From Clostridia bacterium (GTDB lineage: Bacteria; Bacillota; Clostridia; UBA1212; DUPL01): DNA of 64,000 nucleotides. The translations under genes and the position numbers were made by a program. Of the stretch, positions 1 through 64,000 are shown in pieces. Position 1 is the first letter of the stretch. Every line of letters begins with the position of its first letter. Location of the stretch: contig JBMNIW010000011.1 in NCBI GenBank assembly GCA_050951325.1, positions 86,190 through 150,189 of the forward strand. The letters are read 5' to 3'. The notes under the pieces are model-generated. The model had not been told where the DNA came from. It was given only the letters and a program-made list of their open reading frames with translations, and searched no databases.

Positions 1-2
1 TC

Positions 3-113
3 AAGGTGGCGGACAGTGTAGAAAAGGAAGACGATATTCTCGACTACTACGTCTCGGGAGATTCGGTACCATTGGGCAGATTGTCCTATTTGTACTCAAG
101 AAAAAAACAGTAA
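3..113 (+). CDS. 3' end of a GH99/GH71-like glycoside hydrolase paralog (truncated by window edge)
   Basis: Frame from nt 3 reads KVADSVEKEDDILDYYVSGDSVPLGRLSYLYSRKKQ*, nearly identical to KVADSIEKEDDIMDYYVSGESVPLGRLSFSY near the end of the 130..2085 protein. Confidence 0.85.
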   Translation, partial: KVADSVEKEDDILDYYVSGDSVPLGRLSYLYSRKKQ

Positions 114-129
114 CGGAAAGAGGTATGGT

Positions 130-2085
130 ATGATGAAACATTTTCTCTCATTAATATTAACAATTCTCTTAGTATTAACTGTGTTGTTTGCACAGGTTTC
201 CAGTGTAGGAAACTCGAACAATGCAAACAAATTATCGGTAACATACATTACAGGAACCGATGCTTTGGGAAGAAAAATCAAACCAGTAGCTGATTTCAGA
301 GAGGACAGGTTTGTCGGAATCTTCTACTTTGCCTGGCATAACTCAGACCAGCATAAAGTGTTTGACGTAACGAAAATTCTTAGGGAAAACCCGGATGATT
401 TGTGGAGCATGGATCCTAGAAACACCGTAGCTCCCAGAGCAAACTACTATTTCAATGAGCCCTTGTACGGCTACTACAGCTCATCCGACCCTTACGTAAT
501 CAGAAAGCATATTGAGCTTTTCATAGCAGCTGGCATTGATTTTATCGCCTATGACTTTACAAACTTCAAAATTTACTGGGATCCGTTGTACAGAATGCTG
601 GATCTGCTAATTGAATACGACAATGCCGGCTGGAAGGTTCCACAGGTTATGTTCTTTACAAAGAAAGACTGCGCAAATCAGATCCCACAGTTGTATGAAA
701 AACTGTATATGGAAGAGAAATACTCCCATCTTTGGTTTAGAGGCAGTGGCAGCAAACCCTATCTGATAGGAGAACCAAAAGACATACCTGAGGAATATCA
801 CGACTACTTCAATCTAAGGTACTCCTTCTGGCCTTCCGATCCATACAGAGAGGACGGCTGGCCTTATGTGGACAAGGTACGACCGCAAAGGGTGTTTACA
901 AACCTTGTCAGCGTATCTGTAGCCCAGCATACAGGAGGTGCCTTCAGCTGGTCAATAAAAGGACCGAACAACCAGCAAAGACCGAGTTGGGGAAGAGGAT
1001 ATACGCTTGGCAACCCTACCAATGGAGATCCGGAAGCAATTGTTCGGGGAGACAACTTCCAGGAGCAGTGGGATACAGCTATAGAGTTGGATCCGGAAAT
1101 CATTTTCGTTACTGGTTGGAACGAATGGATTGCAGGCAAGTTCATCGACGAGGATCCGAAATACGGCGGCGTCCCCTACTGGGTGGATACCTTCAATACC
1201 GAATTCTCAAGAGATGCGGAGATGACCAAATCAAGAGGGTATGTGGTGGATGAGAAAGGCAACTTCCTTGAAGAGGGTTACGGCGACAACTTCTACATGC
1301 AGATGGTTGAAAATATTAGAAGGTACAAAGGCTTACCCATTACCGAATCAAATTATGTGGAACCTTTGTCAAAAACAATAGACATCTTTGGCGATGTTTC
1401 TCAATGGAATGATGTCAATAGAGTCTACTTAAGCCACGCTACTGAGAAGGTTGAAAGGGATTTTAGAGGATATGTAGCAAGGATGAAGTACACTCAGGCA
1501 AAACCTGAAAACGTTGTAAAGGAAATACGCGTAACTCACGATAATGATAATTTGTACTTCTATATAAAGACTGAAAACGACATTACTGATTACGAGGGCG
1601 GAAAAACCAACTGGATGAATCTTTTTATTGGTATTGATGGCAGGAAGGGCAATTCCTGGGAGCACTACCACTACGTTGTAAACAGGCACCCTCAAGAGAA
1701 GAGCACTTCCTTGGAAAAGTTCACAAACGGTTACGAAGGCGAGGTTGTTTCCGAAGTTAAATACAGTGTTAAAGGTAATGTTATGCAGCTGGAGATACCA
1801 AGGAAAAACCTGGGCCTTGATGACGACTTCTCCATCTATTTCAAGGTTGCAGATTCCATCGAGAAAGAAGACGACATTATGGACTATTACGTTTCCGGAG
1901 AATCCGTGCCTTTAGGAAGACTCTCTTTCAGTTATTTCGGCAGTCTGGAAGCTGTGAAAAATTTGGATGAGGAACCCGCAAGTTCTCCCCAAATACTTAA
2001 GTGGATTATTCTTATTGCTTGCACGATTATTATTTGCGCTTGTATTTTAATCCTTGGATTGGGAACAAAGAAACAAAAATTGTAA
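130..2085 (+). CDS. Secreted, C-terminally membrane-anchored GH99/GH71-like TIM-barrel glycoside hydrolase
   Basis: Signal peptide; VGIFYFAWH, EPLYGYYSSSDPYVIRKHIELFIAAGIDFIAYD and VTGWNEW motifs resemble GH99-like enzymes; C-terminal TM helix plus basic tail; RBS GAGG. Confidence 0.7.
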   Translation: MMKHFLSLILTILLVLTVLFAQVSSVGNSNNANKLSVTYITGTDALGRKIKPVADFREDRFVGIFYFAWHNSDQHKVFDVTKILRENPDDLWSMDPRNTVAPRANYYFNEPLYGYYSSSDPYVIRKHIELFIAAGIDFIAYDFTNFKIYWDPLYRMLDLLIEYDNAGWKVPQVMFFTKKDCANQIPQLYEKLYMEEKYSHLWFRGSGSKPYLIGEPKDIPEEYHDYFNLRYSFWPSDPYREDGWPYVDKVRPQRVFTNLVSVSVAQHTGGAFSWSIKGPNNQQRPSWGRGYTLGNPTNGDPEAIVRGDNFQEQWDTAIELDPEIIFVTGWNEWIAGKFIDEDPKYGGVPYWVDTFNTEFSRDAEMTKSRGYVVDEKGNFLEEGYGDNFYMQMVENIRRYKGLPITESNYVEPLSKTIDIFGDVSQWNDVNRVYLSHATEKVERDFRGYVARMKYTQAKPENVVKEIRVTHDNDNLYFYIKTENDITDYEGGKTNWMNLFIGIDGRKGNSWEHYHYVVNRHPQEKSTSLEKFTNGYEGEVVSEVKYSVKGNVMQLEIPRKNLGLDDDFSIYFKVADSIEKEDDIMDYYVSGESVPLGRLSFSYFGSLEAVKNLDEEPASSPQILKWIILIACTIIICACILILGLGTKKQKL

Positions 2086-2097
2086 GGAGATGATGGT

Positions 2098-2946
2098 ATG
2101 AAAAAGATTTTTCTTGTTTTACTAGCTACATTAATATTTGCCATGTCTTTTTCTGTACATGGTGAAGAAGAAAGAGTAAATCTCATAAACGAGCATACGG
2201 AGACCCTTGAAATGATTGATGCAGAGTTTGACGACGGGGTATTTAGAATAACGAACCCCAACAAACCAGTTCTGGCACTTTTTGGAATCCCAGGTCTGAC
2301 AAACAACTATACTTGGTCAGGAGACGTCAAAATCATTGAGTATGGTGATGATAGAACTCCAAATGGAGTGAGACTCTGCGTAGGATACGATGTTGATACA
2401 GGAGCGTATCTTAACCTTATCATCACCCGAAGCATAGGCATTGCAGCTGAAGTTCGCGGAGGAGGAACTTATATTCCCGATGTATATAAGCTTACAAAGG
2501 AACATTTTGACAGGATACTTGACCCAGGCGCCGAGTTCCACTTTGAAGTTATTAAAAATGGTACTCATGTTATCCTGAAGATTGACGGAGATGTGGTAAT
2601 GGATTATGTCTTCCCAGAAGAGTATGACTACTTCACAGAAGACGATGACTACCAGATTGGATTTCATGCGGAAAAGTGTGCCATTGAGGTTAGAAACCTG
2701 GCAGTTTACTGCGAGGATGTGGAGATTACACCAGAACCTACGGAAACTCCAGTTCCTGAGGAAACTGAAACTCCAACCCCAACCGAAGCACCAAAAACGA
2801 CACCAACTCCAAAGAAAGGAAAACCAGCTACGGAATCAGATAAAGGAAATGAAGTTGATCCATTTATAATTGCAGTGATTGTCGCAACACTTGTTATAAT
2901 TTCCGTTACTGTGGCCGTGGTGGTTATTAGAAGGAAAAAGAACTAA
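2098..2946 (+). CDS. Membrane-anchored beta-sandwich (ConA/DUF1080-like) surface protein
   Basis: Signal peptide, beta-rich domain ending IGFHAEKCAIEVRNLAVY, P/T/E linker, TM helix and RRKKN tail; RBS AAGGAG. Confidence 0.6.
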   Translation: MKKIFLVLLATLIFAMSFSVHGEEERVNLINEHTETLEMIDAEFDDGVFRITNPNKPVLALFGIPGLTNNYTWSGDVKIIEYGDDRTPNGVRLCVGYDVDTGAYLNLIITRSIGIAAEVRGGGTYIPDVYKLTKEHFDRILDPGAEFHFEVIKNGTHVILKIDGDVVMDYVFPEEYDYFTEDDDYQIGFHAEKCAIEVRNLAVYCEDVEITPEPTETPVPEETETPTPTEAPKTTPTPKKGKPATESDKGNEVDPFIIAVIVATLVIISVTVAVVVIRRKKN

Positions 2947-3067
2947 ATGAGCACTAGATGTTAAAAATAGTATAACTTTTGGTTAATTTATATACTACTT
3001 TTTACAACCTGATTTATCTATAATATTTATAGAGACAAGTTGTAGATTAATAAATGGGAGGATTAAA

Positions 3068-4636
3068 ATGAGAAACTCTTTAATTAAAATCTTGGTAATC
3101 AGTTTAATTCTGTGCCTTGTTATTCCCACACTGCCAACAGGCGCACAAGAAAAAAAGAATCTGGTAACTGACAGCACTACTCTCATAGGTAGTGAAAATG
3201 GAACCTTTGAGGATGGCGTGTTCAAGCACACCAACCCAAGCGGCGAGCACATGACATTTCTCAATATCCCAAATCTGATTAACCAGTATTCTTGGTCAGG
3301 AGATGTTAAAATCCTAGAATACGGCACCGACTCCCCAGCAAACGGAGTAAGGTTCTGTATCGGACATGACAAAGACAAGAATGCCTATCTCAACCTGATA
3401 CTTACCCGCAGCGTAGGTATTTCTGCAGAGAAAAGAGGCGCAGTTTATGAGAGCGACGTTTATCCTCTTTCCAAGGAAAGCTTCGACAGAGCGCTTGAAC
3501 CGGGTGACGAATTCCATTTTGAAATCAGGAAACAGGGTAATTATGTAATGATGCTTGTTGACGGAGAAGTTGTTATGGATACAGCATTCCCAAGCAGATA
3601 CGACTTCTTTACCCCTGGCAACGAGGCAAACATAGGATTCTACAGCGCAAACTGCTCTTTTGAAGTTAGAAACATTGAAGTATATAACGAACCTGATCTT
3701 CTGTTCAGCAATCAGTACACTTTGACATTCAATGATCTGGCACTGGGCGAACTGGCAAGAGGCAGATATGACAACTGGTTTATTGAATGGCCTTCAAGCA
3801 ATATTTCCTCGGTTGGAGAAAGCGGCGACCTGAAATATCTTGAGGTTAAAGGATACTTCCAGACAGTATTTGCTTATCCTGTGGCGGAAAAGTACACAGT
3901 GGACATGAAAATGCTTGCTACAAACCTTTCATCAAATGCTGGTTTGTTTATAAGGTCAAGCCATGACAGATTCCTTGCAAACAGCAAGAGTGCACCTAAT
4001 GCCGAATACTTTGAAGCTGATGGTGCAGGCTCAATTGGCGGAACTGGTCTTTTCCTGAAACCATTGCATGATAAAAATGTTATGCAAATCGTTATAAAAC
4101 AATACGACGAATCTGCCGCCAAGAAAATAGCGGCCCCGGCTGTAACAATAGATATCTCCAGCATCATGGGAGAAAACGACCAGACAACCGCAATTACAAA
4201 TATTCGTTTTGCTGACGAAGGTTCAGTTATAAAGGCTTATGTAAACGACACCCTGATTGCTACTATTGAGCTTTCAAGCGAAACAATTACATATCCTGAT
4301 TTCGACCAGATAGCAAATTTTGGCAAGAGCACCGAAACATATGTAAAGACAGCCACAGTCAAGGACGCCAACGGTGAAGTATTGCTTACCATAAACAATA
4401 CCCTTGTTTGTGCTGAATACAGCATTATGGGATTTGCTACAAGAAATCAAAGCCAGGATCATCCTCTTTTCATAGATGACTTGAATGTGGAAATCGACAT
4501 GGTAAAATTGGATGTTCCACAGGAACCTGAAACAGAAGAACCAATTCCTGAAACAGGGGATGTGTTTGCTCTTTTCCCAATGATTACATTACTTGGACTT
4601 GCTGCGGTTCCTGCAAAGATTAGAAAGAAGAAATAA
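3068..4636 (+). CDS. Sortase-anchored surface protein with two beta-sandwich domains
   Basis: Signal peptide; N-domain paralogous to 2098..2946; C-terminal IPETGD, hydrophobic stretch and KIRKKK; RBS GGGAGG. Confidence 0.7.
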   Translation: MRNSLIKILVISLILCLVIPTLPTGAQEKKNLVTDSTTLIGSENGTFEDGVFKHTNPSGEHMTFLNIPNLINQYSWSGDVKILEYGTDSPANGVRFCIGHDKDKNAYLNLILTRSVGISAEKRGAVYESDVYPLSKESFDRALEPGDEFHFEIRKQGNYVMMLVDGEVVMDTAFPSRYDFFTPGNEANIGFYSANCSFEVRNIEVYNEPDLLFSNQYTLTFNDLALGELARGRYDNWFIEWPSSNISSVGESGDLKYLEVKGYFQTVFAYPVAEKYTVDMKMLATNLSSNAGLFIRSSHDRFLANSKSAPNAEYFEADGAGSIGGTGLFLKPLHDKNVMQIVIKQYDESAAKKIAAPAVTIDISSIMGENDQTTAITNIRFADEGSVIKAYVNDTLIATIELSSETITYPDFDQIANFGKSTETYVKTATVKDANGEVLLTINNTLVCAEYSIMGFATRNQSQDHPLFIDDLNVEIDMVKLDVPQEPETEEPIPETGDVFALFPMITLLGLAAVPAKIRKKK

Positions 4637-4654
4637 TTGCTGACTAACTAGAAT

Positions 4655-4688
4655 AAGGCCCCGACATTTTGTCAGGGCCTGATTTTTA
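4655..4688. terminator. Intrinsic terminator between convergent genes
   Basis: AGGCCCCGACA-TTT-TGTCAGGGCCT hairpin followed by a T tract. Confidence 0.75.
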
Positions 4689-4692
4689 TACT

Positions 4693-5583
4693 CTATTTCA
4701 AAAAGGACTCTTGAAAAACTGGCTGAAAGTATAGCATTGCGCCGTTCTCGCCTATTGCCTCCACCCTTACATACTTCTCACCAGTCAAGTTATACACTCC
4801 TTCTTTTCCAAACTGCACATCCAGAACTTTTCCATTCTCGCTTATGAATCGGTAAGTAAACTCATCCACATAAGTTGCAATGGGATATCTTGCCTTTACT
4901 CTTATGATGTTGTCCTCCAGATGGAGATACTCGGGATACAAACCACTGGATGCACAAAAGCTTCCCTTGTCTATGGATTCTTTTAATGCCCTAAAACTTG
5001 GTTCCTTTGCAAAAATTACGTTAAAGCTTCTTCCTGCATCAGGGATTGCATGAAAGTCATCATTTCCAAAACCATATACCAGTCTGCCATTTGAGAGTAA
5101 ATAATCCCAGGCATCTGCTGCAAGGCCTGAACCTGACAAGCGATAAATGAGCATGTTTAAAACCTCAATGCCCTTGTAGCCTTGCAGGCTCATCATTTTA
5201 TCATGACTCCAGTACCCTTTTCTTCCCCAGTTTGGGTGACACAGTACCGTAAATCCTCCTATTTCGTTTGTAATATCTATTGCGGTTTGATGAACACTTT
5301 CATGCAGGGATCTATCAACACCAATTGTGAGCATGTGCTCGGATCTTGAATATTCAACACCAGGAATCATTAAAATCCTGTCATCCGTATACTCGCTTGT
5401 ATCTGTAAATAAATCATGGTTTGAAATACATAAGACATCATATTTCAAATGCTTGTATGTATTTACAACCACATCGATGGGATTGGCTCCGCATGTGCCA
5501 GGACCTGTACCTGCATGGGTGTGGAAATTGGCTTTCATCCATTTGCCGTCCGTCAAATTCTCGTATGGATTTACATATTCCAT
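4693..5583 (-). CDS. PHP-domain metallohydrolase (CehA/McbA-like)
   Basis: ANFHTH, ISNHD, GVEYS, LCHPNW, GIEVLN and NDDFH motifs; start moved to ATG at 5583 behind AAAGGA. Confidence 0.8.
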   Translation of the reverse strand: MEYVNPYENLTDGKWMKANFHTHAGTGPGTCGANPIDVVVNTYKHLKYDVLCISNHDLFTDTSEYTDDRILMIPGVEYSRSEHMLTIGVDRSLHESVHQTAIDITNEIGGFTVLCHPNWGRKGYWSHDKMMSLQGYKGIEVLNMLIYRLSGSGLAADAWDYLLSNGRLVYGFGNDDFHAIPDAGRSFNVIFAKEPSFRALKESIDKGSFCASSGLYPEYLHLEDNIIRVKARYPIATYVDEFTYRFISENGKVLDVQFGKEGVYNLTGEKYVRVEAIGENGAMLYFQPVFQESFLK

Positions 5584-5726
5584 ATCTACCAGTCCTTTCA
5601 ATTCACAACTTAACAACACCGATATAATATACACATCATATCGATTTGTCCATGAGATTTTAAAAAGTAAATAAAAAAACCAGTAATAATGTTGAAAATA
5701 CATATTTTCATTTTGTTTCTTTATAA

Positions 5727-5873
5727 GCCAATTTTGACAATGTTATTCTGACAATCGAAAAAGAAGATGCACCACAGAATCCTGAGACAAGCGATGCAAT
5801 TAGCGTTATGGCATTCGTAATTTTAATGGCTTTCATATCTATTCTGATTAAGAGAAGATTTGCTTATAACTAA
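5727..5873 (+). pseudogene. Orphan C-terminal cell-wall sorting signal (gene remnant)
   Basis: Start-less frame ANFDNVILTIEKEDAPQNPETSDAISVMAFVILMAFISILIKRRFAYN*, preceded by in-frame TAA at 5724-5726 and followed by a terminator. Confidence 0.65.
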
Positions 5874-5901
5874 AAAACGAGGCGTTTCGCCTCATTTTTT
5901 T
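5872..5901. terminator. Bidirectional intrinsic terminator
   Basis: AAAAAAC-GAGGCG-TTT-CGCCTC-ATTTTTTT. Confidence 0.75.
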
Positions 5902-5904
5902 CAA

Positions 5905-6393
5905 CTAATTTGAGTTATTGTTGTTATCATGGAATATCTGGTCAAGAACAATTACAAGAGCCAGCATTAGCACTTGGTCTTCACCATCGTCAACATATAC
6001 CTTGTAGCTATCCGTCCATGAGAAGAACTTCTTTGATACTGATGCCACAATACTTCCATTCTTCCTTACATTGAAATCGTAGGCAAACACATTACCGTCC
6101 ACATCAAATCTACCCAAATCGCTCTCAATGTACAACTTGGGTCTGAAGAAGGAAAACTCTTTCTTTACCATTGCAACATGAGCATTGTTCATATATATGT
6201 GATACTCCGGAAGGAATCTGAATATTCTCTGTTCAATGTATACAAGTTCCCTGTTCTGTAAATCCAATATTCTCAATTTGTTCCCTATTGCAAATATCTT
6301 GCCCTGCACATAATACATGTCATTGTCATTTATGTCTTTTATCGTAAACCTGTCGCCAATGGAAAAAATCTTCTGTCTTATCTTGTACTCCAC
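5905..6393 (-). CDS. LURP-one-related / Tubby C-terminal-like (YxjI-type) protein
   Basis: YKIRQKIFSIGDRFTIKD ... VSKKFFSWTDSY ... LALVIVLDQ pattern; GTG start with AGGAGG. Confidence 0.85.
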   Translation of the reverse strand: MEYKIRQKIFSIGDRFTIKDINDNDMYYVQGKIFAIGNKLRILDLQNRELVYIEQRIFRFLPEYHIYMNNAHVAMVKKEFSFFRPKLYIESDLGRFDVDGNVFAYDFNVRKNGSIVASVSKKFFSWTDSYKVYVDDGEDQVLMLALVIVLDQIFHDNNNNSN

Positions 6394-6405
6394 TTAACAC
6401 ACCTC

Positions 6406-7272
6406 CTATCTTTTGCTACCCTTTAATGGATTTATCCTTTTCATACTTGTCAATAACGAAAAAGAGGAAAGAACAAATAAAAAGATTACATTCACAATTA
6501 CCAACGTATACAATTGATACGAAGTTACAGCAAAAATGTTTGATCCTGTGGAGCCCTGCAATGCAAGGGACATTGCTCCCAAAAAGGCTATGAAGGGATT
6601 AAAGTAGAAGGCCTTTGCAAAATCCGGGTAAACGCCTCTCTGACTTAAAAAGAACAGCTCTGCATAACCGATTACCAATGACAATATGAAAATTAGGAAT
6701 ATGGTCAAATAAGCCATGATAGAGCTGGTGACCGTTCTTTTAAATACCGTTGAGTAAAACAGACCAATGCTTCCTGCAGTCAGGGATACCAGAAAATAAT
6801 ACAGCATGACTGTAACAACCGCCATGGGGTTTACACCTCCGAACAGAAATGCGATGCTGTACAAAGGAATGGATGCTACAAACATCAATAGTATCCACAG
6901 AAGAGAAGATACGAGCTTGCCAATCACAATCTTGGCAGGGCTCATCTGAGTACATAGAAGAAGATCCAATGTCTGCTTTTCTCTTTCCGAGGAAATTGCA
7001 CCAGCCGTTGATGCGGGCGCAACCAGAACAATTATGAAGAACTGCACAATTGAAAGTGTGTAGAAAATGACAAGACCCACCTCGCTGTAATCTGCAGAGC
7101 TATATCCATAGCGCATCGTACTCAAAGCCATGGATGCGAATATTAACAGAAAAATAACCAGAATGAAGATGTAGACAAGTAGAGCTATGGGTGACCTCCA
7201 GCTTCTCATCCTGATTTTCATTTCTGAAGATATTATGGGATTATTCACTTTAATTTTAATTTTCATTGCCAA
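6406..7272 (-). CDS. ABC-2 type exporter permease
   Basis: Six TM helices; AGAISSEREKQTLDLLLCTQMSPAKIVIGKL motif. Confidence 0.85.
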   Translation of the reverse strand: MAMKIKIKVNNPIISSEMKIRMRSWRSPIALLVYIFILVIFLLIFASMALSTMRYGYSSADYSEVGLVIFYTLSIVQFFIIVLVAPASTAGAISSEREKQTLDLLLCTQMSPAKIVIGKLVSSLLWILLMFVASIPLYSIAFLFGGVNPMAVVTVMLYYFLVSLTAGSIGLFYSTVFKRTVTSSIMAYLTIFLIFILSLVIGYAELFFLSQRGVYPDFAKAFYFNPFIAFLGAMSLALQGSTGSNIFAVTSYQLYTLVIVNVIFLFVLSSFSLLTSMKRINPLKGSKR

Positions 7273-8188
7273 TTACCTCCAGGAAGATTTGTTCAAGGGA
7301 TTGAACCGTCTTGCTAATTGACACTATCCTTACATCGGACAGCGCAAATGCTTTTATGAGTTTTGAAATATCCTCATCAGTACCGTTAAACACTGCTTCA
7401 ACATTGTTTCCTTCCCTTACCATTTCACCTACCAAGTCATTGGTACGCATTACAGCAACGCCGTTCTGCAAGTCCTCATCGGCAAGGAAGCCTATTGTTA
7501 TTTTAGCACGTCTGCCCATCGTATCCATAATTTCATCAATATTTCCGGAAACCACTGCCTTGCCTCGTGAAAGAATGCAAACCCTGTCGCACATTTCAGA
7601 AAGTTCGGGCAGTATGTGGGAGCTTATGAGTATGGACTTGCCCTGAGCTTTTAATGCTTTTAGTATGAATTTCATTTCCGCTCTTGCCTGTGGGTCCATG
7701 CCTGATGCCGGTTCGTCCAGGATAAGGAGCTTGGGCTCGTGGATAAGGCTTCTGGCAAGACACAATCTCTGCTTCATTCCCCTTGAAAGGGTATCAACAT
7801 ATTTGTCCTTCTTGTCTGCCAGGTTTACAAGGCGAAGCAGGTCGTCTATAAGGGGGCCTCTTTCACCCTTTGGCACATTGTGAGCATCTGCATAAAAATC
7901 CAGATACTCATCCACTTTCAAGTTGTCGTATACTCCAAAAAAGTCCGGCATGTAACCGATAAGTTTTTTTGCTTTTGCCGGATTCTGCATAATGGATATT
8001 CCATCTATGTAGGCTTCACCAGCTGAAGCATTCATAAGGCATGCCAATATCTTCATCGCAGTGGTCTTTCCAGCGCCGTTTGGACCCACAAAACCATATA
8101 TCTCGCCTTCCCTGACTTCTATGTTCAATTTGTCAAGAGCAAGGAAGTTACCGTAATATTTAGTCAAATTAACTGTTTTTAATAACAT
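7256..8188 (-). CDS. ABC transporter ATP-binding protein
   Basis: Walker A GPNGAGKT, signature LSRGMKQR, Walker B LLILDEP, H-loop SSH; probable start MLLKT at 8188. Confidence 0.95.
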   Translation of the reverse strand: MLLKTVNLTKYYGNFLALDKLNIEVREGEIYGFVGPNGAGKTTAMKILACLMNASAGEAYIDGISIMQNPAKAKKLIGYMPDFFGVYDNLKVDEYLDFYADAHNVPKGERGPLIDDLLRLVNLADKKDKYVDTLSRGMKQRLCLARSLIHEPKLLILDEPASGMDPQARAEMKFILKALKAQGKSILISSHILPELSEMCDRVCILSRGKAVVSGNIDEIMDTMGRRAKITIGFLADEDLQNGVAVMRTNDLVGEMVREGNNVEAVFNGTDEDISKLIKAFALSDVRIVSISKTVQSLEQIFLEVIGNEN

Positions 8189-8203
8189 ATATCTCAACCT
8201 CAC

Positions 8204-10720
8204 TTATTTATCCGAAAATTCATACGTCACAGATTCTATGGTCAGTGGCTGACTCTTGTCTATTGGCTCTATCCTTATATGGAAAAATACATATTCGCGG
8301 ACAGGTTCATAAATGTAGCTTCCTCTCACAGAGTAATCTCTGTAAGTGAACTCGCTCATTAAAAATTTGAATGGCGATCTTCCTTTTCCAATGTATTCCA
8401 AGGTATTGGAGTCGAATAAAAAGTTGTTGACAACAATATCAACGTCCTCCACTGTGCTTATATTCAGAACAAGCTGCTTATGCATGATATACTCCCTGGG
8501 TGCACTTATCTCATAAATGGCATAATGCTGGGGATCATCAAGAAACACACTGTCGCCCTTAACCTCTCTAACATAACTGAAGTCTTCTATGAAATTGGGC
8601 AGATATTTTTCCTCGGATTGCAGATCCACATATCCATGCAGGCTTACACTCTGATGAACTATTGTGTTGTTGTATGTCTTGGATGGTTTTCTATCATTAA
8701 TCATGACATTCATATCCGGTCCGTCAACAACAAATCCTGCAATATGCATCTGGGGAGACATGGAGAACTCGGTTGCCCCAAGCTTTCGAGTAAGCAGTTT
8801 CAACAAAAGACCTGCCTTGATACCTTCTTCTCTCCCCAACTGATCTATCAAACTATTTATATGCGGGTCTCCATAGTATCCATATCCATGATTGTATGCG
8901 TTGAACATGGACATTACCCTGTTGCGAACTCTGTCCTGATAGCTATTTTGGATGGTACGTACAGGCGAGTAATTTATATCCACAGTATCAAGGTATTTGA
9001 AATAGTCGAATGTATTCACCTTATCGTAAATTGTTACAACCACCTTTTCCAGGTCATAACCTGTATTGTTCTTTAGCCTGATTGTCATGTTGCCGTTTTC
9101 CCTAACAATGAACTCGGTTTCTATTCTGCCATAGTTCTTTACATCCACAACGGATTCCGCATTGATAAACGACCACATGGTTGCACCTTTGACGGTCGCA
9201 CTGGATTTAATATCCTGTCTGTATTCAACCGATTTGGACTCTTCACTTGTCATATAGTGGTCCGATTCATACTCAAAAAGGTTTGACCCAAACAACGCAT
9301 CATTGTCATAGGAAATCTTGTAATTTCCATTAGAAGAGGTCATGACGGTTGTAGCGACATAGGCAGGCTTTTGCAAATCCGAATACGGATTAAGTTCTAC
9401 AATAGTCAAGGTGCTGGCAACATTGCCGCCTCCTCTAGACAAATAACCGTACATAAAGATGGTTACGGAAAATACTACCACCACTATTGGTATGATTATC
9501 CACATCAGCTCTCGTTTGTCCTTTTTCTTCAGTATTGCATAGGAAACAGGACCAACTATGAGCATGTATACTACAATTATCACTACTATTAGCAGTATTG
9601 ACGGCAGGAAGTTTTCACTCGAATGGCCAAGTATGTTAGCCACAGTATTTCCTGCGGTATAATAGTTATTACCGTCACCATAACCCACAAGGGCATGGGT
9701 GTTGTTCAGAAGAAACTCAAATATATATTCATAGTTGAATGCCCAACTGGTAAACTCGTTATCAGCCAAGGAAAAAGTCAGATAATAAAGGTTGTACTTG
9801 TCATGCTTGTATGCAACAGGCACGCCCTTTACTTCATTTAGTAACTTAAGGTTATTGTCCTTTATTTCAACAATATTCAGCGCTATGTCTTTGGGTATGC
9901 CCCCACCCTGATTGAACCTTGAGACCCACAGCATAACGTTTTCCCTGGTCAGCTCTCCCACATCATTCTCCACATATTCACTCATACCTGAAAAAGCATA
10001 AGTACTGGAACTTCCGGTGCCGAATATTACATATCCACCAGTTTTAATGTAATAGTCAAAAGCATCCTTCTGTTCGCCTGTTAGCGAAGTAATATCGAAA
10101 TCATTGACAAAGATTGCATCGAAAGAATCTATTGCGACCTTGGATACAGGAAAATTATCTGCATCCAGCGCTTCCACCCTCACTGCACTGTTCACATTAA
10201 ACTTGCCCAACATATTTGAATATGCATTAAATTGAATATGCTCCATCTGCATCATATAGTTGAGCGAGTCCCTGTTTTCGGTCATTATGCCTATGTAGGT
10301 TACAGACATGACACCATTGTTGCCTGATTGCACATTGTGGCGGGTGGTTTCATACAGGGTTTTGCCCTTGTCGTTTTCCAGAGTTATTCTATACCTCGTG
10401 TGACCTTTATAATAAACATAAAGGGTTGTTGTCTTGGCTACTTTAGGTGGCAAAACAATAGGAGCGGACGTTCTTACTTCGCTTTCTCCTTCAAAGCTCA
10501 ACACCAGGTTACCTTCAATATTCTTGTTCGTTTTGTTTTCGATAGTAAGATTTACCGGCATCCATCTACCTTCGATTGGCCGATTGTTGTAGCCCATCTC
10601 GACAGATATGTCAAGATCATCCTTGTCCAGTTTGTCTGAAGAAAATAAAGCGTTGACTGAAACTACTGAAGACAATAACACAAGGATAAACACAAGCGCG
10701 ATTGTGACAATTCTTCTCAC
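8204..10720 (-). CDS. Large secreted/membrane protein associated with the ABC exporter (two internal TM helices)
   Basis: 838 aa, signal peptide, GRWMPVNLTIEN, GATase-like segment (FDAIFVNDFDITSLT...GGYVIFG), YMLIVGPVSYAILKKKDKRELMWIIIP TM pair; AGGAGG RBS. Confidence 0.75.
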   Translation of the reverse strand: MRRIVTIALVFILVLLSSVVSVNALFSSDKLDKDDLDISVEMGYNNRPIEGRWMPVNLTIENKTNKNIEGNLVLSFEGESEVRTSAPIVLPPKVAKTTTLYVYYKGHTRYRITLENDKGKTLYETTRHNVQSGNNGVMSVTYIGIMTENRDSLNYMMQMEHIQFNAYSNMLGKFNVNSAVRVEALDADNFPVSKVAIDSFDAIFVNDFDITSLTGEQKDAFDYYIKTGGYVIFGTGSSSTYAFSGMSEYVENDVGELTRENVMLWVSRFNQGGGIPKDIALNIVEIKDNNLKLLNEVKGVPVAYKHDKYNLYYLTFSLADNEFTSWAFNYEYIFEFLLNNTHALVGYGDGNNYYTAGNTVANILGHSSENFLPSILLIVVIIVVYMLIVGPVSYAILKKKDKRELMWIIIPIVVVVFSVTIFMYGYLSRGGGNVASTLTIVELNPYSDLQKPAYVATTVMTSSNGNYKISYDNDALFGSNLFEYESDHYMTSEESKSVEYRQDIKSSATVKGATMWSFINAESVVDVKNYGRIETEFIVRENGNMTIRLKNNTGYDLEKVVVTIYDKVNTFDYFKYLDTVDINYSPVRTIQNSYQDRVRNRVMSMFNAYNHGYGYYGDPHINSLIDQLGREEGIKAGLLLKLLTRKLGATEFSMSPQMHIAGFVVDGPDMNVMINDRKPSKTYNNTIVHQSVSLHGYVDLQSEEKYLPNFIEDFSYVREVKGDSVFLDDPQHYAIYEISAPREYIMHKQLVLNISTVEDVDIVVNNFLFDSNTLEYIGKGRSPFKFLMSEFTYRDYSVRGSYIYEPVREYVFFHIRIEPIDKSQPLTIESVTYEFSDK

Positions 10721-10815
10721 AAATTTTCCTCCTTTGTCATTATGGCATAAACTAGTATATATTCTTTTTGTACCAATTACAATATTATTAGAAAAGATTT
10801 TACAATTTAAGCATC

Positions 10816-10844
10816 TTCACTTAACAAGATTAGAGCATTATAAT
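10816..10844 (+). promoter_or_regulatory. Putative sigma-A promoter of ldh
   Basis: TTCACT-N17-TATAAT. Confidence 0.5.
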
Positions 10845-10931
10845 ACTATGGGGAGAATTTCTCCCTTTAATTTCGACATGTTATATATATTGCATATATA
10901 ACCCATATTTTTAGTAACAAGGAGTAGTATT

Positions 10932-11876
10932 ATGAGAAAGAAAATCAGTATAATAGGTGCCGGCAATGTCGGCGCAACAATTGCATTCACTTTGGCCAGC
11001 CATGGAATTGCATCAGAAATAGTTTTGATTGATATCAATAAAAACAAGGCAAGAGGAGAAGCCATGGATATACTCCAAGGGCTTGTCATGAACACTCCAA
11101 TTGACATCTATGCCGGCGAATATGAATGCGTAAAAGATTCCGACATCGTTATTGTCACAATGGGGCTTGCAAGAAAACCTGGACAGACAAGACTTGATCT
11201 TGCCCAGCAAAATGTAAACATAACAAAAGATGTCATGGCGAATATAATAAAATATGCTCCGGATGCATTATACGTTGTAGTAAGTAATCCAGTGGATATA
11301 ATAACATATACATTGATAAAGGCTTGCGGCATTCCTGCCGAAAGAGTTATTGGAACAGGTACGCTTCTTGACACAGCCAGACTTCGGTCTATCATTGCAG
11401 ACAGAGTAAATTTAAGCGGCCGAAACGTGCACGCTTATGTGTTTGGAGAGCACGGAGACACCTCCGTTATCCCCTGGTCCATTACATCAATCGCAGGGAT
11501 TGACCTTGTAACCTTTATAAAGGAGGACAAGGATATTCCAAACCAATATCTTGAACAGCTTCAACTGATTGAGAAAGATGTGAGAACGTCAGGAGCAAAG
11601 ATAATTGAATACAAGGGAGCAACTTTCTATGCAATATCCCTTGCAGTCAAGACTTTGTGCGAAAGCATCAAGATGGACAATAATTCAATACTTACTGTAT
11701 CCACCATGCTCTCAGGACAATACGGCATAGAAGATGTTTGCCTGAGTATCCCAACCGTTATTGGAGCAAAGGGAGTTTTGAGATATATAACCCCCGCACT
11801 AAGCGAAGAGGAGCACAAAGCACTTATGCACAGCGCAGAGAGCCTTAAAAAAGTCATAAAGGAACTAGATATATAA
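10932..11876 (+). CDS. ldh: L-lactate dehydrogenase
   Basis: GAGNVG Rossmann motif, ARKPGQTRLDL loop, NPVD, GTLLDTARLR, GEHGD, KGATFYAI. Confidence 0.9.
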   Translation: MRKKISIIGAGNVGATIAFTLASHGIASEIVLIDINKNKARGEAMDILQGLVMNTPIDIYAGEYECVKDSDIVIVTMGLARKPGQTRLDLAQQNVNITKDVMANIIKYAPDALYVVVSNPVDIITYTLIKACGIPAERVIGTGTLLDTARLRSIIADRVNLSGRNVHAYVFGEHGDTSVIPWSITSIAGIDLVTFIKEDKDIPNQYLEQLQLIEKDVRTSGAKIIEYKGATFYAISLAVKTLCESIKMDNNSILTVSTMLSGQYGIEDVCLSIPTVIGAKGVLRYITPALSEEEHKALMHSAESLKKVIKELDI

Positions 11877-11899
11877 ACACTCGCAAAGGAGCGACAAAG

Positions 11900-13279
11900 A
11901 TGGAGCAGAAATACAGGGAATTTCAAGCCAAAAGGATGAAGATATTTGGCGAACTAGTAAAAAGATACTGGAACAACGAACTTACAACATCTTCCGATCT
12001 CGAAAAGCTTGCTTTGGATGTAAAGAGCACATTAGGTTTTTCAGACGATGATTTACCCTTCATTAAAGAACATATAAGGATTGCTATGGGACTTGACCCA
12101 AGAGGAGACAAGGCTTTTGAAAACGAGCTTGACCTGGTAAGGAAATCAAAATCCGTAGGACTTCCTGTAGTCTCCAGAATCGGATTGGTTTGCGAAAACT
12201 GCAACAACGAGACATGCAGATGCACCACCTCATTGTATGAGTCGGACATATACAGAAAGCAGGCTGCAGAGGACGATTGTATTGACTGTGGCAACTGTAT
12301 CCCTTCCTGTGATTTGGGAGCCATTGCAGACAAGATTGAGTTTCTTCCGGTAATTGAACTGCTTAAGAACAAGCAGCACCCTGTATTTGCCGTTGTTGCT
12401 CCATCCATAGCAGGACAGTTTGGTGACAATGTCCAGCTGGGGCAGCTTAGAACCGCTTTTAAAATAATGGGCTTTGACGATATGATTGAGGTATCCTTGT
12501 TTGCGGACATACTAACCATCGTTGAAGCCTTGGAGTTCAACAAACTGGTTACAACACAAAAGGATATCTTTCTAACCAGCTGCTGTTGCCCTGTGTGGTT
12601 CAACCTGATAAAGAAAGGATATCCGGAACTGGTTGACAGAATGTCACCTTCAGTGTCCCCTATGATTGCATCCGGAAGAATCCTTAAAGAGCTGTACAAG
12701 GATGCAAAGGTTGTATTTTTTGCTCCATGCATTGCAAAGAAAGCTGAAATGAAGGAAAAGGACCTTGTAGGTAGTATAGATTTTGTAGTAAACTTTACAG
12801 AACTCGCAGAAATATTCAAAGCTCTTGAGATAAATGTCTCCACCTTGCCTTCAGACGAAAAGGATCAGGCTTCCTTTGTAGGAAGGCTTTATGCCCGTAC
12901 TGGCGGAGTAAGTCTTAGCGTAAAGTCTGTAGTTAACAGACTTGAACCTACAAGACTTATTAAACTAAAGGCAAAACAGGTCGATGGAGTTAAAAACTTG
13001 CGAGAGGCTTTGAACTCATTAAAGGAAAACAAAGAAGAACCTCATGAGTTCAATTTCCTTGAAGGCATGGGATGTCTCGGAGGATGCGTCGGTGGTCCGA
13101 GAACCGTAATTGATATGGAATCAGGAACAAGGTATGCAAACCAGTTTGGTGAAGACTCTGTTATTATGACTCCTTTTGATAATGTAAATGTTATGAAGAT
13201 ACTTAAACAGCTGGGCATTAACTCGATTGAGGAACTCATAACGAATGAAAGAGCAAAGAAGCTTTTAATTAGAGAATAA
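11900..13279 (+). CDS. Monomeric [FeFe]-hydrogenase (group B-like, TSCCCP motif)
   Basis: H-cluster motifs TSCCCPVW, APCIAKKAE and EGMGCLGGCVGGP; N-terminal ferredoxin Cys motifs (CENC...C, CIDCGNCIPSC). Confidence 0.88.
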   Translation: MEQKYREFQAKRMKIFGELVKRYWNNELTTSSDLEKLALDVKSTLGFSDDDLPFIKEHIRIAMGLDPRGDKAFENELDLVRKSKSVGLPVVSRIGLVCENCNNETCRCTTSLYESDIYRKQAAEDDCIDCGNCIPSCDLGAIADKIEFLPVIELLKNKQHPVFAVVAPSIAGQFGDNVQLGQLRTAFKIMGFDDMIEVSLFADILTIVEALEFNKLVTTQKDIFLTSCCCPVWFNLIKKGYPELVDRMSPSVSPMIASGRILKELYKDAKVVFFAPCIAKKAEMKEKDLVGSIDFVVNFTELAEIFKALEINVSTLPSDEKDQASFVGRLYARTGGVSLSVKSVVNRLEPTRLIKLKAKQVDGVKNLREALNSLKENKEEPHEFNFLEGMGCLGGCVGGPRTVIDMESGTRYANQFGEDSVIMTPFDNVNVMKILKQLGINSIEELITNERAKKLLIRE

Positions 13280-13285
13280 AAATTT

Positions 13286-13318
13286 AAAAGGATGCATCTT
13301 GAATTTGATGCATCCTTT
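13286..13318. terminator. Bidirectional terminator hairpin
   Basis: AAAGGATGCATC-TTGAATTT-GATGCATCCTTT. Confidence 0.75.
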
Positions 13319-13328
13319 AATCTTTCCC

Positions 13329-15173
13329 TTATTTCTTAACTTCACTGAAGATATAGTTAAGTCTTCCGTAAGGAGCGCAGTCACCGTGGAGGTAGAAGGA
13401 GAATATGTCTCCTTGATCGTTTTCAAGCTGATAATTGTCAGCCCATTTGAACCTTATATCCACAAGTTCGTTGCTGGAAATATCCAATAAGGATTTCGGC
13501 ACTTTCAACATGAGCTTGTTGCCTTCAACTTTCATCTCAGCCTTGCCTACCTCTGTCCAGTTCCAGCCACCTTCAGACTTTTCAACCACTGCTTCATTTT
13601 CTGACGGGGACTTGCGGTTAATGACAAAGTCGTAGCCTTCCCAGTTCTTTTCTCCACCCGTACTTATAAACAGATTCATCCACTGTGGATCTGATGACGG
13701 TGTTATATCCTCAACAGTCTGAACATAGAAGTAGATGTTATTCTTGTCTCTTGCCACCTTCATCAGTTCAAAGTCATTCCTACCGGTTTCGTCAGTATAT
13801 CTGAGTCTGTTCTTTCCAACACCAAAACCATTGGCATCTCTGTCTACTGTATCGCCTGTATAGTCTTTGTAAACTGCTGGGACATTGTTCCACTGTTCAA
13901 AGCCGCCATTAACGTCAATTGTAATATTGTCCCCCACATTGACTCTTGGTGCCACACCTTTGAACTTCCTTATGTAATACATCATCTGCATATAGTAGTT
14001 GTCGCCAAAACCGCCTTTCATTGGCTCTGCGTCACGGCTGTTATTGGGGTCGGCACAGTCAACAAAAACGATAGGCTCATTTGGGTTATTGGATGGCTGA
14101 CGCTGTGCAACCCATTCATTCCAACCGGTTATGAAGATTATCTTTGGATCATTCTGGATTGCATATTCAAACTCGTTTGCAAAATTGTATCCATACAGGA
14201 ATGCATCTGGAGACTGATCATTTTCTCCGTCACGCCAGCTTCTGGTTCTGTTGTCGGTTGGATCATACCATGCAGAACGACTGAATCTAACCGACTTATT
14301 GTGCTGTGCAAGAGACACGCTCATTACCTCGGCTTCTCCCTTGCTGTTTCTGAATACCCATTGTTTTTCCTCGAAGTTCATCCATGGGAATCCGTCTTCA
14401 TGGTGCACAAACTCTCCGTCTTTAACTTCATTTGGCCATTGGGATTTCTTTATTCTGAAGAATTCCTTTACCTCCGGTTTCAGTGTAGCATCATCAGGAT
14501 GTCCAATAGCAAGAGGTTTTCCTTCCCAGAAGAACCACAAATGTTCATATTCAGGATACTTTTCGTAAATATCCTTGTAAATTGTATTTAATGTTTGCCC
14601 GGATGCGGAGTTGGTATAAAATGATATTTTGGGAACATTCCATCCTTGCTGATAGTAGTGGTCGAGAACCTTGAGCAGCTTTAAAGCTTGTGCGGAATAT
14701 GTATAACCGTTAGTTGTGTCAAAGGTTAGGAAATCAACTCCAGCATCAGTCAGCATCTGCACATGCTTATGCATTACCCAAACGTCATCCGATGTGTAGT
14801 AGCCAAACAGTGGTTCAGCCCAGAAATGATGTGCTCCTACAGGACCGCCGCCTGCTGCTATCCAGTTCTTTTCAGAAAGTATGGCATCAGGATTATTCGT
14901 TACTATCTTCCAGTTGTCATGCGGACCTGACAGCCCATGCTGGCCTTGCCACAGGAAGTAAAATACGCCTACATACCTGTCTTCTCTTGGCGCAGGAGCC
15001 TCTCCGTACTCAGGCAGCACTCTTCCTAAGGAATCCACGCCTGCCAAGGTACCGTTTTCTTCTGCAAATGGTCCTTCATATTTTACCGGACCCTTTTGTC
15101 CTCCTACACAGCCAACAAAAGTGACCAACATTGTAATCACAATTAAATACATTATCAACCTTTTGCGAGCCAT
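13329..15173 (-). CDS. Lipoprotein GH99/GH71-like glycoside hydrolase (paralog of 130..2085)
   Basis: Lipobox FVGC; VGVFYFLW, EPLFGYYTSDD, AGVDFLTFDTTN, ITGWNEW, GFGDNYYMQM and PYGRLNY all shared with 130..2085. Confidence 0.72.
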   Translation of the reverse strand: MARKRLIMYLIVITMLVTFVGCVGGQKGPVKYEGPFAEENGTLAGVDSLGRVLPEYGEAPAPREDRYVGVFYFLWQGQHGLSGPHDNWKIVTNNPDAILSEKNWIAAGGGPVGAHHFWAEPLFGYYTSDDVWVMHKHVQMLTDAGVDFLTFDTTNGYTYSAQALKLLKVLDHYYQQGWNVPKISFYTNSASGQTLNTIYKDIYEKYPEYEHLWFFWEGKPLAIGHPDDATLKPEVKEFFRIKKSQWPNEVKDGEFVHHEDGFPWMNFEEKQWVFRNSKGEAEVMSVSLAQHNKSVRFSRSAWYDPTDNRTRSWRDGENDQSPDAFLYGYNFANEFEYAIQNDPKIIFITGWNEWVAQRQPSNNPNEPIVFVDCADPNNSRDAEPMKGGFGDNYYMQMMYYIRKFKGVAPRVNVGDNITIDVNGGFEQWNNVPAVYKDYTGDTVDRDANGFGVGKNRLRYTDETGRNDFELMKVARDKNNIYFYVQTVEDITPSSDPQWMNLFISTGGEKNWEGYDFVINRKSPSENEAVVEKSEGGWNWTEVGKAEMKVEGNKLMLKVPKSLLDISSNELVDIRFKWADNYQLENDQGDIFSFYLHGDCAPYGRLNYIFSEVKK

Positions 15174-15288
15174 CTTAATACTCCCTTCACTTATTATTCA
15201 ACTAAATTATATAACATTGTTGCGAGTATGTAAACTAATATAACTGTTTAATAATTGGTAATATCAACTTTTTAATATGCAAATAGTA

Positions 15289-15354
15289 TTGACATAATAT
15301 TATAGGTAATATAATATATTGACAGAATAATATTATACGGCGTATAATATTATT
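15289..15354 (+). promoter_or_regulatory. Tandem sigma-A promoters with a perfect palindromic operator
   Basis: TTGACA at 15289 and 15319; TAATAT at 15312 and TATAAT at 15343; perfect inverted repeat AATAATATTATACG-G-CGTATAATATTATT at 15326-15354. Confidence 0.75.
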
Positions 15355-15385
15355 GAATTTTATCATTAACACATGAGGTGACGAC

Positions 15386-15712
15386 ATGGCATTTAATGTA
15401 ACCACAACTCTGTTGGATGCGCTTGTTCTATCCGTGGTTTCCAAAGAGGATACCTATGGATATAAAATAACACAGGAAGTAAAGGAAGCTATCGACATTT
15501 CCGATTCCACGTTGTATCCTGTACTGAGGAGGCTGCAAAAAGACGACTGTCTTAACATCTACGATGTGGAGCATTCAGGCAGAAACCGCAGATATTACAA
15601 AATCACCAACAAGGGAAAACTCCAGCTCGCCTTATACAGGGAGGAATGGGAAATCTTCAAAAAGAAAATCGACTATGTGCTAAAAGGAGACGATGATGAT
15701 GAACAGGTTTGA
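15386..15712 (+). CDS. PadR-family transcriptional regulator
   Basis: DTYGYKITQEV...STLYPVLRRL...GRNRRYYKITNKG. Confidence 0.93.
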   Translation: MAFNVTTTLLDALVLSVVSKEDTYGYKITQEVKEAIDISDSTLYPVLRRLQKDDCLNIYDVEHSGRNRRYYKITNKGKLQLALYREEWEIFKKKIDYVLKGDDDDEQV

Positions 15713-16394
15713 TGAAATACCAAACAGCAAGGATGAATTCCTGCAAAGCTTGGAGATGCTGCTTGCTCCCCTTTCTGAAACCGAGAGAAAGGATGCCTTG
15801 TCATTTTACCTGGAATACTTCGATGAAGCAGGTTCCGAGAATGAAATGAGCGTTCTCAATCAGCTGGGCTCTCCAAAGTCTGTTGCAGACAAAATCCTTT
15901 CAGAAAGCGGATATGTCACGGAGGTGGATGAGGAAAAGAATGAGGGTGAAAATGATAAAAAGGAAGAAACCATAAAATCAAACACCCCCATTTCAAATAC
16001 AAAATCCTCCATCAAAAAAAACCCTGCATTACTCATACTTATTGTAATTGCAGCAATACTTACATTCCCCATATGGATATCCGTTATTGGAGTAATAATC
16101 GGGTTGATTGGTGCTTTAATAGGAATTTTGTTTGGCATATTTGGAGCCGCCCTGGGTCTTCTTATTGGTGGTATTGTAACATCAATTGTAGGTGCGGTGG
16201 CTATTGCAAGTTCAGTATTTGACGGTCTTTTAGCGCTTGGAATAGGACTTGTAATGTTCGGCATAGGGCTTTTATTAATACCACTACTGGTAAAGTTATG
16301 CGTTACAGTCATTCCCGCAGTTATCAGATTCGTTATAGATATTGTCAAATTACCCTTTAGAAGGAAGGTGAATATACATGAAAACGTTGTTTAA
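15693..16394 (+). CDS. DUF1700 (HAAS) membrane protein
   Basis: EFLQSLEMLLAPLSETERKDALSFYLEYFDEAG...LGSPKSVA followed by TM helices. Confidence 0.85.
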   Translation: MMMNRFDEIPNSKDEFLQSLEMLLAPLSETERKDALSFYLEYFDEAGSENEMSVLNQLGSPKSVADKILSESGYVTEVDEEKNEGENDKKEETIKSNTPISNTKSSIKKNPALLILIVIAAILTFPIWISVIGVIIGLIGALIGILFGIFGAALGLLIGGIVTSIVGAVAIASSVFDGLLALGIGLVMFGIGLLLIPLLVKLCVTVIPAVIRFVIDIVKLPFRRKVNIHENVV

Positions 16395-17154
16395 AGTCAC
16401 TATTATTGCCGCATGCGTTTTTATTATCTTCGGCATTGCACTTTCTATTGTTGCATTTGTACACGGAGGTCGTTTGATTGGCAACCTGGGATACTACAAA
16501 ACCGGTTCTTTTGAAAAAGAGTATACCGATGTATCCTCAATAGACTTTGACTTTGCTGCCTGCGATGTGAAGATAAAGACAGGCAGTGGTGATACTTTTA
16601 AAATCAAGGGGAAAAATATTCCGCTTGACTTGTTGCACTCCAAGGTTGAAAATGGTACTTGGTCAATAGAGTTCAAAGAGACCAGAAGAAGCTGGAGAAG
16701 ATTTTTAGGAATAAGCATATATAATAGCATGAGTATTGAAATTACTCTTCCGAAACACCATTCCTTTGATGAGGCAACCATAAGCGGAGGTGCAGCGGCT
16801 ATAGAAATTGAGAACCTGAATGCCAAAGAAGTGGAACTTGACATAGGCGCTGGTACCATACATGTTGACAAACTGTATGCAAAAGAGCTAAAGTCTGCAA
16901 CCGGTGTTGGCGATACAATAATCGAAGGCAGAATTGACGGCGATGTGGAAATTTCCTGCAGCGTTGGAAATGTGGAACTTGAACTCGACAACCATCCCAA
17001 AGATTTCAACTACAAGATAAATGTATCAATTGGAACGGTTGATGTTGAAGGTGTAAGTCTATCCAAATCTTCATCCCAGAATATTTTCAACGATGCGGAT
17101 TACACTATGACGATTGACTGCAGTGTTGGTTCTGTGGATATTAAATTTGACTAA
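16378..17154 (+). CDS. DUF4097 (toastrack) beta-strand repeat protein
   Basis: N-terminal TM helix and repeated xSVGxVxI beta-strand units. Confidence 0.8.
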   Translation: MKTLFKVTIIAACVFIIFGIALSIVAFVHGGRLIGNLGYYKTGSFEKEYTDVSSIDFDFAACDVKIKTGSGDTFKIKGKNIPLDLLHSKVENGTWSIEFKETRRSWRRFLGISIYNSMSIEITLPKHHSFDEATISGGAAAIEIENLNAKEVELDIGAGTIHVDKLYAKELKSATGVGDTIIEGRIDGDVEISCSVGNVELELDNHPKDFNYKINVSIGTVDVEGVSLSKSSSQNIFNDADYTMTIDCSVGSVDIKFD

Positions 17155-17170
17155 GGAGGAATGTATTTAA

Positions 17171-17368
17171 ATGGAAACAAAGAAACTTTACAAAAGCAGA
17201 GAAAAAATGATTGCAGGAGTGTGTGGGGGTATTGCAGAATACATTAACATAGACCCCACATTGGTAAGGCTTGCATGGGTGCTTTTGTTTTTTGCAGGCT
17301 GCACAGGTCTCCTTGCATATATTGTTGCTGCAATAATCATGCCAGAAAAACCTGCGGAATTAAATTGA
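17171..17368 (+). CDS. pspC: PspC domain protein
   Basis: KKLYKSREKMIAGVCGGIAEYINIDPTLVRL...YIVAAIIMP. Confidence 0.92.
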   Translation: METKKLYKSREKMIAGVCGGIAEYINIDPTLVRLAWVLLFFAGCTGLLAYIVAAIIMPEKPAELN

Positions 17369-18256
17369 ATGCACGCAGATTTCTGGTCTCGACCTAAAGC
17401 GGAGTGGCAATAATGTGCACCCTACTCCACTTGTGATATACATGTTATTACCATTGTATTCATACCTACCGTAAACATATCCCTGATGCGGCAGTTTGTC
17501 TCCTCTTAGCAGTTTGAATTCCAATCTGAAAGGAAGCCAGATCTGCCCGCCGTGGGTATGGCCGAATAAGAACAAATCCGCTTTTCTCTCATTTATATAT
17601 ATCATTACATCCGGATTGTGGGATGCAACTATTAAAGTTGCATTCTCTTTTTTTGCCTTCTTGTTCCACAAGTCCAAAAATTCACCAATGTACTCTTCCT
17701 TGTCCTTTCCTTCTCCCGGAACTTCATAGCTTTTGTCGTCCCGATGATCGCATAACCCTGCGATAACAAACTTTCTTTCATAAGTTTCGTATATGCAATA
17801 ATCATTCTCCAATACTCTAATGTATGGCGATATATTTTCCAAGGCATTTATATACGCACTCTTGGCCAAGGGTTCATCGTTGAACAATATATTGTCGTGA
17901 TTCCCCAGGGTTATGTATATGGGGCATCTTGCGCTATTTGACAGCATGTACAAAAAAGTTTCCAGTTTTCCCAGATGTCCTTTTAAACATAAATCCCCCG
18001 TTATTACCACAAAGTGCGGTCTTTCATCATGTATTATTCCGCAAATTTTCTTGAAACTTACCTGATGCATCGGGATATGAAGGTCGGATATGTGTATGAA
18101 GTTGACAAGGTTGTCTCCTTCTCCAAACCTCGTCCTTGTGATCTTCACATTCGACGCCTGCTTCTTCATAATGATAATCACCATGAGTGCCACCATTACA
18201 AGACAGAAAAGCAAAATCGCAATGTTCTCAAGAAAAACCCTAAGCGTATTTTCCAT
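17360..18256 (-). CDS. Calcineurin-like metallophosphoesterase (YkuE-like)
   Basis: HISDLH, ITGD, LGNHD, SHNPD, GHTHGGQ. Confidence 0.9.
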   Translation of the reverse strand: MENTLRVFLENIAILLFCLVMVALMVIIIMKKQASNVKITRTRFGEGDNLVNFIHISDLHIPMHQVSFKKICGIIHDERPHFVVITGDLCLKGHLGKLETFLYMLSNSARCPIYITLGNHDNILFNDEPLAKSAYINALENISPYIRVLENDYCIYETYERKFVIAGLCDHRDDKSYEVPGEGKDKEEYIGEFLDLWNKKAKKENATLIVASHNPDVMIYINERKADLFLFGHTHGGQIWLPFRLEFKLLRGDKLPHQGYVYGRYEYNGNNMYITSGVGCTLLPLRFRSRPEICVHSI

Positions 18257-18282
18257 ATTTGAAATCTTTCCCCCTATTTAAA

Positions 18283-18309
18283 TATCCCTCCATTTAAAAC
18301 AGAGGGATA
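18283..18309 (-). terminator. Possible terminator after the cohesin operon
   Basis: TATCCCTC...GAGGGATA inverted repeat. Confidence 0.45.
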
Positions 18310-18318
18310 CGTTAAAAG

Positions 18319-18900
18319 TTATTTCTTCTTTGCCTTTTTCTTTTTACCCTTCTTTTTCTTGTTTACCTGGTGTTTGGTCATTGAAACAATGTAATATGCG
18401 ACACCGTATACAAGGATAATTGCCGACGCTGCGTACAAAAGATACGAAAGTATTTTAAGTACATCGGAGAAAGTAAACTCGTCATCCTCAATGTCTACCG
18501 TCGGTGTATTCGTAGCCTCATCCGTCTCTTCAGGAGTTGGTGAGGGTTCCAATTCTTCCGTCTTTTCGGGAGTTGCAACTCCCGGTGTCAGCTTGCCTAT
18601 GGTAGGTGTTGCAGACGGAGTTGGTGTGGGCGTATCTGTAGGTTTGGGTGTTGGCGTCTTAGTAGGTTCCGGTGTTTTAACCGGTTCAGTTGTAGGTTCC
18701 GGTGTTTCAGGTATTTCAGTGGGCTCAGTTGTAGGATCAGGTGTTTCCGTAACGTCCGGAGTCTCTTCCACTTCCTCGGTAACCAAAGGTGTCTCTTCCG
18801 GAGGCACAGGAGTATTATCCTCTTCAGTGCCGTATGCCATAAAAGAGAACACAAACACCAGTATTAATATTAGACAGAAAAATATTTTCGCTTTCTTCAC
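18319..18900 (-). CDS. P/T/E-rich single-pass membrane protein with poly-Lys tail
   Basis: Signal peptide, ~115 aa low-complexity linker, TM helix, KKKKGKKKKAKKK; abuts the cohesin gene. Confidence 0.75.
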   Translation of the reverse strand: MKKAKIFFCLILILVFVFSFMAYGTEEDNTPVPPEETPLVTEEVEETPDVTETPDPTTEPTEIPETPEPTTEPVKTPEPTKTPTPKPTDTPTPTPSATPTIGKLTPGVATPEKTEELEPSPTPEETDEATNTPTVDIEDDEFTFSDVLKILSYLLYAASAIILVYGVAYYIVSMTKHQVNKKKKGKKKKAKKK

Positions 18901-19914
18901 TTAATACCTACCCCTATAACTAAACATACTCTTTTTACTACGTTTTCCCCAAATCATATATCCAATACCTATTCCTGCCCACATGCCAATTATTATTGAC
19001 ACAAACCCCCAAAATACATACGCCCATATGTCAATATTGTCATCTCCTCCATTGCCGATAGGAACAGAAGGTTCCGGACTCTTGGTTATTGCCGGAGTTT
19101 TATCGCTAATTGCAGGCGTCTTCGTTTCCAAGTTCGTCGGTTCCGGTGTCAAATCTCCTGTTTCAAGTGGTGGTGTTTCTGTTTCATTCACCGGTGTTGG
19201 CGTTTCAGTAGGAGCTGGAGTACTAGGTTTTGGCGTATCCGTCGGTTTTGCTGTTGTCGGTTTTGGCGTATCTGTAGGCTTGGCCGTTGGCTCCTTTGTA
19301 GGTGTAGGTGTAGGTGTAGGTGTGGGAGTCGCCGTTGGCGTTGGTGTGGGTGTCGGTGTCGGTGTGGGAGTGGGCGTTGGTGTCACAACATTAAACATCA
19401 AACCTTTCACCAAAAAGGACGTCCTTGGTATTAATCTGAAATCCGCAGTCGATCCGTTGGGGACATCTTCTCCTTGTTCATATACAAACCAGATATCATC
19501 ACCATGCTGCACATTGTCCTTGACCTTGAACTCAAGCGTGCATATCGTAAGGGAGCTTTTTGGATTTTCAAACCCCACCCAGATATCTCTGATGTTATCC
19601 GTTTCCTTCCTCACATCCACGGTATCATCCGCACCAAGGCTTTCATTTTTCTGATACCCAACATATTCCACCTTGTCATGAGGATACCACACAAAAAATC
19701 TCAGGGCCAGTATGTCATGAATTGAGCTGAACTTAATCTCAAGTTTTATAGTATCTCCAGGCATGATGGTACTATTTGGAGATGACATTGACAGTGTTAT
19801 AACCGCCGCATGAAACAGTACCGTACCTGCTCTTCCAACTATTGCTACAGCTATTATTACAATTATTAATTGAACTGTTCTCTTAAATATTATGTTTGCT
19901 ATATTCTTGTTCAT
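18901..19914 (-). CDS. Membrane-anchored single-cohesin protein
   Basis: PGDTIKLEIKF...FFVWYPHDKVEYV...ICTLEFKVKD pattern typical of cohesins; long PT linker; C-terminal TM; adjacent to a dockerin gene. Confidence 0.65.
   Translation of the reverse strand: MNKNIANIIFKRTVQLIIVIIAVAIVGRAGTVLFHAAVITLSMSSPNSTIMPGDTIKLEIKFSSIHDILALRFFVWYPHDKVEYVGYQKNESLGADDTVDVRKETDNIRDIWVGFENPKSSLTICTLEFKVKDNVQHGDDIWFVYEQGEDVPNGSTADFRLIPRTSFLVKGLMFNVVTPTPTPTPTPTPTPTPTATPTPTPTPTPTKEPTAKPTDTPKPTTAKPTDTPKPSTPAPTETPTPVNETETPPLETGDLTPEPTNLETKTPAISDKTPAITKSPEPSVPIGNGGDDNIDIWAYVFWGFVSIIIGMWAGIGIGYMIWGKRSKKSMFSYRGRY
19297..19384. repeat. Hexamer tandem repeats encoding a (PT)n linker
   Basis: (TGTAGG)4 at 19297-19320 followed by degenerate hexamers. 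Confidence 0.8.
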
Positions 19915-19927
19915 ATAATTACCCCTA

Positions 19928-22060
19928 TCATTTTTGCCCTATCGTATAATTGCCTATAATATGCTGCCTTATCATTGAGAAATCCGCCAGATTAATATCT
20001 TCCTTGTCTCTTTCGGCAATATTTGCAGCTTTGAATCTTATACCATCTATTGTCACTTTCTTGAGAATATGCTGTCTTATGTACGAGTAGTCAGGCAGGT
20101 TTATGTCGCCATCACCATTAACGTCCCCGTACAGTATTACAGTATACCTGTCATACACCGTGTCTTTCTTGAAAAGTTCAATAACCGCACCTGTACCAAC
20201 ATAGCTTTTTCCTGAAATGAGGTTTTCAAAAATATCGGTCACCCTGATTTCGAGTCCTGAAACACCTTCATCCTCTATTACAAAGTTTTCAAGGAATGCA
20301 TCAACTGTTGTTTTGGGCACAAGATTGCATATAGTCTTGGATACGCTATCAACAGCGTAATCCGATGAAGGTTTCAAATCCAGGTATGGGTTTTGAATGT
20401 TTTCCAGCATCAATTCCGAAACATACAGATTCATGGTTGCAGCACCAATCACTGTGTCCTTTTCAGCATCAAGAGCCACAACACTTATTTCATACAATCC
20501 CGTAGTCTCAGGATTCCAGACAAGGGAGTTGTCTTTTCTTGATATTATGTAATTCGTCTCACCATATCTGCTAAATTTGTAGGAGTATAGTATCTCTCCT
20601 TCATAATCCGCATTTGCTTCCAGCACGATATGGGCACCTTCCTGTACCAAGGCGCTTCTGTTTAATTTCGAATAGGATATCTCAATATTGCTGTCGTATT
20701 GCTGCTTTGTGCTCTTGTCCGACAAAAAGACATCATCCAGCATTACATGCACAGGCACAGCTACAGGAGTCTGCACATATGCATCGTCAACAAACAGTTT
20801 GATATTGGCAAGACAGTAGTATATTCCCGGAACTTCCAGGTCTATTGCGTTAAAACTATCTGTATCCACTTCTATGCTTGCTTCCTCATCCCTGCAAACT
20901 ATTGCTGATTTTATCATTTCAATGCTTATTGGTTCACCTTTTGCAGGGTATATGGGATAGACTCTTGCAACAGGCGAGGAAAAATGCTCAACATCGGAAA
21001 ACTTGAGGACCATTGTCTTTTCGATGGAAAGTCCTGCCTTGTTCATAACAGAGACCTTTACCTCCTGGCCGTCATCCTGCCTTACTGCAAGTTTTGGCTC
21101 CGTATGAATGTATTCAATGCCATAATTGTCCCTTACCACCACATATTTTGATATATCGTACACATCATCAAATGATACAATTGGTATGATTATTTCATCA
21201 CCGGAGATAATCGGATTGACATGGGGTACTACATGCACCTTCATGATTTTCTCGGTCTTGTTTCCCGTGGCATCGCTGACAACAATAGTCAGGTTGTACT
21301 CCCCTATTTTTGATATGTTAATTTCATCCATGTCAAAGGTTATGGTACATGCGCCCTTGCTGTTGTCCATATATTTAATGTTTCTCAATATTTTTTCTTC
21401 ACTCAGCACATAATCTTTTGCTATGTAAGTATCCATTACTTCCACTTCAGGAGGTGTTGTATCATTTTTTACAATATTGTCCGGCACGACATTTATTTCA
21501 TCCTGCAAAGATTCTTCACTCGATGCATGCAAAACGCATACCGTATAGGCTCCTGTCATGGTTTGAAATTGGACAATGCTGACTCCTATCGATTTAATAC
21601 CTGGATTTAACAAAATTCTTCCACTGGAAAAACTGGTTTCCAAAGTCCTTGAAAAATAAGTGGCAAGGCTTTCATCCGAAGTATTACCACCACTAAGCAT
21701 ATACAATATTTCTTCTTTTTCCACATAAGGCAATATATCGTTCAAACTTTTGTCTTTGAGAGGTCCTGAAACAAATTCTGTTTCATTAATGTTTTCAGGA
21801 TACTGGGATATGTATAAAGATTTGTACTTTGCACTTTTGACCAGTATATTGGATTCACCAAGAGGCGCAAGTCCATGCAAAGCCCTAATATTGTTCACTT
21901 TTTCAACAATCAGGGCTGATGCATTTTCTCTTGTTTCGTATGGATTAATGAAGTCCAGTTCAGGAAGATAGTCAACACTAGAAGATGAAGGCATTGCAAG
22001 AAGGCCTATTATCAAGGCCATTAACACCACTATGCTGCATATACCTCTTCTTGCTTTCAT
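19928..22060 (-). CDS. Secreted CAP(SCP)-domain, Ig-like repeat and C-terminal type I dockerin protein
   Basis: VNNIRALHGLAPL...LLNPGIKSIGVSI (CAP); DTTPPEV...IGEYNLTIVVSDATGN (Ig-like); YGDVNGDGDINLPDYSYIRQHIL...INLADFSMIRQHII (duplicated dockerin repeat). Confidence 0.8.
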   Translation of the reverse strand: MKARRGICSIVVLMALIIGLLAMPSSSSVDYLPELDFINPYETRENASALIVEKVNNIRALHGLAPLGESNILVKSAKYKSLYISQYPENINETEFVSGPLKDKSLNDILPYVEKEEILYMLSGGNTSDESLATYFSRTLETSFSSGRILLNPGIKSIGVSIVQFQTMTGAYTVCVLHASSEESLQDEINVVPDNIVKNDTTPPEVEVMDTYIAKDYVLSEEKILRNIKYMDNSKGACTITFDMDEINISKIGEYNLTIVVSDATGNKTEKIMKVHVVPHVNPIISGDEIIIPIVSFDDVYDISKYVVVRDNYGIEYIHTEPKLAVRQDDGQEVKVSVMNKAGLSIEKTMVLKFSDVEHFSSPVARVYPIYPAKGEPISIEMIKSAIVCRDEEASIEVDTDSFNAIDLEVPGIYYCLANIKLFVDDAYVQTPVAVPVHVMLDDVFLSDKSTKQQYDSNIEISYSKLNRSALVQEGAHIVLEANADYEGEILYSYKFSRYGETNYIISRKDNSLVWNPETTGLYEISVVALDAEKDTVIGAATMNLYVSELMLENIQNPYLDLKPSSDYAVDSVSKTICNLVPKTTVDAFLENFVIEDEGVSGLEIRVTDIFENLISGKSYVGTGAVIELFKKDTVYDRYTVILYGDVNGDGDINLPDYSYIRQHILKKVTIDGIRFKAANIAERDKEDINLADFSMIRQHIIGNYTIGQK

Positions 22061-22140
22061 ACCATTAACCCCTTGTCATTTGTAAAAACTCACGAATATT
22101 ATAGCATAAGCGGAATGCATATACAATAAACAAGCTTTGC

Positions 22141-24764
22141 CTATTTTCGCTTCATAGCTTTCTGGTGAAGATTGAATAAAACATTCAAGGCTTCTATAGG
22201 TGTTATCGTCTGGACATCCAGATTCTTGAGCTCTTCCACTATTTCATCCCGCATAACGGTGTTTGCTGCATAGGTAAACAAGTCAACCTGTCCTTCGCCG
22301 TCCTTGTTCCTCCTCTTTAATCTCCTTATTTCCTTTCTGCTTATGTCCTGTTCCTCAAGAATGGATAAAGAGTTCCTTCGCTCTTATTGTAACAGCCTGG
22401 GGAATACCGGCCAGCTGCGCTACCTCAATTCCGTAGCTGCCATCGGCCCCTCCCCGCTTCAGTTTTCTAAGGAAAACAATGTCGTCTCCCTTTTTCAGAA
22501 CATCAACGCAGTAGTTTTTAACCCCCTGTATTTTCCCTTCCAACTCGGTTATCTCATGGTAATGGGTTGCGAACAATGTCCTGCTTTTTATGTTCTCCAA
22601 TATGTATTCAAGCACAGCCCATGCTATTGATAGACCGTCAAAGGTACTTGTACCCCTTCCTATTTCATCCAGGATCAGGAGACTTCTTTCAGTGCTGTTT
22701 GATAGAATATTTGCTACCTCGCTCATTTCCACCATGAAGGTACTCTGACCTGATGCAAGGTCGTCTGATGCTCCAACTCTTGTAAAGAGCTTGTCCACAA
22801 TACCAATAACAGCGCTTTCAGCGGGTACAAAGCAGCCAGCCTGAGCCATTAGAACAATTAGGGCAACCTGCCTCATATATGTGGACTTTCCGGCCATGTT
22901 TGGTCCTGTGATTACCAGCAATGTATCGTCCTCCGGTGCAACATATGCATCGTTCGGTACGAATTCACCGTCAGAAAGCATCTTCTCCACCACAGGGTGT
23001 CTTCCCTGTATTATGTCAATAACAGGCTCCTCGGTCATTTCAGGCTTTACATAGTTCTCCCTGTCGGCTACTTCCGCAAAGCATGCAAGTACGTCAAGGA
23101 TTGCCACTAGCTGTCCTGTATGCATGAGTCTTTTCACGTTGCCTGCCACGCTCTGACGTATTTCTACAAATAGTTTGTATTCAAGTTCCGTCAGTTTTTC
23201 ATCTGCCTCAAGGATGGCCTCCTCAATTTTTGCGAGTTCTTCCGTTGTATATCTTTCGCTGTTTGCCAGCGTTTGTTTCCTTATATAGTGTTCAGGAACC
23301 AGGTCGTAATTGGCCTTTGTCACTTCCAGGTAATATCCAAAGACCCTGTTGTACCCTATTTTCAGATTCTTGATTCCCGTCTTTTCCTTCTGCTCGCTTT
23401 CATAATCAGCAAGCCATTTCTTTCCGTCCCTTGCTGCTACCCTGTACAAGTCAACCTGGTTGTTGTATCCATCCTTGATCAACCCGCCTTCTGTTACACT
23501 TATCGGCGGTTCTTCCACTATGGCCTTGTCTATGAGTTCATATATGTCTTCAAGGCAATCCAGGTTTTCATATATCTCCCGCATTATGGCGGATTGGCAT
23601 GCATTTATTGCGTTTTTGACATAAGGCAGCTGACCCAGAGATTGTTTGAGCGATATCAAATCCCTGGCATTTACATTTCCCAAAGATATCTTTCCTGTAA
23701 GGCGTTCAATGTCGTAAACTCCGTTCAATATTTCGCGTATTTCGCTTCTTGTCATGAACAGTTCTTTCAGTTCTGCAACGCCGTCAAGTCTTTTGTTTAT
23801 TTCAGCTATATTCAAGCAAGGGTTTTTCCAGCCACTTTTTTAGTTCACGGCCTCCCATTGCAGTTATGGTCTTGTCCAAAACCCATAAAAGGGAACCTTT
23901 TTTCTTCTTGTCCCTCATGGTTTCCGTTATCTCAAGATTCCTTCTTGAAGATGCGTCTATGGACATGTATTCATCTATTTTATAAAAATTAATAGTGAGC
24001 AGGTGATCCAAATTGTTGTTTTTTTGCGTATTCATTATGTACGAGTACAAGGCACCCGCACTGTTTACGGACAAATCATACTCGCTAATCTTTTGATCCT
24101 TTATGTACTCGTTGATAAGTAGTCTGCCCTTGTCGTAGTCAAATTCTTCCTCAGGTATTGTACTTATGTACGCTCCTGTCAGGTTTGATATGAGTTTTTT
24201 TATTCTATCCAGATCTTTTGCATCTTCATTGATTATGACTTCCTTGGGGGAGTATCTTGCCACCTCGTCCGCAAGACGGTTTATGCTGGCGCCTATGGAT
24301 AGCGTCGTACAGTACATCTCGCCCGTGGATACGTCTGCGGAACTGATGCCATACATGCCCCTGAAGCAATAAATGCACATAATATAGTTGTTGGATTTCT
24401 GATCAAGCATCTGCTCCTCGACTATTGTGCCGGGAGTATATATTTTTACAATCTCTCTTTTTACTATGCCTTTAGCAGTGGCAGGATCCTCTACCTGCTC
24501 ACAGATGGCCACCTTGTATCCATTTGATACAAGCTTGCTTATATACGACAGAGCAGCATGATAAGGCACGCCGCACATAGGGGCACTTTCGGAAAGCCCG
24601 CATTGACGTTTAGTCAACACGAGCTCGAGTACTTTTGATGCAACTATTGCATCATCAAAGAACATTTCATAAAAGTCCCCCAACCTGAAGAAAAGTATAC
24701 AGTCTTTTACCTGCTCCTTTATGGTCATATATTGCTTCATCATAGGAGTCAGCTGCTCTGTCAT
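22141..24764 (-). pseudogene. mutS: DNA mismatch repair protein MutS split by two +1 frameshifts (real or sequencing artefact)
   Basis: TPMMKQY and FFRLGDFYEMF in the first ORF; GPNMAGKSTY, DEIGRGT and ATHYHE in the second; a third frame ends ...QVDLF...TPIEALNVL...KRK* at 22141. Removing one A at 23814-23815 and one A at 22367-22369 restores a single ORF. Confidence 0.9.
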
Positions 24765-24797
24765 TATATATTTCCTCCAAATTTCAGTATTCAGCAA

Positions 24798-25175
24798 TTA
24801 GCAACCGGAACAACCGCTGCAGCTGCCGCTGCATCCGCCTCCGCTGCCGTTTACATAGAATGATACTACGTCGTTGATGTTTCGCATCATGTTTTCAAAT
24901 ACATCCTTGGCATGGAAATAGTTTTTTGTCAACTCGTACTCATTGAGTTCCCTTTGCTTCTGAAGAAGCATCTCTCTGCATTTCTCAATTTCTTCCTGGC
25001 CAAGTCCTTCTCTTGATGCTCTAACCATCTTCATTTGAGCATCCCTGTATTCCTCCATAAGAGTATTTCCTTTTTCGTCCTCCATGAGTGCAGCTTCAGC
25101 ATCCTTCCATGCCTTCATTTCACTACTGTTTGCTATTGCCTGCCCCAGCTGGGCAGCAGCTTCCATGTAATCCAT
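24798..25175 (-). CDS. YlbF/YmcA (Com_YlbF, RicA/RicF-like) family protein
   Basis: AAQLGQAIANSSEMKAWKDA helical pattern; position between miaB and mutS; Cys-rich tail CSGSCSGCSGC. Confidence 0.8.
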   Translation of the reverse strand: MDYMEAAAQLGQAIANSSEMKAWKDAEAALMEDEKGNTLMEEYRDAQMKMVRASREGLGQEEIEKCREMLLQKQRELNEYELTKNYFHAKDVFENMMRNINDVVSFYVNGSGGGCSGSCSGCSGC

Positions 25176-25198
25176 AATTTCTATCTCCTTTTCATATT

Positions 25199-26692
25199 TT
25201 AATTTTTAGAATTAACCAAAGTTCCATTTAGCGACCAGGTCTGGGCAGAATCTATCCTTACTGTTACTATCCTGCCAGACAGGTCGATATTTTCATCCAT
25301 GCGGTCAAAATTTACAACCTTGTTGCCTTCCGTGCGTCCGGTATACTTCTTGTCATTGGTACGGCTCAAACCTTCCACCAAAACTTCCACATTTCTGCCT
25401 ACATATGATTCATTTATTTCCCTACTTATACTATTCTGCAGCTCCAAAAGTCTGTTAAACCTTTCTTTTGCCACTTCCTCAGGAATTTGATCTTCGAATC
25501 TTGCAGCAGGAGTTCCTGTCCGTTTGGAGTAGATGAAGGTAAAAGCACTGTCAAACCTGACTTCCTCCACCACACTCAGCGTCTCATTGAAGTCTTCTTC
25601 CGTTTCGCCGGGAAACCCTACAATGATGTCTGTTGACAAGGCAATACCTGGGATCCTTTCTTTTACCTTTTTAACCAACTCAAGGTACTTCTCCTTAGTG
25701 TACTTCCTGTTCATCTTTTCAAGTATTCTTGTACTTCCGGACTGAACAGGCAGATGAAGGTGCCTGCATATTCTCTCGTTGTTTGCCATTACCTCAATGA
25801 GTTCATCCGATAAATCCTTTGGATGGGAAGTCATGAACCTTATCCTTGGAATACTCGTACTGTCACATATGAGTTTCAGTAAAGTTGCAAAGTCAACGCC
25901 ATCCCTTCTGTCATGACCGTAAGAGTTTACATTCTGTCCAAGGAGTGTTATTTCCTTTATGCCTGCCTTGTCCAGTTCTACCACTTCCGCAAGAATGTCG
26001 CATACTGCCCTGCTTCTTTCCCTGCCTCTTACATAGGGAACTATGCAGTAGGAGCAGAAGTTGTTGCATCCATACATTATTGTTACCCATGCCTTGAAAT
26101 CACTATCCCTTAAAACCGGAACTCCTTCGACAACCTCGCCGTCCGTATTTGAGATCTCAAAAACACGGGTATTGGTAAAAATGCATTTGTGTAAAAGCTC
26201 AGGAAACCTGTGCAAATTATGCGTTCCAAAAACAAGGTCCACATTTTCGTACTTTTTCCTGATTTCCTGAACAACATGTTCCTGCTCGGTCATGCAGCCG
26301 CATACGGCAATTATCATATCTTCCTTATCCCTCTTCAGACTCTTTAAGGCACCGATATGACCATATACCTTCTCCTCTGCATTTTCACGCACGCAGCATG
26401 TATTGAACACAATCAAATCAGGCACTTCGTCCTGATTGGGTACATACCCCATTTCGTGCAGCATTCCACGGAGCTTTTCAGCGTCATGCTCATTCATCTG
26501 ACAGCCAAAATTACGTACTTCGTAGGTTCTTTTCCTGTTCTTTTCTGCAAAGTACATGTCATTCCTGTCCCTTATTTGCTCCATGTACAAGTGCTGTTTT
26601 TCTATGTCAATCTGGCCTGCATTGATGTTTTCTTCTGCACTGCCAGAAAAATCATCCAAATCCGGGACACTTATTAGAGTCCTGTCCTGCAA
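25199..26692 (-). CDS. miaB: tRNA-2-methylthio-N6-dimethylallyladenosine synthase MiaB
   Basis: FGCQMNEHD, NTCCVRENA, radical SAM GCNNFCSYCIVP, TDIIVGFPGET, C-terminal TRAM domain. Confidence 0.96.
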   Translation of the reverse strand: MQDRTLISVPDLDDFSGSAEENINAGQIDIEKQHLYMEQIRDRNDMYFAEKNRKRTYEVRNFGCQMNEHDAEKLRGMLHEMGYVPNQDEVPDLIVFNTCCVRENAEEKVYGHIGALKSLKRDKEDMIIAVCGCMTEQEHVVQEIRKKYENVDLVFGTHNLHRFPELLHKCIFTNTRVFEISNTDGEVVEGVPVLRDSDFKAWVTIMYGCNNFCSYCIVPYVRGRERSRAVCDILAEVVELDKAGIKEITLLGQNVNSYGHDRRDGVDFATLLKLICDSTSIPRIRFMTSHPKDLSDELIEVMANNERICRHLHLPVQSGSTRILEKMNRKYTKEKYLELVKKVKERIPGIALSTDIIVGFPGETEEDFNETLSVVEEVRFDSAFTFIYSKRTGTPAARFEDQIPEEVAKERFNRLLELQNSISREINESYVGRNVEVLVEGLSRTNDKKYTGRTEGNKVVNFDRMDENIDLSGRIVTVRIDSAQTWSLNGTLVNSKN

Positions 26693-26776
26693 ATGTTCAA
26701 CCTCCTTTCAAAAAGACTCCCATTTTGAGGATACTAGTATATTATATACCTCAAAGCGGTTTATGTAAAGTAAAGG

Positions 26777-28092
26777 TCACAGTACCAGCAAAAGGCCGAA
26801 AAGCGCAGCTATAAGGACAAACGGGACACTGTCACAAGGCCGTATTTTATGAAGTCCCTGGTTTTGTATGTTATGTTTTCCCTTGAAAGAATATTTGTAA
26901 ACATTATCCCTGCCAGTGCTCCTATTGGTGTAAGGTATGCACCCAGATTCGATCCTATTATGCTTGCATATACTCCAAAAGATGCAAGATGATCAGGGAG
27001 GGCTGCAAGTATCTTCGACACTGTCAGCGTCATCGGTATGTTGTTCAGAATGTTTGACAAGATGGTTGACAAAACTCCATATGTAGCTATTGTCGTTATG
27101 CTATCGGTCGTCAGACTGTTCAACTTCTCGCCCATATTATACAGTATGTTGTATTTGTCCAAGGCAAGGATAATGATAAACATTGAGACAACAAAGGGAA
27201 CCAAATCCCAAGGAGCTCTTCTCAAGGAGCTTTTCAAAACATTAAGATCTTTGTTAATCAAACCATATACCAGGAGAATCAGCATAAGACTCATGGCAAA
27301 GCCAAGGCAGACAAGCCACATCTCCACTCTTATGAAACCCGACACTGACAAGGTTATTGTACAGAGTACAAGATGGATCAAAGATACTGTGAGAATGAAT
27401 TTATCTTTTATACCCGTCTCTTTTTCCTCCACCTTGATTTCTTTTTTCAACTCCTTTCTGAAAATGAGAAACAGTAATAAGAAGGCTGACATGCCTGCAA
27501 AAACAGTTGGCACAAACATGACCTTCAAATATTCAAAAAAGGATATGCCGTAAACACTGGAGATATATATGTTGGTTGGGTTGCCTATGCTCAACATCAT
27601 GGAGAAGGTGTTGGCACTGACAAACTCAGCTACAAGATACGGGATGGGATTTATGTTTGCCCTCTTTGCAAAAGCACATATGAAGGGAGTAAACGTCAAG
27701 ATGAGTATGTCGTTCGATGTAAATACTGTAAGAATGGAGATGACAGCATAAAGAACGACAAAGAGTGTAGTCTGATTCTTCTTGCCAAGTTTCAGTGCCT
27801 GGTTTGCAAGGTAACTGAAGAATCCAACCTCATCAAGAGCAATTGATAGAATACTTACAGAGATGAACAATACCAATATCTTCAACGGGTTTAAAGGTGT
27901 GTTCGAAAAGAGCACACTTGTCACTTCGCTTACCCCAATCAGGTTAAAAAGTAGAAGGATGATTGCGCCCATTGATGTTACAAGGAAGAAGGATTGAATT
28001 TTTCTCTCTTTTATTTTTATATATGGGTATTTTACTATTGAAAGTACAAGACAGATTATTGTTGCTCCACTTATTGACAATGTCAAGAACAT
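26777..28092 (-). CDS. ArsB/NhaD-family (ion transporter superfamily) permease, last TM helix frameshifted
   Basis: FTSNDILILTFTP, IGNPTN, LNNIP, GSNLGAYLTPIGALAG; ORF stops at 26809 but an alternative frame continues PFVLIAALFGLLLVL* to 26777. Confidence 0.85.
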
Positions 28093-28124
28093 ATGCGTGT
28101 TTATCCCCCAGTTTTACATTGTGA

Positions 28125-28151
28125 AACCCACACATTTGTCATGTGTGGGTT
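28125..28151 (-). terminator. Hairpin terminating the GT2/EAL operon
   Basis: AACCCACACAT-TTGTC-ATGTGTGGGTT perfect 11-bp stem. Confidence 0.7.
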
Positions 28152-28244
28152 GATTTGTCTAACAATATATTTTATATCGAACATGGGGAAAATGCAATTA
28201 TGTTTTAAAGTTTAACAATGTTCACGGATATGTAAAAGCGCTTA

Positions 28245-30116
28245 TTAGTCTTTGTTATTCATGATGATCTTCAACGCTTCCTCTACGGGTAAAGGTTGAT
28301 AATAGTAGTATCCTTGAATGGCATCGCACCCCAGTTCAATAAGATTTTGAACAGTATCCAGGGTTTCAGCACCTTCTCCAAAAACGGTCATGCTCATCTC
28401 ATGGCATATATCAATAATACCTTTGACCACTACTTTTCCTCTTTCCGTTTCAACTCTGTTTATAAGTTTTCTATCAATTTTCAGACCTTCAAACTCATAT
28501 TCGTACAAATCATCAAAAGAGGAGCCATAACCGAAATCATCCAGAACCACATGAATGCCGTCCTCCTTGATTCGCCTCAAGTTCTCATATGTTTTTGACA
28601 TGTCCTTTTGCAGATAGCTCTCCGTAACTTCAAGTATAAGGGTGTCGTGTTTGAAATTATGTTCATTTATTATACTCGTAACAGTTTCTACAAGTTTTTC
28701 GGACTCCAGAGTCTTCCTGGACAGATTAAAGGAAATAAAGAAGTCATCTATTCCTTGCTGATACAGATACTCAAGCAAAGAGCAGGTTCTATTCAGGATG
28801 TGGTAGTCAAGAATGGATGCCTTTCCTTCCCTCTCCAGTGCGTGAACAAATCTTTCAGGGAGAAGAATTCCCAGTCTTGGGTGGTGCCATCTGGCAAGAG
28901 CTTCAGCTCCAACGATTGAGTTGCTTTTGGGATCCACAAAGAAATGAAGGTAAAGCTTTATTTCTTCATTATAAATTGCCCTTTCAAAATTTTTCAAAAC
29001 TTCGGATTCTTCTTCCAGAGTATTAGCAATACTGTTGGAAAAGAAAGAATACTCTTTATCATTTCTTGCAGCATGCATGCACGCCTGCTCGGCTTTGAAC
29101 GCGATGTCCATTATGTCTTCATTGTGACTTTCCATGTTGCACACACCTGCATAAAAACAACTTGTTGCACCAGCCTGCCCTGCAATAAGATTATTAACCT
29201 TTTCTATGACAGAGGATAAAAATTGCTCCAGCTTAATATCACTGACACACATTTTAAGCATTAAAAAGGCATCGTCCTTTGCCCTTACCAGCAGATCGTA
29301 CTCTCCTTCATGGTCCGTCAGTACTCCTGCAGTTTTCTTGAGGATGTTGTCAATTTCACTACGGGAGCATAGTTCACCCAGCTTCCTCAGATCTATCCTG
29401 TAGTAAATGGCCTTGTATAGTACACAATTGTGTCTATTGACAATTTTTCTGTATATTCCCTCAAGTCCTGCCATGTTCACCATGTTTGTCAGAGAATCTG
29501 TTTCCAGAAACTTTTTTAAATTCCTGTACTTGCTACCTGTTACCAGAACAACAATAACAAGTGATGCAAGAAGAGCAAAGACAATGCTACCTGCTATCAT
29601 CTTGACAAGTGTGTTATTTCTAGCCTGGAATGAGTCAATACTTTCTAGCATTAGTCCATTCATCTTCTTCTCACTGATGTTGGATAGATATTCGGAAAGA
29701 GAGTTTGCCAGGTTATCATCCACAATTTCCGTAAGAAGAATGCGTATCTCTTTGTCTATACCCTGTCTTTCCGCACGAATAACCGTTATTCCTGCATTCC
29801 ATAACTCCTCGTCAAATCCGTCCTGCAGTTGACATCCTGAAACAAGCTCCACCTGCAGATTCTTCAACAGGTACTTTCTGTTGTCTTCTTCTCCCGGACG
29901 CAAATAGACGATTTCATACTGTGAGTTGTCCGAGAACTCTTTCAGAAGCTGCGGAATAACCCCTTTATATTCTTTATCCTTTGAGTCATAGTACTCAATT
30001 GGATAAAGATTCGGATTTCCCGCCACATACACCAGGGTTTTCTCCGCACCCCAAGTATCAGAAACCATTACAGTCAGCAATACAATTGCAATAATCAGTG
30101 CTGAAATTCTTTTCAT
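28245..30116 (-). CDS. Membrane-bound c-di-GMP phosphodiesterase (SBP-like sensor, degenerate GGDEF, EAL)
   Basis: YVAGNPNLYPIEY...YKGVIP (SBP_bac_3-like), TM helix, DSLTNMVN with GGDEF replaced by AKDDAF, then EALARW, SFN, LEVTE, LDDFG, LKID, EGAET, IQGYYY. Confidence 0.88.
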   Translation of the reverse strand: MKRISALIIAIVLLTVMVSDTWGAEKTLVYVAGNPNLYPIEYYDSKDKEYKGVIPQLLKEFSDNSQYEIVYLRPGEEDNRKYLLKNLQVELVSGCQLQDGFDEELWNAGITVIRAERQGIDKEIRILLTEIVDDNLANSLSEYLSNISEKKMNGLMLESIDSFQARNNTLVKMIAGSIVFALLASLVIVVLVTGSKYRNLKKFLETDSLTNMVNMAGLEGIYRKIVNRHNCVLYKAIYYRIDLRKLGELCSRSEIDNILKKTAGVLTDHEGEYDLLVRAKDDAFLMLKMCVSDIKLEQFLSSVIEKVNNLIAGQAGATSCFYAGVCNMESHNEDIMDIAFKAEQACMHAARNDKEYSFFSNSIANTLEEESEVLKNFERAIYNEEIKLYLHFFVDPKSNSIVGAEALARWHHPRLGILLPERFVHALEREGKASILDYHILNRTCSLLEYLYQQGIDDFFISFNLSRKTLESEKLVETVTSIINEHNFKHDTLILEVTESYLQKDMSKTYENLRRIKEDGIHVVLDDFGYGSSFDDLYEYEFEGLKIDRKLINRVETERGKVVVKGIIDICHEMSMTVFGEGAETLDTVQNLIELGCDAIQGYYYYQPLPVEEALKIIMNNKD

Positions 30117-30625
30117 ACACCCACCATCGTTTTCTTTTTCTTAAACAAGGTCAGCCTTTCTTTGGGCTCCGGTTCACTTATTTCCATCTCACTCTTAATA
30201 TCATGCATGTCTTCAAGCTTTTCATTTAATTCTTTGTCAAACTTCTCAAGAAGATTCCTTATATCCTCCCGTATACAACTTATTGATTCTTCATAAGATT
30301 CAAGCCTTTTCTTCTCCAAGCCATACTTTGACCTTAGTTTGGCTCTCATATCCTGTTCCATCTCATGTGTATCCTTCTTAATTTGAGATGCAAAATTTCT
30401 TGCTTCAACAATTGTCATAGATATAGCTTTCTGTACACTTTTCAATTCCTCGTTCTCCATCTCCAGCTCAATAATTCTCTGCTTAAGTTCCATGATTTCC
30501 TTTTTGTGAAGCTCTTCCTTTTCTTGAATTCTTTGCTCATACTTCTCGTTGAGTTTCATTACGTACCGGTATACACTCTCTTTGTTGTAGCCAAACAATC
30601 CTTTCTTCAGCTCGCTTAACAGCAT
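30113..30625 (-). CDS. DivIVA-like coiled-coil protein
   Basis: N-terminal LKKGLFGYNKESVYRYV resembles the DivIVA/GpsB membrane-binding motif; the rest is coiled coil (ISMTIVEARNFASQIK). Confidence 0.6.
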   Translation of the reverse strand: MLLSELKKGLFGYNKESVYRYVMKLNEKYEQRIQEKEELHKKEIMELKQRIIELEMENEELKSVQKAISMTIVEARNFASQIKKDTHEMEQDMRAKLRSKYGLEKKRLESYEESISCIREDIRNLLEKFDKELNEKLEDMHDIKSEMEISEPEPKERLTLFKKKKTMVGV

Positions 30626-30640
30626 GATTTCATCCCCCCA

Positions 30641-32053
30641 TCAGTTGTAGTCGATTTTCTTTCTCTCGATTCTTCCCCAAGTCCTTTTTACTTTGCGATA
30701 CCTGTTAATGGCAGTCATCCTCACCCATGAGATTATGAATCTCAGGAAGGACACTTCCACAACACTTAACAGGATTGCTTTACATGCATCTCTAAATCCT
30801 ATTTTAAGATTGATGGTTTGAACTCTTGAAAAAAAGGCTGTCAATGACAATATTGCTGCATAAAGAGCATATACAAGAAGAAACAGTATCATGAACCTTG
30901 TGTTCAATATGCCAACGACACCAGCCAGGAATATTGAAATCACTCCAAACACCTCAATGTATGGAGAAAGCAGCTCGTATATAAGAAAGTAGAGGTAAGA
31001 TACAAAACTCAACAACCCATATCCGGGGTTGAAGAACATTGTCTTATGAGTCATAAGGCTTTGAAGCAGACCAATCTGCCACCTTCTCCTCTGCTGCATA
31101 AGGTCCTTCATCTTTTCAGGTACCTGACTCCAACAGATGGCATCAGTCGCGTATCTTACCTGATAGTCAATATTGTGCTTCCTACAATACACATGAAGCT
31201 TTACCACCAGTTCCATGTCCTCTCCCAGAGTCCTGTCGTCATAACCTCCTGCAGCAATCACCACATCCTTCTTAAAGAGTCCGAAAGCTCCGGATATGAT
31301 CATGCTCCCGTTGAACTTGTCGAAAAATATTCTTGCAGCCAGAAACGATCTGTCATATTCCAGGACCTGCATGCATGCAAGCATGTTTTTAGGGAGTTTG
31401 AAGTCAACAACATGCCCGTCCACCAGTATTGCACCATTGCTAGGTCTAACAGCGCTGCCTACAGCAATTACTTTGTCGCTCATCAGTATCGGCTTAACTA
31501 TTTTTTCCAAAGAATCATACTGAAGTATTGAGTCTGCATCTATGCAAATAAAGTATGGGTAATTCGAAGAATTTATGCCCATGTTTAGAGCATCCGCCTT
31601 GCCTCCATTTACTTTCTTAATCAAGGTTATCGGAACTTTATACATATGGGTTTCATATACAAACACTTCAGGCTGGCATTCTATCTGAATCCTGATAGGC
31701 TTTTTTATCTTCTTCATGGAAAACTTTTCAATAAGGACTTCCGAAGTCAAATCGGTGGAACCGTCGTCAATAACGATAATCTCATACAACCCGTAGTCAA
31801 GAGCAAGAAGAGACTGTACCGTGGATACAATAGTCACTTCTTCATTGTGTGCGGGAACAAGTATGCTTATTGGTATGTACTGCGCATTGTCAAGCTCGTT
31901 TCTAAGAACATTCTGCCTTCTGTTTTGATATAGAGTGGTGGAACCCACTATAACCGAAAGAAACATGAATGTGGAATATCCAACAAGGTATATTATGAAA
32001 AAAAGCGCTATGTAATCGTATATCAGTTTAATAATATCAATATAGTTTTCCAT
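30641..32053 (-). CDS. Processive GT2 polysaccharide synthase (cellulose/PNAG synthase-like)
   Basis: DDGSTD, NGGKADALN, IDADS, GED and QRRRW motifs; N- and C-terminal TM helices. Confidence 0.92.
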   Translation of the reverse strand: MENYIDIIKLIYDYIALFFIIYLVGYSTFMFLSVIVGSTTLYQNRRQNVLRNELDNAQYIPISILVPAHNEEVTIVSTVQSLLALDYGLYEIIVIDDGSTDLTSEVLIEKFSMKKIKKPIRIQIECQPEVFVYETHMYKVPITLIKKVNGGKADALNMGINSSNYPYFICIDADSILQYDSLEKIVKPILMSDKVIAVGSAVRPSNGAILVDGHVVDFKLPKNMLACMQVLEYDRSFLAARIFFDKFNGSMIISGAFGLFKKDVVIAAGGYDDRTLGEDMELVVKLHVYCRKHNIDYQVRYATDAICWSQVPEKMKDLMQQRRRWQIGLLQSLMTHKTMFFNPGYGLLSFVSYLYFLIYELLSPYIEVFGVISIFLAGVVGILNTRFMILFLLVYALYAAILSLTAFFSRVQTINLKIGFRDACKAILLSVVEVSFLRFIISWVRMTAINRYRKVKRTWGRIERKKIDYN

Positions 32054-33174
32054 TAATTCACCACCTTGCTGTTACCATTGCTAATATTTGTCTCAATGCG
32101 ATACATTAGCATCTCTCTTGCATACTTGTCATATCCGTTTATTATATCAATGAGATTCAAATACTCCACTCCCAGAGACTTGAGGCTCTTTGCGGCATTG
32201 TACCTTACATGCCAGTTTGTGCTTTTCAATGCCTGCTTCAATGCATCAATCGATTCCTGCTCCCGGTAGCTGCCAAGACTCACCGCACTTATGGCTGCAT
32301 ATTCCCAGTTGTCTTCCGAGTTTTTAACGAAGTTTATTAAAAGGGGCAGACTTGGCTTATACGCATGTCTCCCAAAGTATCGAATAGCCGAAAAGTGCAG
32401 TTCCTTGTTAACAGACTCATCCTTTAGTATTCCCAGCATCTCCTCGTTGTAGCTTGAACTTACAAACCTTATGTAATTGAGAATAACCAACTTGATTTCA
32501 TCACTGAAACCATCAAGGTTGTCATACAGGATTCTGGTTAGATTTTCGTGGTCTCCAGTGAACTCGATTAGCATGTTTGTCAGTAGCTTTCCATGTATGT
32601 ACAGTTTTCTTCTGTCAATTATCTTCAACGCTAAAAGAACTTTTTCCTCATTACCGAAACTTATGAGTGCCTTTAGTGTATTCTGTCTTGTGTAGATACT
32701 GTCAAACTTCAAATATGCAAGCATTACCTCACCTATGGGATCGATAGGAAGGTCTTTTGCTATTCTGTACTTGCCAAGTACATGTGCAAGATATGCAGCT
32801 TTAATTGAATCCTTCTCAAGGTATTCAAAACCCAGGTGTATAAAAACCGAGTAAATCTCCTTGATGTATTCTTGCGCCAGTTCTGGTTTGTCCTGAAATG
32901 CTCTTTCCAACGCCCTGTCAAAAACCAAAAGATTGCCGACATGCACCAATGTCCTTTTCAAATATTTTTCATGGTACATGCATACAGGTTTTGATATGGC
33001 AATTTCATCCATCTGACATTTTATTTCATTGTACATTTTTACACTTCTTTTGCTTCTGCTTTTCTCCCGGTACCTGATTGCTACAGCGCAATATATGTTG
33101 AATAATATCATGGATACGCATATGATTAAATAACTGTATACCAGTATAAGAATATCCAACTCTACTCCTCCCAA
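32053..33174 (-). CDS. Membrane-anchored HEAT-repeat protein
   Basis: N-terminal TM helix; repeats such as SIDALKQALKSTNWHVRYNAAKSL. Confidence 0.85.
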   Translation of the reverse strand: MGGVELDILILVYSYLIICVSMILFNIYCAVAIRYREKSRSKRSVKMYNEIKCQMDEIAISKPVCMYHEKYLKRTLVHVGNLLVFDRALERAFQDKPELAQEYIKEIYSVFIHLGFEYLEKDSIKAAYLAHVLGKYRIAKDLPIDPIGEVMLAYLKFDSIYTRQNTLKALISFGNEEKVLLALKIIDRRKLYIHGKLLTNMLIEFTGDHENLTRILYDNLDGFSDEIKLVILNYIRFVSSSYNEEMLGILKDESVNKELHFSAIRYFGRHAYKPSLPLLINFVKNSEDNWEYAAISAVSLGSYREQESIDALKQALKSTNWHVRYNAAKSLKSLGVEYLNLIDIINGYDKYAREMLMYRIETNISNGNSKVVN

Positions 33175-33177
33175 ACC

Positions 33178-35301
33178 TTATGAATTTCTCCAATACTCCT
33201 GAAGTATGTAATATGAGGATTTAAGCCTTTCATGCCATGTTACCTTCTTACCCCATCCTTTCAGTTTGTACTCTCCCATTGGAATCCTCTCAGTGGAATC
33301 ACCAACGCCCACGTACATTCTGTCTATGGTAATATATTCAACTCCGTAGTGTTCGTAATAGTCGTCATGTATCTTCATCTCTGAAGGGTTTGCAAAGTTC
33401 AGAATCTGCCAGGGTAGTTTAAGCTCTATGTACTCCCCGTTGAAAATGTAATCTGCAAGGGAGTTGAAATCCTCTGATATAGGATTTGCATTTCCATAAA
33501 TGAGATGACCGGTTTCATACACCTCTGCCGGAGCATCAATATCGTCTGTAAGGAGGACCGTGGCCGTTTGCAGCATCAAGTTTATCTCCTTGAACATAGG
33601 AGTGTTTTTATCGATAATGTTCACATATGGGTCCTTTTTATGTGTTTCATGATAGTACATCGCTCTTAATACCTCATATCTCTCCTGAACCAGCACCCTT
33701 GAATTTTCATAGCCATCAATTACGATCACGAAATCACTTTCCCTTTCAAATTTAAGGTTGTAATTCAGACAATAATTACTTCCGGTTTTGGGTGTCGTAT
33801 CGATGGGAATGTATATCTTGTCCGTTTCAGGATTGAACCTGGGTTTATGTATGAGAAAGTATATGAACCGCTCATCATACATCATTGACAAACTCATGTT
33901 TTTGTTTTTACATACAATATGAGAGTCCTTCCATTCACTGATGTCTCCATCAACATAACATATGCTTTTTTCATCACCAGGATCAAACGACAGAAGACCG
34001 AAGTACTGCTCGTTTGTTTGATAGTCGCTCCAGTATGGGGTTTTATGCAAATCAACCGCATGCATGGTGTTCCAGGTTCTTTTGAACCATTCATCCTGCC
34101 ATGTAAAAACACAACCACCTGCAGCCCCTGCTTCCCTTATATCCTCAAAACAACGAACCAAAGCTTTTCCCTGATCTTTTTCAGACATGTATCCCTGGTT
34201 TCTGCCTGTATTTCTGTCCTTCTGCGCCATACCTCTACCTGTTGACACACCGAACTCGGCAATCACTACAGGTATGGCATGGTGCTCTACCAGCATTTTC
34301 AGATATGCAAGGTATGTGTTCAGTTCACCTTTTTCATCGATGAAACCGCTTTGGTCATCAAAATAAGCAAGATAATCCGGATAGTAAGGATATACATGAT
34401 ATGAGGCAAAAAAACCGGAAATAAACTTATCAGTAGTCCTTATGTTTTCAACATCAACCTTGGCACATTTCATGAAGAAACTTTCAATATCCTTTGGATA
34501 ATCAAACGGATCAGTGGTTGGCCAGTTAGTGAAAGCCACAAGTCTTTGCTGCTTGTATCTGACTGTCTCATACTCAATAATTTTATCTCCCACCTCGGCA
34601 AGAAGGGCTTCAAAGGGCGATGCATTTTCATCAGTGTACATATATTTACCCTGGTATCTGTTCCTCTCGGGATATTTTCTGTTTGTATACTCAACCGTTA
34701 CATCCTCCCACTCGACACCCAGGATATAACCTATCACCCATTGTGATATGTCCTTTAGATATCTGCCGGACCCGTAGGACGAGTTGTTGTATATCTTCTT
34801 ATTCCCATGAATTATGTCCACCACTGTTTTACAGTCAGATATGAACTTTTTTCTAAAGTCATCATGAAATGCATCCCGGCGGGAATTCTGAACATAGTCG
34901 TTGACCCACACTCCCTGAATCAGATACAAAGGGTCTTCCCTGTCTTTGTTGAACTCATAAAAGGCATTGTAAAAATCATCGTGCAGAACAGTGTACACCC
35001 TGATTGTGTTGGCACCCATATCCTTGATGTATTCAAACCATCTGATAAAAGTCTCTTTATCTATGGCGTAATCCGTAGCCCATTTACCCGGAATTCCAAG
35101 ACCCATGTTGACACCCTTTATTTCAAGTATCTCATACACTCCATCCTTGTTTATGTATATATTTTGGCCCTCCGTTTTTATAAAGGTCTCCGGTGGTTTG
35201 TTCGGATTGAAATCGATATATATACCCCATCTGTAATAAGCCATATCTGAGAGAACAAGCAAAAACACCACCAGGGATACAATAATTATGAATTTCTTCA
35301 T
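33178..35301 (-). CDS. Secreted clan GH-A-like (GH2/GH5-like) glycoside hydrolase
   Basis: Start MKKFIII at 35301 behind GGAGGG; IKGVNMG, MGANTIRVYT, LGVEWE (acid/base position), YHVYPYYP, VIAEFG (nucleophile position), FTWQDEW, NEQYFGL. Confidence 0.75.
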   Translation of the reverse strand: MKKFIIIVSLVVFLLVLSDMAYYRWGIYIDFNPNKPPETFIKTEGQNIYINKDGVYEILEIKGVNMGLGIPGKWATDYAIDKETFIRWFEYIKDMGANTIRVYTVLHDDFYNAFYEFNKDREDPLYLIQGVWVNDYVQNSRRDAFHDDFRKKFISDCKTVVDIIHGNKKIYNNSSYGSGRYLKDISQWVIGYILGVEWEDVTVEYTNRKYPERNRYQGKYMYTDENASPFEALLAEVGDKIIEYETVRYKQQRLVAFTNWPTTDPFDYPKDIESFFMKCAKVDVENIRTTDKFISGFFASYHVYPYYPDYLAYFDDQSGFIDEKGELNTYLAYLKMLVEHHAIPVVIAEFGVSTGRGMAQKDRNTGRNQGYMSEKDQGKALVRCFEDIREAGAAGGCVFTWQDEWFKRTWNTMHAVDLHKTPYWSDYQTNEQYFGLLSFDPGDEKSICYVDGDISEWKDSHIVCKNKNMSLSMMYDERFIYFLIHKPRFNPETDKIYIPIDTTPKTGSNYCLNYNLKFERESDFVIVIDGYENSRVLVQERYEVLRAMYYHETHKKDPYVNIIDKNTPMFKEINLMLQTATVLLTDDIDAPAEVYETGHLIYGNANPISEDFNSLADYIFNGEYIELKLPWQILNFANPSEMKIHDDYYEHYGVEYITIDRMYVGVGDSTERIPMGEYKLKGWGKKVTWHERLKSSYYILQEYWRNS

Positions 35302-35323
35302 TTTTCGTGGTTCCCTCCTGCAG

Positions 35324-36787
35324 CTAGTGATTGAACTTCTTGACTTTTGACTCATGGCCATATTGCTTTATGACCTCAATATGCTCATCCAACCATGCTC
35401 CTCTTATCATAATATGTTGTCGCATAAGCATGACCGCCTCTCCGTGACTTTTGGGATTTCGATCCTCACCAGCAACCAGATCGAGATCAAACGAATATCC
35501 CCAAACATCGAAATTTCTAACGATGGCTTCTCCCAGATATTTGATAACACTGTCGATATAATTGGCAAGGTACTCGTCACTAAGGACCCATTTTCTTAAC
35601 TCTCTGTATCGGTCAATTACCTTGTTACAGAAATACTCATCCTTCATTAGCATGAAGTACCATACCTTGTTTGGAAAAGCGAACTTAAAAGGATCCAGGA
35701 TGTCGTCCTGATAGTTGTTATGGGCAGAGTTGAAGTCCCAGATTACAAACTTGTATTTACCTCCCACATCCTTGTAAATATATGTTGAATATGCCACCGC
35801 ATCGTAATTGCTGGTAAACTCGTTGATAATAAAATAATCGACAAATGAATCCACATCGACGTACTTACGGTAACCATGTTTCTTTGAATCATAATCGTAG
35901 GAGTACAGTGCTTTTTCAAAATCTGAAAACTCTCTTTCAATAACTGTTTTCATCTCCTGTGTAAGGGTTGATGCCCTTGGATACTCGACGTCTAAAACAT
36001 GGTAATTTCTGAGTGCGTAGTTTGTAAATGCAGTTATATTTTTAAATTCATTTGTACTGCCCCTGTCAAGCCTGATAACATAACCTGTCTTGCCTGTATT
36101 GCCTATCGGCTCAGACAACTTCAACCTTGCATTTTTCGAAGAAGTTATTGTCTCTGTCATCAAGTACAGACCTAGGTACTCTCCGTTCAGAATAACTTCA
36201 CAAAATCGAACATTTGGGGCGTAGTCCATTATCTCTCCTGCTATGTTGTACCACATGTAATTCCTTATCAATGTCTTGTCAAGATACGGACCATGCAGCA
36301 CCCATTCATAATGGGGCTCCATGCCCATTACTTTAACATGTTTGTAACCCTCTCCGTTAACAAATCGTATTAGATAGTTTTTCTTGTCGAAATGTCTCGA
36401 GGTGTTTCCTCTAATACGTATTAATGCAGTTGAATCTATTGCAGGTTCATCACCCGGATGATTGTAGCTCTTTTCATTGTCTATAATCCTTATGGAGCTC
36501 GCAAGCATCCTCTCCCCGTCTTCTGTTAATGTGTATTTGATTCTGCCATCTTCTTTATACACTTCTCCGGGTATGTCAATGCCGCTGGTGTCGATTATCA
36601 CCAGTGGCAGGTGGGTGCAGAGTTCTTCATCCGTGTGAAGACATGCCTCTGTCGGTTTGGGGTAATGAAGATGCTGATGTATTCGTTTTGAGCTCTTACC
36701 TTTGGACATGTTGTTTGCAAAGGCCGACACGAAAATGACAAGGACAAAAAGGACAAATGCAATCAGTTTTTTCTTCAATGCAATCAA
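35324..36787 (-). CDS. CotH-family extracellular kinase
   Basis: Signal peptide; IRGNTS, KKNY, DKTLIRN, YLGLYLMTE, SFVDYFIINE, IWDFN. Confidence 0.88.
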   Translation of the reverse strand: MIALKKKLIAFVLFVLVIFVSAFANNMSKGKSSKRIHQHLHYPKPTEACLHTDEELCTHLPLVIIDTSGIDIPGEVYKEDGRIKYTLTEDGERMLASSIRIIDNEKSYNHPGDEPAIDSTALIRIRGNTSRHFDKKNYLIRFVNGEGYKHVKVMGMEPHYEWVLHGPYLDKTLIRNYMWYNIAGEIMDYAPNVRFCEVILNGEYLGLYLMTETITSSKNARLKLSEPIGNTGKTGYVIRLDRGSTNEFKNITAFTNYALRNYHVLDVEYPRASTLTQEMKTVIEREFSDFEKALYSYDYDSKKHGYRKYVDVDSFVDYFIINEFTSNYDAVAYSTYIYKDVGGKYKFVIWDFNSAHNNYQDDILDPFKFAFPNKVWYFMLMKDEYFCNKVIDRYRELRKWVLSDEYLANYIDSVIKYLGEAIVRNFDVWGYSFDLDLVAGEDRNPKSHGEAVMLMRQHIMIRGAWLDEHIEVIKQYGHESKVKKFNH

Positions 36788-36792
36788 TCCTT

Positions 36793-37470
36793 TCAGCCTG
36801 AAATGTCTTCATTTTGAGCAATTATGTTTACATAGTCTACATTGCCAATCTCGTATATTGCATCCGTTATGCTCTTATCTTCTTTGTCGGAGTTTTTAAA
36901 GGTCTTCTTCGACATCTCGTAGATGTATTCAACTGTTTCTTTTCCTGTGTTTTTCGCCTTAAGGTTTGCCTTGTGCATGAAATATTGGAAAACCACAGCT
37001 TCGATTCTCTTCTCATTGGAACGTGACGCTCTAATGACCAATATTACACGATCATCATTTTTAAGTCTTCCAAAGAATAAAAGAATCAAGAACACAAGGA
37101 AGCTTCCCAATGACGCAACAATAAAATCACCCACTCCACAACATATGCCGACAATTATGGTCCAGAATATGAACACGGTATCTCTAGGATCCTTTATTGC
37201 GGTTCTGTATCTGACTATGGACAGTGCACCTACCATGCCTAAAGATAGGACAATATTGTTTCCTATAACCAACATTACCGTAGTGGTCAGCACGGTTAGC
37301 ACAACCAAGGATACATTGAACCTCCTGCTGTAAACACTCAAGTCATGAGAAAGCCAGTAGGTAAAATATATTATTATGGCAATTACTAGAGAAACCAGCA
37401 ATCTAAGCAGAATATCCGACGCTTCCAAACTGCCTGTCTGTTCAAACAACTGGTATATGTACTGTCTCAT
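36793..37470 (-). CDS. DUF4956 membrane protein
   Basis: IGNNIVLSLGMVGALSIVRYRTAIKDPRDTVFIFW. Confidence 0.92.
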   Translation of the reverse strand: MRQYIYQLFEQTGSLEASDILLRLLVSLVIAIIIYFTYWLSHDLSVYSRRFNVSLVVLTVLTTTVMLVIGNNIVLSLGMVGALSIVRYRTAIKDPRDTVFIFWTIIVGICCGVGDFIVASLGSFLVFLILLFFGRLKNDDRVILVIRASRSNEKRIEAVVFQYFMHKANLKAKNTGKETVEYIYEMSKKTFKNSDKEDKSITDAIYEIGNVDYVNIIAQNEDISG

Positions 37471-37502
37471 ATGTCACAATTCCTCTCCTTCGCTATATGT
37501 AT

Positions 37503-38186
37503 TTATCTTAAAATGACTCTTGCCATGCAATATTTGCTGATTGACAACTCCATTTTATTAGAAATGCTTGTAATGTCTTTAATGTAACCCGGTAGAAAAC
37601 CATTGAACTTTACTTCCAATATATCGTTGAATTTCTCCGCAACCGGATATAGAAGCAGATTTTCAGAAAACAGGTTATAACATGACTCAGTCGCTTTTAA
37701 ATCCGAGTCTATGGTTATGCGGACGTCATTTTCATTTGCAACGAATGCGGTTCTGTTATACTCAACTATGATTCTCGGCCGGTAACAGTATGTGTTTAAA
37801 ATGTAGAAGAGTTCTGTTGCAAGGCTTTCTTTATACTCAAGCAGAACATGATATTTCCCGCTGACTACTGCCTGAGCATCTTCCCTGCTGATAGCAAGGG
37901 ATCTTTTTCTCTGATACGAACCTTGCTTTTGCTTGATTTCAAATTTCGCAATTTCGCTGTCAGGACTGTACGTTCTTAACCTTATTTTGTGTCTATTAAA
38001 AACACCCATGTCCTTTTCCTGATAATCCTTGTCATATGGAGTGTCAAAGTACAACGTTCGAACCATGTAGCCTGTATCTTTATTATGCTTGTCTTCCATC
38101 ATTATTCTTTTCATTATGGCTATAAGTTTTGAAGATTCAATCTTGTTTATCTGATACTTCTTCTCCTGTCTTAATACTTCCTTCAA
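37503..38186 (-). CDS. VTC-domain (polyphosphate polymerase-like, CYTH superfamily) protein
   Basis: RQEKKY, YMVRTLYFDT, RHKIRLRTY, FEIKQK, YNRTAF, VRITID, ILEVKF, SISKY; TTG start at 38186 behind GGGAGG. Confidence 0.9.
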   Translation of the reverse strand: MKEVLRQEKKYQINKIESSKLIAIMKRIMMEDKHNKDTGYMVRTLYFDTPYDKDYQEKDMGVFNRHKIRLRTYSPDSEIAKFEIKQKQGSYQRKRSLAISREDAQAVVSGKYHVLLEYKESLATELFYILNTYCYRPRIIVEYNRTAFVANENDVRITIDSDLKATESCYNLFSENLLLYPVAEKFNDILEVKFNGFLPGYIKDITSISNKMELSISKYCMARVILR

Positions 38187-38205
38187 CTTAACAACCTCCC
38201 GAAAC

Positions 38206-38241
38206 AAAAAAAGACTGCAATTATTATTAAAATAATTGCAG
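38206..38241 (-). terminator. Riboswitch expression-platform terminator
   Basis: Minus strand CTGCAATTATT-TTAAT-AATAATTGCAG-TCTTTTTTT; its 5' arm overlaps the 3' end of the aptamer. Confidence 0.85.
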
Positions 38242-38315
38242 CCTGTCGATCATAGCATTATGCTTTAGATACATGGCTTTGCGTCTCCACCTTTCGGAGG
38301 ATTTGCCTTTTGTAT
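38235..38315 (-). ncRNA. c-di-GMP-I (GEMM) riboswitch
   Basis: Minus strand AAAGGCAAA-TCCTCC-GAAA-GGTGGA-GACGCAAAGCC-ATGTATCTAA-AGCATAATGCT-ATGATCGACAGGCTGC shows the GGCAAA / GAAA tetraloop / GACGCAAAG / CTAA...ATG receptor pattern; the downstream operon contains an EAL gene. Confidence 0.92.
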
Positions 38316-38341
38316 AAGTTTACATTTTGATCTACTCATTG

Positions 38342-39268
38342 TCAATACCCTTGAATAAATTTTTTGATAATTTCTTTTTTTACTTTTCTTTCCTTTATAA
38401 TTTCATCTTTAACATTCCCGAACAACATCTCTCCAAGGGGATCATGTTTTATAAATCTTGCCTTGCAACTGTCAATACTGTAATTGGCGTAACAGTATAT
38501 ACATCCATTCATACATGTATTATACACACCAATATCGATACTCTCCACGCATCCGCAGTTTTTTCTCTGGCTTCTGTCTTGTTTAACGTTCAAGCCATAT
38601 CCACATATGGACTCAACCAGCTCCTTGTCAATGCAACTTGACTTCTGTATACCATATGCGGTCAAATCCAGTTCTTCACAACAAGCTTTTGGAGCAAGAC
38701 CATATTCTCTTGCAGTTTTACCCATGAACTCAGAAAGTTCGAAAATCTCCTCAATTGCAATGTCACGAACATAATCACTTTTAATCTTTGAGTACCTGTC
38801 TACATAACTGACTACAACGATTTTTGTGTGTGAAGCCAATCTTTCACAAAGATATGCAAACTGTCTCTTGTGATAATCAATATCAATATAATGTGCAAGA
38901 AGAACAGGGTCGTATCTCCACACAACCTTATCCTTGCCTATCATTTCAGACAGCTCGATGAACGTTTTGACTACATCATTCTTGTCTCGCATGTTTCGTT
39001 CAATATCCTTACCGTAAGGCGTAAGTGTAAACTGAAAATAGTATTTGTAACCCATGTCATCTACTTCGGAAAGATACGGGAGAAAGTTTTTAGGATCCTT
39101 TGTCCAGAACACAATACAGTCCACCACATCACTCCCAAGAGGTGTTTTGTACACCTGAGAATGATTGAAAGGGTTCCTTACGAGCACGTATCCTTCTTTC
39201 AGTCTGTTTAAAAACCACTGTCCGTAGTGACAGGGAATGTCGGTCCACCTTGATGCAGATATTATCAT
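38342..39268 (-). CDS. DUF1848 family protein
   Basis: MIISASRWTDIP, VFWTKDP, WRYDP, CGCVESIDIGVYNTCMNGCIYCYAN; true start at 39268. Confidence 0.9.
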   Translation of the reverse strand: MIISASRWTDIPCHYGQWFLNRLKEGYVLVRNPFNHSQVYKTPLGSDVVDCIVFWTKDPKNFLPYLSEVDDMGYKYYFQFTLTPYGKDIERNMRDKNDVVKTFIELSEMIGKDKVVWRYDPVLLAHYIDIDYHKRQFAYLCERLASHTKIVVVSYVDRYSKIKSDYVRDIAIEEIFELSEFMGKTAREYGLAPKACCEELDLTAYGIQKSSCIDKELVESICGYGLNVKQDRSQRKNCGCVESIDIGVYNTCMNGCIYCYANYSIDSCKARFIKHDPLGEMLFGNVKDEIIKERKVKKEIIKKFIQGY

Positions 39269-39355
39269 TCTATCAATTCTTCTCCCCTGTTGTTGATATC
39301 TACTCACAGACAGTATATACTTTTTTTGTATTTTACGAAAGTCCGAGGTGATAAC

Positions 39356-40459
39356 ATGAAGGAAGTTCATCCAAAAACAGTTCATGGTATTGTAAACAGA
39401 CGTACAGGAACTTTCTCCTACCAGGCATGGCCTACAATATGCAGGAATGACAAGGGAGAGCTTTTTGTCGTCTACTCCGGCATGAGAATAGGTCATATCT
39501 GTCCCTTTGGAAAAACCATATTGCAAAAGAGTTCCGATAGCGGCAATACATGGTCAATGCCTGTCATCGTAAACGACAGTGCCCTGGATGACAGAGACGC
39601 TGGCATTGTAAGTCTGGGAGAAGAAAAACTGCTTGTCACCTGGTTCTGCCATCCAGCAAGGATGTATTTGGAAGACTACTACGAAAGTATCAGGATGACA
39701 GGAACAGAATATGAGAGTACAATCTCCATGATGCAGCTGGAAACATTCAAGGATCTCGAGAGAGAAGAAGGTGCGGGCGGCTCGTTTATTCGAATCAGTA
39801 AAGATAACGGTATGACTTTCGGTGACGCTATAAAAGTCCCGGTATCCTCTCCCCATGGTCCTAATATACTGTCAGACGGAACTATTGCCTACCTTGGCAA
39901 ATCCATGTATACGGATCAGGAAGAAGACGGAGTAATCGCACTATACACAAGCAGTGACGGAGGAGCAACCTGGACACGAAAGTCATACATAGACCTTCCC
40001 GAGGGATACTCCTTTGACAACTTTCACGAGCCTCACATCCTTGAACTTTCAAAGGGTGTTCTTCTCGGGGCAATCAGGTGCCAGTCCACTCCCAAAGACA
40101 AAGACCAAAACATGTTTACCGTCTTTACCTACTTCTCCTATGACAGCGGTAACACGTGGACCGTTCCTAAGCCTACCCATTTGAAAGGCTCTCCCCCTCA
40201 TTTGATGCTGCACTCCTCTGGCGCAGTAATAATGAGTATTGGCAGAAGAGTAGCGCCTTTTGGCATCAGGACGGTTGTCAGCTATGATGGCGGAAATACA
40301 TGGCAGGATGAGTATATCCTAAAAGACGATGCTCCTGATTGGGATCTTGGATATCCTGCAACTACAGAGCTGGATGACGGTTCTCTAATCACAGTGTATT
40401 ACATGAAATGCAAAGGAGACAGAAAAACCTCCATTCTGTATACAAAATGGAGGCTTTAA
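39356..40459 (+). CDS. BNR/Asp-box sialidase-family protein (cytoplasmic)
   Basis: Asp boxes SSDSGNTW, SKDNGMTF, SSDGGATW, SYDSGNTW, SYDGGNTW; DLGYP; start at 39356 behind GAGGTG. Confidence 0.85.
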   Translation: MKEVHPKTVHGIVNRRTGTFSYQAWPTICRNDKGELFVVYSGMRIGHICPFGKTILQKSSDSGNTWSMPVIVNDSALDDRDAGIVSLGEEKLLVTWFCHPARMYLEDYYESIRMTGTEYESTISMMQLETFKDLEREEGAGGSFIRISKDNGMTFGDAIKVPVSSPHGPNILSDGTIAYLGKSMYTDQEEDGVIALYTSSDGGATWTRKSYIDLPEGYSFDNFHEPHILELSKGVLLGAIRCQSTPKDKDQNMFTVFTYFSYDSGNTWTVPKPTHLKGSPPHLMLHSSGAVIMSIGRRVAPFGIRTVVSYDGGNTWQDEYILKDDAPDWDLGYPATTELDDGSLITVYYMKCKGDRKTSILYTKWRL

Positions 40460-40460
40460 T

Positions 40461-42933
40461 CTAGATTGTTCCAAGTATGTATCTTCTTGCAAAGAACTTC
40501 ATACTTCCCATTCGTTTTCTTTCAATATTCGCAAAGTCGTTGTATGTGTCAAGCATTGCCTTTGCATCCTGCTTATCAATGGAATCCCGAGAGTATCTAG
40601 CCTTGTTAAACAGCAGGGCTGCCCTCTTGTAAACTTCCCGCATTCCCTCGGCTTCAAAGAAACCACTGTTCTCAAGGAGATGTTCATACTCCGGAAGGGT
40701 AAAGGATGGATTCCTCTTGACATAATATCGTCCTATGACCTTCTCCATCCGTTTGAATACATAGATAACATAGCTTCTGCTGTCCATTTTGGTGATTTTA
40801 CCGAAGAACCATTTTACTCTCAATACCATAACAGATACACACAGGGCAATGACAGCCAAAACCATAAGCATTATCTTCAAGAACTTGATTATTGCTTCGT
40901 TAAAAACCGGTGTCGGGTCATCAACATCATCATCAGGTGTTGGACTTGGTTTAGGAGAAGCTGTTACCGGTGCTTCCGTCGGCTCCTCGGTCGGGGTTCC
41001 TTCCACAGTTGGTTCCGGTGTTGGCTCAGGTGTCAGCTCAGGTGTAGGACTTGCATCAGGTACTTCTACAGGATTCGGTCCCTCAAAGGAAGCAGTTGGC
41101 TCAAACTCCACAAATCCTAAACCTTCAAGATACACTTCAGGCCATGCATGCGCATTGGAACCAGGCACATCGAACCTGCCTCCGCCCTGATAGTTCTCAT
41201 CCTTAACTACAAAACCCTCAACGTATCTGGTAGGTACGCCCACACATCTCAATAGAATAGTCATCGCTGTTGCATAGTAGGTGCAGTAGCCTTCCTTTGA
41301 CTCGAACAGGAAATAGTCAACAAAGTCATATCCTTTTGGAACATCTCCTGGTGTAAGGGTATATTTATAGTTGTTTTTCAAATACTGCTCGATTGCTATT
41401 GCCTTCTCGTAATCGGAGTTTGCATTCTTTGTTAACTCATGAGCAAGTACGCGGACCCTGTCAGGCAGGTTAACAGGCAGCTGCAAATATTTCTTGTAAA
41501 ACGCCTTGCTCCTGTTGGATAGATTTATCACGTCGGTGCCAATATCTGCCGGACTTTTCAAGGTTACACTTTCATAGTCAACGTATACGGGGCGTCCCAG
41601 CCACGGGTCGTCAAAGTATCCCTGTCCTGCAAGATTCAATACTTTTTTGTAATATGGCGATGTTTCGTTGTAGACGTACGCTTCTACAAAATATGCACCG
41701 TGTTCGGGAATTGCAAAGTTGTATCTCAACTTTTCATGTCCATCAAGAAACAGTTCCCTAACCTCATTCTGCCATGGAACACCCTTGAAATATACATCTA
41801 CCCTTGTTCTTGAAAAATCTATTCGATAGGTTTTTGACATTGTAAAAAAGTTTCTTGCCCTTAATGGCCTTTCATGTCTCACCAACACATTTATGGTCTT
41901 GTAGTTCTCTCTTTGTTCCAGTATTTCCAAATATGTGTTTACCCCAAGAACCCTTTCCAGCTCAGGCATACGAACCTCAACTGTGCTGGATGATAGCTCT
42001 ATACGGGTATAGGATTGATAGCTGCTCCACTTCCTCCCGTTGTAGTCCTCGTATGCCACGCCTCCCAGATATATTCCGGAGTGGTCGCTGTATACTGTCA
42101 ACATTTTCGCATTGTTTAATTTAACGTCTCCACCTAGTTCACCGGAGTTCCCAAAGCCCATGGAAGACAGATTGAAGATCTCTCCAAGTTCACTTGTCGA
42201 TATCAGAAGGCTTTCCAAACCAACTGTTGAATCTCATCTCCAGGGAGTTTAACAAGCGGTCTGAATAGCTGCCAAGCAGTGGTCCTGCCCCTATGTTGGT
42301 GACAGTCAAAAGCACATATATGAGTATATATGACAGAAACATGTTGAATGTCATCTTGGGCGGCGTTATTATCATCTGCCTGTTTAACTCACTGGCACTC
42401 AGGTAAAGGGATGAATTTCTTTCAAGCATGTAAATTGCGTACAGCGCCACCAGAAGGACAATAAAATTTCCAACAGGAAAACCGTATCCTGCAATTATTA
42501 CACCCGTTACTATTCCCGCCAGGAACAGAAAACACATCAAAAAGCTTGTGTATATTACAATAAAGCTGTACAAGAAGCAGGTAATTCCAAAAACGACAAC
42601 ATATGAAGGTATCCTGCTGTTGCTCATCTTGTAAATCAGCACGGACGGTGACAAGTCTCTGTTTGAAAAAAGAAACAGTATGAACAGGATGAACAATGCA
42701 ACTGCAAAAATATATATTACATATCTAAAGGATTTGTTGTATGTATACAGAAGCAGAATTCCTGTAAAAAAGAACGTATACATCAAGACCTCTATTATGA
42801 ATATAGGTCTTGCCAGTGTATCCATGATGGGAATTAGTACCACAATGGCAATAAAGGTTTGAATCAAACATTTCAAAATTACATCTGTCGGAGACTCTTT
42901 CAGCTCCAGACTTCTCTTAAGCCTGCCTTTCAT
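40461..42933 (-). CDS. Membrane transglutaminase-like protein (TgpA-type), split by a frameshift near 42190-42220
   Basis: TM-rich N-terminal ORF 42190..42933 overlaps ORF 40461..42218, which carries GYCTYYA, AHAWPE, FEPT, a PT linker and a TM helix. Confidence 0.8.
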
Positions 42934-42936
42934 AAA

Positions 42937-44211
42937 TCAAAACGCCTCCAAACTTTCCTGCGTGTCATCTTTAACATTGATTGTCATAAACTTGTGGCAC
43001 AATTCTTTTGCCTTCTCTGCCATTACAAGATCCAACCCGTCGTCTGCAACGTATACCATGGCCACCTTGAAGCCAAAGTGGTTAAGCTCCTTGATTGAGT
43101 ACAGAAGTCTTTCAGTTATGTTTGCAGTAAATATGTAAACTACGGAACGTATGTTGTCGGCTCTTGCTACAAACTCCGACAAAGAGGAATGGCTTTCTAT
43201 ATTGTCCGCATTAAACGGCAGTGATGCCAAAAGATAGTATACGCCGTCAAAATCGGCTTCGTTGTCGCAATACGCTACCTCAATTTCATCACCCTGCGCA
43301 TACATGAAATTGTATGGAATGCGGAGTCCTACAAAAAAGTTACAGACACTGGCACATGCTTCCGACAACTTGTCGACAATCTCAAATCTCGACAAGCTTT
43401 GGCTTTTAAATAACGGTAGTGAGTTGTCAAAAAATATGCACAATCTGCTGCTTTGGGTTGCGTAATATTTTTTACTCATTAGCTTGTTTAGCCTTGATGT
43501 CGCTTTCCAATGTATGGTGCGCATGCTGTCCTGTTCCTGATACTCCCTTATTTCAATGGAATCGGAGTAATCAGTGGAGTCCCTTGCCATCAGCCCCAGT
43601 TGCTCTTCCTCTTTACGTTTTACATCGTCGAAATCCCTAAGAAGGAATATTTCAGGGTACACTGTCAGAGTAATTTTGCCTTTGAACCTTTTACGCCTGT
43701 AGCGAATACCTAAATCATCCCAGACATGTATTGTATCAGCACCAACGGTGTACTGGCCTCTGTAGGGGCAGTGCAATGCATATTTGAATATATTGTGGGA
43801 AAACGATTTGAGTCCGAATACCAGCATTCTGTCATATTCCTTGGGAAGAACTATCCCTTCGTCGATATCTATGTACATTTTGCACACTGGATATGTAAAC
43901 ATAAACCTATTGTATATTTCCGTCTTTATTGTTACTCTGCTGCCTTTCATCGCCTTGAAGTTCCTGTTTTTTAGCTCCTTTACCCAGACTGCGAATCGGG
44001 CGACAAATAGCTTTATATCAGACAATATTAATATCAATCCGATACACACGACAAGAAGATTTATGTATAGATTTCCTATAAACAAACTAACAATCAGGAG
44101 GGCGGAGTACAGTATCCGGAAAACAATAATTAGGAAGCGGGCGGTTTTTGTATATGCCCGTTTCCTGTCCCTTCTCCTATCGCGCCAGATTTCCTTCAAT
44201 GAAATTGTCAT
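42937..44211 (-). CDS. DUF58 protein
   Basis: YRGQYTVG, VYPEI, IREYQEQDSMRTIHWKATSR. Confidence 0.9.
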   Translation of the reverse strand: MTISLKEIWRDRRRDRKRAYTKTARFLIIVFRILYSALLIVSLFIGNLYINLLVVCIGLILILSDIKLFVARFAVWVKELKNRNFKAMKGSRVTIKTEIYNRFMFTYPVCKMYIDIDEGIVLPKEYDRMLVFGLKSFSHNIFKYALHCPYRGQYTVGADTIHVWDDLGIRYRRKRFKGKITLTVYPEIFLLRDFDDVKRKEEEQLGLMARDSTDYSDSIEIREYQEQDSMRTIHWKATSRLNKLMSKKYYATQSSRLCIFFDNSLPLFKSQSLSRFEIVDKLSEACASVCNFFVGLRIPYNFMYAQGDEIEVAYCDNEADFDGVYYLLASLPFNADNIESHSSLSEFVARADNIRSVVYIFTANITERLLYSIKELNHFGFKVAMVYVADDGLDLVMAEKAKELCHKFMTINVKDDTQESLEAF

Positions 44212-44215
44212 ATGC

Positions 44216-45217
44216 CTACATCCCTATGTTTACTTTGCTAAGAATTGATTCAATTACTTCCTCAGGCTGCACACGCCTTATTTTTGCCTCCTTGTTCAGA
44301 ATTATCCTGTGGCAAAGAACCGGAATTGCAGCACTCTTTACGTCTTCAGGCAGCACATAGTTTCTTCCAGCCAAATACGCAAACGCCTGGGATGCACGTC
44401 CTAGTGCAATACTTCCTCTCGGGCTTACACCAAGCAATATGTCCTGGTTGTTTCTTGTTTCATTCGCTACTCCAACTATGTACAATGCCAGACTGTCTTC
44501 TATATGTACATTGCTAACTTCTTCCTGTATTCTCAGGATGTCCTTCTTTGTGGCAACAGGTTTCAACTGTTTTATAAAATGGGAATTCATCTGCTGTTTT
44601 ACAATGTGTGCTTCATCCTGGTTTGAGGGATATCCCATTTGTATTTTCATAAAGAACCTGTCCAGCTGAGCTTCTGGCAGCGGGTAGGTTCCCAAATGCT
44701 CTATGGGGTTCTGGGTTGCCATTACCATGAACGGCTGCTCTATTTTATATGTAACGCCTTCCACTGAAACGCTTCCTTCCTGCATCGCTTCCAGAAGGCT
44801 TGATTGTGTCTTTGGTGATGTTCTGTTAATTTCATCCGCCAAAAGGAAGTTGCAGTCAACCGCCCCCGGCCTGAATTCAAACTCTCCGGTCTTTCTGTTG
44901 TACACTGAAAAACCTGTTATGTCGGACGGTAGTACATCCGGCGTGAAGGATATGCGCTTGAATGTAGCATTTATGCTGGATGCAAGGGAAGATATGAGGC
45001 TTGTCTTTCCAACACCCGGCACGTCCTCAATCAATAGATGCCCCTTGCTTATCAGAGTTATTAACGCAAGTTTGACTGCTTCAGTCTTGCCGACAATGCA
45101 CTTCTCGATGTTCTCAATGATCCTTTCAATTACCTCGTATGAGTTTGAGACTGGGGGCGTTTCAATGTTTTTCAAATCCTTCTTTGCAACTTCCACTTTT
45201 TTCACTCTCCAAATCAA
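44216..45217 (-). CDS. moxR: MoxR-family AAA+ ATPase
   Basis: [61 protein letters not shown]; start may be a GTG slightly downstream. Confidence 0.93.
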
Positions 45218-46557
45218 TTAAGTTTATTTTTAAGCTCTTTACCCAGGTCTTCATAGCCGGGTTTTCCTAATAGAGCAAACATGTTCTTTTTGTAAGCTTC
45301 AACTCCGGGTTGGTCAAAAGGATTCACTCCCAACAGGTAACCACTTATACCGCACGCCTTTTCAAAGAAGTATACAAGCCATCCAAAGTTGTATTCATTA
45401 ATCTCAGGTATGGAGATTACCAAATTGGGCACTCCACCGTCCTTATGGGCGAGGATTGTTCCTATTGCTGCGTACCTGTTTACCTCATCCATATCCATTC
45501 CTGAAATATAGTTGAGTCCATCCAGATTCTCAGTATCATGCCCTATCGTAAAGGAATGTCTTGGCTTGTCCACAAGGAGTACTGTTTCGAACAATACCCT
45601 CAATCCATCCTGAATATACTGGCCAAGCGAATGCAGGTCTGTGCTGAAGTCAGCGCCTGCAGGAAAAATTCCCTTTTGGTCTTTTCCCTCGCTCTCACCA
45701 TATAATTGCTTCCACCATTCGGTAAAATAGTGGAAGGACGGCTCGTAATTCACCATCAGCTCTATAACCTTGCCCTTTTTGTAAAGCGCATTTCTATATG
45801 CAGCATACTGGTAGCAAGGATTTTTTTCCAGATCGGGATTAAGGTACACCAAACACGCATCCCTTGCGCCTTCCATGATCTTGTCTATATACATTCCTGC
45901 GACGGCAATGGGCAAAAGCCCTACCGCTGTTAAAACGGAATACCTGCCGCCTATGTCATCGGGGATAACAAAGGTTTCGTATCCTTCTTTCTCTGCAAGA
46001 GTTCTTAATGCACCTTTTTGTTTGTCAGTTGTTGCATAAATTCTCCTTGCAGCTTCTTCTCTGCCATACTTCTTTTCCATTTGCTCCTTCAGTATTCTGA
46101 AGGCAATAGCAGGTTCTGTGGTTGTTCCGGATTTTGATATCACATTTATCGAAACATCATAATTTTCAATAAATTCTACAAGTTCATGCATGTACGCAGA
46201 GCTTATGCTGTTTCCTGCAAAAAGGACCATAGGTCCCTTTTTATCCTTCATTCTCTGCAAGTTGTAAAAAGAGCCTGCAAGCATCTCGATGGCAGCTCTT
46301 GCTCCAAGATACGATCCACCTATTCCAACTACAATTAATATATCGGAATCTTCCCTTATTTTCTCACTGCATTTTTTTATTCTTTCAAACTCTACTTTAT
46401 CATAATTTACAGGAAGGTCAACCCATCCTGTAAATTCACTCCCCGCCCCTGTCTTCTCATGAAGTGCCTTATGTGCGGATACAACCATTTCCTTTTGGTT
46501 TTCGATCTCATTGTGTTTAACAAACTGCAGCGCATGGGATGTGTCAAATCTTATCAT
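45214..46557 (-). CDS. pgi: Glucose-6-phosphate isomerase
   Basis: [48 protein letters not shown]. Confidence 0.97.
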
Positions 46558-47789
46558 AACATCTCCTCTAAGTTCTCTTTCACTTTATACAGAAATTCCT
46601 CCAGATCAAGCCTGGTCTTCTCAGGTAGTTCGGATATTGAAACAAGGTCTCCGGTCATGTACCCCTGTCCTACTGTACTTAAAACTGCCTCTTCCAGCTT
46701 GCTTGCAAAGGCTTTTAGTTCTTCAAGTCCGTCGAGTTCTCCCCTCTTGTAAAGGGCACCGGTCCATGCAAATATTGTTGCAATGGGGTTTGTTGAGGTT
46801 TTTTCACCCTGCAGGTACCTGTGATAGTGTCTTGTTACAGTTCCGTGAGCCGCCTCGTACTCGTAGTAGCCATGGGGCGACACCAGCACAGATGTCATCA
46901 TTGCCAGGCTTCCAAATGCTGTTGCCAGCATGTCGGAGAAAACGTCTCCATCATAGTTTTTGCATGCCCATACAAATCCACCTTCGGATTTCATTACCCT
47001 GGCTATTGCATCGTCAATAAGGGTGTAGAAATATTCTATGCCGGCTTCCTCAAACTTATCCTTGTATCTTTTCTCATATATGTCATTAAATATGTCCTTG
47101 AACCTGTGATCATATGTTTTTGATATTGTGTCCTTGGATGAAAACCACAAATCCAATTTATTATCCAAGGCATACTCAAAGCAGGAAATCGCAAAACTTT
47201 CAATAGAACTGTCCGTATTGTGGATGCTTTGCACAATGCCGTTTGAATCTTCAAAATCATGCACATCTATATACTTGCTGTTTCCGTTTTTGTCGGTTAT
47301 CTGCAAAACTGCCTTGCTGCCCTTTTCCACGTACGTCTCAACGCCTCCATATACATCGCCATAAGCATGACGGGCAATTACTATTGGCTTTTTCCATCCC
47401 TTTACCAGAGGACTTATTCCATCCACCAGTATTGGTGCTCTGAATACCGTTCCGTCAAGTATAGCCCTTATTGTAGCATTGGGGCTTTTCCACATTTTTT
47501 TAAGTTTGAACTCTTCTACCCTTTGAGCGTTTGCAGTAATGGTCGCGCATTTAACTGCGACACCGTATTTCTTCGTTGCGTTTGCAGCATCAATAGTGAC
47601 CAGATCTTCGGTCTTGTCCCTGTTTTCTATACTTAAATCATAGTAATCTGTTTTCAAGTCAATATATGGAGTTAAAAGGATATCCTTTATCTTTTCCCAT
47701 ATAACCCTGGTCATCTCGTCTCCATCCATCTCAACTAATGGATTTTTCATCTTTATTCTTTTAAAATCCGTCACCATATCAACTCCCAT
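46554..47789 (-). CDS. icd: NADP-dependent isocitrate dehydrogenase
   Basis: [42 protein letters not shown]. Confidence 0.96.
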
Positions 47790-47930
47790 GTTATTAGTTT
47801 TACCAGATTATAATATCAAAAATGTCTATGTTTTACAAGCTGAAAACAGGACATGGCACAATCTATGATAACCACATAATGTTATTGTATGATAGCAATA
47901 TTCATCAAATATCGAGTGAATATATTTTTC

Positions 47931-47959
47931 TTGATTAATGTAAATATTTTGTGTATAAT
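47931..47959 (+). promoter_or_regulatory. Sigma-A promoter of hpf
   Basis: TTGATT-N17-TATAAT. Confidence 0.6.
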
Positions 47960-48066
47960 ATAAATAACTTTAGGATAGGGAGTGATGTATAATATGTAGA
48001 ATAATCCAGCTTAAATTTTTTGTTGGGCATAATCTTGCACTATTGTTTTAGAAGGAGGAACCTAAT

Positions 48067-48612
48067 ATGAACATCAAGTTTAACACAAAAGAATCAAAAA
48101 TTACTGAACACGGCATTGAAACCATGGAAAACAAAATCAACCTCAGGTTCAACAGACTTCTTTCGAATATGTCTGAAGAGGAGTTGAATTTCCATGTTAA
48201 AGTTGTCGACAAGAAATTCCAATACAAGGTTGAGTTGACGTTACCTTATATGGGCTACACGTTGAGAGCGGAAACCTACGACAAGTTAAGCTCTATTGCT
48301 GCTCTTGACAAGGCAATGGATATTATGGAACGTCAGATAGTAAAGGTAAAGACAAAGCTTTCACGTGTAAAAAATCAGGTTCCGGAATTTAAGGGTGCGG
48401 CTCCTGCCACTGGGGAAGATGCCGAGCCTTCAAATTACGAAGTTGTCAGGGTTAAAAGTTATGAAATGAAGCCCATTTCTGTTCAGGAAGCCATCATGAA
48501 TATGAATTTGCTTGGGCACACTTTCTATACTTTTTTGAATAGAGAAACAGACAAAATATCTACAGTTTACAAAAGAAAAGACGGAGATTACGGCCTTATT
48601 GAACCTCAATAA
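48067..48612 (+). CDS. hpf: Long ribosome hibernation promoting factor
   Basis: LRAE...AALDKAMDIMERQIVKVKTK; C-terminal MKPISVQEAIMNMNLLGHTFYTF...VYKRKDGDYGLIEP. Confidence 0.9.
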   Translation: MNIKFNTKESKITEHGIETMENKINLRFNRLLSNMSEEELNFHVKVVDKKFQYKVELTLPYMGYTLRAETYDKLSSIAALDKAMDIMERQIVKVKTKLSRVKNQVPEFKGAAPATGEDAEPSNYEVVRVKSYEMKPISVQEAIMNMNLLGHTFYTFLNRETDKISTVYKRKDGDYGLIEPQ

Positions 48613-48628
48613 GGTTTTACATAAAAAA

Positions 48629-48663
48629 TAAAAGCTGCAGACATGGTCTGCGGCTTTCTTTTT
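48629..48663. terminator. Bidirectional terminator
   Basis: AAAGCTGCAGAC-ATG-GTCTGCGGCTTT. Confidence 0.75.
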
Positions 48664-50422
48664 ATCCCACATTTCCTTTGTCACTTTTTATAAACTTTTC
48701 AACGTATCTCTTGATCTTTCTTGTAGTTGTCTTTTCAAATTCCTCTTCCCTTATGTGAACTTCCTTGATAGCCTTGTGAACAGGTACTGTCTTGTTCACC
48801 TTTTTGATTTCATTCCAGATGAGAGCTTTTACAGCATCAGGGGTGGTATCATCAAAGCCTGCTTCCTTAATGGCTTCATAATTGGGAACTACGGTTGCAT
48901 GTACTTCGGTGTCTCCGTCGTCCTTGTTGTCGTATCCCCAAACTATGCTTTCAAGGACATAAGGAATGTGTTTGATTTTTTCCTCAAGTTCTTCCGGATA
49001 GATGTTCTTTCCGGTCTTGGTAACAATTATGTTCTTTATGCGCCCGCAGATGTACAACCTTCCTTTTTTGTCCATTCTGCCCAGGTCACCTGTGTAGAAC
49101 CATCCGTCCCTTAATACTTCGGCTGTTGCTTCAGGATCCTTGTAATATCCAAGCATTACATTCTTTCCTTTTACAAGTATCTCGCCTACTCCGTCCTCGT
49201 TAGGATTGTTTATCTTTATTTCAACGCCAGGCATTGCAGGACCAACGGAAGCATTGTTTACATCCGTCTCTCTGTTAACACAGACTATTGGCGAACATTC
49301 CGTAAGACCGTATCCCTGACGCACATTTATACCCATGCGCTGAATGTCGTGGGATATCTTCGGACTCATTGCCGCAGCACCTGCGATTACAAGTCTCAGG
49401 TTTCCTCCAAGAGATTCGTGCACTGTCTTGAAAAACTTTTTCCTAATATCTATACCCAGACTGTACAAAACGCCCGATATGAAGAGAAGGGCTTTAAAGG
49501 CAAGGTACTTCGCCGTTTTCTCTCTGGCCTTTTTCAATATTTTTGAATGAACGCCTTCAAGAATAAGAGGCACAAGCATTATTATGCTGGGTTTGTACTC
49601 ATTTATGTTCTTCGCAATATATCTTATTCCGTCACAGAAAGCTACACGGCAACCGTTATACATCATTACGAGGAATCCGCATGTACATTCGTATGTATGA
49701 TGCAAAGGCAATATGGAAAGAGCCGAATCCCTGTAGTCATATTCCAGACACTGTGTAACAGATTCTATGTTGAAGCATATGTTCTTTTGAGAAAGCATTA
49801 CTCCTTTTGGTATTCCTGTTGTTCCTGATGTGAACAGAAGAACACTGACTTTATTGCTATCTATTTCCACATCGACGTATCTAGTGTCGCCTTCGTCCAG
49901 CAACTTTTGTCCTTCCTGAATCAGCTGTGATATGGTGTAACATTTTTTGCCTTCAATATCTATCTCCATATCATCCATGCATATGAGATATTCTGCAATA
50001 TCCGACTGCTTTGCGAATTCTTCAATTACCTTCGTCATTTTTCCTGAAAAGATTATGGCTTTTGCCTCGGATCTTTTTATCAGGTTTGCAATTTCCTCTG
50101 CTTTAAGCTCCTTGTCTATTGGAACTACGACGTTTCCACCGCAAGTTACTGTCAGATAACCCAGACACCATTCATATCGGTTCTCACCTACCAGGGCAAT
50201 AGGTACATCCACTAGTCCTAGATTTGCAAGAGCGGTGCCCAAGCTGTCAATTTCATTTTTAAGTTCTATGTATGTAATATGCCTGTACTCAGGTGCGTCT
50301 CCATTTTTTTTCTTTGCTATGAAAGCTTCTTTGTCTCCAAAAAGCTTCACGCTCTGATTTATCAATTGCTTAAAGTTATCAACCGGTTTTGCTTTTATTA
50401 TGTGTTGTTTCAAAACACTCAA
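48662..50422 (-). CDS. Long-chain fatty acid-CoA ligase (AMP-binding)
   Basis: FTSGTTGIPKGV, QGYGLTE, FYTGDLG, GRIKNII, GKNIYPEE. Confidence 0.9.
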   Translation of the reverse strand: MSVLKQHIIKAKPVDNFKQLINQSVKLFGDKEAFIAKKKNGDAPEYRHITYIELKNEIDSLGTALANLGLVDVPIALVGENRYEWCLGYLTVTCGGNVVVPIDKELKAEEIANLIKRSEAKAIIFSGKMTKVIEEFAKQSDIAEYLICMDDMEIDIEGKKCYTISQLIQEGQKLLDEGDTRYVDVEIDSNKVSVLLFTSGTTGIPKGVMLSQKNICFNIESVTQCLEYDYRDSALSILPLHHTYECTCGFLVMMYNGCRVAFCDGIRYIAKNINEYKPSIIMLVPLILEGVHSKILKKAREKTAKYLAFKALLFISGVLYSLGIDIRKKFFKTVHESLGGNLRLVIAGAAAMSPKISHDIQRMGINVRQGYGLTECSPIVCVNRETDVNNASVGPAMPGVEIKINNPNEDGVGEILVKGKNVMLGYYKDPEATAEVLRDGWFYTGDLGRMDKKGRLYICGRIKNIIVTKTGKNIYPEELEEKIKHIPYVLESIVWGYDNKDDGDTEVHATVVPNYEAIKEAGFDDTTPDAVKALIWNEIKKVNKTVPVHKAIKEVHIREEEFEKTTTRKIKRYVEKFIKSDKGNVG

Positions 50423-50588
50423 CCCTTTCGAATAAATGTTTCTTTGTATTATAAACCAAGCAGTTTAAAATTACAATATTAAAAATTTGTTATATCCTTG
50501 AATAAATAAGCTTTTAAAAGCAATTCACCTATAGTATAATACTATAGCCACTATATATTACGCAAAATTAAAACAGGAGTGAACACTT

Positions 50589-51059
50589 TTGGATTTTAAA
50601 GGGATTTTGAACTTTGTTAAGAGAAACAGAAAGCTTTTACTTTTTTTAATTCTGGCCTTTATTGAAATATTTGACTTGTTTTGCTTGAGTCTTATTGCAA
50701 ATAATAGATTTACCACTTTTTCGGAATCACTTTTGGGAAAATTACGATTCAACACACTTACACCTAGACCTGTAATATATGACGACATGCTGAGATTTAC
50801 TACATACGTACTATCCTTCGTGGTAGGTGGAACTCTTGTCTTTGTCGTGGTCAAGCTGACCGGAAAACTAGCCAAAGGCAAAGAACTTATAAACTACGAG
50901 GCATTGTCCCTGATTCCTTTGGCTCTGTTCGTCATCATATTTTTGTCAGGTTCTTTTGCAACGAATTTTAGCACCAGATGGCTGAATCCACTGCTGACAT
51001 ACGTTGGCGGAGTTTTTCTTTACTTTCTTTCATGTATTAAAATGAAAGTTAATTATTAA
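50589..51059 (+). CDS. Hypothetical membrane protein (4 TM)
   Basis: AGGAG RBS, TTG start, four hydrophobic segments. Confidence 0.65.
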   Translation: MDFKGILNFVKRNRKLLLFLILAFIEIFDLFCLSLIANNRFTTFSESLLGKLRFNTLTPRPVIYDDMLRFTTYVLSFVVGGTLVFVVVKLTGKLAKGKELINYEALSLIPLALFVIIFLSGSFATNFSTRWLNPLLTYVGGVFLYFLSCIKMKVNY

Positions 51060-51697
51060 AACTCGTATTCTTTCAGTATATCATTCAGGTCATTTACATA
51101 AATATCTGCTTTTTCTTCCAAAAGCTTTTCCCTGTCTCCAATTCCATACAAGACTCCACAAGTGTGAGCTCCGCATGCCTTTCCTGTGCGTATATCGGTG
51201 TATGTATCACCTATCATGATAGTTTCACAGCTTTTTGCATTGTTCCTTTCCATGCAGATGATAATACCTTCCGGATCAGGCTTCATCCTTTTCAGAGATT
51301 CAGGGCCCAATACCGTGTTGAAGTAGCTGTCCACTTCCAGTATTTTAAGTATTTTCTTCACCAAAGGCTCGGGCTTGTTTGATAGAACACACATGGCTCC
51401 GCCTTTGTCACTTATGTGTTGTAGAAACTTTTTTACTCCCGGATAAAGAGTGGTATCAACGACAGCGTGTTCGTAATAGTAGTTCGTGTACCATTCAAGT
51501 TCTTTTTCAGTTGAACCGGGGAGGGTCTTATCTATGAGATATTTTGCTCCGAATCCAACGTATGTTATTATTTCATCTTCATCCATCACCTTGTAATTAA
51601 AGTTCTCTTGTGTTGCTTTTACGCTTCTTGCAATATCTTTTGCAGAATCAACCAATACTCCGTCAAAATCAAATACTGCCAGTTTAATTTTTGTCAT
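51056..51697 (-). CDS. HAD-family phosphatase (phosphoglycolate phosphatase-like)
   Basis: FDFDGVL, LSNK, KPDP, IGDTYTD. Confidence 0.9.
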   Translation of the reverse strand: MTKIKLAVFDFDGVLVDSAKDIARSVKATQENFNYKVMDEDEIITYVGFGAKYLIDKTLPGSTEKELEWYTNYYYEHAVVDTTLYPGVKKFLQHISDKGGAMCVLSNKPEPLVKKILKILEVDSYFNTVLGPESLKRMKPDPEGIIICMERNNAKSCETIMIGDTYTDIRTGKACGAHTCGVLYGIGDREKLLEEKADIYVNDLNDILKEYEF

Positions 51698-51869
51698 CTG
51701 TTAATCCTTTCCTCCATCTAAAACATTTTATGCTGCTCCCACAATATCCCTTTTGTTCGTCATTTATTCCGGGAGCTTTAACGATGCAAATTTCAATTTA
51801 ACCAATTTGTTTATGGTATTCCAGATAAAAAGTTGCATTTTGATACAATTTGAACATCTTGACTTTAAT

Positions 51870-52045
51870 CATGAAAATCCTCTCCCACTAAATTTCTATG
51901 GGCAGGATGAGTATATGAAGGTGTCAATGGTAGCATCCGTTAGATTCTGGCAGACACCAGCATGCCAATCCGGCAGAGTCATCAACTGGTCCTCCGTTGA
52001 AAATCAGTATTTCGAACACAGACCCATTTGGGTATGTTATTCTAT
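51870..52045 (-). other. Structured non-coding element of unknown class (candidate ncRNA or IS-end relic)
   Basis: GC-richer than its flanks, with at least five stems; ends in a hairpin-embedded GGGAGAGG RBS and an ATG at 51872 that opens only 24 codons. Confidence 0.4.
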
Positions 52046-52053
52046 TCAACCAT

Positions 52054-52404
52054 CTATATATCCTGATTAGAAGGCCTTGCTCCATCTTTCCACAAACGTT
52101 CCAGATTGTAATATTCCCTTTCCTCCTCTAGAAACAGATGCACTACAACATCGAGGTAATCAAGCAATATCCATCTGGCAGTGTCATAACCTTCTATATG
52201 GGAGCATTCCCTTCCTTCTTCCTTTAGTTTGAAAATTACCTCATCTGCAAGTCCCTTCAGATGTGTTGTCGACGTTCCGCTTGCTATGATAAAGTAGTCA
52301 GTAATGATTGTCTTTCCCGATGTGTCGATGACAACTATTTCCTTTCCCTTGCGGTTGTCAAGCGCATCCTTTATTATTTCAGCCAGTTGTTTTGAATCCA
52401 TCAA
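52054..52404 (-). CDS. rsfS: Ribosomal silencing factor RsfS (Iojap)
   Basis: DYFIIASGTSTTHLKGLADEV...EGYDTARWILLDYLDVVVHLF...YYNLERLW. Confidence 0.95.
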   Translation of the reverse strand: MMDSKQLAEIIKDALDNRKGKEIVVIDTSGKTIITDYFIIASGTSTTHLKGLADEVIFKLKEEGRECSHIEGYDTARWILLDYLDVVVHLFLEEEREYYNLERLWKDGARPSNQDI

Positions 52405-53606
52405 GTCACTTCCCTTTCGCTTTTTTTCTTTAATTCTGTTAGATAATAGTTCCTTGTTTGTATTGTTTCTATGCGTATCAGTACATTCTTGTCCAAGAGG
52501 TACTTTATTGTATTATCGCATGCAGCTATTATACCATTAACCAGTCCCTTGTCCAATTCATTCCTAATCTTATCATATACGACTCCTCGTCTGTTTACTT
52601 CAGTATAGTCAGCAAGAAACACTATCTGCTCTAGAAGTGTCATTCCTGGTCTGCCGGTTACATGGTTTTCTATGGCATCCAACACCTCTGTATCAGTTAT
52701 ACCATATCTTTGCGCTGCAATAATACGGCCTGCTCTGGCATGTAGAACATCAACATTGAATCCGTTGACGAGCTCCTCTTCCGTAGCGTCTGTGGAAACT
52801 CCCAGCCACTTGTACTGCTCAATATCCATATCCTTAGCACAGTCATGCAACAGTCCTGCAAGTTTGCAATTTTCCTGGTCCACCCCATATATTTTCCCCA
52901 AACGCTCGCATTCATCCACTACTCCCAGAGTATGGATGTATCTCTTTTCACTTAATCTTCCCTCGAGGTCTTTCTTAATCTCCTCAAAACCCATTGCCTT
53001 TCTCTCCCTGTAGAGATTGTTCGATAAAATGTAAGTATATACCTTTTCAGGGATATACATCTTTACATCCTTTCCCTCTTCAAGCAACTCCCTTATCCTG
53101 GTGGAAGATATGTCAATTTGGGGTGCGTCCACCACATGAATTTTTGCTCCACCCGCTTCCGCTTTCTCCCTTGCATTATCAAGGACAAATCCGGGACGTC
53201 TTAACACCACAAACTCGCAGAGCTTGAAAACTTCATTGGATTCCTTCCAAGAGGTTATCTCACCAAGAACGTCGGTTCCAATGATGTAATAAAGTTTGAC
53301 ATCTCCAAATTTTTGCCTGTATTCTTTCGTTAAAGCCCTCAGGGTATCCACGGTGTAGCTATACCCATCCTTCTTCATTTCAATATCGGACACGGAAAAG
53401 GCGGGGTAATCCTTAATAGCCAGTTTCACCATCTCAAACCGGTGTCTTTCATCCGTAACAAAGGACGTGACCTTGTGGGGAGGTTGTCCATTCGGAATGA
53501 ATACAACCTCGTCCAGTTCAAGTGTTTTATATACGTATTCTGCGCTTTTAACATGTCCAATATGAATTGGATCAAATGTTCCTCCACTTATTCCTACTCT
53601 TATCAT
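52401..53606 (-). CDS. nadD: Fused nicotinate-nucleotide adenylyltransferase / YqeK HD-domain Ap4A hydrolase
   Basis: GGTFDPIHIGH, PPHK, SYTVDT, ISSTRIR, then RYIHTLGV, LLHDCAK, LHARAG, HVTG, FLADYTE. Confidence 0.93.
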   Translation of the reverse strand: MIRVGISGGTFDPIHIGHVKSAEYVYKTLELDEVVFIPNGQPPHKVTSFVTDERHRFEMVKLAIKDYPAFSVSDIEMKKDGYSYTVDTLRALTKEYRQKFGDVKLYYIIGTDVLGEITSWKESNEVFKLCEFVVLRRPGFVLDNAREKAEAGGAKIHVVDAPQIDISSTRIRELLEEGKDVKMYIPEKVYTYILSNNLYRERKAMGFEEIKKDLEGRLSEKRYIHTLGVVDECERLGKIYGVDQENCKLAGLLHDCAKDMDIEQYKWLGVSTDATEEELVNGFNVDVLHARAGRIIAAQRYGITDTEVLDAIENHVTGRPGMTLLEQIVFLADYTEVNRRGVVYDKIRNELDKGLVNGIIAACDNTIKYLLDKNVLIRIETIQTRNYYLTELKKKSEREVT

Positions 53607-53622
53607 ACTGTCTCCTTACGAA

Positions 53623-53649
53623 AAAAAGCATCCATTAAATGGATGCTTG
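53623..53649 (-). terminator. Terminator hairpin upstream of nadD
   Basis: AAGCATCCAT-TAA-ATGGATGCTT with an A tract on the + strand (U tract on minus). Confidence 0.7.
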
Positions 53650-53673
53650 ATTTAGTACGTGAGCTTGTTATAC

Positions 53674-54012
53674 CTATTTTTTTGGTACCTTTTTATCCAT
53701 GGCTTTTCCAAAACTGTACCATGAACGTCTTAAACTCGCTCTTACATCAACATCAATAACCCATTCAATTGCATTGTACAACTGTCGTCTCATCTCCAGG
53801 TATTCCGCCCTGTCAAACTCGTCTTTTGCAAGCACTTCATCCATTTTGTCGATCCATTCAATTACGTTTTGAATGCCCGGCACTTTTGGATCTACTTTCT
53901 TTTTCAAATGCATAACGACAAGCTTAACTGATCTTTTTTGTAGGTCTGCATCTGTAAGCTCTTTTTTTCTTTTTTTGCTTACAACAGCATTATCACCGCG
54001 ATTAGCAGTCAT
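53674..54012 (-). CDS. Hypothetical helical protein
   Basis: Start MTANRG at 54012 behind GGAGTG; 112 aa, basic and helical. Confidence 0.7.
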   Translation of the reverse strand: MTANRGDNAVVSKKRKKELTDADLQKRSVKLVVMHLKKKVDPKVPGIQNVIEWIDKMDEVLAKDEFDRAEYLEMRRQLYNAIEWVIDVDVRASLRRSWYSFGKAMDKKVPKK

Positions 54013-54169
54013 TTGCTTCACTCCAATCCTGTCTTTTGGCCAATATCCAATTCTCCTTATTAACAATTTAATTATATCATTGCCATAAAAAAATATCAAG
54101 CATAAAAGTTTATTAACTTTTGCAAGGCTCTTATTATATATATGCAACAGGATTAATTATATTAACACG

Positions 54170-55531
54170 TCAGTTTCTAAGGCTGTGTATGGGTGCTGGA
54201 ATTCTTCCTCCTCTTTCTATAAACTTCTCACTTCCAAATGGGTTTACTTTCATTACAGGTCCTCTGCCTAAAAGACCTCCAAAATCCACAACATCACCAA
54301 CCTTTTTTCCAGGTGCCGGTATTATTCTGACCGCAGTCGTCTTATTGTTAACTACTCCAATAGCTACTTCATCTGCTATGATTGCGGATATCGTTGATGC
54401 CGGCGTGTCGCCTGGAACTACTATCATATCAAGTCCGACGGAGCATACGCAGGTCATTGCTTCCAGTTTCTCCAGCGACAATGCTCCCATGCCTACTGCG
54501 TTTATCATACCCTCGTCCTCGCTTACTGGTATGAAGGCACCGCTTAGCCCTCCCACATGGGAAGATGCCATTGTTCCGCCTTTCTTGACTGCATCATTCA
54601 ATACTGCGAGAGCAGCGGTGGTTCCATGTGCTCCACAGCATTCCAGTCCCATTTCCTCTAGTATCCTTGCCACGCTGTCGCCTATGGCTGGTGTGGGTGC
54701 AAGAGACAAATCCACAATTCCAAAAGGCACACCCATATTCCTGCTGGCTTCCTGGGCAATAAGCTGTCCCATTCTTGTTATCTTGAATGCTGTTTTCTTT
54801 ATTGTTTCTGCAAGTACTGTAAAATCCTTGTCCCGAACCTTTTCTATTGCGCTTTTAACTACTCCCGGTCCACTTACACCTACATTGATAACACACTCAG
54901 GCTCTCCTATTCCGTGGAAGGCGCCAGCCATGAACGGATTATCTTCGGGTGCATTGGCAAAGACAACAAGCCTTGCACATGCGCTTCCACCTGTTTCTTT
55001 AGAGAGCTCCGCTGCTTTTTTTATAAGATGTCCCATGTCTCTTATCGCATCCATGTTAATGCCGGCTTTTGTTGTCGCCACATTAACGCTTGAACAAACC
55101 CTTTCGGTTTCATTCAGTGCTTGTGGTATGGATTTGACAAGGGATTTATCTCCGTTGGTATAGCCTTTATGGACAAGGGCAGTGTATCCACCGATAAAAT
55201 TTACGCCAATTTCTTCCGCCGCCTTTTCAAGGCTTCTTGCTATCATTACGCAGTCTTCGGGACATACGTTTCCGACCAATAGCGATACGGGAGTTACTGC
55301 AATTCTTTTGTTAATTATGGGGATGCCCATTTCCTTTTCTATACTTCTGCAGACAGGCACAAGTCTGGATCCTGTTCTGCATATTTTGTCATATATTTTT
55401 TCACTTGTTCTCTTTATGTCTTCTGTCACACAATCCAGCAAATTTATGCCTAACGTGACAGTTCTGATATCCAGATGCTCTTCCTGTATCATTCTGACTG
55501 TTTGTGTTATTTCATCCGGTGATATGAACAT
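54170..55531 (-). CDS. UPF0210 / DUF711 (PFL-like) protein
   Basis: [68 protein letters not shown]. Confidence 0.93.
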
Positions 55532-55565
55532 GTCAATCTCCTATTCTCAGTCTATTTTAGTATAT

Positions 55566-55838
55566 TCAAATCCTGTGCATTGAGTTAAATACATCTACAT
55601 GCTGTAGCTGTGTGTTCAAGCCAAGTTCCTCGCCGATATTGTTCAGCTCTTCAGTGATCTCATCAATATTTTTAGTACTCTTGCTCAAATCCACCAGCAT
55701 TACCATGGTAAATATATTTTGCATGATAGTCTGGCTTATATCCAATATGTTTATATTTGCTTCAGCCAAGCATGTACTTATCCTTGCTGTTATTCCAACT
55801 CTATCTATTCCTATTACCGTCAATACTGCTTTTGTCAT
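55566..55838 (-). CDS. UPF0237 ACT-domain protein
   Basis: KAVLTVIGIDRVGI...NILDISQTIM...FNSMHRI; usual partner of DUF711. Confidence 0.92.
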   Translation of the reverse strand: MTKAVLTVIGIDRVGITARISTCLAEANINILDISQTIMQNIFTMVMLVDLSKSTKNIDEITEELNNIGEELGLNTQLQHVDVFNSMHRI

Positions 55839-55881
55839 AATACGCTCCTTTTAAAAAACGACCCGACGGGCCGTTTCTTGG

Positions 55882-56859
55882 TTAGTTATCTGTATCAATC
55901 TGAATAAATTCGAAACCTTGACTTCTCGCCTCTTTTATTAATTTAGGCAATAGATTCACATTATTAACGCTTGATGCTGAAAACGAGAAAACGGTCCCGT
56001 TGAACATGTAATCAATCATTCTATTGAATGCTTTCTGTTCCTCTGCTACATTGAGTACTCCCCAATCATTATAGTTGTAGGACCAGAGTACAACCTTGTA
56101 CCCCAATTCGGATACCAGTGCCAGGTCTCTTCTGCTGAAACTCTCGATATGCCTGTATGCCACCATTCTTACCGTGTTGTCATCGAGGATTTCCTGCAAT
56201 TTCTCTTCCATACTCAGAAGCTCATTTATTGCATCATCTACGGAAAGAGTTTGCAGCTGTCTTGATACGGAACCCCTGGTACCCAGCTGGTGTCCTTCGG
56301 CATGCATTCGTCTTATAACGTCATGATTAGCCTCTACATTCATGTATTCCTTTGTTAGGAAAAATGTCGCCTTTACGCCCTCTTCTTTCAATATGTTGAG
56401 TATTTCAACGGTTCTGTTGTCCTTGTCATCCCAACCCTCATTGAATGTAAGGGTTACAACCTTTTTGCCATCTATTTTATTCGTAAACACATAATCAAAT
56501 CCATCTACGAACTTGTTCAATTGCTGGTTAAATGTCGGATACTCAATACCGTTCTCGTCTTTCAATACCCCCCAATACCAGGTTGTGGTTTCAGTTGATT
56601 GTGAGCTTACATATCCCTTGTCTACTGTCGGGAACACAACAGGCGTCCTCTCCGGTGTAGGCGTAGGAGAAGGCGTGGGTGTTACATCCTCGTTTGTGGG
56701 TGTTGGCGTTTCGAGGGGCTGTGTTGTAGCACTTGGTGTTGGAGTCGGAGTAACGTGAACAACCGGGTCCTTGTCTCCCCTTCCAAATGCCCCAACTATT
56801 ATAAATATCGTAACAGCAATCAACAATATGCCTAGTGATATGAACTGACTCTTTTTCAT
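55882..56859 (-). CDS. Membrane-anchored polysaccharide deacetylase-like protein (CE4 fold, catalytic motifs degenerate)
   Basis: KVVTLTFNEGW, ILNILKEEGVKATFFLT, RMHAEGHQLG, LGYKVVLWS..YNDW resemble PdaA; N-terminal TM and PT linker. Confidence 0.78.
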   Translation of the reverse strand: MKKSQFISLGILLIAVTIFIIVGAFGRGDKDPVVHVTPTPTPSATTQPLETPTPTNEDVTPTPSPTPTPERTPVVFPTVDKGYVSSQSTETTTWYWGVLKDENGIEYPTFNQQLNKFVDGFDYVFTNKIDGKKVVTLTFNEGWDDKDNRTVEILNILKEEGVKATFFLTKEYMNVEANHDVIRRMHAEGHQLGTRGSVSRQLQTLSVDDAINELLSMEEKLQEILDDNTVRMVAYRHIESFSRRDLALVSELGYKVVLWSYNYNDWGVLNVAEEQKAFNRMIDYMFNGTVFSFSASSVNNVNLLPKLIKEARSQGFEFIQIDTDN

Positions 56860-57032
56860 TATATTTCATGCTCCAGTCGTAATTTAGTAGATTTTAACCA
56901 CATATATATTATCACATCAATGGACAAACGGCAATATTTCTAGTGGAAATATTGTAGTTTTTTTCTACGTATTCTTGACAAATTAGATTTATTCCAGTTG
57001 CATTCTGGGAAAAAATATTATAAATACAGGTG

Positions 57033-57061
57033 TTGACAATTCAATTTTTGTGTGTTAATAT
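57033..57061 (+). promoter_or_regulatory. Sigma-A promoter of tRNA-Pro
   Basis: TTGACA-N17-TAATAT with TG extension. Confidence 0.75.
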
Positions 57062-57085
57062 ATTCAAGCGTCGCAAATGACGTAT

Positions 57086-57161
57086 CGAGGTGTGGCGCAG
57101 CTGGGAGCGCGCGTGGTTTGGGACCATGAGGCCGCAGGTTCAATCCCTGTCACCTCGACCA
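57086..57161 (+). tRNA. tRNA-Pro (anticodon TGG)
   Basis: 76 nt; acceptor stem CGAGGTG/CACCTCG, anticodon arm CGTGG-TTTGGGA-CCATG, GGTTCAA T-loop, encoded CCA. Confidence 0.97.
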
Positions 57162-57207
57162 AAAAGCAACGACAATTTTCTACAAGAGGATTGTTGTTGC
57201 TTTTTTT
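57161..57207 (+). terminator. Terminator after tRNA-Pro
   Basis: AAAAAGCAACGACAAT...ATTGTTGTTGCTTTTTTT. Confidence 0.8.
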
Positions 57208-57265
57208 CTTCATATTATTTTGTGTAGGTTTGAAGGTAAATGATTCATTTATACTACAACAATGA

Positions 57266-57480
57266 ATTGAAACTGTAGATGAATTACTAGGGTATAATCA
57301 GTCCGAAAGAGAAAAGAATATCTTGTATACAGGGGGTCTAGCAAAGAATTTCATGAGCTCGATGAGCATACACTATGTTGGTATATGCTGGACCGATTGA
57401 AGGACAAACGTTACGATCCGATCCGCTATGAAAAGAGGTTTCAAACAATAATAGGTAAGCTAACATTGAACGCAAAGTAA
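57266..57480 (+). pseudogene. Probable degraded XRE-family regulator fragment
   Basis: Start-less frame IETVDELLGYNQSEREKNILY resembles the segment after an XRE HTH; a second frame continues EFHELDEHTLCWYMLDRL...TLNAK*. Confidence 0.35.
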
Positions 57481-57553
57481 CCGTCTGCATCTTTTTTATC
57501 AGTAGAACACATAATATGACACGAGTATCATTGATATTCGGATCTTTTACTTT

Positions 57554-57769
57554 TTACTCCTCTCTTTTTCGTTCCAGAGCAATGGTTGCAATGGCATTAA
57601 TCAGTGATAGTACAAAAAATATGATAAGCAGAGCGCTAGATATTTTATTTCCAAGAAAATTCATCCCCGGATTGAAAATATCTAGAATCCAGAGCGTAAT
57701 GAATATCAACGAGAGTATTACAACCATATTTGGCAGTATAAAAATTATCTTTCCTGTTAACTTCTTCAC
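57554..57769 (-). CDS. Small two-TM membrane protein
   Basis: GTG start behind AAGGGG; two TM helices around NPGMNF. Confidence 0.7.
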   Translation of the reverse strand: MKKLTGKIIFILPNMVVILSLIFITLWILDIFNPGMNFLGNKISSALLIIFFVLSLINAIATIALERKREE

Positions 57770-57791
57770 AAAATCCCCTTCTCTCTTGTCG

Positions 57792-58838
57792 TCATCCAGC
57801 TATGTAAATTATGTCACCTATTTCCCGCCCGCCACCTGCAGGCTTGTTTACAAGCTCTCCATCATAAGACATGCATGCAGTCTTGCCTCCGTCAAGATTG
57901 TAGGCTACAATGCATCCTTCGTCCACCATGATTTGTGCAAGCTCTCTTATGTCTACGCCCTTCGAGTAGCCTTCTTCCCTTCCGTCTACAACCAGCAGTA
58001 CGTAATGACCCGGTCTTACATAGCCGATAGCTGCTCTCGGGTGAGTTTGCTTTATGTATGATGAGCAGTTAAAGGTTTTCAAAACATTGCCCTTGCCATC
58101 CAGAAGACTGGGGCCGAAAGTCCAGGCCTGCCATGCATTCCTCTCCAAAACCTCGTCTATGTCAAACTCATCCGGGGAGTAGGTTTTCATAGTTCCATCG
58201 AGATACAGAACACATATATCATTTTCCGTATGCTCGCTTCTGTAATACACTCCGTTTCTGATAACTACCCCTATGTCGTTGTTGGTATAATAGTCTCCTG
58301 AAAGGGCAAGTACGGCGTCGTTGTCATATGCAATATCCACTATGTCGTCTTTAATGTTCATGCCATACTTGCCTCTTGCAAAGGCAGTTTTCAAAGACAT
58401 AGCAGTGCTGACAAATACATCAGCGACATAGTATGTAATCCTGTCTTTACCGTTTCCTATTACCACTTTCCTCAAATAGACTTCACTTGTTTCATTCTTA
58501 TATGTTTCAACCAAATCCACTTGTCTTTTGTGTGGACTTTCAGAATATCTCTTGGATCCCTCGTAGGGTTCTGGAGTCGATACAGGCCTTGACGGATGTG
58601 CCGTATTTGAAGGTAGCTCAAAGGTCGGAATCGGATCTTTACCGATAATGTTCACTCCTCCATCCAGTGTTCTGGGTAGTACATGGTGAAAAAATGCAAA
58701 TACATTAATTAATAAGCCTGCTACAAGAACATCAATAATGAGGATTTGCCATATCGGCAAACGTTTTCTTTTCTCTTCTGTAATATGTAGGTTCTTTTGT
58801 GTTGATTGTTCGTATTCTTCTTCTATACCGCTTTTCAT
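57792..58838 (-). CDS. Phosphodiester glycosidase (NAGPA/DUF2233) family protein
   Basis: LALSGDYY, GVVIRNG, WTFGPSLL, HPRAAIG, VVDGR, AYNLDGG. Confidence 0.88.
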   Translation of the reverse strand: MKSGIEEEYEQSTQKNLHITEEKRKRLPIWQILIIDVLVAGLLINVFAFFHHVLPRTLDGGVNIIGKDPIPTFELPSNTAHPSRPVSTPEPYEGSKRYSESPHKRQVDLVETYKNETSEVYLRKVVIGNGKDRITYYVADVFVSTAMSLKTAFARGKYGMNIKDDIVDIAYDNDAVLALSGDYYTNNDIGVVIRNGVYYRSEHTENDICVLYLDGTMKTYSPDEFDIDEVLERNAWQAWTFGPSLLDGKGNVLKTFNCSSYIKQTHPRAAIGYVRPGHYVLLVVDGREEGYSKGVDIRELAQIMVDEGCIVAYNLDGGKTACMSYDGELVNKPAGGGREIGDIIYIAG

Positions 58839-58923
58839 TAACCCTCGCCTCGGTTCATGTTATAATTGTGGTGAAAATTATTATACTAAAACTAGCAGCA
58901 AGCAATCACTGGAGGTGTTTTAA

Positions 58924-59286
58924 ATGAAATTCTGCTGGTGCACTTTACATGTAAAAAATATGGACGAGTCTGTCAGTTTCTACAAGGAAGTCGTTGGACT
59001 TAAAGAAACAAGACGATTCATGGCAGGTCCAGATACAGAAATCGTTTTCTTGGGCAATGGAGAAACCGAAGTTGAACTTATTTGGGACAAAAACAAAGAA
59101 TCCAGCGATTTGGGCGAAGATATCTCACTGGGTTTCATGGTAGAGTCAGTCGAAAAGCAAATTACGCTATTAAAGGAAAAGGGTTTGCAAATCCTTACCG
59201 AACCCATTTCACCCAATCCCAACATAACATTCTTCTTTGCCCTGGATCCAAACGGTCTTAAGATTCAGTTTGTTGAAAAAATGTAG
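58924..59286 (+). CDS. VOC / glyoxalase family protein
   Basis: TLHVKNMDESVSFYKEVVGL...FFALDPNGLKIQF. Confidence 0.9.
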   Translation: MKFCWCTLHVKNMDESVSFYKEVVGLKETRRFMAGPDTEIVFLGNGETEVELIWDKNKESSDLGEDISLGFMVESVEKQITLLKEKGLQILTEPISPNPNITFFFALDPNGLKIQFVEKM

Positions 59287-59292
59287 CAAAAT

Positions 59293-59327
59293 AGAGGCGC
59301 TCTCATTTCGAGACTGCCTCTGTTTTT
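59293..59327. terminator. Terminator between convergent genes
   Basis: AGAGGC-GCTCTCATTTCGAGACT-GCCTCT-GTTTTT. Confidence 0.55.
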
Positions 59328-59328
59328 A

Positions 59329-59985
59329 CTAAATCGTATTCAATTCGCTTTCATCATACCCCCATACTATCAGTTCATAAATGCTGCAGAAGGGGTATCC
59401 AGAATGTGGTGCTTGATCTTCATGCCGGTATGTTGAGAACTTTACATATCTCGTTTTCACAGGCTCGATATCCTCTTCAAACACCTGGTTTGGACCTACC
59501 GGATTAATTCCATCAGAATCAAAAACAGTTGTCCATGAGTTTTCCTCTCCCGTCAACGAAACTTCAATTTTGTAGCTGACAGCCAGAAACTCAAACCATA
59601 TTTCAAAGGAATTGATAACGTACTCGTTCTCCAAATCAACAATCAGCCAACGATCATAGTTTTCCGTAGGATTCTCCAGCGCAAGGCTGAAACCGCTCCA
59701 TCTTGTCGTTTCATCACCATCCACCGCCTTGTCTGCAGTAAAGTCAGAAGTCTCTTCATGGTCTGCTGTAACTGGTTTGCCTTCCGCCACATTTACCACT
59801 GGCAATGGAGTTGCTGTTGGTTCAGGTGTGTCGGTAGGTTCAGGCGTATCTGTTGGAGCCGCCGTTGGCTCAGGAGTTTTCTTTTCTTCGTCCTTGGAAC
59901 CTCCGCAGCCTGCCAGCACAACCAGTACCAGAACAAGTACAAAGGCAAGTATGTACTTACCCATTGCTCTTTTCAATTTTTTCAT
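59329..59985 (-). CDS. Lipoprotein with F5/8 type C (discoidin/CBM32) domain
   Basis: Lipobox LAGC, PT linker, NVAEGKPVTA, AVDGDETTRWS, WLIVDL, TRYVK, SIYELIVWG. Confidence 0.88.
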   Translation of the reverse strand: MKKLKRAMGKYILAFVLVLVLVVLAGCGGSKDEEKKTPEPTAAPTDTPEPTDTPEPTATPLPVVNVAEGKPVTADHEETSDFTADKAVDGDETTRWSGFSLALENPTENYDRWLIVDLENEYVINSFEIWFEFLAVSYKIEVSLTGEENSWTTVFDSDGINPVGPNQVFEEDIEPVKTRYVKFSTYRHEDQAPHSGYPFCSIYELIVWGYDESELNTI

Positions 59986-60150
59986 CCCCCTTTTTTTCGT
60001 CGCTTGCTCTTCTCCACGGAAGATATTAATTTCAACTTTAATTATACAGCATAAATTGAATAATTTATGTCTATATTGTTAACACTAGATTGCTGATATG
60101 CGGAAAATACTTTTATCGGAATAATTAATCCAATGAACAAAATTTTCCTT

Positions 60151-60180
60151 GTTTATCTAATGGACAATTAGAACATACTA
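60151..60180 (+). promoter_or_regulatory. Forespore sigma-G/F-like promoter
   Basis: GTTTA-N18-CATACTA just upstream of the AAGGAG RBS. Confidence 0.45.
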
Positions 60181-60191
60181 CTGTCAAAGGA

Positions 60192-60569
60192 GTGAGTATT
60201 GTGAGACACATTAGTGCTTTGATTATAAAATTCATAATGACAGCTGTAATTTTGGAAATTGTATTGAACATCATGACCGATCTAACATTCGGGCAAATAC
60301 TCTGGCTGTCACTTATTACTACTGTTTTGTCATACGCAATTGGCGATTTGATAATGCTTCCTCTTTCAAACAACACCGTTGCTTCCATAACAGATGCTTT
60401 GATAGCATTTGTCGTCCTGTACATGGCCAACATATGGCTTGACTATACCCGGGTGGGAATAGTCGACGCAATTATAAGCGCATTGGTACTGGGAGTAGGT
60501 GAATACTTCTTCCACAAATATGTTCATAGAATGATCTTCTCCAGAGACATGCGTCGAATGCGTTCCTGA
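60192..60569 (+). CDS. YndM / DUF2512 family membrane protein
   Basis: RHISALIIKF...SYAIGDLIMLP..NNTVASITD...GEYFFHKYV. Confidence 0.85.
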   Translation: MSIVRHISALIIKFIMTAVILEIVLNIMTDLTFGQILWLSLITTVLSYAIGDLIMLPLSNNTVASITDALIAFVVLYMANIWLDYTRVGIVDAIISALVLGVGEYFFHKYVHRMIFSRDMRRMRS

Positions 60570-60583
60570 ATCAATCTTTTTGT

Positions 60584-60616
60584 AAAAAAACCGCCCATTT
60601 AGCGGGCGGTTTTTTT
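60584..60616. terminator. Bidirectional terminator
   Basis: AAAAAAACCGCCC-ATTTAGC-GGGCGGTTTTTTT. Confidence 0.85.
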
Positions 60617-60619
60617 GTT

Positions 60620-60760
60620 CTACTCATCAAAATATTCGTAAGATAAATCATCAGGCTCGCCTGACAAAAGATATCTTTCTACTTCTTCAGGTGTTCTGCC
60701 TCTTAATGTAATTCTATCATTGTCTTCAAAGTCATTGTTTGCTTTTGATCTCTTATCCAT
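60620..60760 (-). CDS. Unannotated 46-aa acidic small protein
   Basis: MDKRSKANNDFEDNDRITLRGRTPEEVERYLLSGEPDDLSYEYFDE*; AAAAGGAG RBS; stops directly before the terminator. Confidence 0.7.
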   Translation of the reverse strand: MDKRSKANNDFEDNDRITLRGRTPEEVERYLLSGEPDDLSYEYFDE

Positions 60761-60872
60761 TAGTTTCACACTCCTTTTCATGAGTATGCATATATTATTC
60801 CAATTTTATTGAAAATAAAACATGCGTGGTATATAATTGTGTCAACGAAAACGATGGAGAAGAGGTGTTTTT

Positions 60873-62135
60873 ATGGATTATACGGTTAACAATGATACTG
60901 TAGAGAAAATAAAAGACTATATAGTCGAAAACATGCCCAAGGCGACGATATACCCGGAGAAGGAACCTGTGGCTGATAATGTATATCCTTTGCGTTTTTC
61001 CTATACAGTTCCCACTGTCGGGCAGCAGTTCCACTACCTGTTCTACTGGGATACTTTTTTCTTTACATACGCATTAGTACATTTTGGCCAGTACGAGCAG
61101 CTGAAATACAACATCGAGAACTTTTTCGATCTCATAGACATCCTTGGCTATGTACCTAATATAAATATTAAAAGTAATGGGGACAACCGCTCGCAACCTC
61201 CATTCCTGGCAAACATGGTGGATATATACTATGAGCATTCAAGAGACAAGAACTGGCTTTCAAGAGCTATTTCATACATAATCCGGGAGTACAATTTCTG
61301 GATGACTCAAAGGGGTTTTGACAACGGTCTCAACCACTACGGTGTTCAGCCCGAGAGCGAAGAAAACCTTTTAGGTTTCTACGACTATGTAAATACCCGG
61401 GTAAAATTGGATGCAGAAACAAAAGAAGAAAAGCTTAGTGTTGCAAGAAACTTTTTTGCCGAAGCCGAGTCTGGATGGGATTTTACCCCCCGATTTGAGC
61501 ATAGCGCACCAAAATACGCAGCTGTGGATTTAAACAGTAATCTGTACGGATATGAAGTATGCATTTCAAAATATCTCAAAATCCTTGGCAATGAGTCGGC
61601 ATCCAAAGTCTGGGAAGCAAAAGCCAACGAAAGAAAGAAAAAGATTCAAACCATGCTTTTTAACAAAGACAAAGGTTTCTTCATGGACTATAATGTGGAA
61701 ACCGGCAGGTTTTCTCCTGTGAAGTGTGCAGCGGGCTTGTTCCCCGCCTTCTATGGAATACCCACGGAAAAACAGATGCAAACCGTAGTCTCTAGTCTGA
61801 GCGCCATAGAATTCGATTATGGTATATCCACTTGTGAAGATACGGACCAAAAGGTTGTCTACCAGTGGGATTATCCCAACGGCTGGCCCTGCATGCAGAT
61901 TATTGCGGTCGAAGCTCTTGACAGGTACGGCTACAAGGAAGAGGCACTCCGGATAGCAAAGAAGTATTTATACAACATATGCGTTAATTTTGAAAAATCA
62001 GGTCATCTTTGGGAAAAATACAATGTCGTTACAGGAACACTTGATGTTCGAGATGAATACGAAATGCCTGCCATGCTGGGCTGGACCGCAGCATGTTTCG
62101 TATTCTTTTTGGATTATGTCAATAAAAAACAGTGA
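60873..62135 (+). CDS. Alpha,alpha-trehalase (GH37)
   Basis: FYWDTFF, NRSQPPF, AESGWDFTPRF, VDLNS, QWDYPNGW, LWEKYNV, EY...GWT; start at 60873 behind GAGGTG. Confidence 0.9.
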   Translation: MDYTVNNDTVEKIKDYIVENMPKATIYPEKEPVADNVYPLRFSYTVPTVGQQFHYLFYWDTFFFTYALVHFGQYEQLKYNIENFFDLIDILGYVPNINIKSNGDNRSQPPFLANMVDIYYEHSRDKNWLSRAISYIIREYNFWMTQRGFDNGLNHYGVQPESEENLLGFYDYVNTRVKLDAETKEEKLSVARNFFAEAESGWDFTPRFEHSAPKYAAVDLNSNLYGYEVCISKYLKILGNESASKVWEAKANERKKKIQTMLFNKDKGFFMDYNVETGRFSPVKCAAGLFPAFYGIPTEKQMQTVVSSLSAIEFDYGISTCEDTDQKVVYQWDYPNGWPCMQIIAVEALDRYGYKEEALRIAKKYLYNICVNFEKSGHLWEKYNVVTGTLDVRDEYEMPAMLGWTAACFVFFLDYVNKKQ

Positions 62136-62148
62136 GCAATAAATACAA

Positions 62149-62185
62149 GAACGCACCCTAATCATTTTCGATTGGGTGCGTTTTC
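62149..62185. terminator. Terminator between convergent genes
   Basis: AACGCACCC...GGGTGCGTT-TT. Confidence 0.75.
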
Positions 62186-62512
62186 TTAATAGACTTTCCC
62201 CACAGGTATGGAGAACATGAGCCCAACACCAGGCTTGTCAAGATCAAGTATTTCCTTTACTGCATTGACGGCGTCTTCCAACACCTTGTCATCTTCAATA
62301 ACAGTGAAAATGGTTTTGTTGTACGGTCTTGCATTGTCCAACAAGTTAAGTATAGTTCCATAAAACTTCATGCTTTTATGTCCGTTGGTTAAAATGCTGC
62401 CCATACCCTGGCTGTCCAGTATTGTCGCACCAGTAACGCCCACTTCAACAAAAGCATCCAATACGTCATCCAGGTGCTCCACTTCATTTAATACGATAAA
62501 CAGAACATTCAT
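62186..62512 (-). CDS. PII-like protein
   Basis: VLFIVLNE...GVTGATILDSQGMG...NKTIFTVI...PGVGLMFSIPV. Confidence 0.75.
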   Translation of the reverse strand: MNVLFIVLNEVEHLDDVLDAFVEVGVTGATILDSQGMGSILTNGHKSMKFYGTILNLLDNARPYNKTIFTVIEDDKVLEDAVNAVKEILDLDKPGVGLMFSIPVGKVY

Positions 62513-62530
62513 ACTCTCACCTACCTTTAA

Positions 62531-63730
62531 CTAGGTCGCAGACTCCGCTCCGCCCTTTTGTAGTTCCTTGCTGTGGTCTTCTCCCGCTCTTGTTATGGCA
62601 ATTTTAGCGGTTATTGGCCCTAATATTTCAAATATCAAGACACTGAACAGTATAATTGTTACAACCGAATCACTCATGTGAGGAAGCTCTTTTTTTACCA
62701 TCATCGAGAGTCCGATTGACACTCCGCCTTGAGGCAGCAAGCCCAGTCCCAAATTCTTTGTAATCATAGGCTCGGAGCGTACCATTACAGCTCCAAGAGT
62801 TGCACCAAGATATTTTCCTGTGCCCCTTGCTAGAATATATGCAACTCCTACTATACCAACTGTGTACAAAACGTCAAGCTTTAAACTGGCACCTGCGACT
62901 GTAAAGAACAATAGATTAATTGGCGGTGTAAAGTCACTAATGGATTTAAATACCCTCTGGGAGTTTTTCTTCAGGTTTACAAAAGCTCCTCCCAAAGTCA
63001 TGCACGTAAGCAATGAGGATAGATTCAAAAGGTTTGCCAATCCGTATGTAAGAAGGATGGCACATATTGTCATAACCAATATCTCGTCATTGTTCCGCGC
63101 CAATTTTATAACCAAAGCCATTATTGCACCCATCACAAGACCAAGCACTAGCGACCCTACGATTTCCAATATAGGGTTTAAGAACATGGCTGCAACAGAC
63201 ACTTTCTTTGTTCCTGAAAGCATATGCACAAGAGACAAGCTAATTCCAAACGCCATAATTCCGAAGGCATCGTCGAGCGCAACAATGGGCAGGATTGTTT
63301 TTGTCAAGGGTCCATCAGCCCTTAACTCCCTCATCACCATTACAACACCCGCTGGCGCTGTTGATGCGGACAAGCTCGCCATGATAATGCTGAATTCAAA
63401 TGATTGGTTCAGTACATAATACATTAACACAAATACGATTGTCAATGCACCAATCACTTCAGCTGCAGTGATAATGAATATTTTCTTTCCAACCTTTTTT
63501 ATATCTTTCAATAAAAACTCATTTCCTATGGAGAAAGCGATGCCAGCAAGAGTAAGATCATTTATGATGCCTAGCGAATCTACATCTGAATGTTTAACAA
63601 GGTTTAAAAACGATGGTCCAACAAGCAACCCGAAAACAATGTATCCTGTTACACTTGGAAACTTAAAATAGTTCGCCACCCTTCCCCCAATAATCCCCAC
63701 CAGCACTAAAATTCCAAGTTTTAATAGCAT
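62531..63730 (-). CDS. Cation:proton antiporter (CPA2-like)
   Basis: PSVTGYIVFGLLVGPS, SASTAPA, VALDDA, FFTVAGA, LLPQGGVSIGL; GGAGG RBS. Confidence 0.9.
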   Translation of the reverse strand: MLLKLGILVLVGIIGGRVANYFKFPSVTGYIVFGLLVGPSFLNLVKHSDVDSLGIINDLTLAGIAFSIGNEFLLKDIKKVGKKIFIITAAEVIGALTIVFVLMYYVLNQSFEFSIIMASLSASTAPAGVVMVMRELRADGPLTKTILPIVALDDAFGIMAFGISLSLVHMLSGTKKVSVAAMFLNPILEIVGSLVLGLVMGAIMALVIKLARNNDEILVMTICAILLTYGLANLLNLSSLLTCMTLGGAFVNLKKNSQRVFKSISDFTPPINLLFFTVAGASLKLDVLYTVGIVGVAYILARGTGKYLGATLGAVMVRSEPMITKNLGLGLLPQGGVSIGLSMMVKKELPHMSDSVVTIILFSVLIFEILGPITAKIAITRAGEDHSKELQKGGAESAT

Positions 63731-64000
63731 AACCTATTAACAATCCCTCCTTACTATATTCTTTTGTCATTATGGAGTATCCAGCAATGCTTTTTTCTTG
63801 CTTCCACAATACATCCACAAAGCATAATTATATCACATTCAAGATGCTTTTACCATAGTTTGTTCTTTTGTATGCAAGAATACATTAAGCAAACAAAAAC
63901 CGGGAGTAGAAAGTACAAGAGTTTCGTAAGAGCGGATTTTCTTGTTGAAATGACAGGAAGAGTTTGCTATCATATTGACATTATATTTAAAAAGGAGATT

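Follow-up and report, generated by a model that had tools for sequence, protein, structure and literature searches.

The VTC, DUF4956 and CotH genes at the head of a riboswitch-led operon

The window analysed here is a 64,000 nt stretch of the Clostridia bacterium contig JBMNIW010000011.1, in which the ORFs for a VTC-domain protein, a DUF4956 protein and a CotH-family protein were all found on the minus strand (Table 1). The intergenic gaps are 32 bp for VTC/DUF4956 and 5 bp for DUF4956/CotH, and the following five junctions range from -38 to +15 bp, indicating that these genes form one operon. VTC, DUF4956 and CotH are the first three genes of this eight-gene GT2 polysaccharide operon, which lies downstream of a c-di-GMP-I riboswitch and a terminator. 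VTC starts with a TTG codon preceded by a GGAGG site, and the likely start of the fourth gene, as judged from its RBS, is at 35301.

Table 1. Features of the operon and its leader in the window, in order of transcription
Feature	Position	Strand	Evidence or remark
Sigma-70-like promoter candidate	38317..38345	-	Consensus match only (10/12); just upstream of the riboswitch
c-di-GMP-I riboswitch aptamer	38234..38317	-	Rfam RF01051, 76.8 bits, E 2.4e-13
Intrinsic terminator, 5′ arm overlapping the aptamer 3′ strand	38205..38244	-	Predicted ON switch
VTC-domain enzyme (Vtc4-like triphosphate tunnel), 227 aa, cytoplasmic; candidate polyP polymerase	37503..38186	-	PF09359 E 2.6e-39
MgtC/SapB-like DUF4956 protein of 225 aa, with five membrane helices and an ACT domain at the C-terminus	36793..37470	-	PF16316 E 9.7e-11
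CotH-family kinase, N-terminal signal or anchor, 487 aa	35324..36787	-	PF08757 E 4.5e-55
Membrane-anchored protein, ~710-727 aa, probable glycoside hydrolase or transglycosylase	33178..35361	-	Weak GH72, conserved E217/E369
N-anchored HEAT-repeat protein	32053..33174	-	PF13646; hydropathy
Processive GT2 polysaccharide synthase	30641..32053	-	DxD, GED, QxxRW motifs
DivIVA-like coiled-coil protein	30113..30625	-	PF05103 below cut-off
GGDEF-EAL protein bound to the membrane, GGDEF degenerate; probable phosphodiesterase for c-di-GMP or receptor of it	28245..30116	-	

The RF01051 match lies above the gathering score and is followed by an expression platform, a 14-bp terminator hairpin (38244-38212) with a U-tract, which identifies the element as a c-di-GMP-I riboswitch. 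Bases of the aptamer 3′ closing strand are shared with the 5′ arm of the terminator, and from this overlap an ON switch is predicted. The promoter candidate is of a kind found 44 times against 39 expected in shuffles. Of 80 related loci, 17 also have a c-di-GMP-I motif ahead of VTC, and Rfam confirmed it in all nine of the motif-positive loci tested. The original prediction, which placed this CotH under c-di-GMP control and outside a spore-coat context, is borne out on both points, the predicted aptamer and terminator leading the operon and the neighbours being polysaccharide genes, none of them spore-coat genes.

The operon would make a c-di-GMP-induced surface polysaccharide by means of the GT2 synthase, its HEAT partner and the anchored glycosidase. 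The GT2 protein matched the PgaC/IcaA model with an E of 1.2e-39, yet below the cut-off of that model; no match to Pel families was obtained among the 11 window proteins scanned, and the pelDEA(DA)FG genes that define a Gram-positive Pel operon are not contiguous with the trio. Pfam, NCBIfam and PDB sequence searches returned no match for the ~727-aa protein, weak GH72 matches were obtained in 9 of 30 homologues, E217 and E369 are conserved, and its Atlas neighbours, at lead level only, were GH5/GH42 plus CBM9 proteins. For this protein a hydrolase-type fold was favoured, and its Atlas name, 'family 2 glycosyl transferase', was discarded. The DivIVA-like coiled-coil gene is present in a minority of the related loci.

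Predicted properties of the three proteins

VTC had been described as a cytoplasmic protein without a signal peptide, and in agreement with this no hydrophobic segment was found, the maximum 19-residue hydropathy being 0.55. Foldseek searches with the VTC model placed Vtc4, Vtc3 or Vtc2 at ranks 1-13 among the matches listed (best E 1.1e-13, TM 0.76), with the best other TTM at E 1.6e-7 and TM 0.57. The VIA Z scores were 18.9 for Vtc4 (rmsd 3.0, 218 aligned), 17.1 for BH2851 and 15.2 for ygiF, and the structural score of the inactive Vtc2 against the VTC model was as high as that of Vtc4. By these comparisons the window VTC is closer to the yeast polymerase Vtc4 than to TTM triphosphatases or cyclases, a placement that is new here. 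The triphosphate and Mn ligands of Vtc4, K200, R264, R266, K281, Y359, R361, E426, S457 and K458 (10.1101/2023.01.27.525886), correspond to K10, R69, R71, K85, Y143, R145, E191, S217 and K218 of the window VTC, respectively, three of these placements being less firm, as E191 was mapped from a sub-threshold alignment and S217 and K218 from structural-alignment end-points. Eight of the nine positions are invariant in 61/61 sequences and S217 is kept in 59/61; the invariant ones include K218, the equivalent of K458, which active Vtc4 has and inactive Vtc2/3 lack (10.1101/2023.01.27.525886). When the C-terminal piece of VTC was searched as a profile, no solved structure matched. With all nine ligand positions occupied in the alignments, the active site appears complete, also a new observation. 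Many tunnel ligands are common to Vtc4 and triphosphatases.

For DUF4956, the AlphaFold2 model (pLDDT 87) contains five membrane-length helices (17-41, 49-69, 73-89, 95-113 and 116-134), as expected of the multi-TM protein originally proposed, followed by a C-terminal ACT-like domain. The PF02308 (MgtC) score was 26.7 bits, below the curated cut-off of 31.4, and a weak PF02308 match was obtained in 54 of 105 DUF4956 homologues. The ACT part matched the MgtC C-terminal domains 2lqj and 7qa5, the latter with a Z of 9.5 (rmsd 3.2, 85 aligned) that ties with other ferredoxin-like folds. A helical membrane bundle with an ACT-like C-terminus is the MgtC/SapB architecture, and MgtC has been described as a regulator of ATP synthase and PhoR. 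At each of N72, S76, S84 and R87 of helix 3 and R89, K93, D94 and D97 of the next loop, no fewer than 96 of the 105 diverse homologues compared keep the residue or its charge class, and a conserved mid-membrane charge was absent from this set. In the model, the invariant Arg/Lys lie where a polar-striped helix is predicted to reach the cytoplasm; in Vtc1, basic rings lie at the cytoplasmic mouth (10.1101/2023.01.27.525886). Fold searches with the DUF4956 model returned no Vtc1 or Vtc4 membrane domain among matches that were filled by the ACT domain and barely probed the membrane part, and an Atlas search with the membrane part gave leads below 0.8 only. A complex prediction with three DUF4956 copies and VTC reached a median of 0.20 against a mark of 0.32, which is evidence neither way. 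DUF4956 is best described as a probable MgtC/SapB-type protein that is not recognisable as a Vtc1 relative, and with its five helices and ACT domain it would be no more than an analogue of the Vtc1 pore. The earlier proposal of a channel analogous to the TM pore of yeast VTC is weakened by the MgtC-type assignment (PF02308, ACT); a basic cytoplasmic cluster is present in DUF4956.

CotH, proposed to be exported, carries N-terminal lysines followed by a hydrophobic helix, a feature shared by 56 of 56 CotH-family ORFs from related loci, and its export is predicted from this hydropathy. Its profile matched B. cereus CotH 5jd9 with an E of 2.4e-18. With residue roles taken from 10.1101/469122 and the 5jd9 alignment, the catalytic Asp, the WD motif and the nucleotide-binding Arg were found within the PF08757 match, which assigns the protein to the family; R126 is R/K in 54/55 sequences, E212 is present in 55/55, and D329, W350 and D351 in 54/55 each. 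The adenine-sandwich Trp is kept; opposite Tyr142, the second aromatic of the sandwich, the window protein has I238, and a conserved Tyr stands two positions before it, so that the placement of this Tyr is ambiguous. The kept residues correspond to the nucleotide site of B. cereus CotH, and most of the ATP site is retained. The Asn five residues past the B. cereus CotH catalytic Asp, a metal ligand, is Ser/Thr in 50/55 subfamily sequences. Characterised Bacillus CotH uses ATP as donor and proteins as acceptors. In all 13 cellulose-type loci, CotH bears a second membrane anchor at its C-terminus, resembling in this the synthase partner CcsB. A different EPS cluster pairs a CotH protein with a conserved adjoining ATP-ADP antiporter (PMC8250860), which fits the idea that an exported CotH needs a donor exporter.

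Distribution and linkage of the cassette

DUF4956 proteins form 5,544 clusters at 50% identity. Six-frame profile searches of 80 DUF4956 loci found VTC in all 80, directly adjoining in 76, and reciprocally DUF4956 adjoined 8 of 8 VTC matches from plasmid and phage collections; at two distant Bacteroidota DUF4956 genes, VTC was absent within 8 kb. Among the 70 loci left intact by contig ends, the third partner was CotH in 62, Cthe_2159 in 5 (with a lipoprotein-like N-terminus in 4 of them) and neither in 3. Since VTC is present throughout and CotH or Cthe_2159 alternate beside it, the VTC-DUF4956 dyad is the fixed core of the cassette and the third partner is exchangeable, which is new here. 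These counts, together with a second pair in C. perfringens NELoc-2 that has no CotH of its own, show CotH to be replaceable. The nameable third partner is extracytoplasmic, and the cassette lies beside glycan-synthesis genes in most complete loci.

The contexts comprised GT2 with a hydrolase in 30/80 loci, cellulose-type genes in 13/80, and WecB in 3/80 plus locus L044. According to PMC12345266, the trio was not found outside Pel loci; the trio-type cassette nevertheless lies beside GT2 synthases in 43/80 loci, and its service in GT2/hydrolase, cellulose-type and WecB loci, reported here for the first time, contradicts the Pel-only statement. Two-component genes of the OmpR/PhoB type adjoin five dyad loci, none assignable (PhoBR, metal sensing) above cut-off. 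Among 25 longer DUF4956 proteins, a VTC domain was found in 3 and CotH in 4; seven fusion candidates were read, and P0280 was the only intact VTC-DUF4956 tandem, so that fusion proteins may lend weak backing to the linkage. P0272, P0276, P0277 and P0290 were rejected as true fusions, as they look like deletion or frameshift chimeras. In trees covering 43/80 loci, built to see whether CotH tracks the synthase type more closely than the dyad, the synthase-type label changed twice for CotH, twice for DUF4956 and five times for VTC, with weak support that makes them uninformative. A link to Xanthomonas xagABC was sought and was not established.

Possible roles of the dyad and comparison with known systems

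The original prediction joined the three proteins in a trans-membrane phosphate relay. The Vtc4 likeness, the near-inseparable dyad and the extracytoplasmic third partner beside glycan-synthesis genes speak for it; the MgtC-type DUF4956, the replaceable CotH with its kept ATP site and the S. intermedius deletions weaken it. We tentatively prefer the reading that a membrane-coupled, polyP-synthesising dyad may supply an exported kinase, which would act on the glycan or on the synthase that makes it, the first three genes being a putative plug-in modification cassette with the dyad as core. VTC would probably convert ATP to polyP or a short phosphoanhydride. Somewhat short of an even chance, overall, is given to the next step, in which VTC would dock on a DUF4956 oligomer and its product pass outward, as in a functional analogue, not a homologue, of the Vtc1/3/4 pore. 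The exported CotH may then draw on this supply, directly or after ATP regeneration, and phosphorylate either the growing glycan or a subunit of the synthase complex that is itself exported; in Cthe_2159 loci, a different surface protein would be supplied by the dyad. Unlikely in our judgement is a more far-reaching form, in which VTC and a DUF4956 oligomer with an MgtC-type pore would be the split bacterial equivalent of the polymerase-translocase for polyP in eukaryotes, threading polyP outward to a CotH that uses it, not ATP, on Pel, cellulose and GT2 glycans. Evidence against the preferred reading includes the kept CotH ATP site, the dispensability of CotH, the grouping of DUF4956 with MgtC and its lack of a conserved mid-membrane charge, the lone Bacteroidota DUF4956, the high structural score of inactive Vtc2, the tunnel ligands common to triphosphatases, the less firm placement of E191, S217 and K218, and the S. 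intermedius deletions.

Genetic data on the S. intermedius counterparts of cotH, PPP and DUF4956 (SIR_1594, SIR_1593 and SIR_1592, respectively) come from PMC12345266, according to which the strain deleted for the polymerase SIR_1593 still aggregates, with no defect reported there, deletion of SIR_1592 raises the Pel signal and that of SIR_1594 lowers it. Deletion of the DUF4956 or CotH orthologue altered Pel level and aggregation, a point in favour of the preferred reading, in assays whose scope did not extend to phosphate on the polymer. These deletions do not phenocopy one another, which argues against a strict relay. The opposite effects of the DUF4956 and CotH deletions, with none reported for the polymerase, would rather suit a regulatory module, on balance a doubtful explanation, in which MgtC-like DUF4956 works by protein contact and ACT sensing, VTC gives a cytoplasmic output (polyP or nucleotide turnover), CotH acts on the synthase from outside, supporting it or phosphorylating it with ATP from elsewhere, and nothing crosses DUF4956. 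The MgtC-type fold with its ACT domain, the CcsB-like C-terminal anchor of the cellulose-type CotH proteins and the proposal, in PMC7112168, that protein phosphorylation regulates Pel synthesis all fit such a module. In this module, however, no phosphoryl donor is provided for the exported kinase, and the cassette is retained where c-di-GMP already governs the operon through riboswitch, PilZ and EAL genes; moreover, no Ser/Thr-rich repeat substrate was found in the six operon proteins screened (maximum 8 S/T per 30 residues).

A dyad that never varies beside a third partner that is swapped for a non-kinase or missing might instead mean that the polyP is exported for its own sake, as an anionic matrix component that binds metals, and that CotH or Cthe_2159 binds, tethers or trims it without use as a kinase donor. 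The OmpR/PhoB-type genes beside five dyad loci, none of them assignable above cut-off, and the Asn to Ser/Thr exchange in CotH are compatible with this, but 54/55 CotH sequences retain both the catalytic and the metal-binding aspartate and the polymerase deletion had no reported aggregation defect, and we regard this explanation as distinctly unlikely. Quite improbable is a VTC that acts as a membrane-tethered triphosphatase or has another TTM activity (cyclase, phosphotransferase), makes no polyP, and belongs to three genes that aid polysaccharide synthesis by separate routes. Characterised bacterial TTMs are described as short-chain polyphosphatases (10.1101/567040), and the VIA margin over BH2851 is just 1.8 Z. 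Against this, Vtc4 ranked first by a wide margin in sequence profile and Foldseek searches, and a lone hydrolase does not account for the constant linkage to a membrane protein. The residues near the N-terminus divide: the Glu at position 8, which is Thr in Vtc4, speaks for this alternative, and the Arg at position 6, matching Vtc4 R196 and not the first Glu of the TTM motif ExExK, speaks against it.

Synthesis of polyP has been attributed to PPK1/PPK2 in bacteria and to the VTC route in eukaryotes (10.1101/567040). If the preferred reading is true, the dyad would represent a third bacterial polyP route and a polyP exporter, approachable with two small proteins, and would answer how an exported kinase is fuelled; were the polyP relay on an MgtC-type pore true as well, it would amount to a portable system for phosphorylating glycans, and the MgtC-like fold would gain a transport function. 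The cassette is common to three separate observations that lacked an explanation, those of the Pel accessory genes, of NELoc-2 and of the cellulose-type clostridial loci, and the corrected distribution, with a dyad core, a swappable third partner and many synthases, alters the reading of the published knock-outs even if the relay is wrong.

DUF4956 resembles MgtC/SapB proteins in its weak PF02308 match and its C-terminal ACT structural matches, and differs from them in falling below the Pfam cut-off, in its own invariant Arg/Lys loop and in its tight VTC linkage. The window CotH shares with Bacillus spore-coat CotH (5jd9) the kinase fold and the R, K, E, D, W and D site residues, whereas it has a signal or anchor helix, an extra N-terminal region and the Asn to Ser/Thr exchange, and no cotG/cotB-like repeat substrate lies near it. 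With the yeast VTC complex (Vtc4/Vtc3/Vtc1), the locus has in common the tunnel fold, the nine ligand positions and a genetic tie between the catalytic domain and a small membrane protein that has basic residues on its cytoplasmic side; unlike its yeast counterparts, the window VTC is soluble and separate, without SPX or membrane domain (227 aa, PF09359 only), and its partner is MgtC-like with five helices and ACT, in contrast to the three-helix Vtc1, the far side being the cell surface and not the vacuole.

Both the trio as a Gram-positive Pel accessory and the NELoc-2 six-gene block are already in print. The Pel accessory genes cotH, PPP and DUF4956 are left functionally unexplained in PMC7112168, and the authors of that paper and PMC12345266 tie them loosely to phosphate metabolism, proposing no relay or channel in the portions available. 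Like the window genes, they encode a secreted CotH, a polyP polymerase domain and an MgtC-TM protein with ACT, contiguous with an exopolysaccharide operon and adjacent to a glycoside hydrolase; in contrast to the Pel loci, the window has a GT2 synthase with HEAT and hydrolase partners, and a riboswitch leads the operon. In C. perfringens NELoc-2, CP4_0463-0468 (PMC2879425) follow the same order of VTC, membrane protein, CotH, ~700-aa hypothetical, HEAT and GT2, with sizes of 230, 222, 497, 685, 377 and 466 aa against 227, 225, 487, 727, 373 and 470 in the window, a likeness of order, annotation and length between unaligned sequences. The membrane protein is annotated there as 'tubulin/FtsZ' with no function assigned. 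NELoc-2 alone has the extra CotH-less VTC-membrane-protein pair and sigma/anti-sigma genes, whereas the window has the riboswitch and the EAL gene.

Operon organisation and the upstream aptamer

The three ORFs lie at the originally given coordinates, on the minus strand, and their Pfam matches agree (see the table). Eight genes follow one another here with junctions between −38 and +32 bp, the trio being the first three. Genes 4–8 encode, in order, an anchored protein of 727 aa, a HEAT protein, a GT2 synthase (DxD, GED and QxxRW motifs present), a coiled-coil protein and a GGDEF-EAL protein whose EAL motif is intact. Hydropathy and model predictions agreed with a cytoplasmic VTC, a multi-TM DUF4956 and an exported CotH. 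Immediately 5′ of the operon, Rfam identified a c-di-GMP-I aptamer (76.8 bits). The strand that closes the aptamer at its 3′ end is shared in part with the 5′ arm of a terminator, so read-through is predicted with the ligand bound, in line with the proposed c-di-GMP control of the CotH operon. The GGDEF-EAL protein would provide negative feedback on this ON switch. A riboswitch-like motif was found 5′ of VTC in 17 of 80 related loci (the best 80 of at least 589 confirmed); Rfam confirmed 9/9 motif-positive loci tested and detected no riboswitch in the single comparison locus lacking the motif upstream of VTC.

Features of the window and of two related loci (L018, L023), each in its own coordinates
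Feature	Position	Strand	Remark
VTC	37503-38186	−	Pfam E 2.6e-39
DUF4956	36793-37470	−	Pfam E 9.7e-11
CotH	35324-36787	−	Pfam E 4.5e-55
727-aa protein	33178-35361	−	Likely start 35301; uncharacterised ~710-aa family
DivIVA-like coiled-coil gene and membrane GGDEF(degenerate)-EAL gene	28245-30625	−	Operon end
ArsB/CitMHS-type anion transporter	26809-28092	−	152 bp past operon; not kept in related loci
DUF1848	38342-39256	−	Just 5′ of candidate riboswitch promoter
MoxR ATPase, DUF58, transglutaminase-like gene set	40461-45217	−	No relation to trio
One tRNA gene	57086-57158	+	
SLH-anchored polysaccharide deacetylase, L018	4977-6722		Between VTC and DUF4956
SLH-anchored polysaccharide deacetylase, L023	8202-9998		Between VTC and DUF4956; Pfam-typed

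A VTC–DUF4956 dyad with varying partners

A GTDB genome scan gave at least 600 matches, at least 589 of them confirmed, and the best 80 of these were analysed as loci, a sample biased toward close relatives, mostly Bacillota, with 10 loci ending at contig edges. Among these best 80, VTC was present in all and adjacent to DUF4956 in 76, CotH occurred in 62 (60 by profile, L054 and L058 by Pfam), Cthe_2159 in five others (two on the opposite strand), and neither in three complete loci. Reciprocally, DUF4956 adjoined 8/8 VTC matches in plasmid and phage collections. Contexts among the best 80 of at least 589 comprised GT2 with the 727-aa family (30 loci), cellulose-type GT2-PilZ with MBOAT or GH5 (13) and WecB (three, plus L044); the trio was also found in a Pseudobutyrivibrio EPS cluster and in one actinomycete. 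The evidence favours a fixed VTC–DUF4956 dyad with an exchangeable exported partner, serving as a plug-in for unrelated polysaccharide synthases.

Cthe_2159 takes CotH's place beside the dyad in L064, L068, L069, L070, L073 and L083; the dyad-linked proteins are mostly predicted lipoproteins, often with an adjacent OmpR/PhoB-type two-component pair. In L054, L058, L067, L076, L079 and L089 the CotH beside the dyad is of a second type, carrying lamin-tail and Fn3-associated domains, and the genes are arranged differently; some of these loci also have a separate gene for a lamin-tail protein. On plasmids, two of the six DUF4956 matches, both distant Bacteroidota, had no VTC within 8 kb and adjoin TolC or HlyD genes. 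Distant Bacteroidota DUF4956 genes (L084, L085 and B. thetaiotaomicron BT3498-99, the latter from PMC10434189) lie beside TolC, HlyD or DUF2490 genes, neighbours hinting at export through two membranes.

The ~710-aa family gave GH72-like matches in 9/30 members and has conserved glutamates E217 and E369, with which its automatic name, 'family 2 glycosyl transferase', is at odds. With HEAT and GT2 it constitutes a putative undescribed synthase-dependent polysaccharide system (30 of the best 80 of at least 589 loci). A second, C-terminal CotH membrane anchor was predicted in 13/13 cellulose-type loci (L026, L029, L031, L034, L035, L037, L039, L041, L045, L046, L047, L049, L057) versus 0/28 GT2/hydrolase loci. 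CcsB has been described with such a two-anchor topology (PMC7710045), and since 11 of the 13 blocks contain no unassigned ORF, CotH may by analogy occupy CcsB's position; the main text of that paper mentions neither CotH, VTC nor polyphosphate.

Predicted sites of the three proteins

Among solved structures, a 61-sequence VTC profile had its best relative in Vtc4 (E 1.2e-10); it matched none of the other TTM families. With the VTC model (pLDDT 93.7), Foldseek ranked Vtc4 top (E 1.1e-13, TM 0.76; next TTM E 1.6e-7, TM 0.57), and VIA-align gave Vtc4 Z 18.9, a tie with inactive Vtc2, followed by BH2851 (17.1) and ygiF (15.2). Nine Vtc4 residues bind triphosphate and Mn, and K458 distinguishes Vtc4 from Vtc2/3 (10.1101/2023.01.27.525886). 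Their equivalents are K10, R69, R71, K85, Y143, R145, E191, S217 and K218, eight invariant (61/61) and S217 in 59/61; six could be placed by direct alignment, E191 by a piece of the alignment below threshold, and S217/K218 rest on structural-alignment end-points (227 to 467). The fold ranking and ligand set favour a polymerase over a simple triphosphatase; simple hydrolysis or some other TTM activity is an improbable alternative.

The DUF4956 model comprises five helices long enough to span the membrane, plus an ACT-like domain. Weak PF02308 MgtC matches were obtained for 54/105 homologues, and MgtC C-terminal domains topped the structural matches, tied with other ferredoxin-like folds. Near-invariant R87, R89, K93, D94 and D97 would face the cytoplasm if the ACT domain does; the helix ending near them bears a polar stripe that is also conserved (N72, S76, S84), an arrangement that would suit either a pore mouth or a VTC docking site. 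Given the MgtC-like signal and the lack of any conserved mid-membrane charge among the homologues, the originally proposed likeness to the Vtc1 pore is at most an analogy.

A 55-sequence CotH profile aligned with B. cereus CotH 5jd9 (E 2.4e-18), and the nucleotide and catalytic site is largely intact: 49–55 of 55 sequences retain R126, K135, E212, D329, W350 and D351. Five residues past the catalytic Asp, at the position of a metal-binding Asn, 50/55 carry Ser/Thr, which could reflect another donor or acceptor. Bacillus CotH uses ATP as donor and proteins as acceptors, with adenine between Tyr142 and Trp245 (10.1101/469122); here the stacking Trp is kept, whereas the Tyr142 equivalent aligns ambiguously. 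None of the six operon proteins screened has the Ser/Thr-rich repeats of a substrate, the maximum being 8 S/T per 30 residues.

Possible roles and comparison with known systems

The most economical single account is a loosened form of the original relay, in which the dyad would synthesise and export a phosphoanhydride donor and CotH would use it to modify either the glycan or the synthase complex; we hold it tentatively. A strict version, in which polyP itself serves to phosphorylate the glycan, seems unlikely. As described in PMC12345266, all three single deletions still produce Pel. Deleting DUF4956 or CotH costs more than half of the aggregation seen in sputum medium, Pel signal rising in the former case and falling in the latter, and the polymerase deletion has no reported defect. 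A regulatory role, in which MgtC-like DUF4956 acts by protein contact and nothing crosses the membrane through it, fits these knock-outs better than the loosened relay but leaves the exported kinase unfuelled, and is somewhat doubtful. Exported polyP as the end product agrees with an exchangeable third partner and is rather unlikely. Alternative fuelling of exported CotH is possible by an ATP-ADP antiporter, whose gene is a conserved neighbour of a CotH-domain protein in the Zetaproteobacteria sfz EPS cluster (PMC8250860).

The trio is real, and already known but unexplained. cotH, polyphosphate polymerase and DUF4956 are accessory genes of Gram-positive Pel loci, for which regulation through protein phosphorylation was suggested (PMC7112168; further related literature in 10.1101/567040, PMC13454231 and PMC3826837). 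In the literature covered, which takes in few subscription journals or bioRxiv supplements, no proposal of a polyP relay or channel for the trio was found. New here are its spread beyond Pel loci, the dyad as its core, a Vtc4-type site predicted to be complete and the correspondence to NELoc-2. The statement in PMC12345266 that the trio was not found outside Pel loci is contradicted by the locus counts among the best 80. C. perfringens NELoc-2 has the same six-gene order as the window, with the membrane protein named tubulin/FtsZ and an extra second pair without CotH (PMC2879425, PMC11677781).
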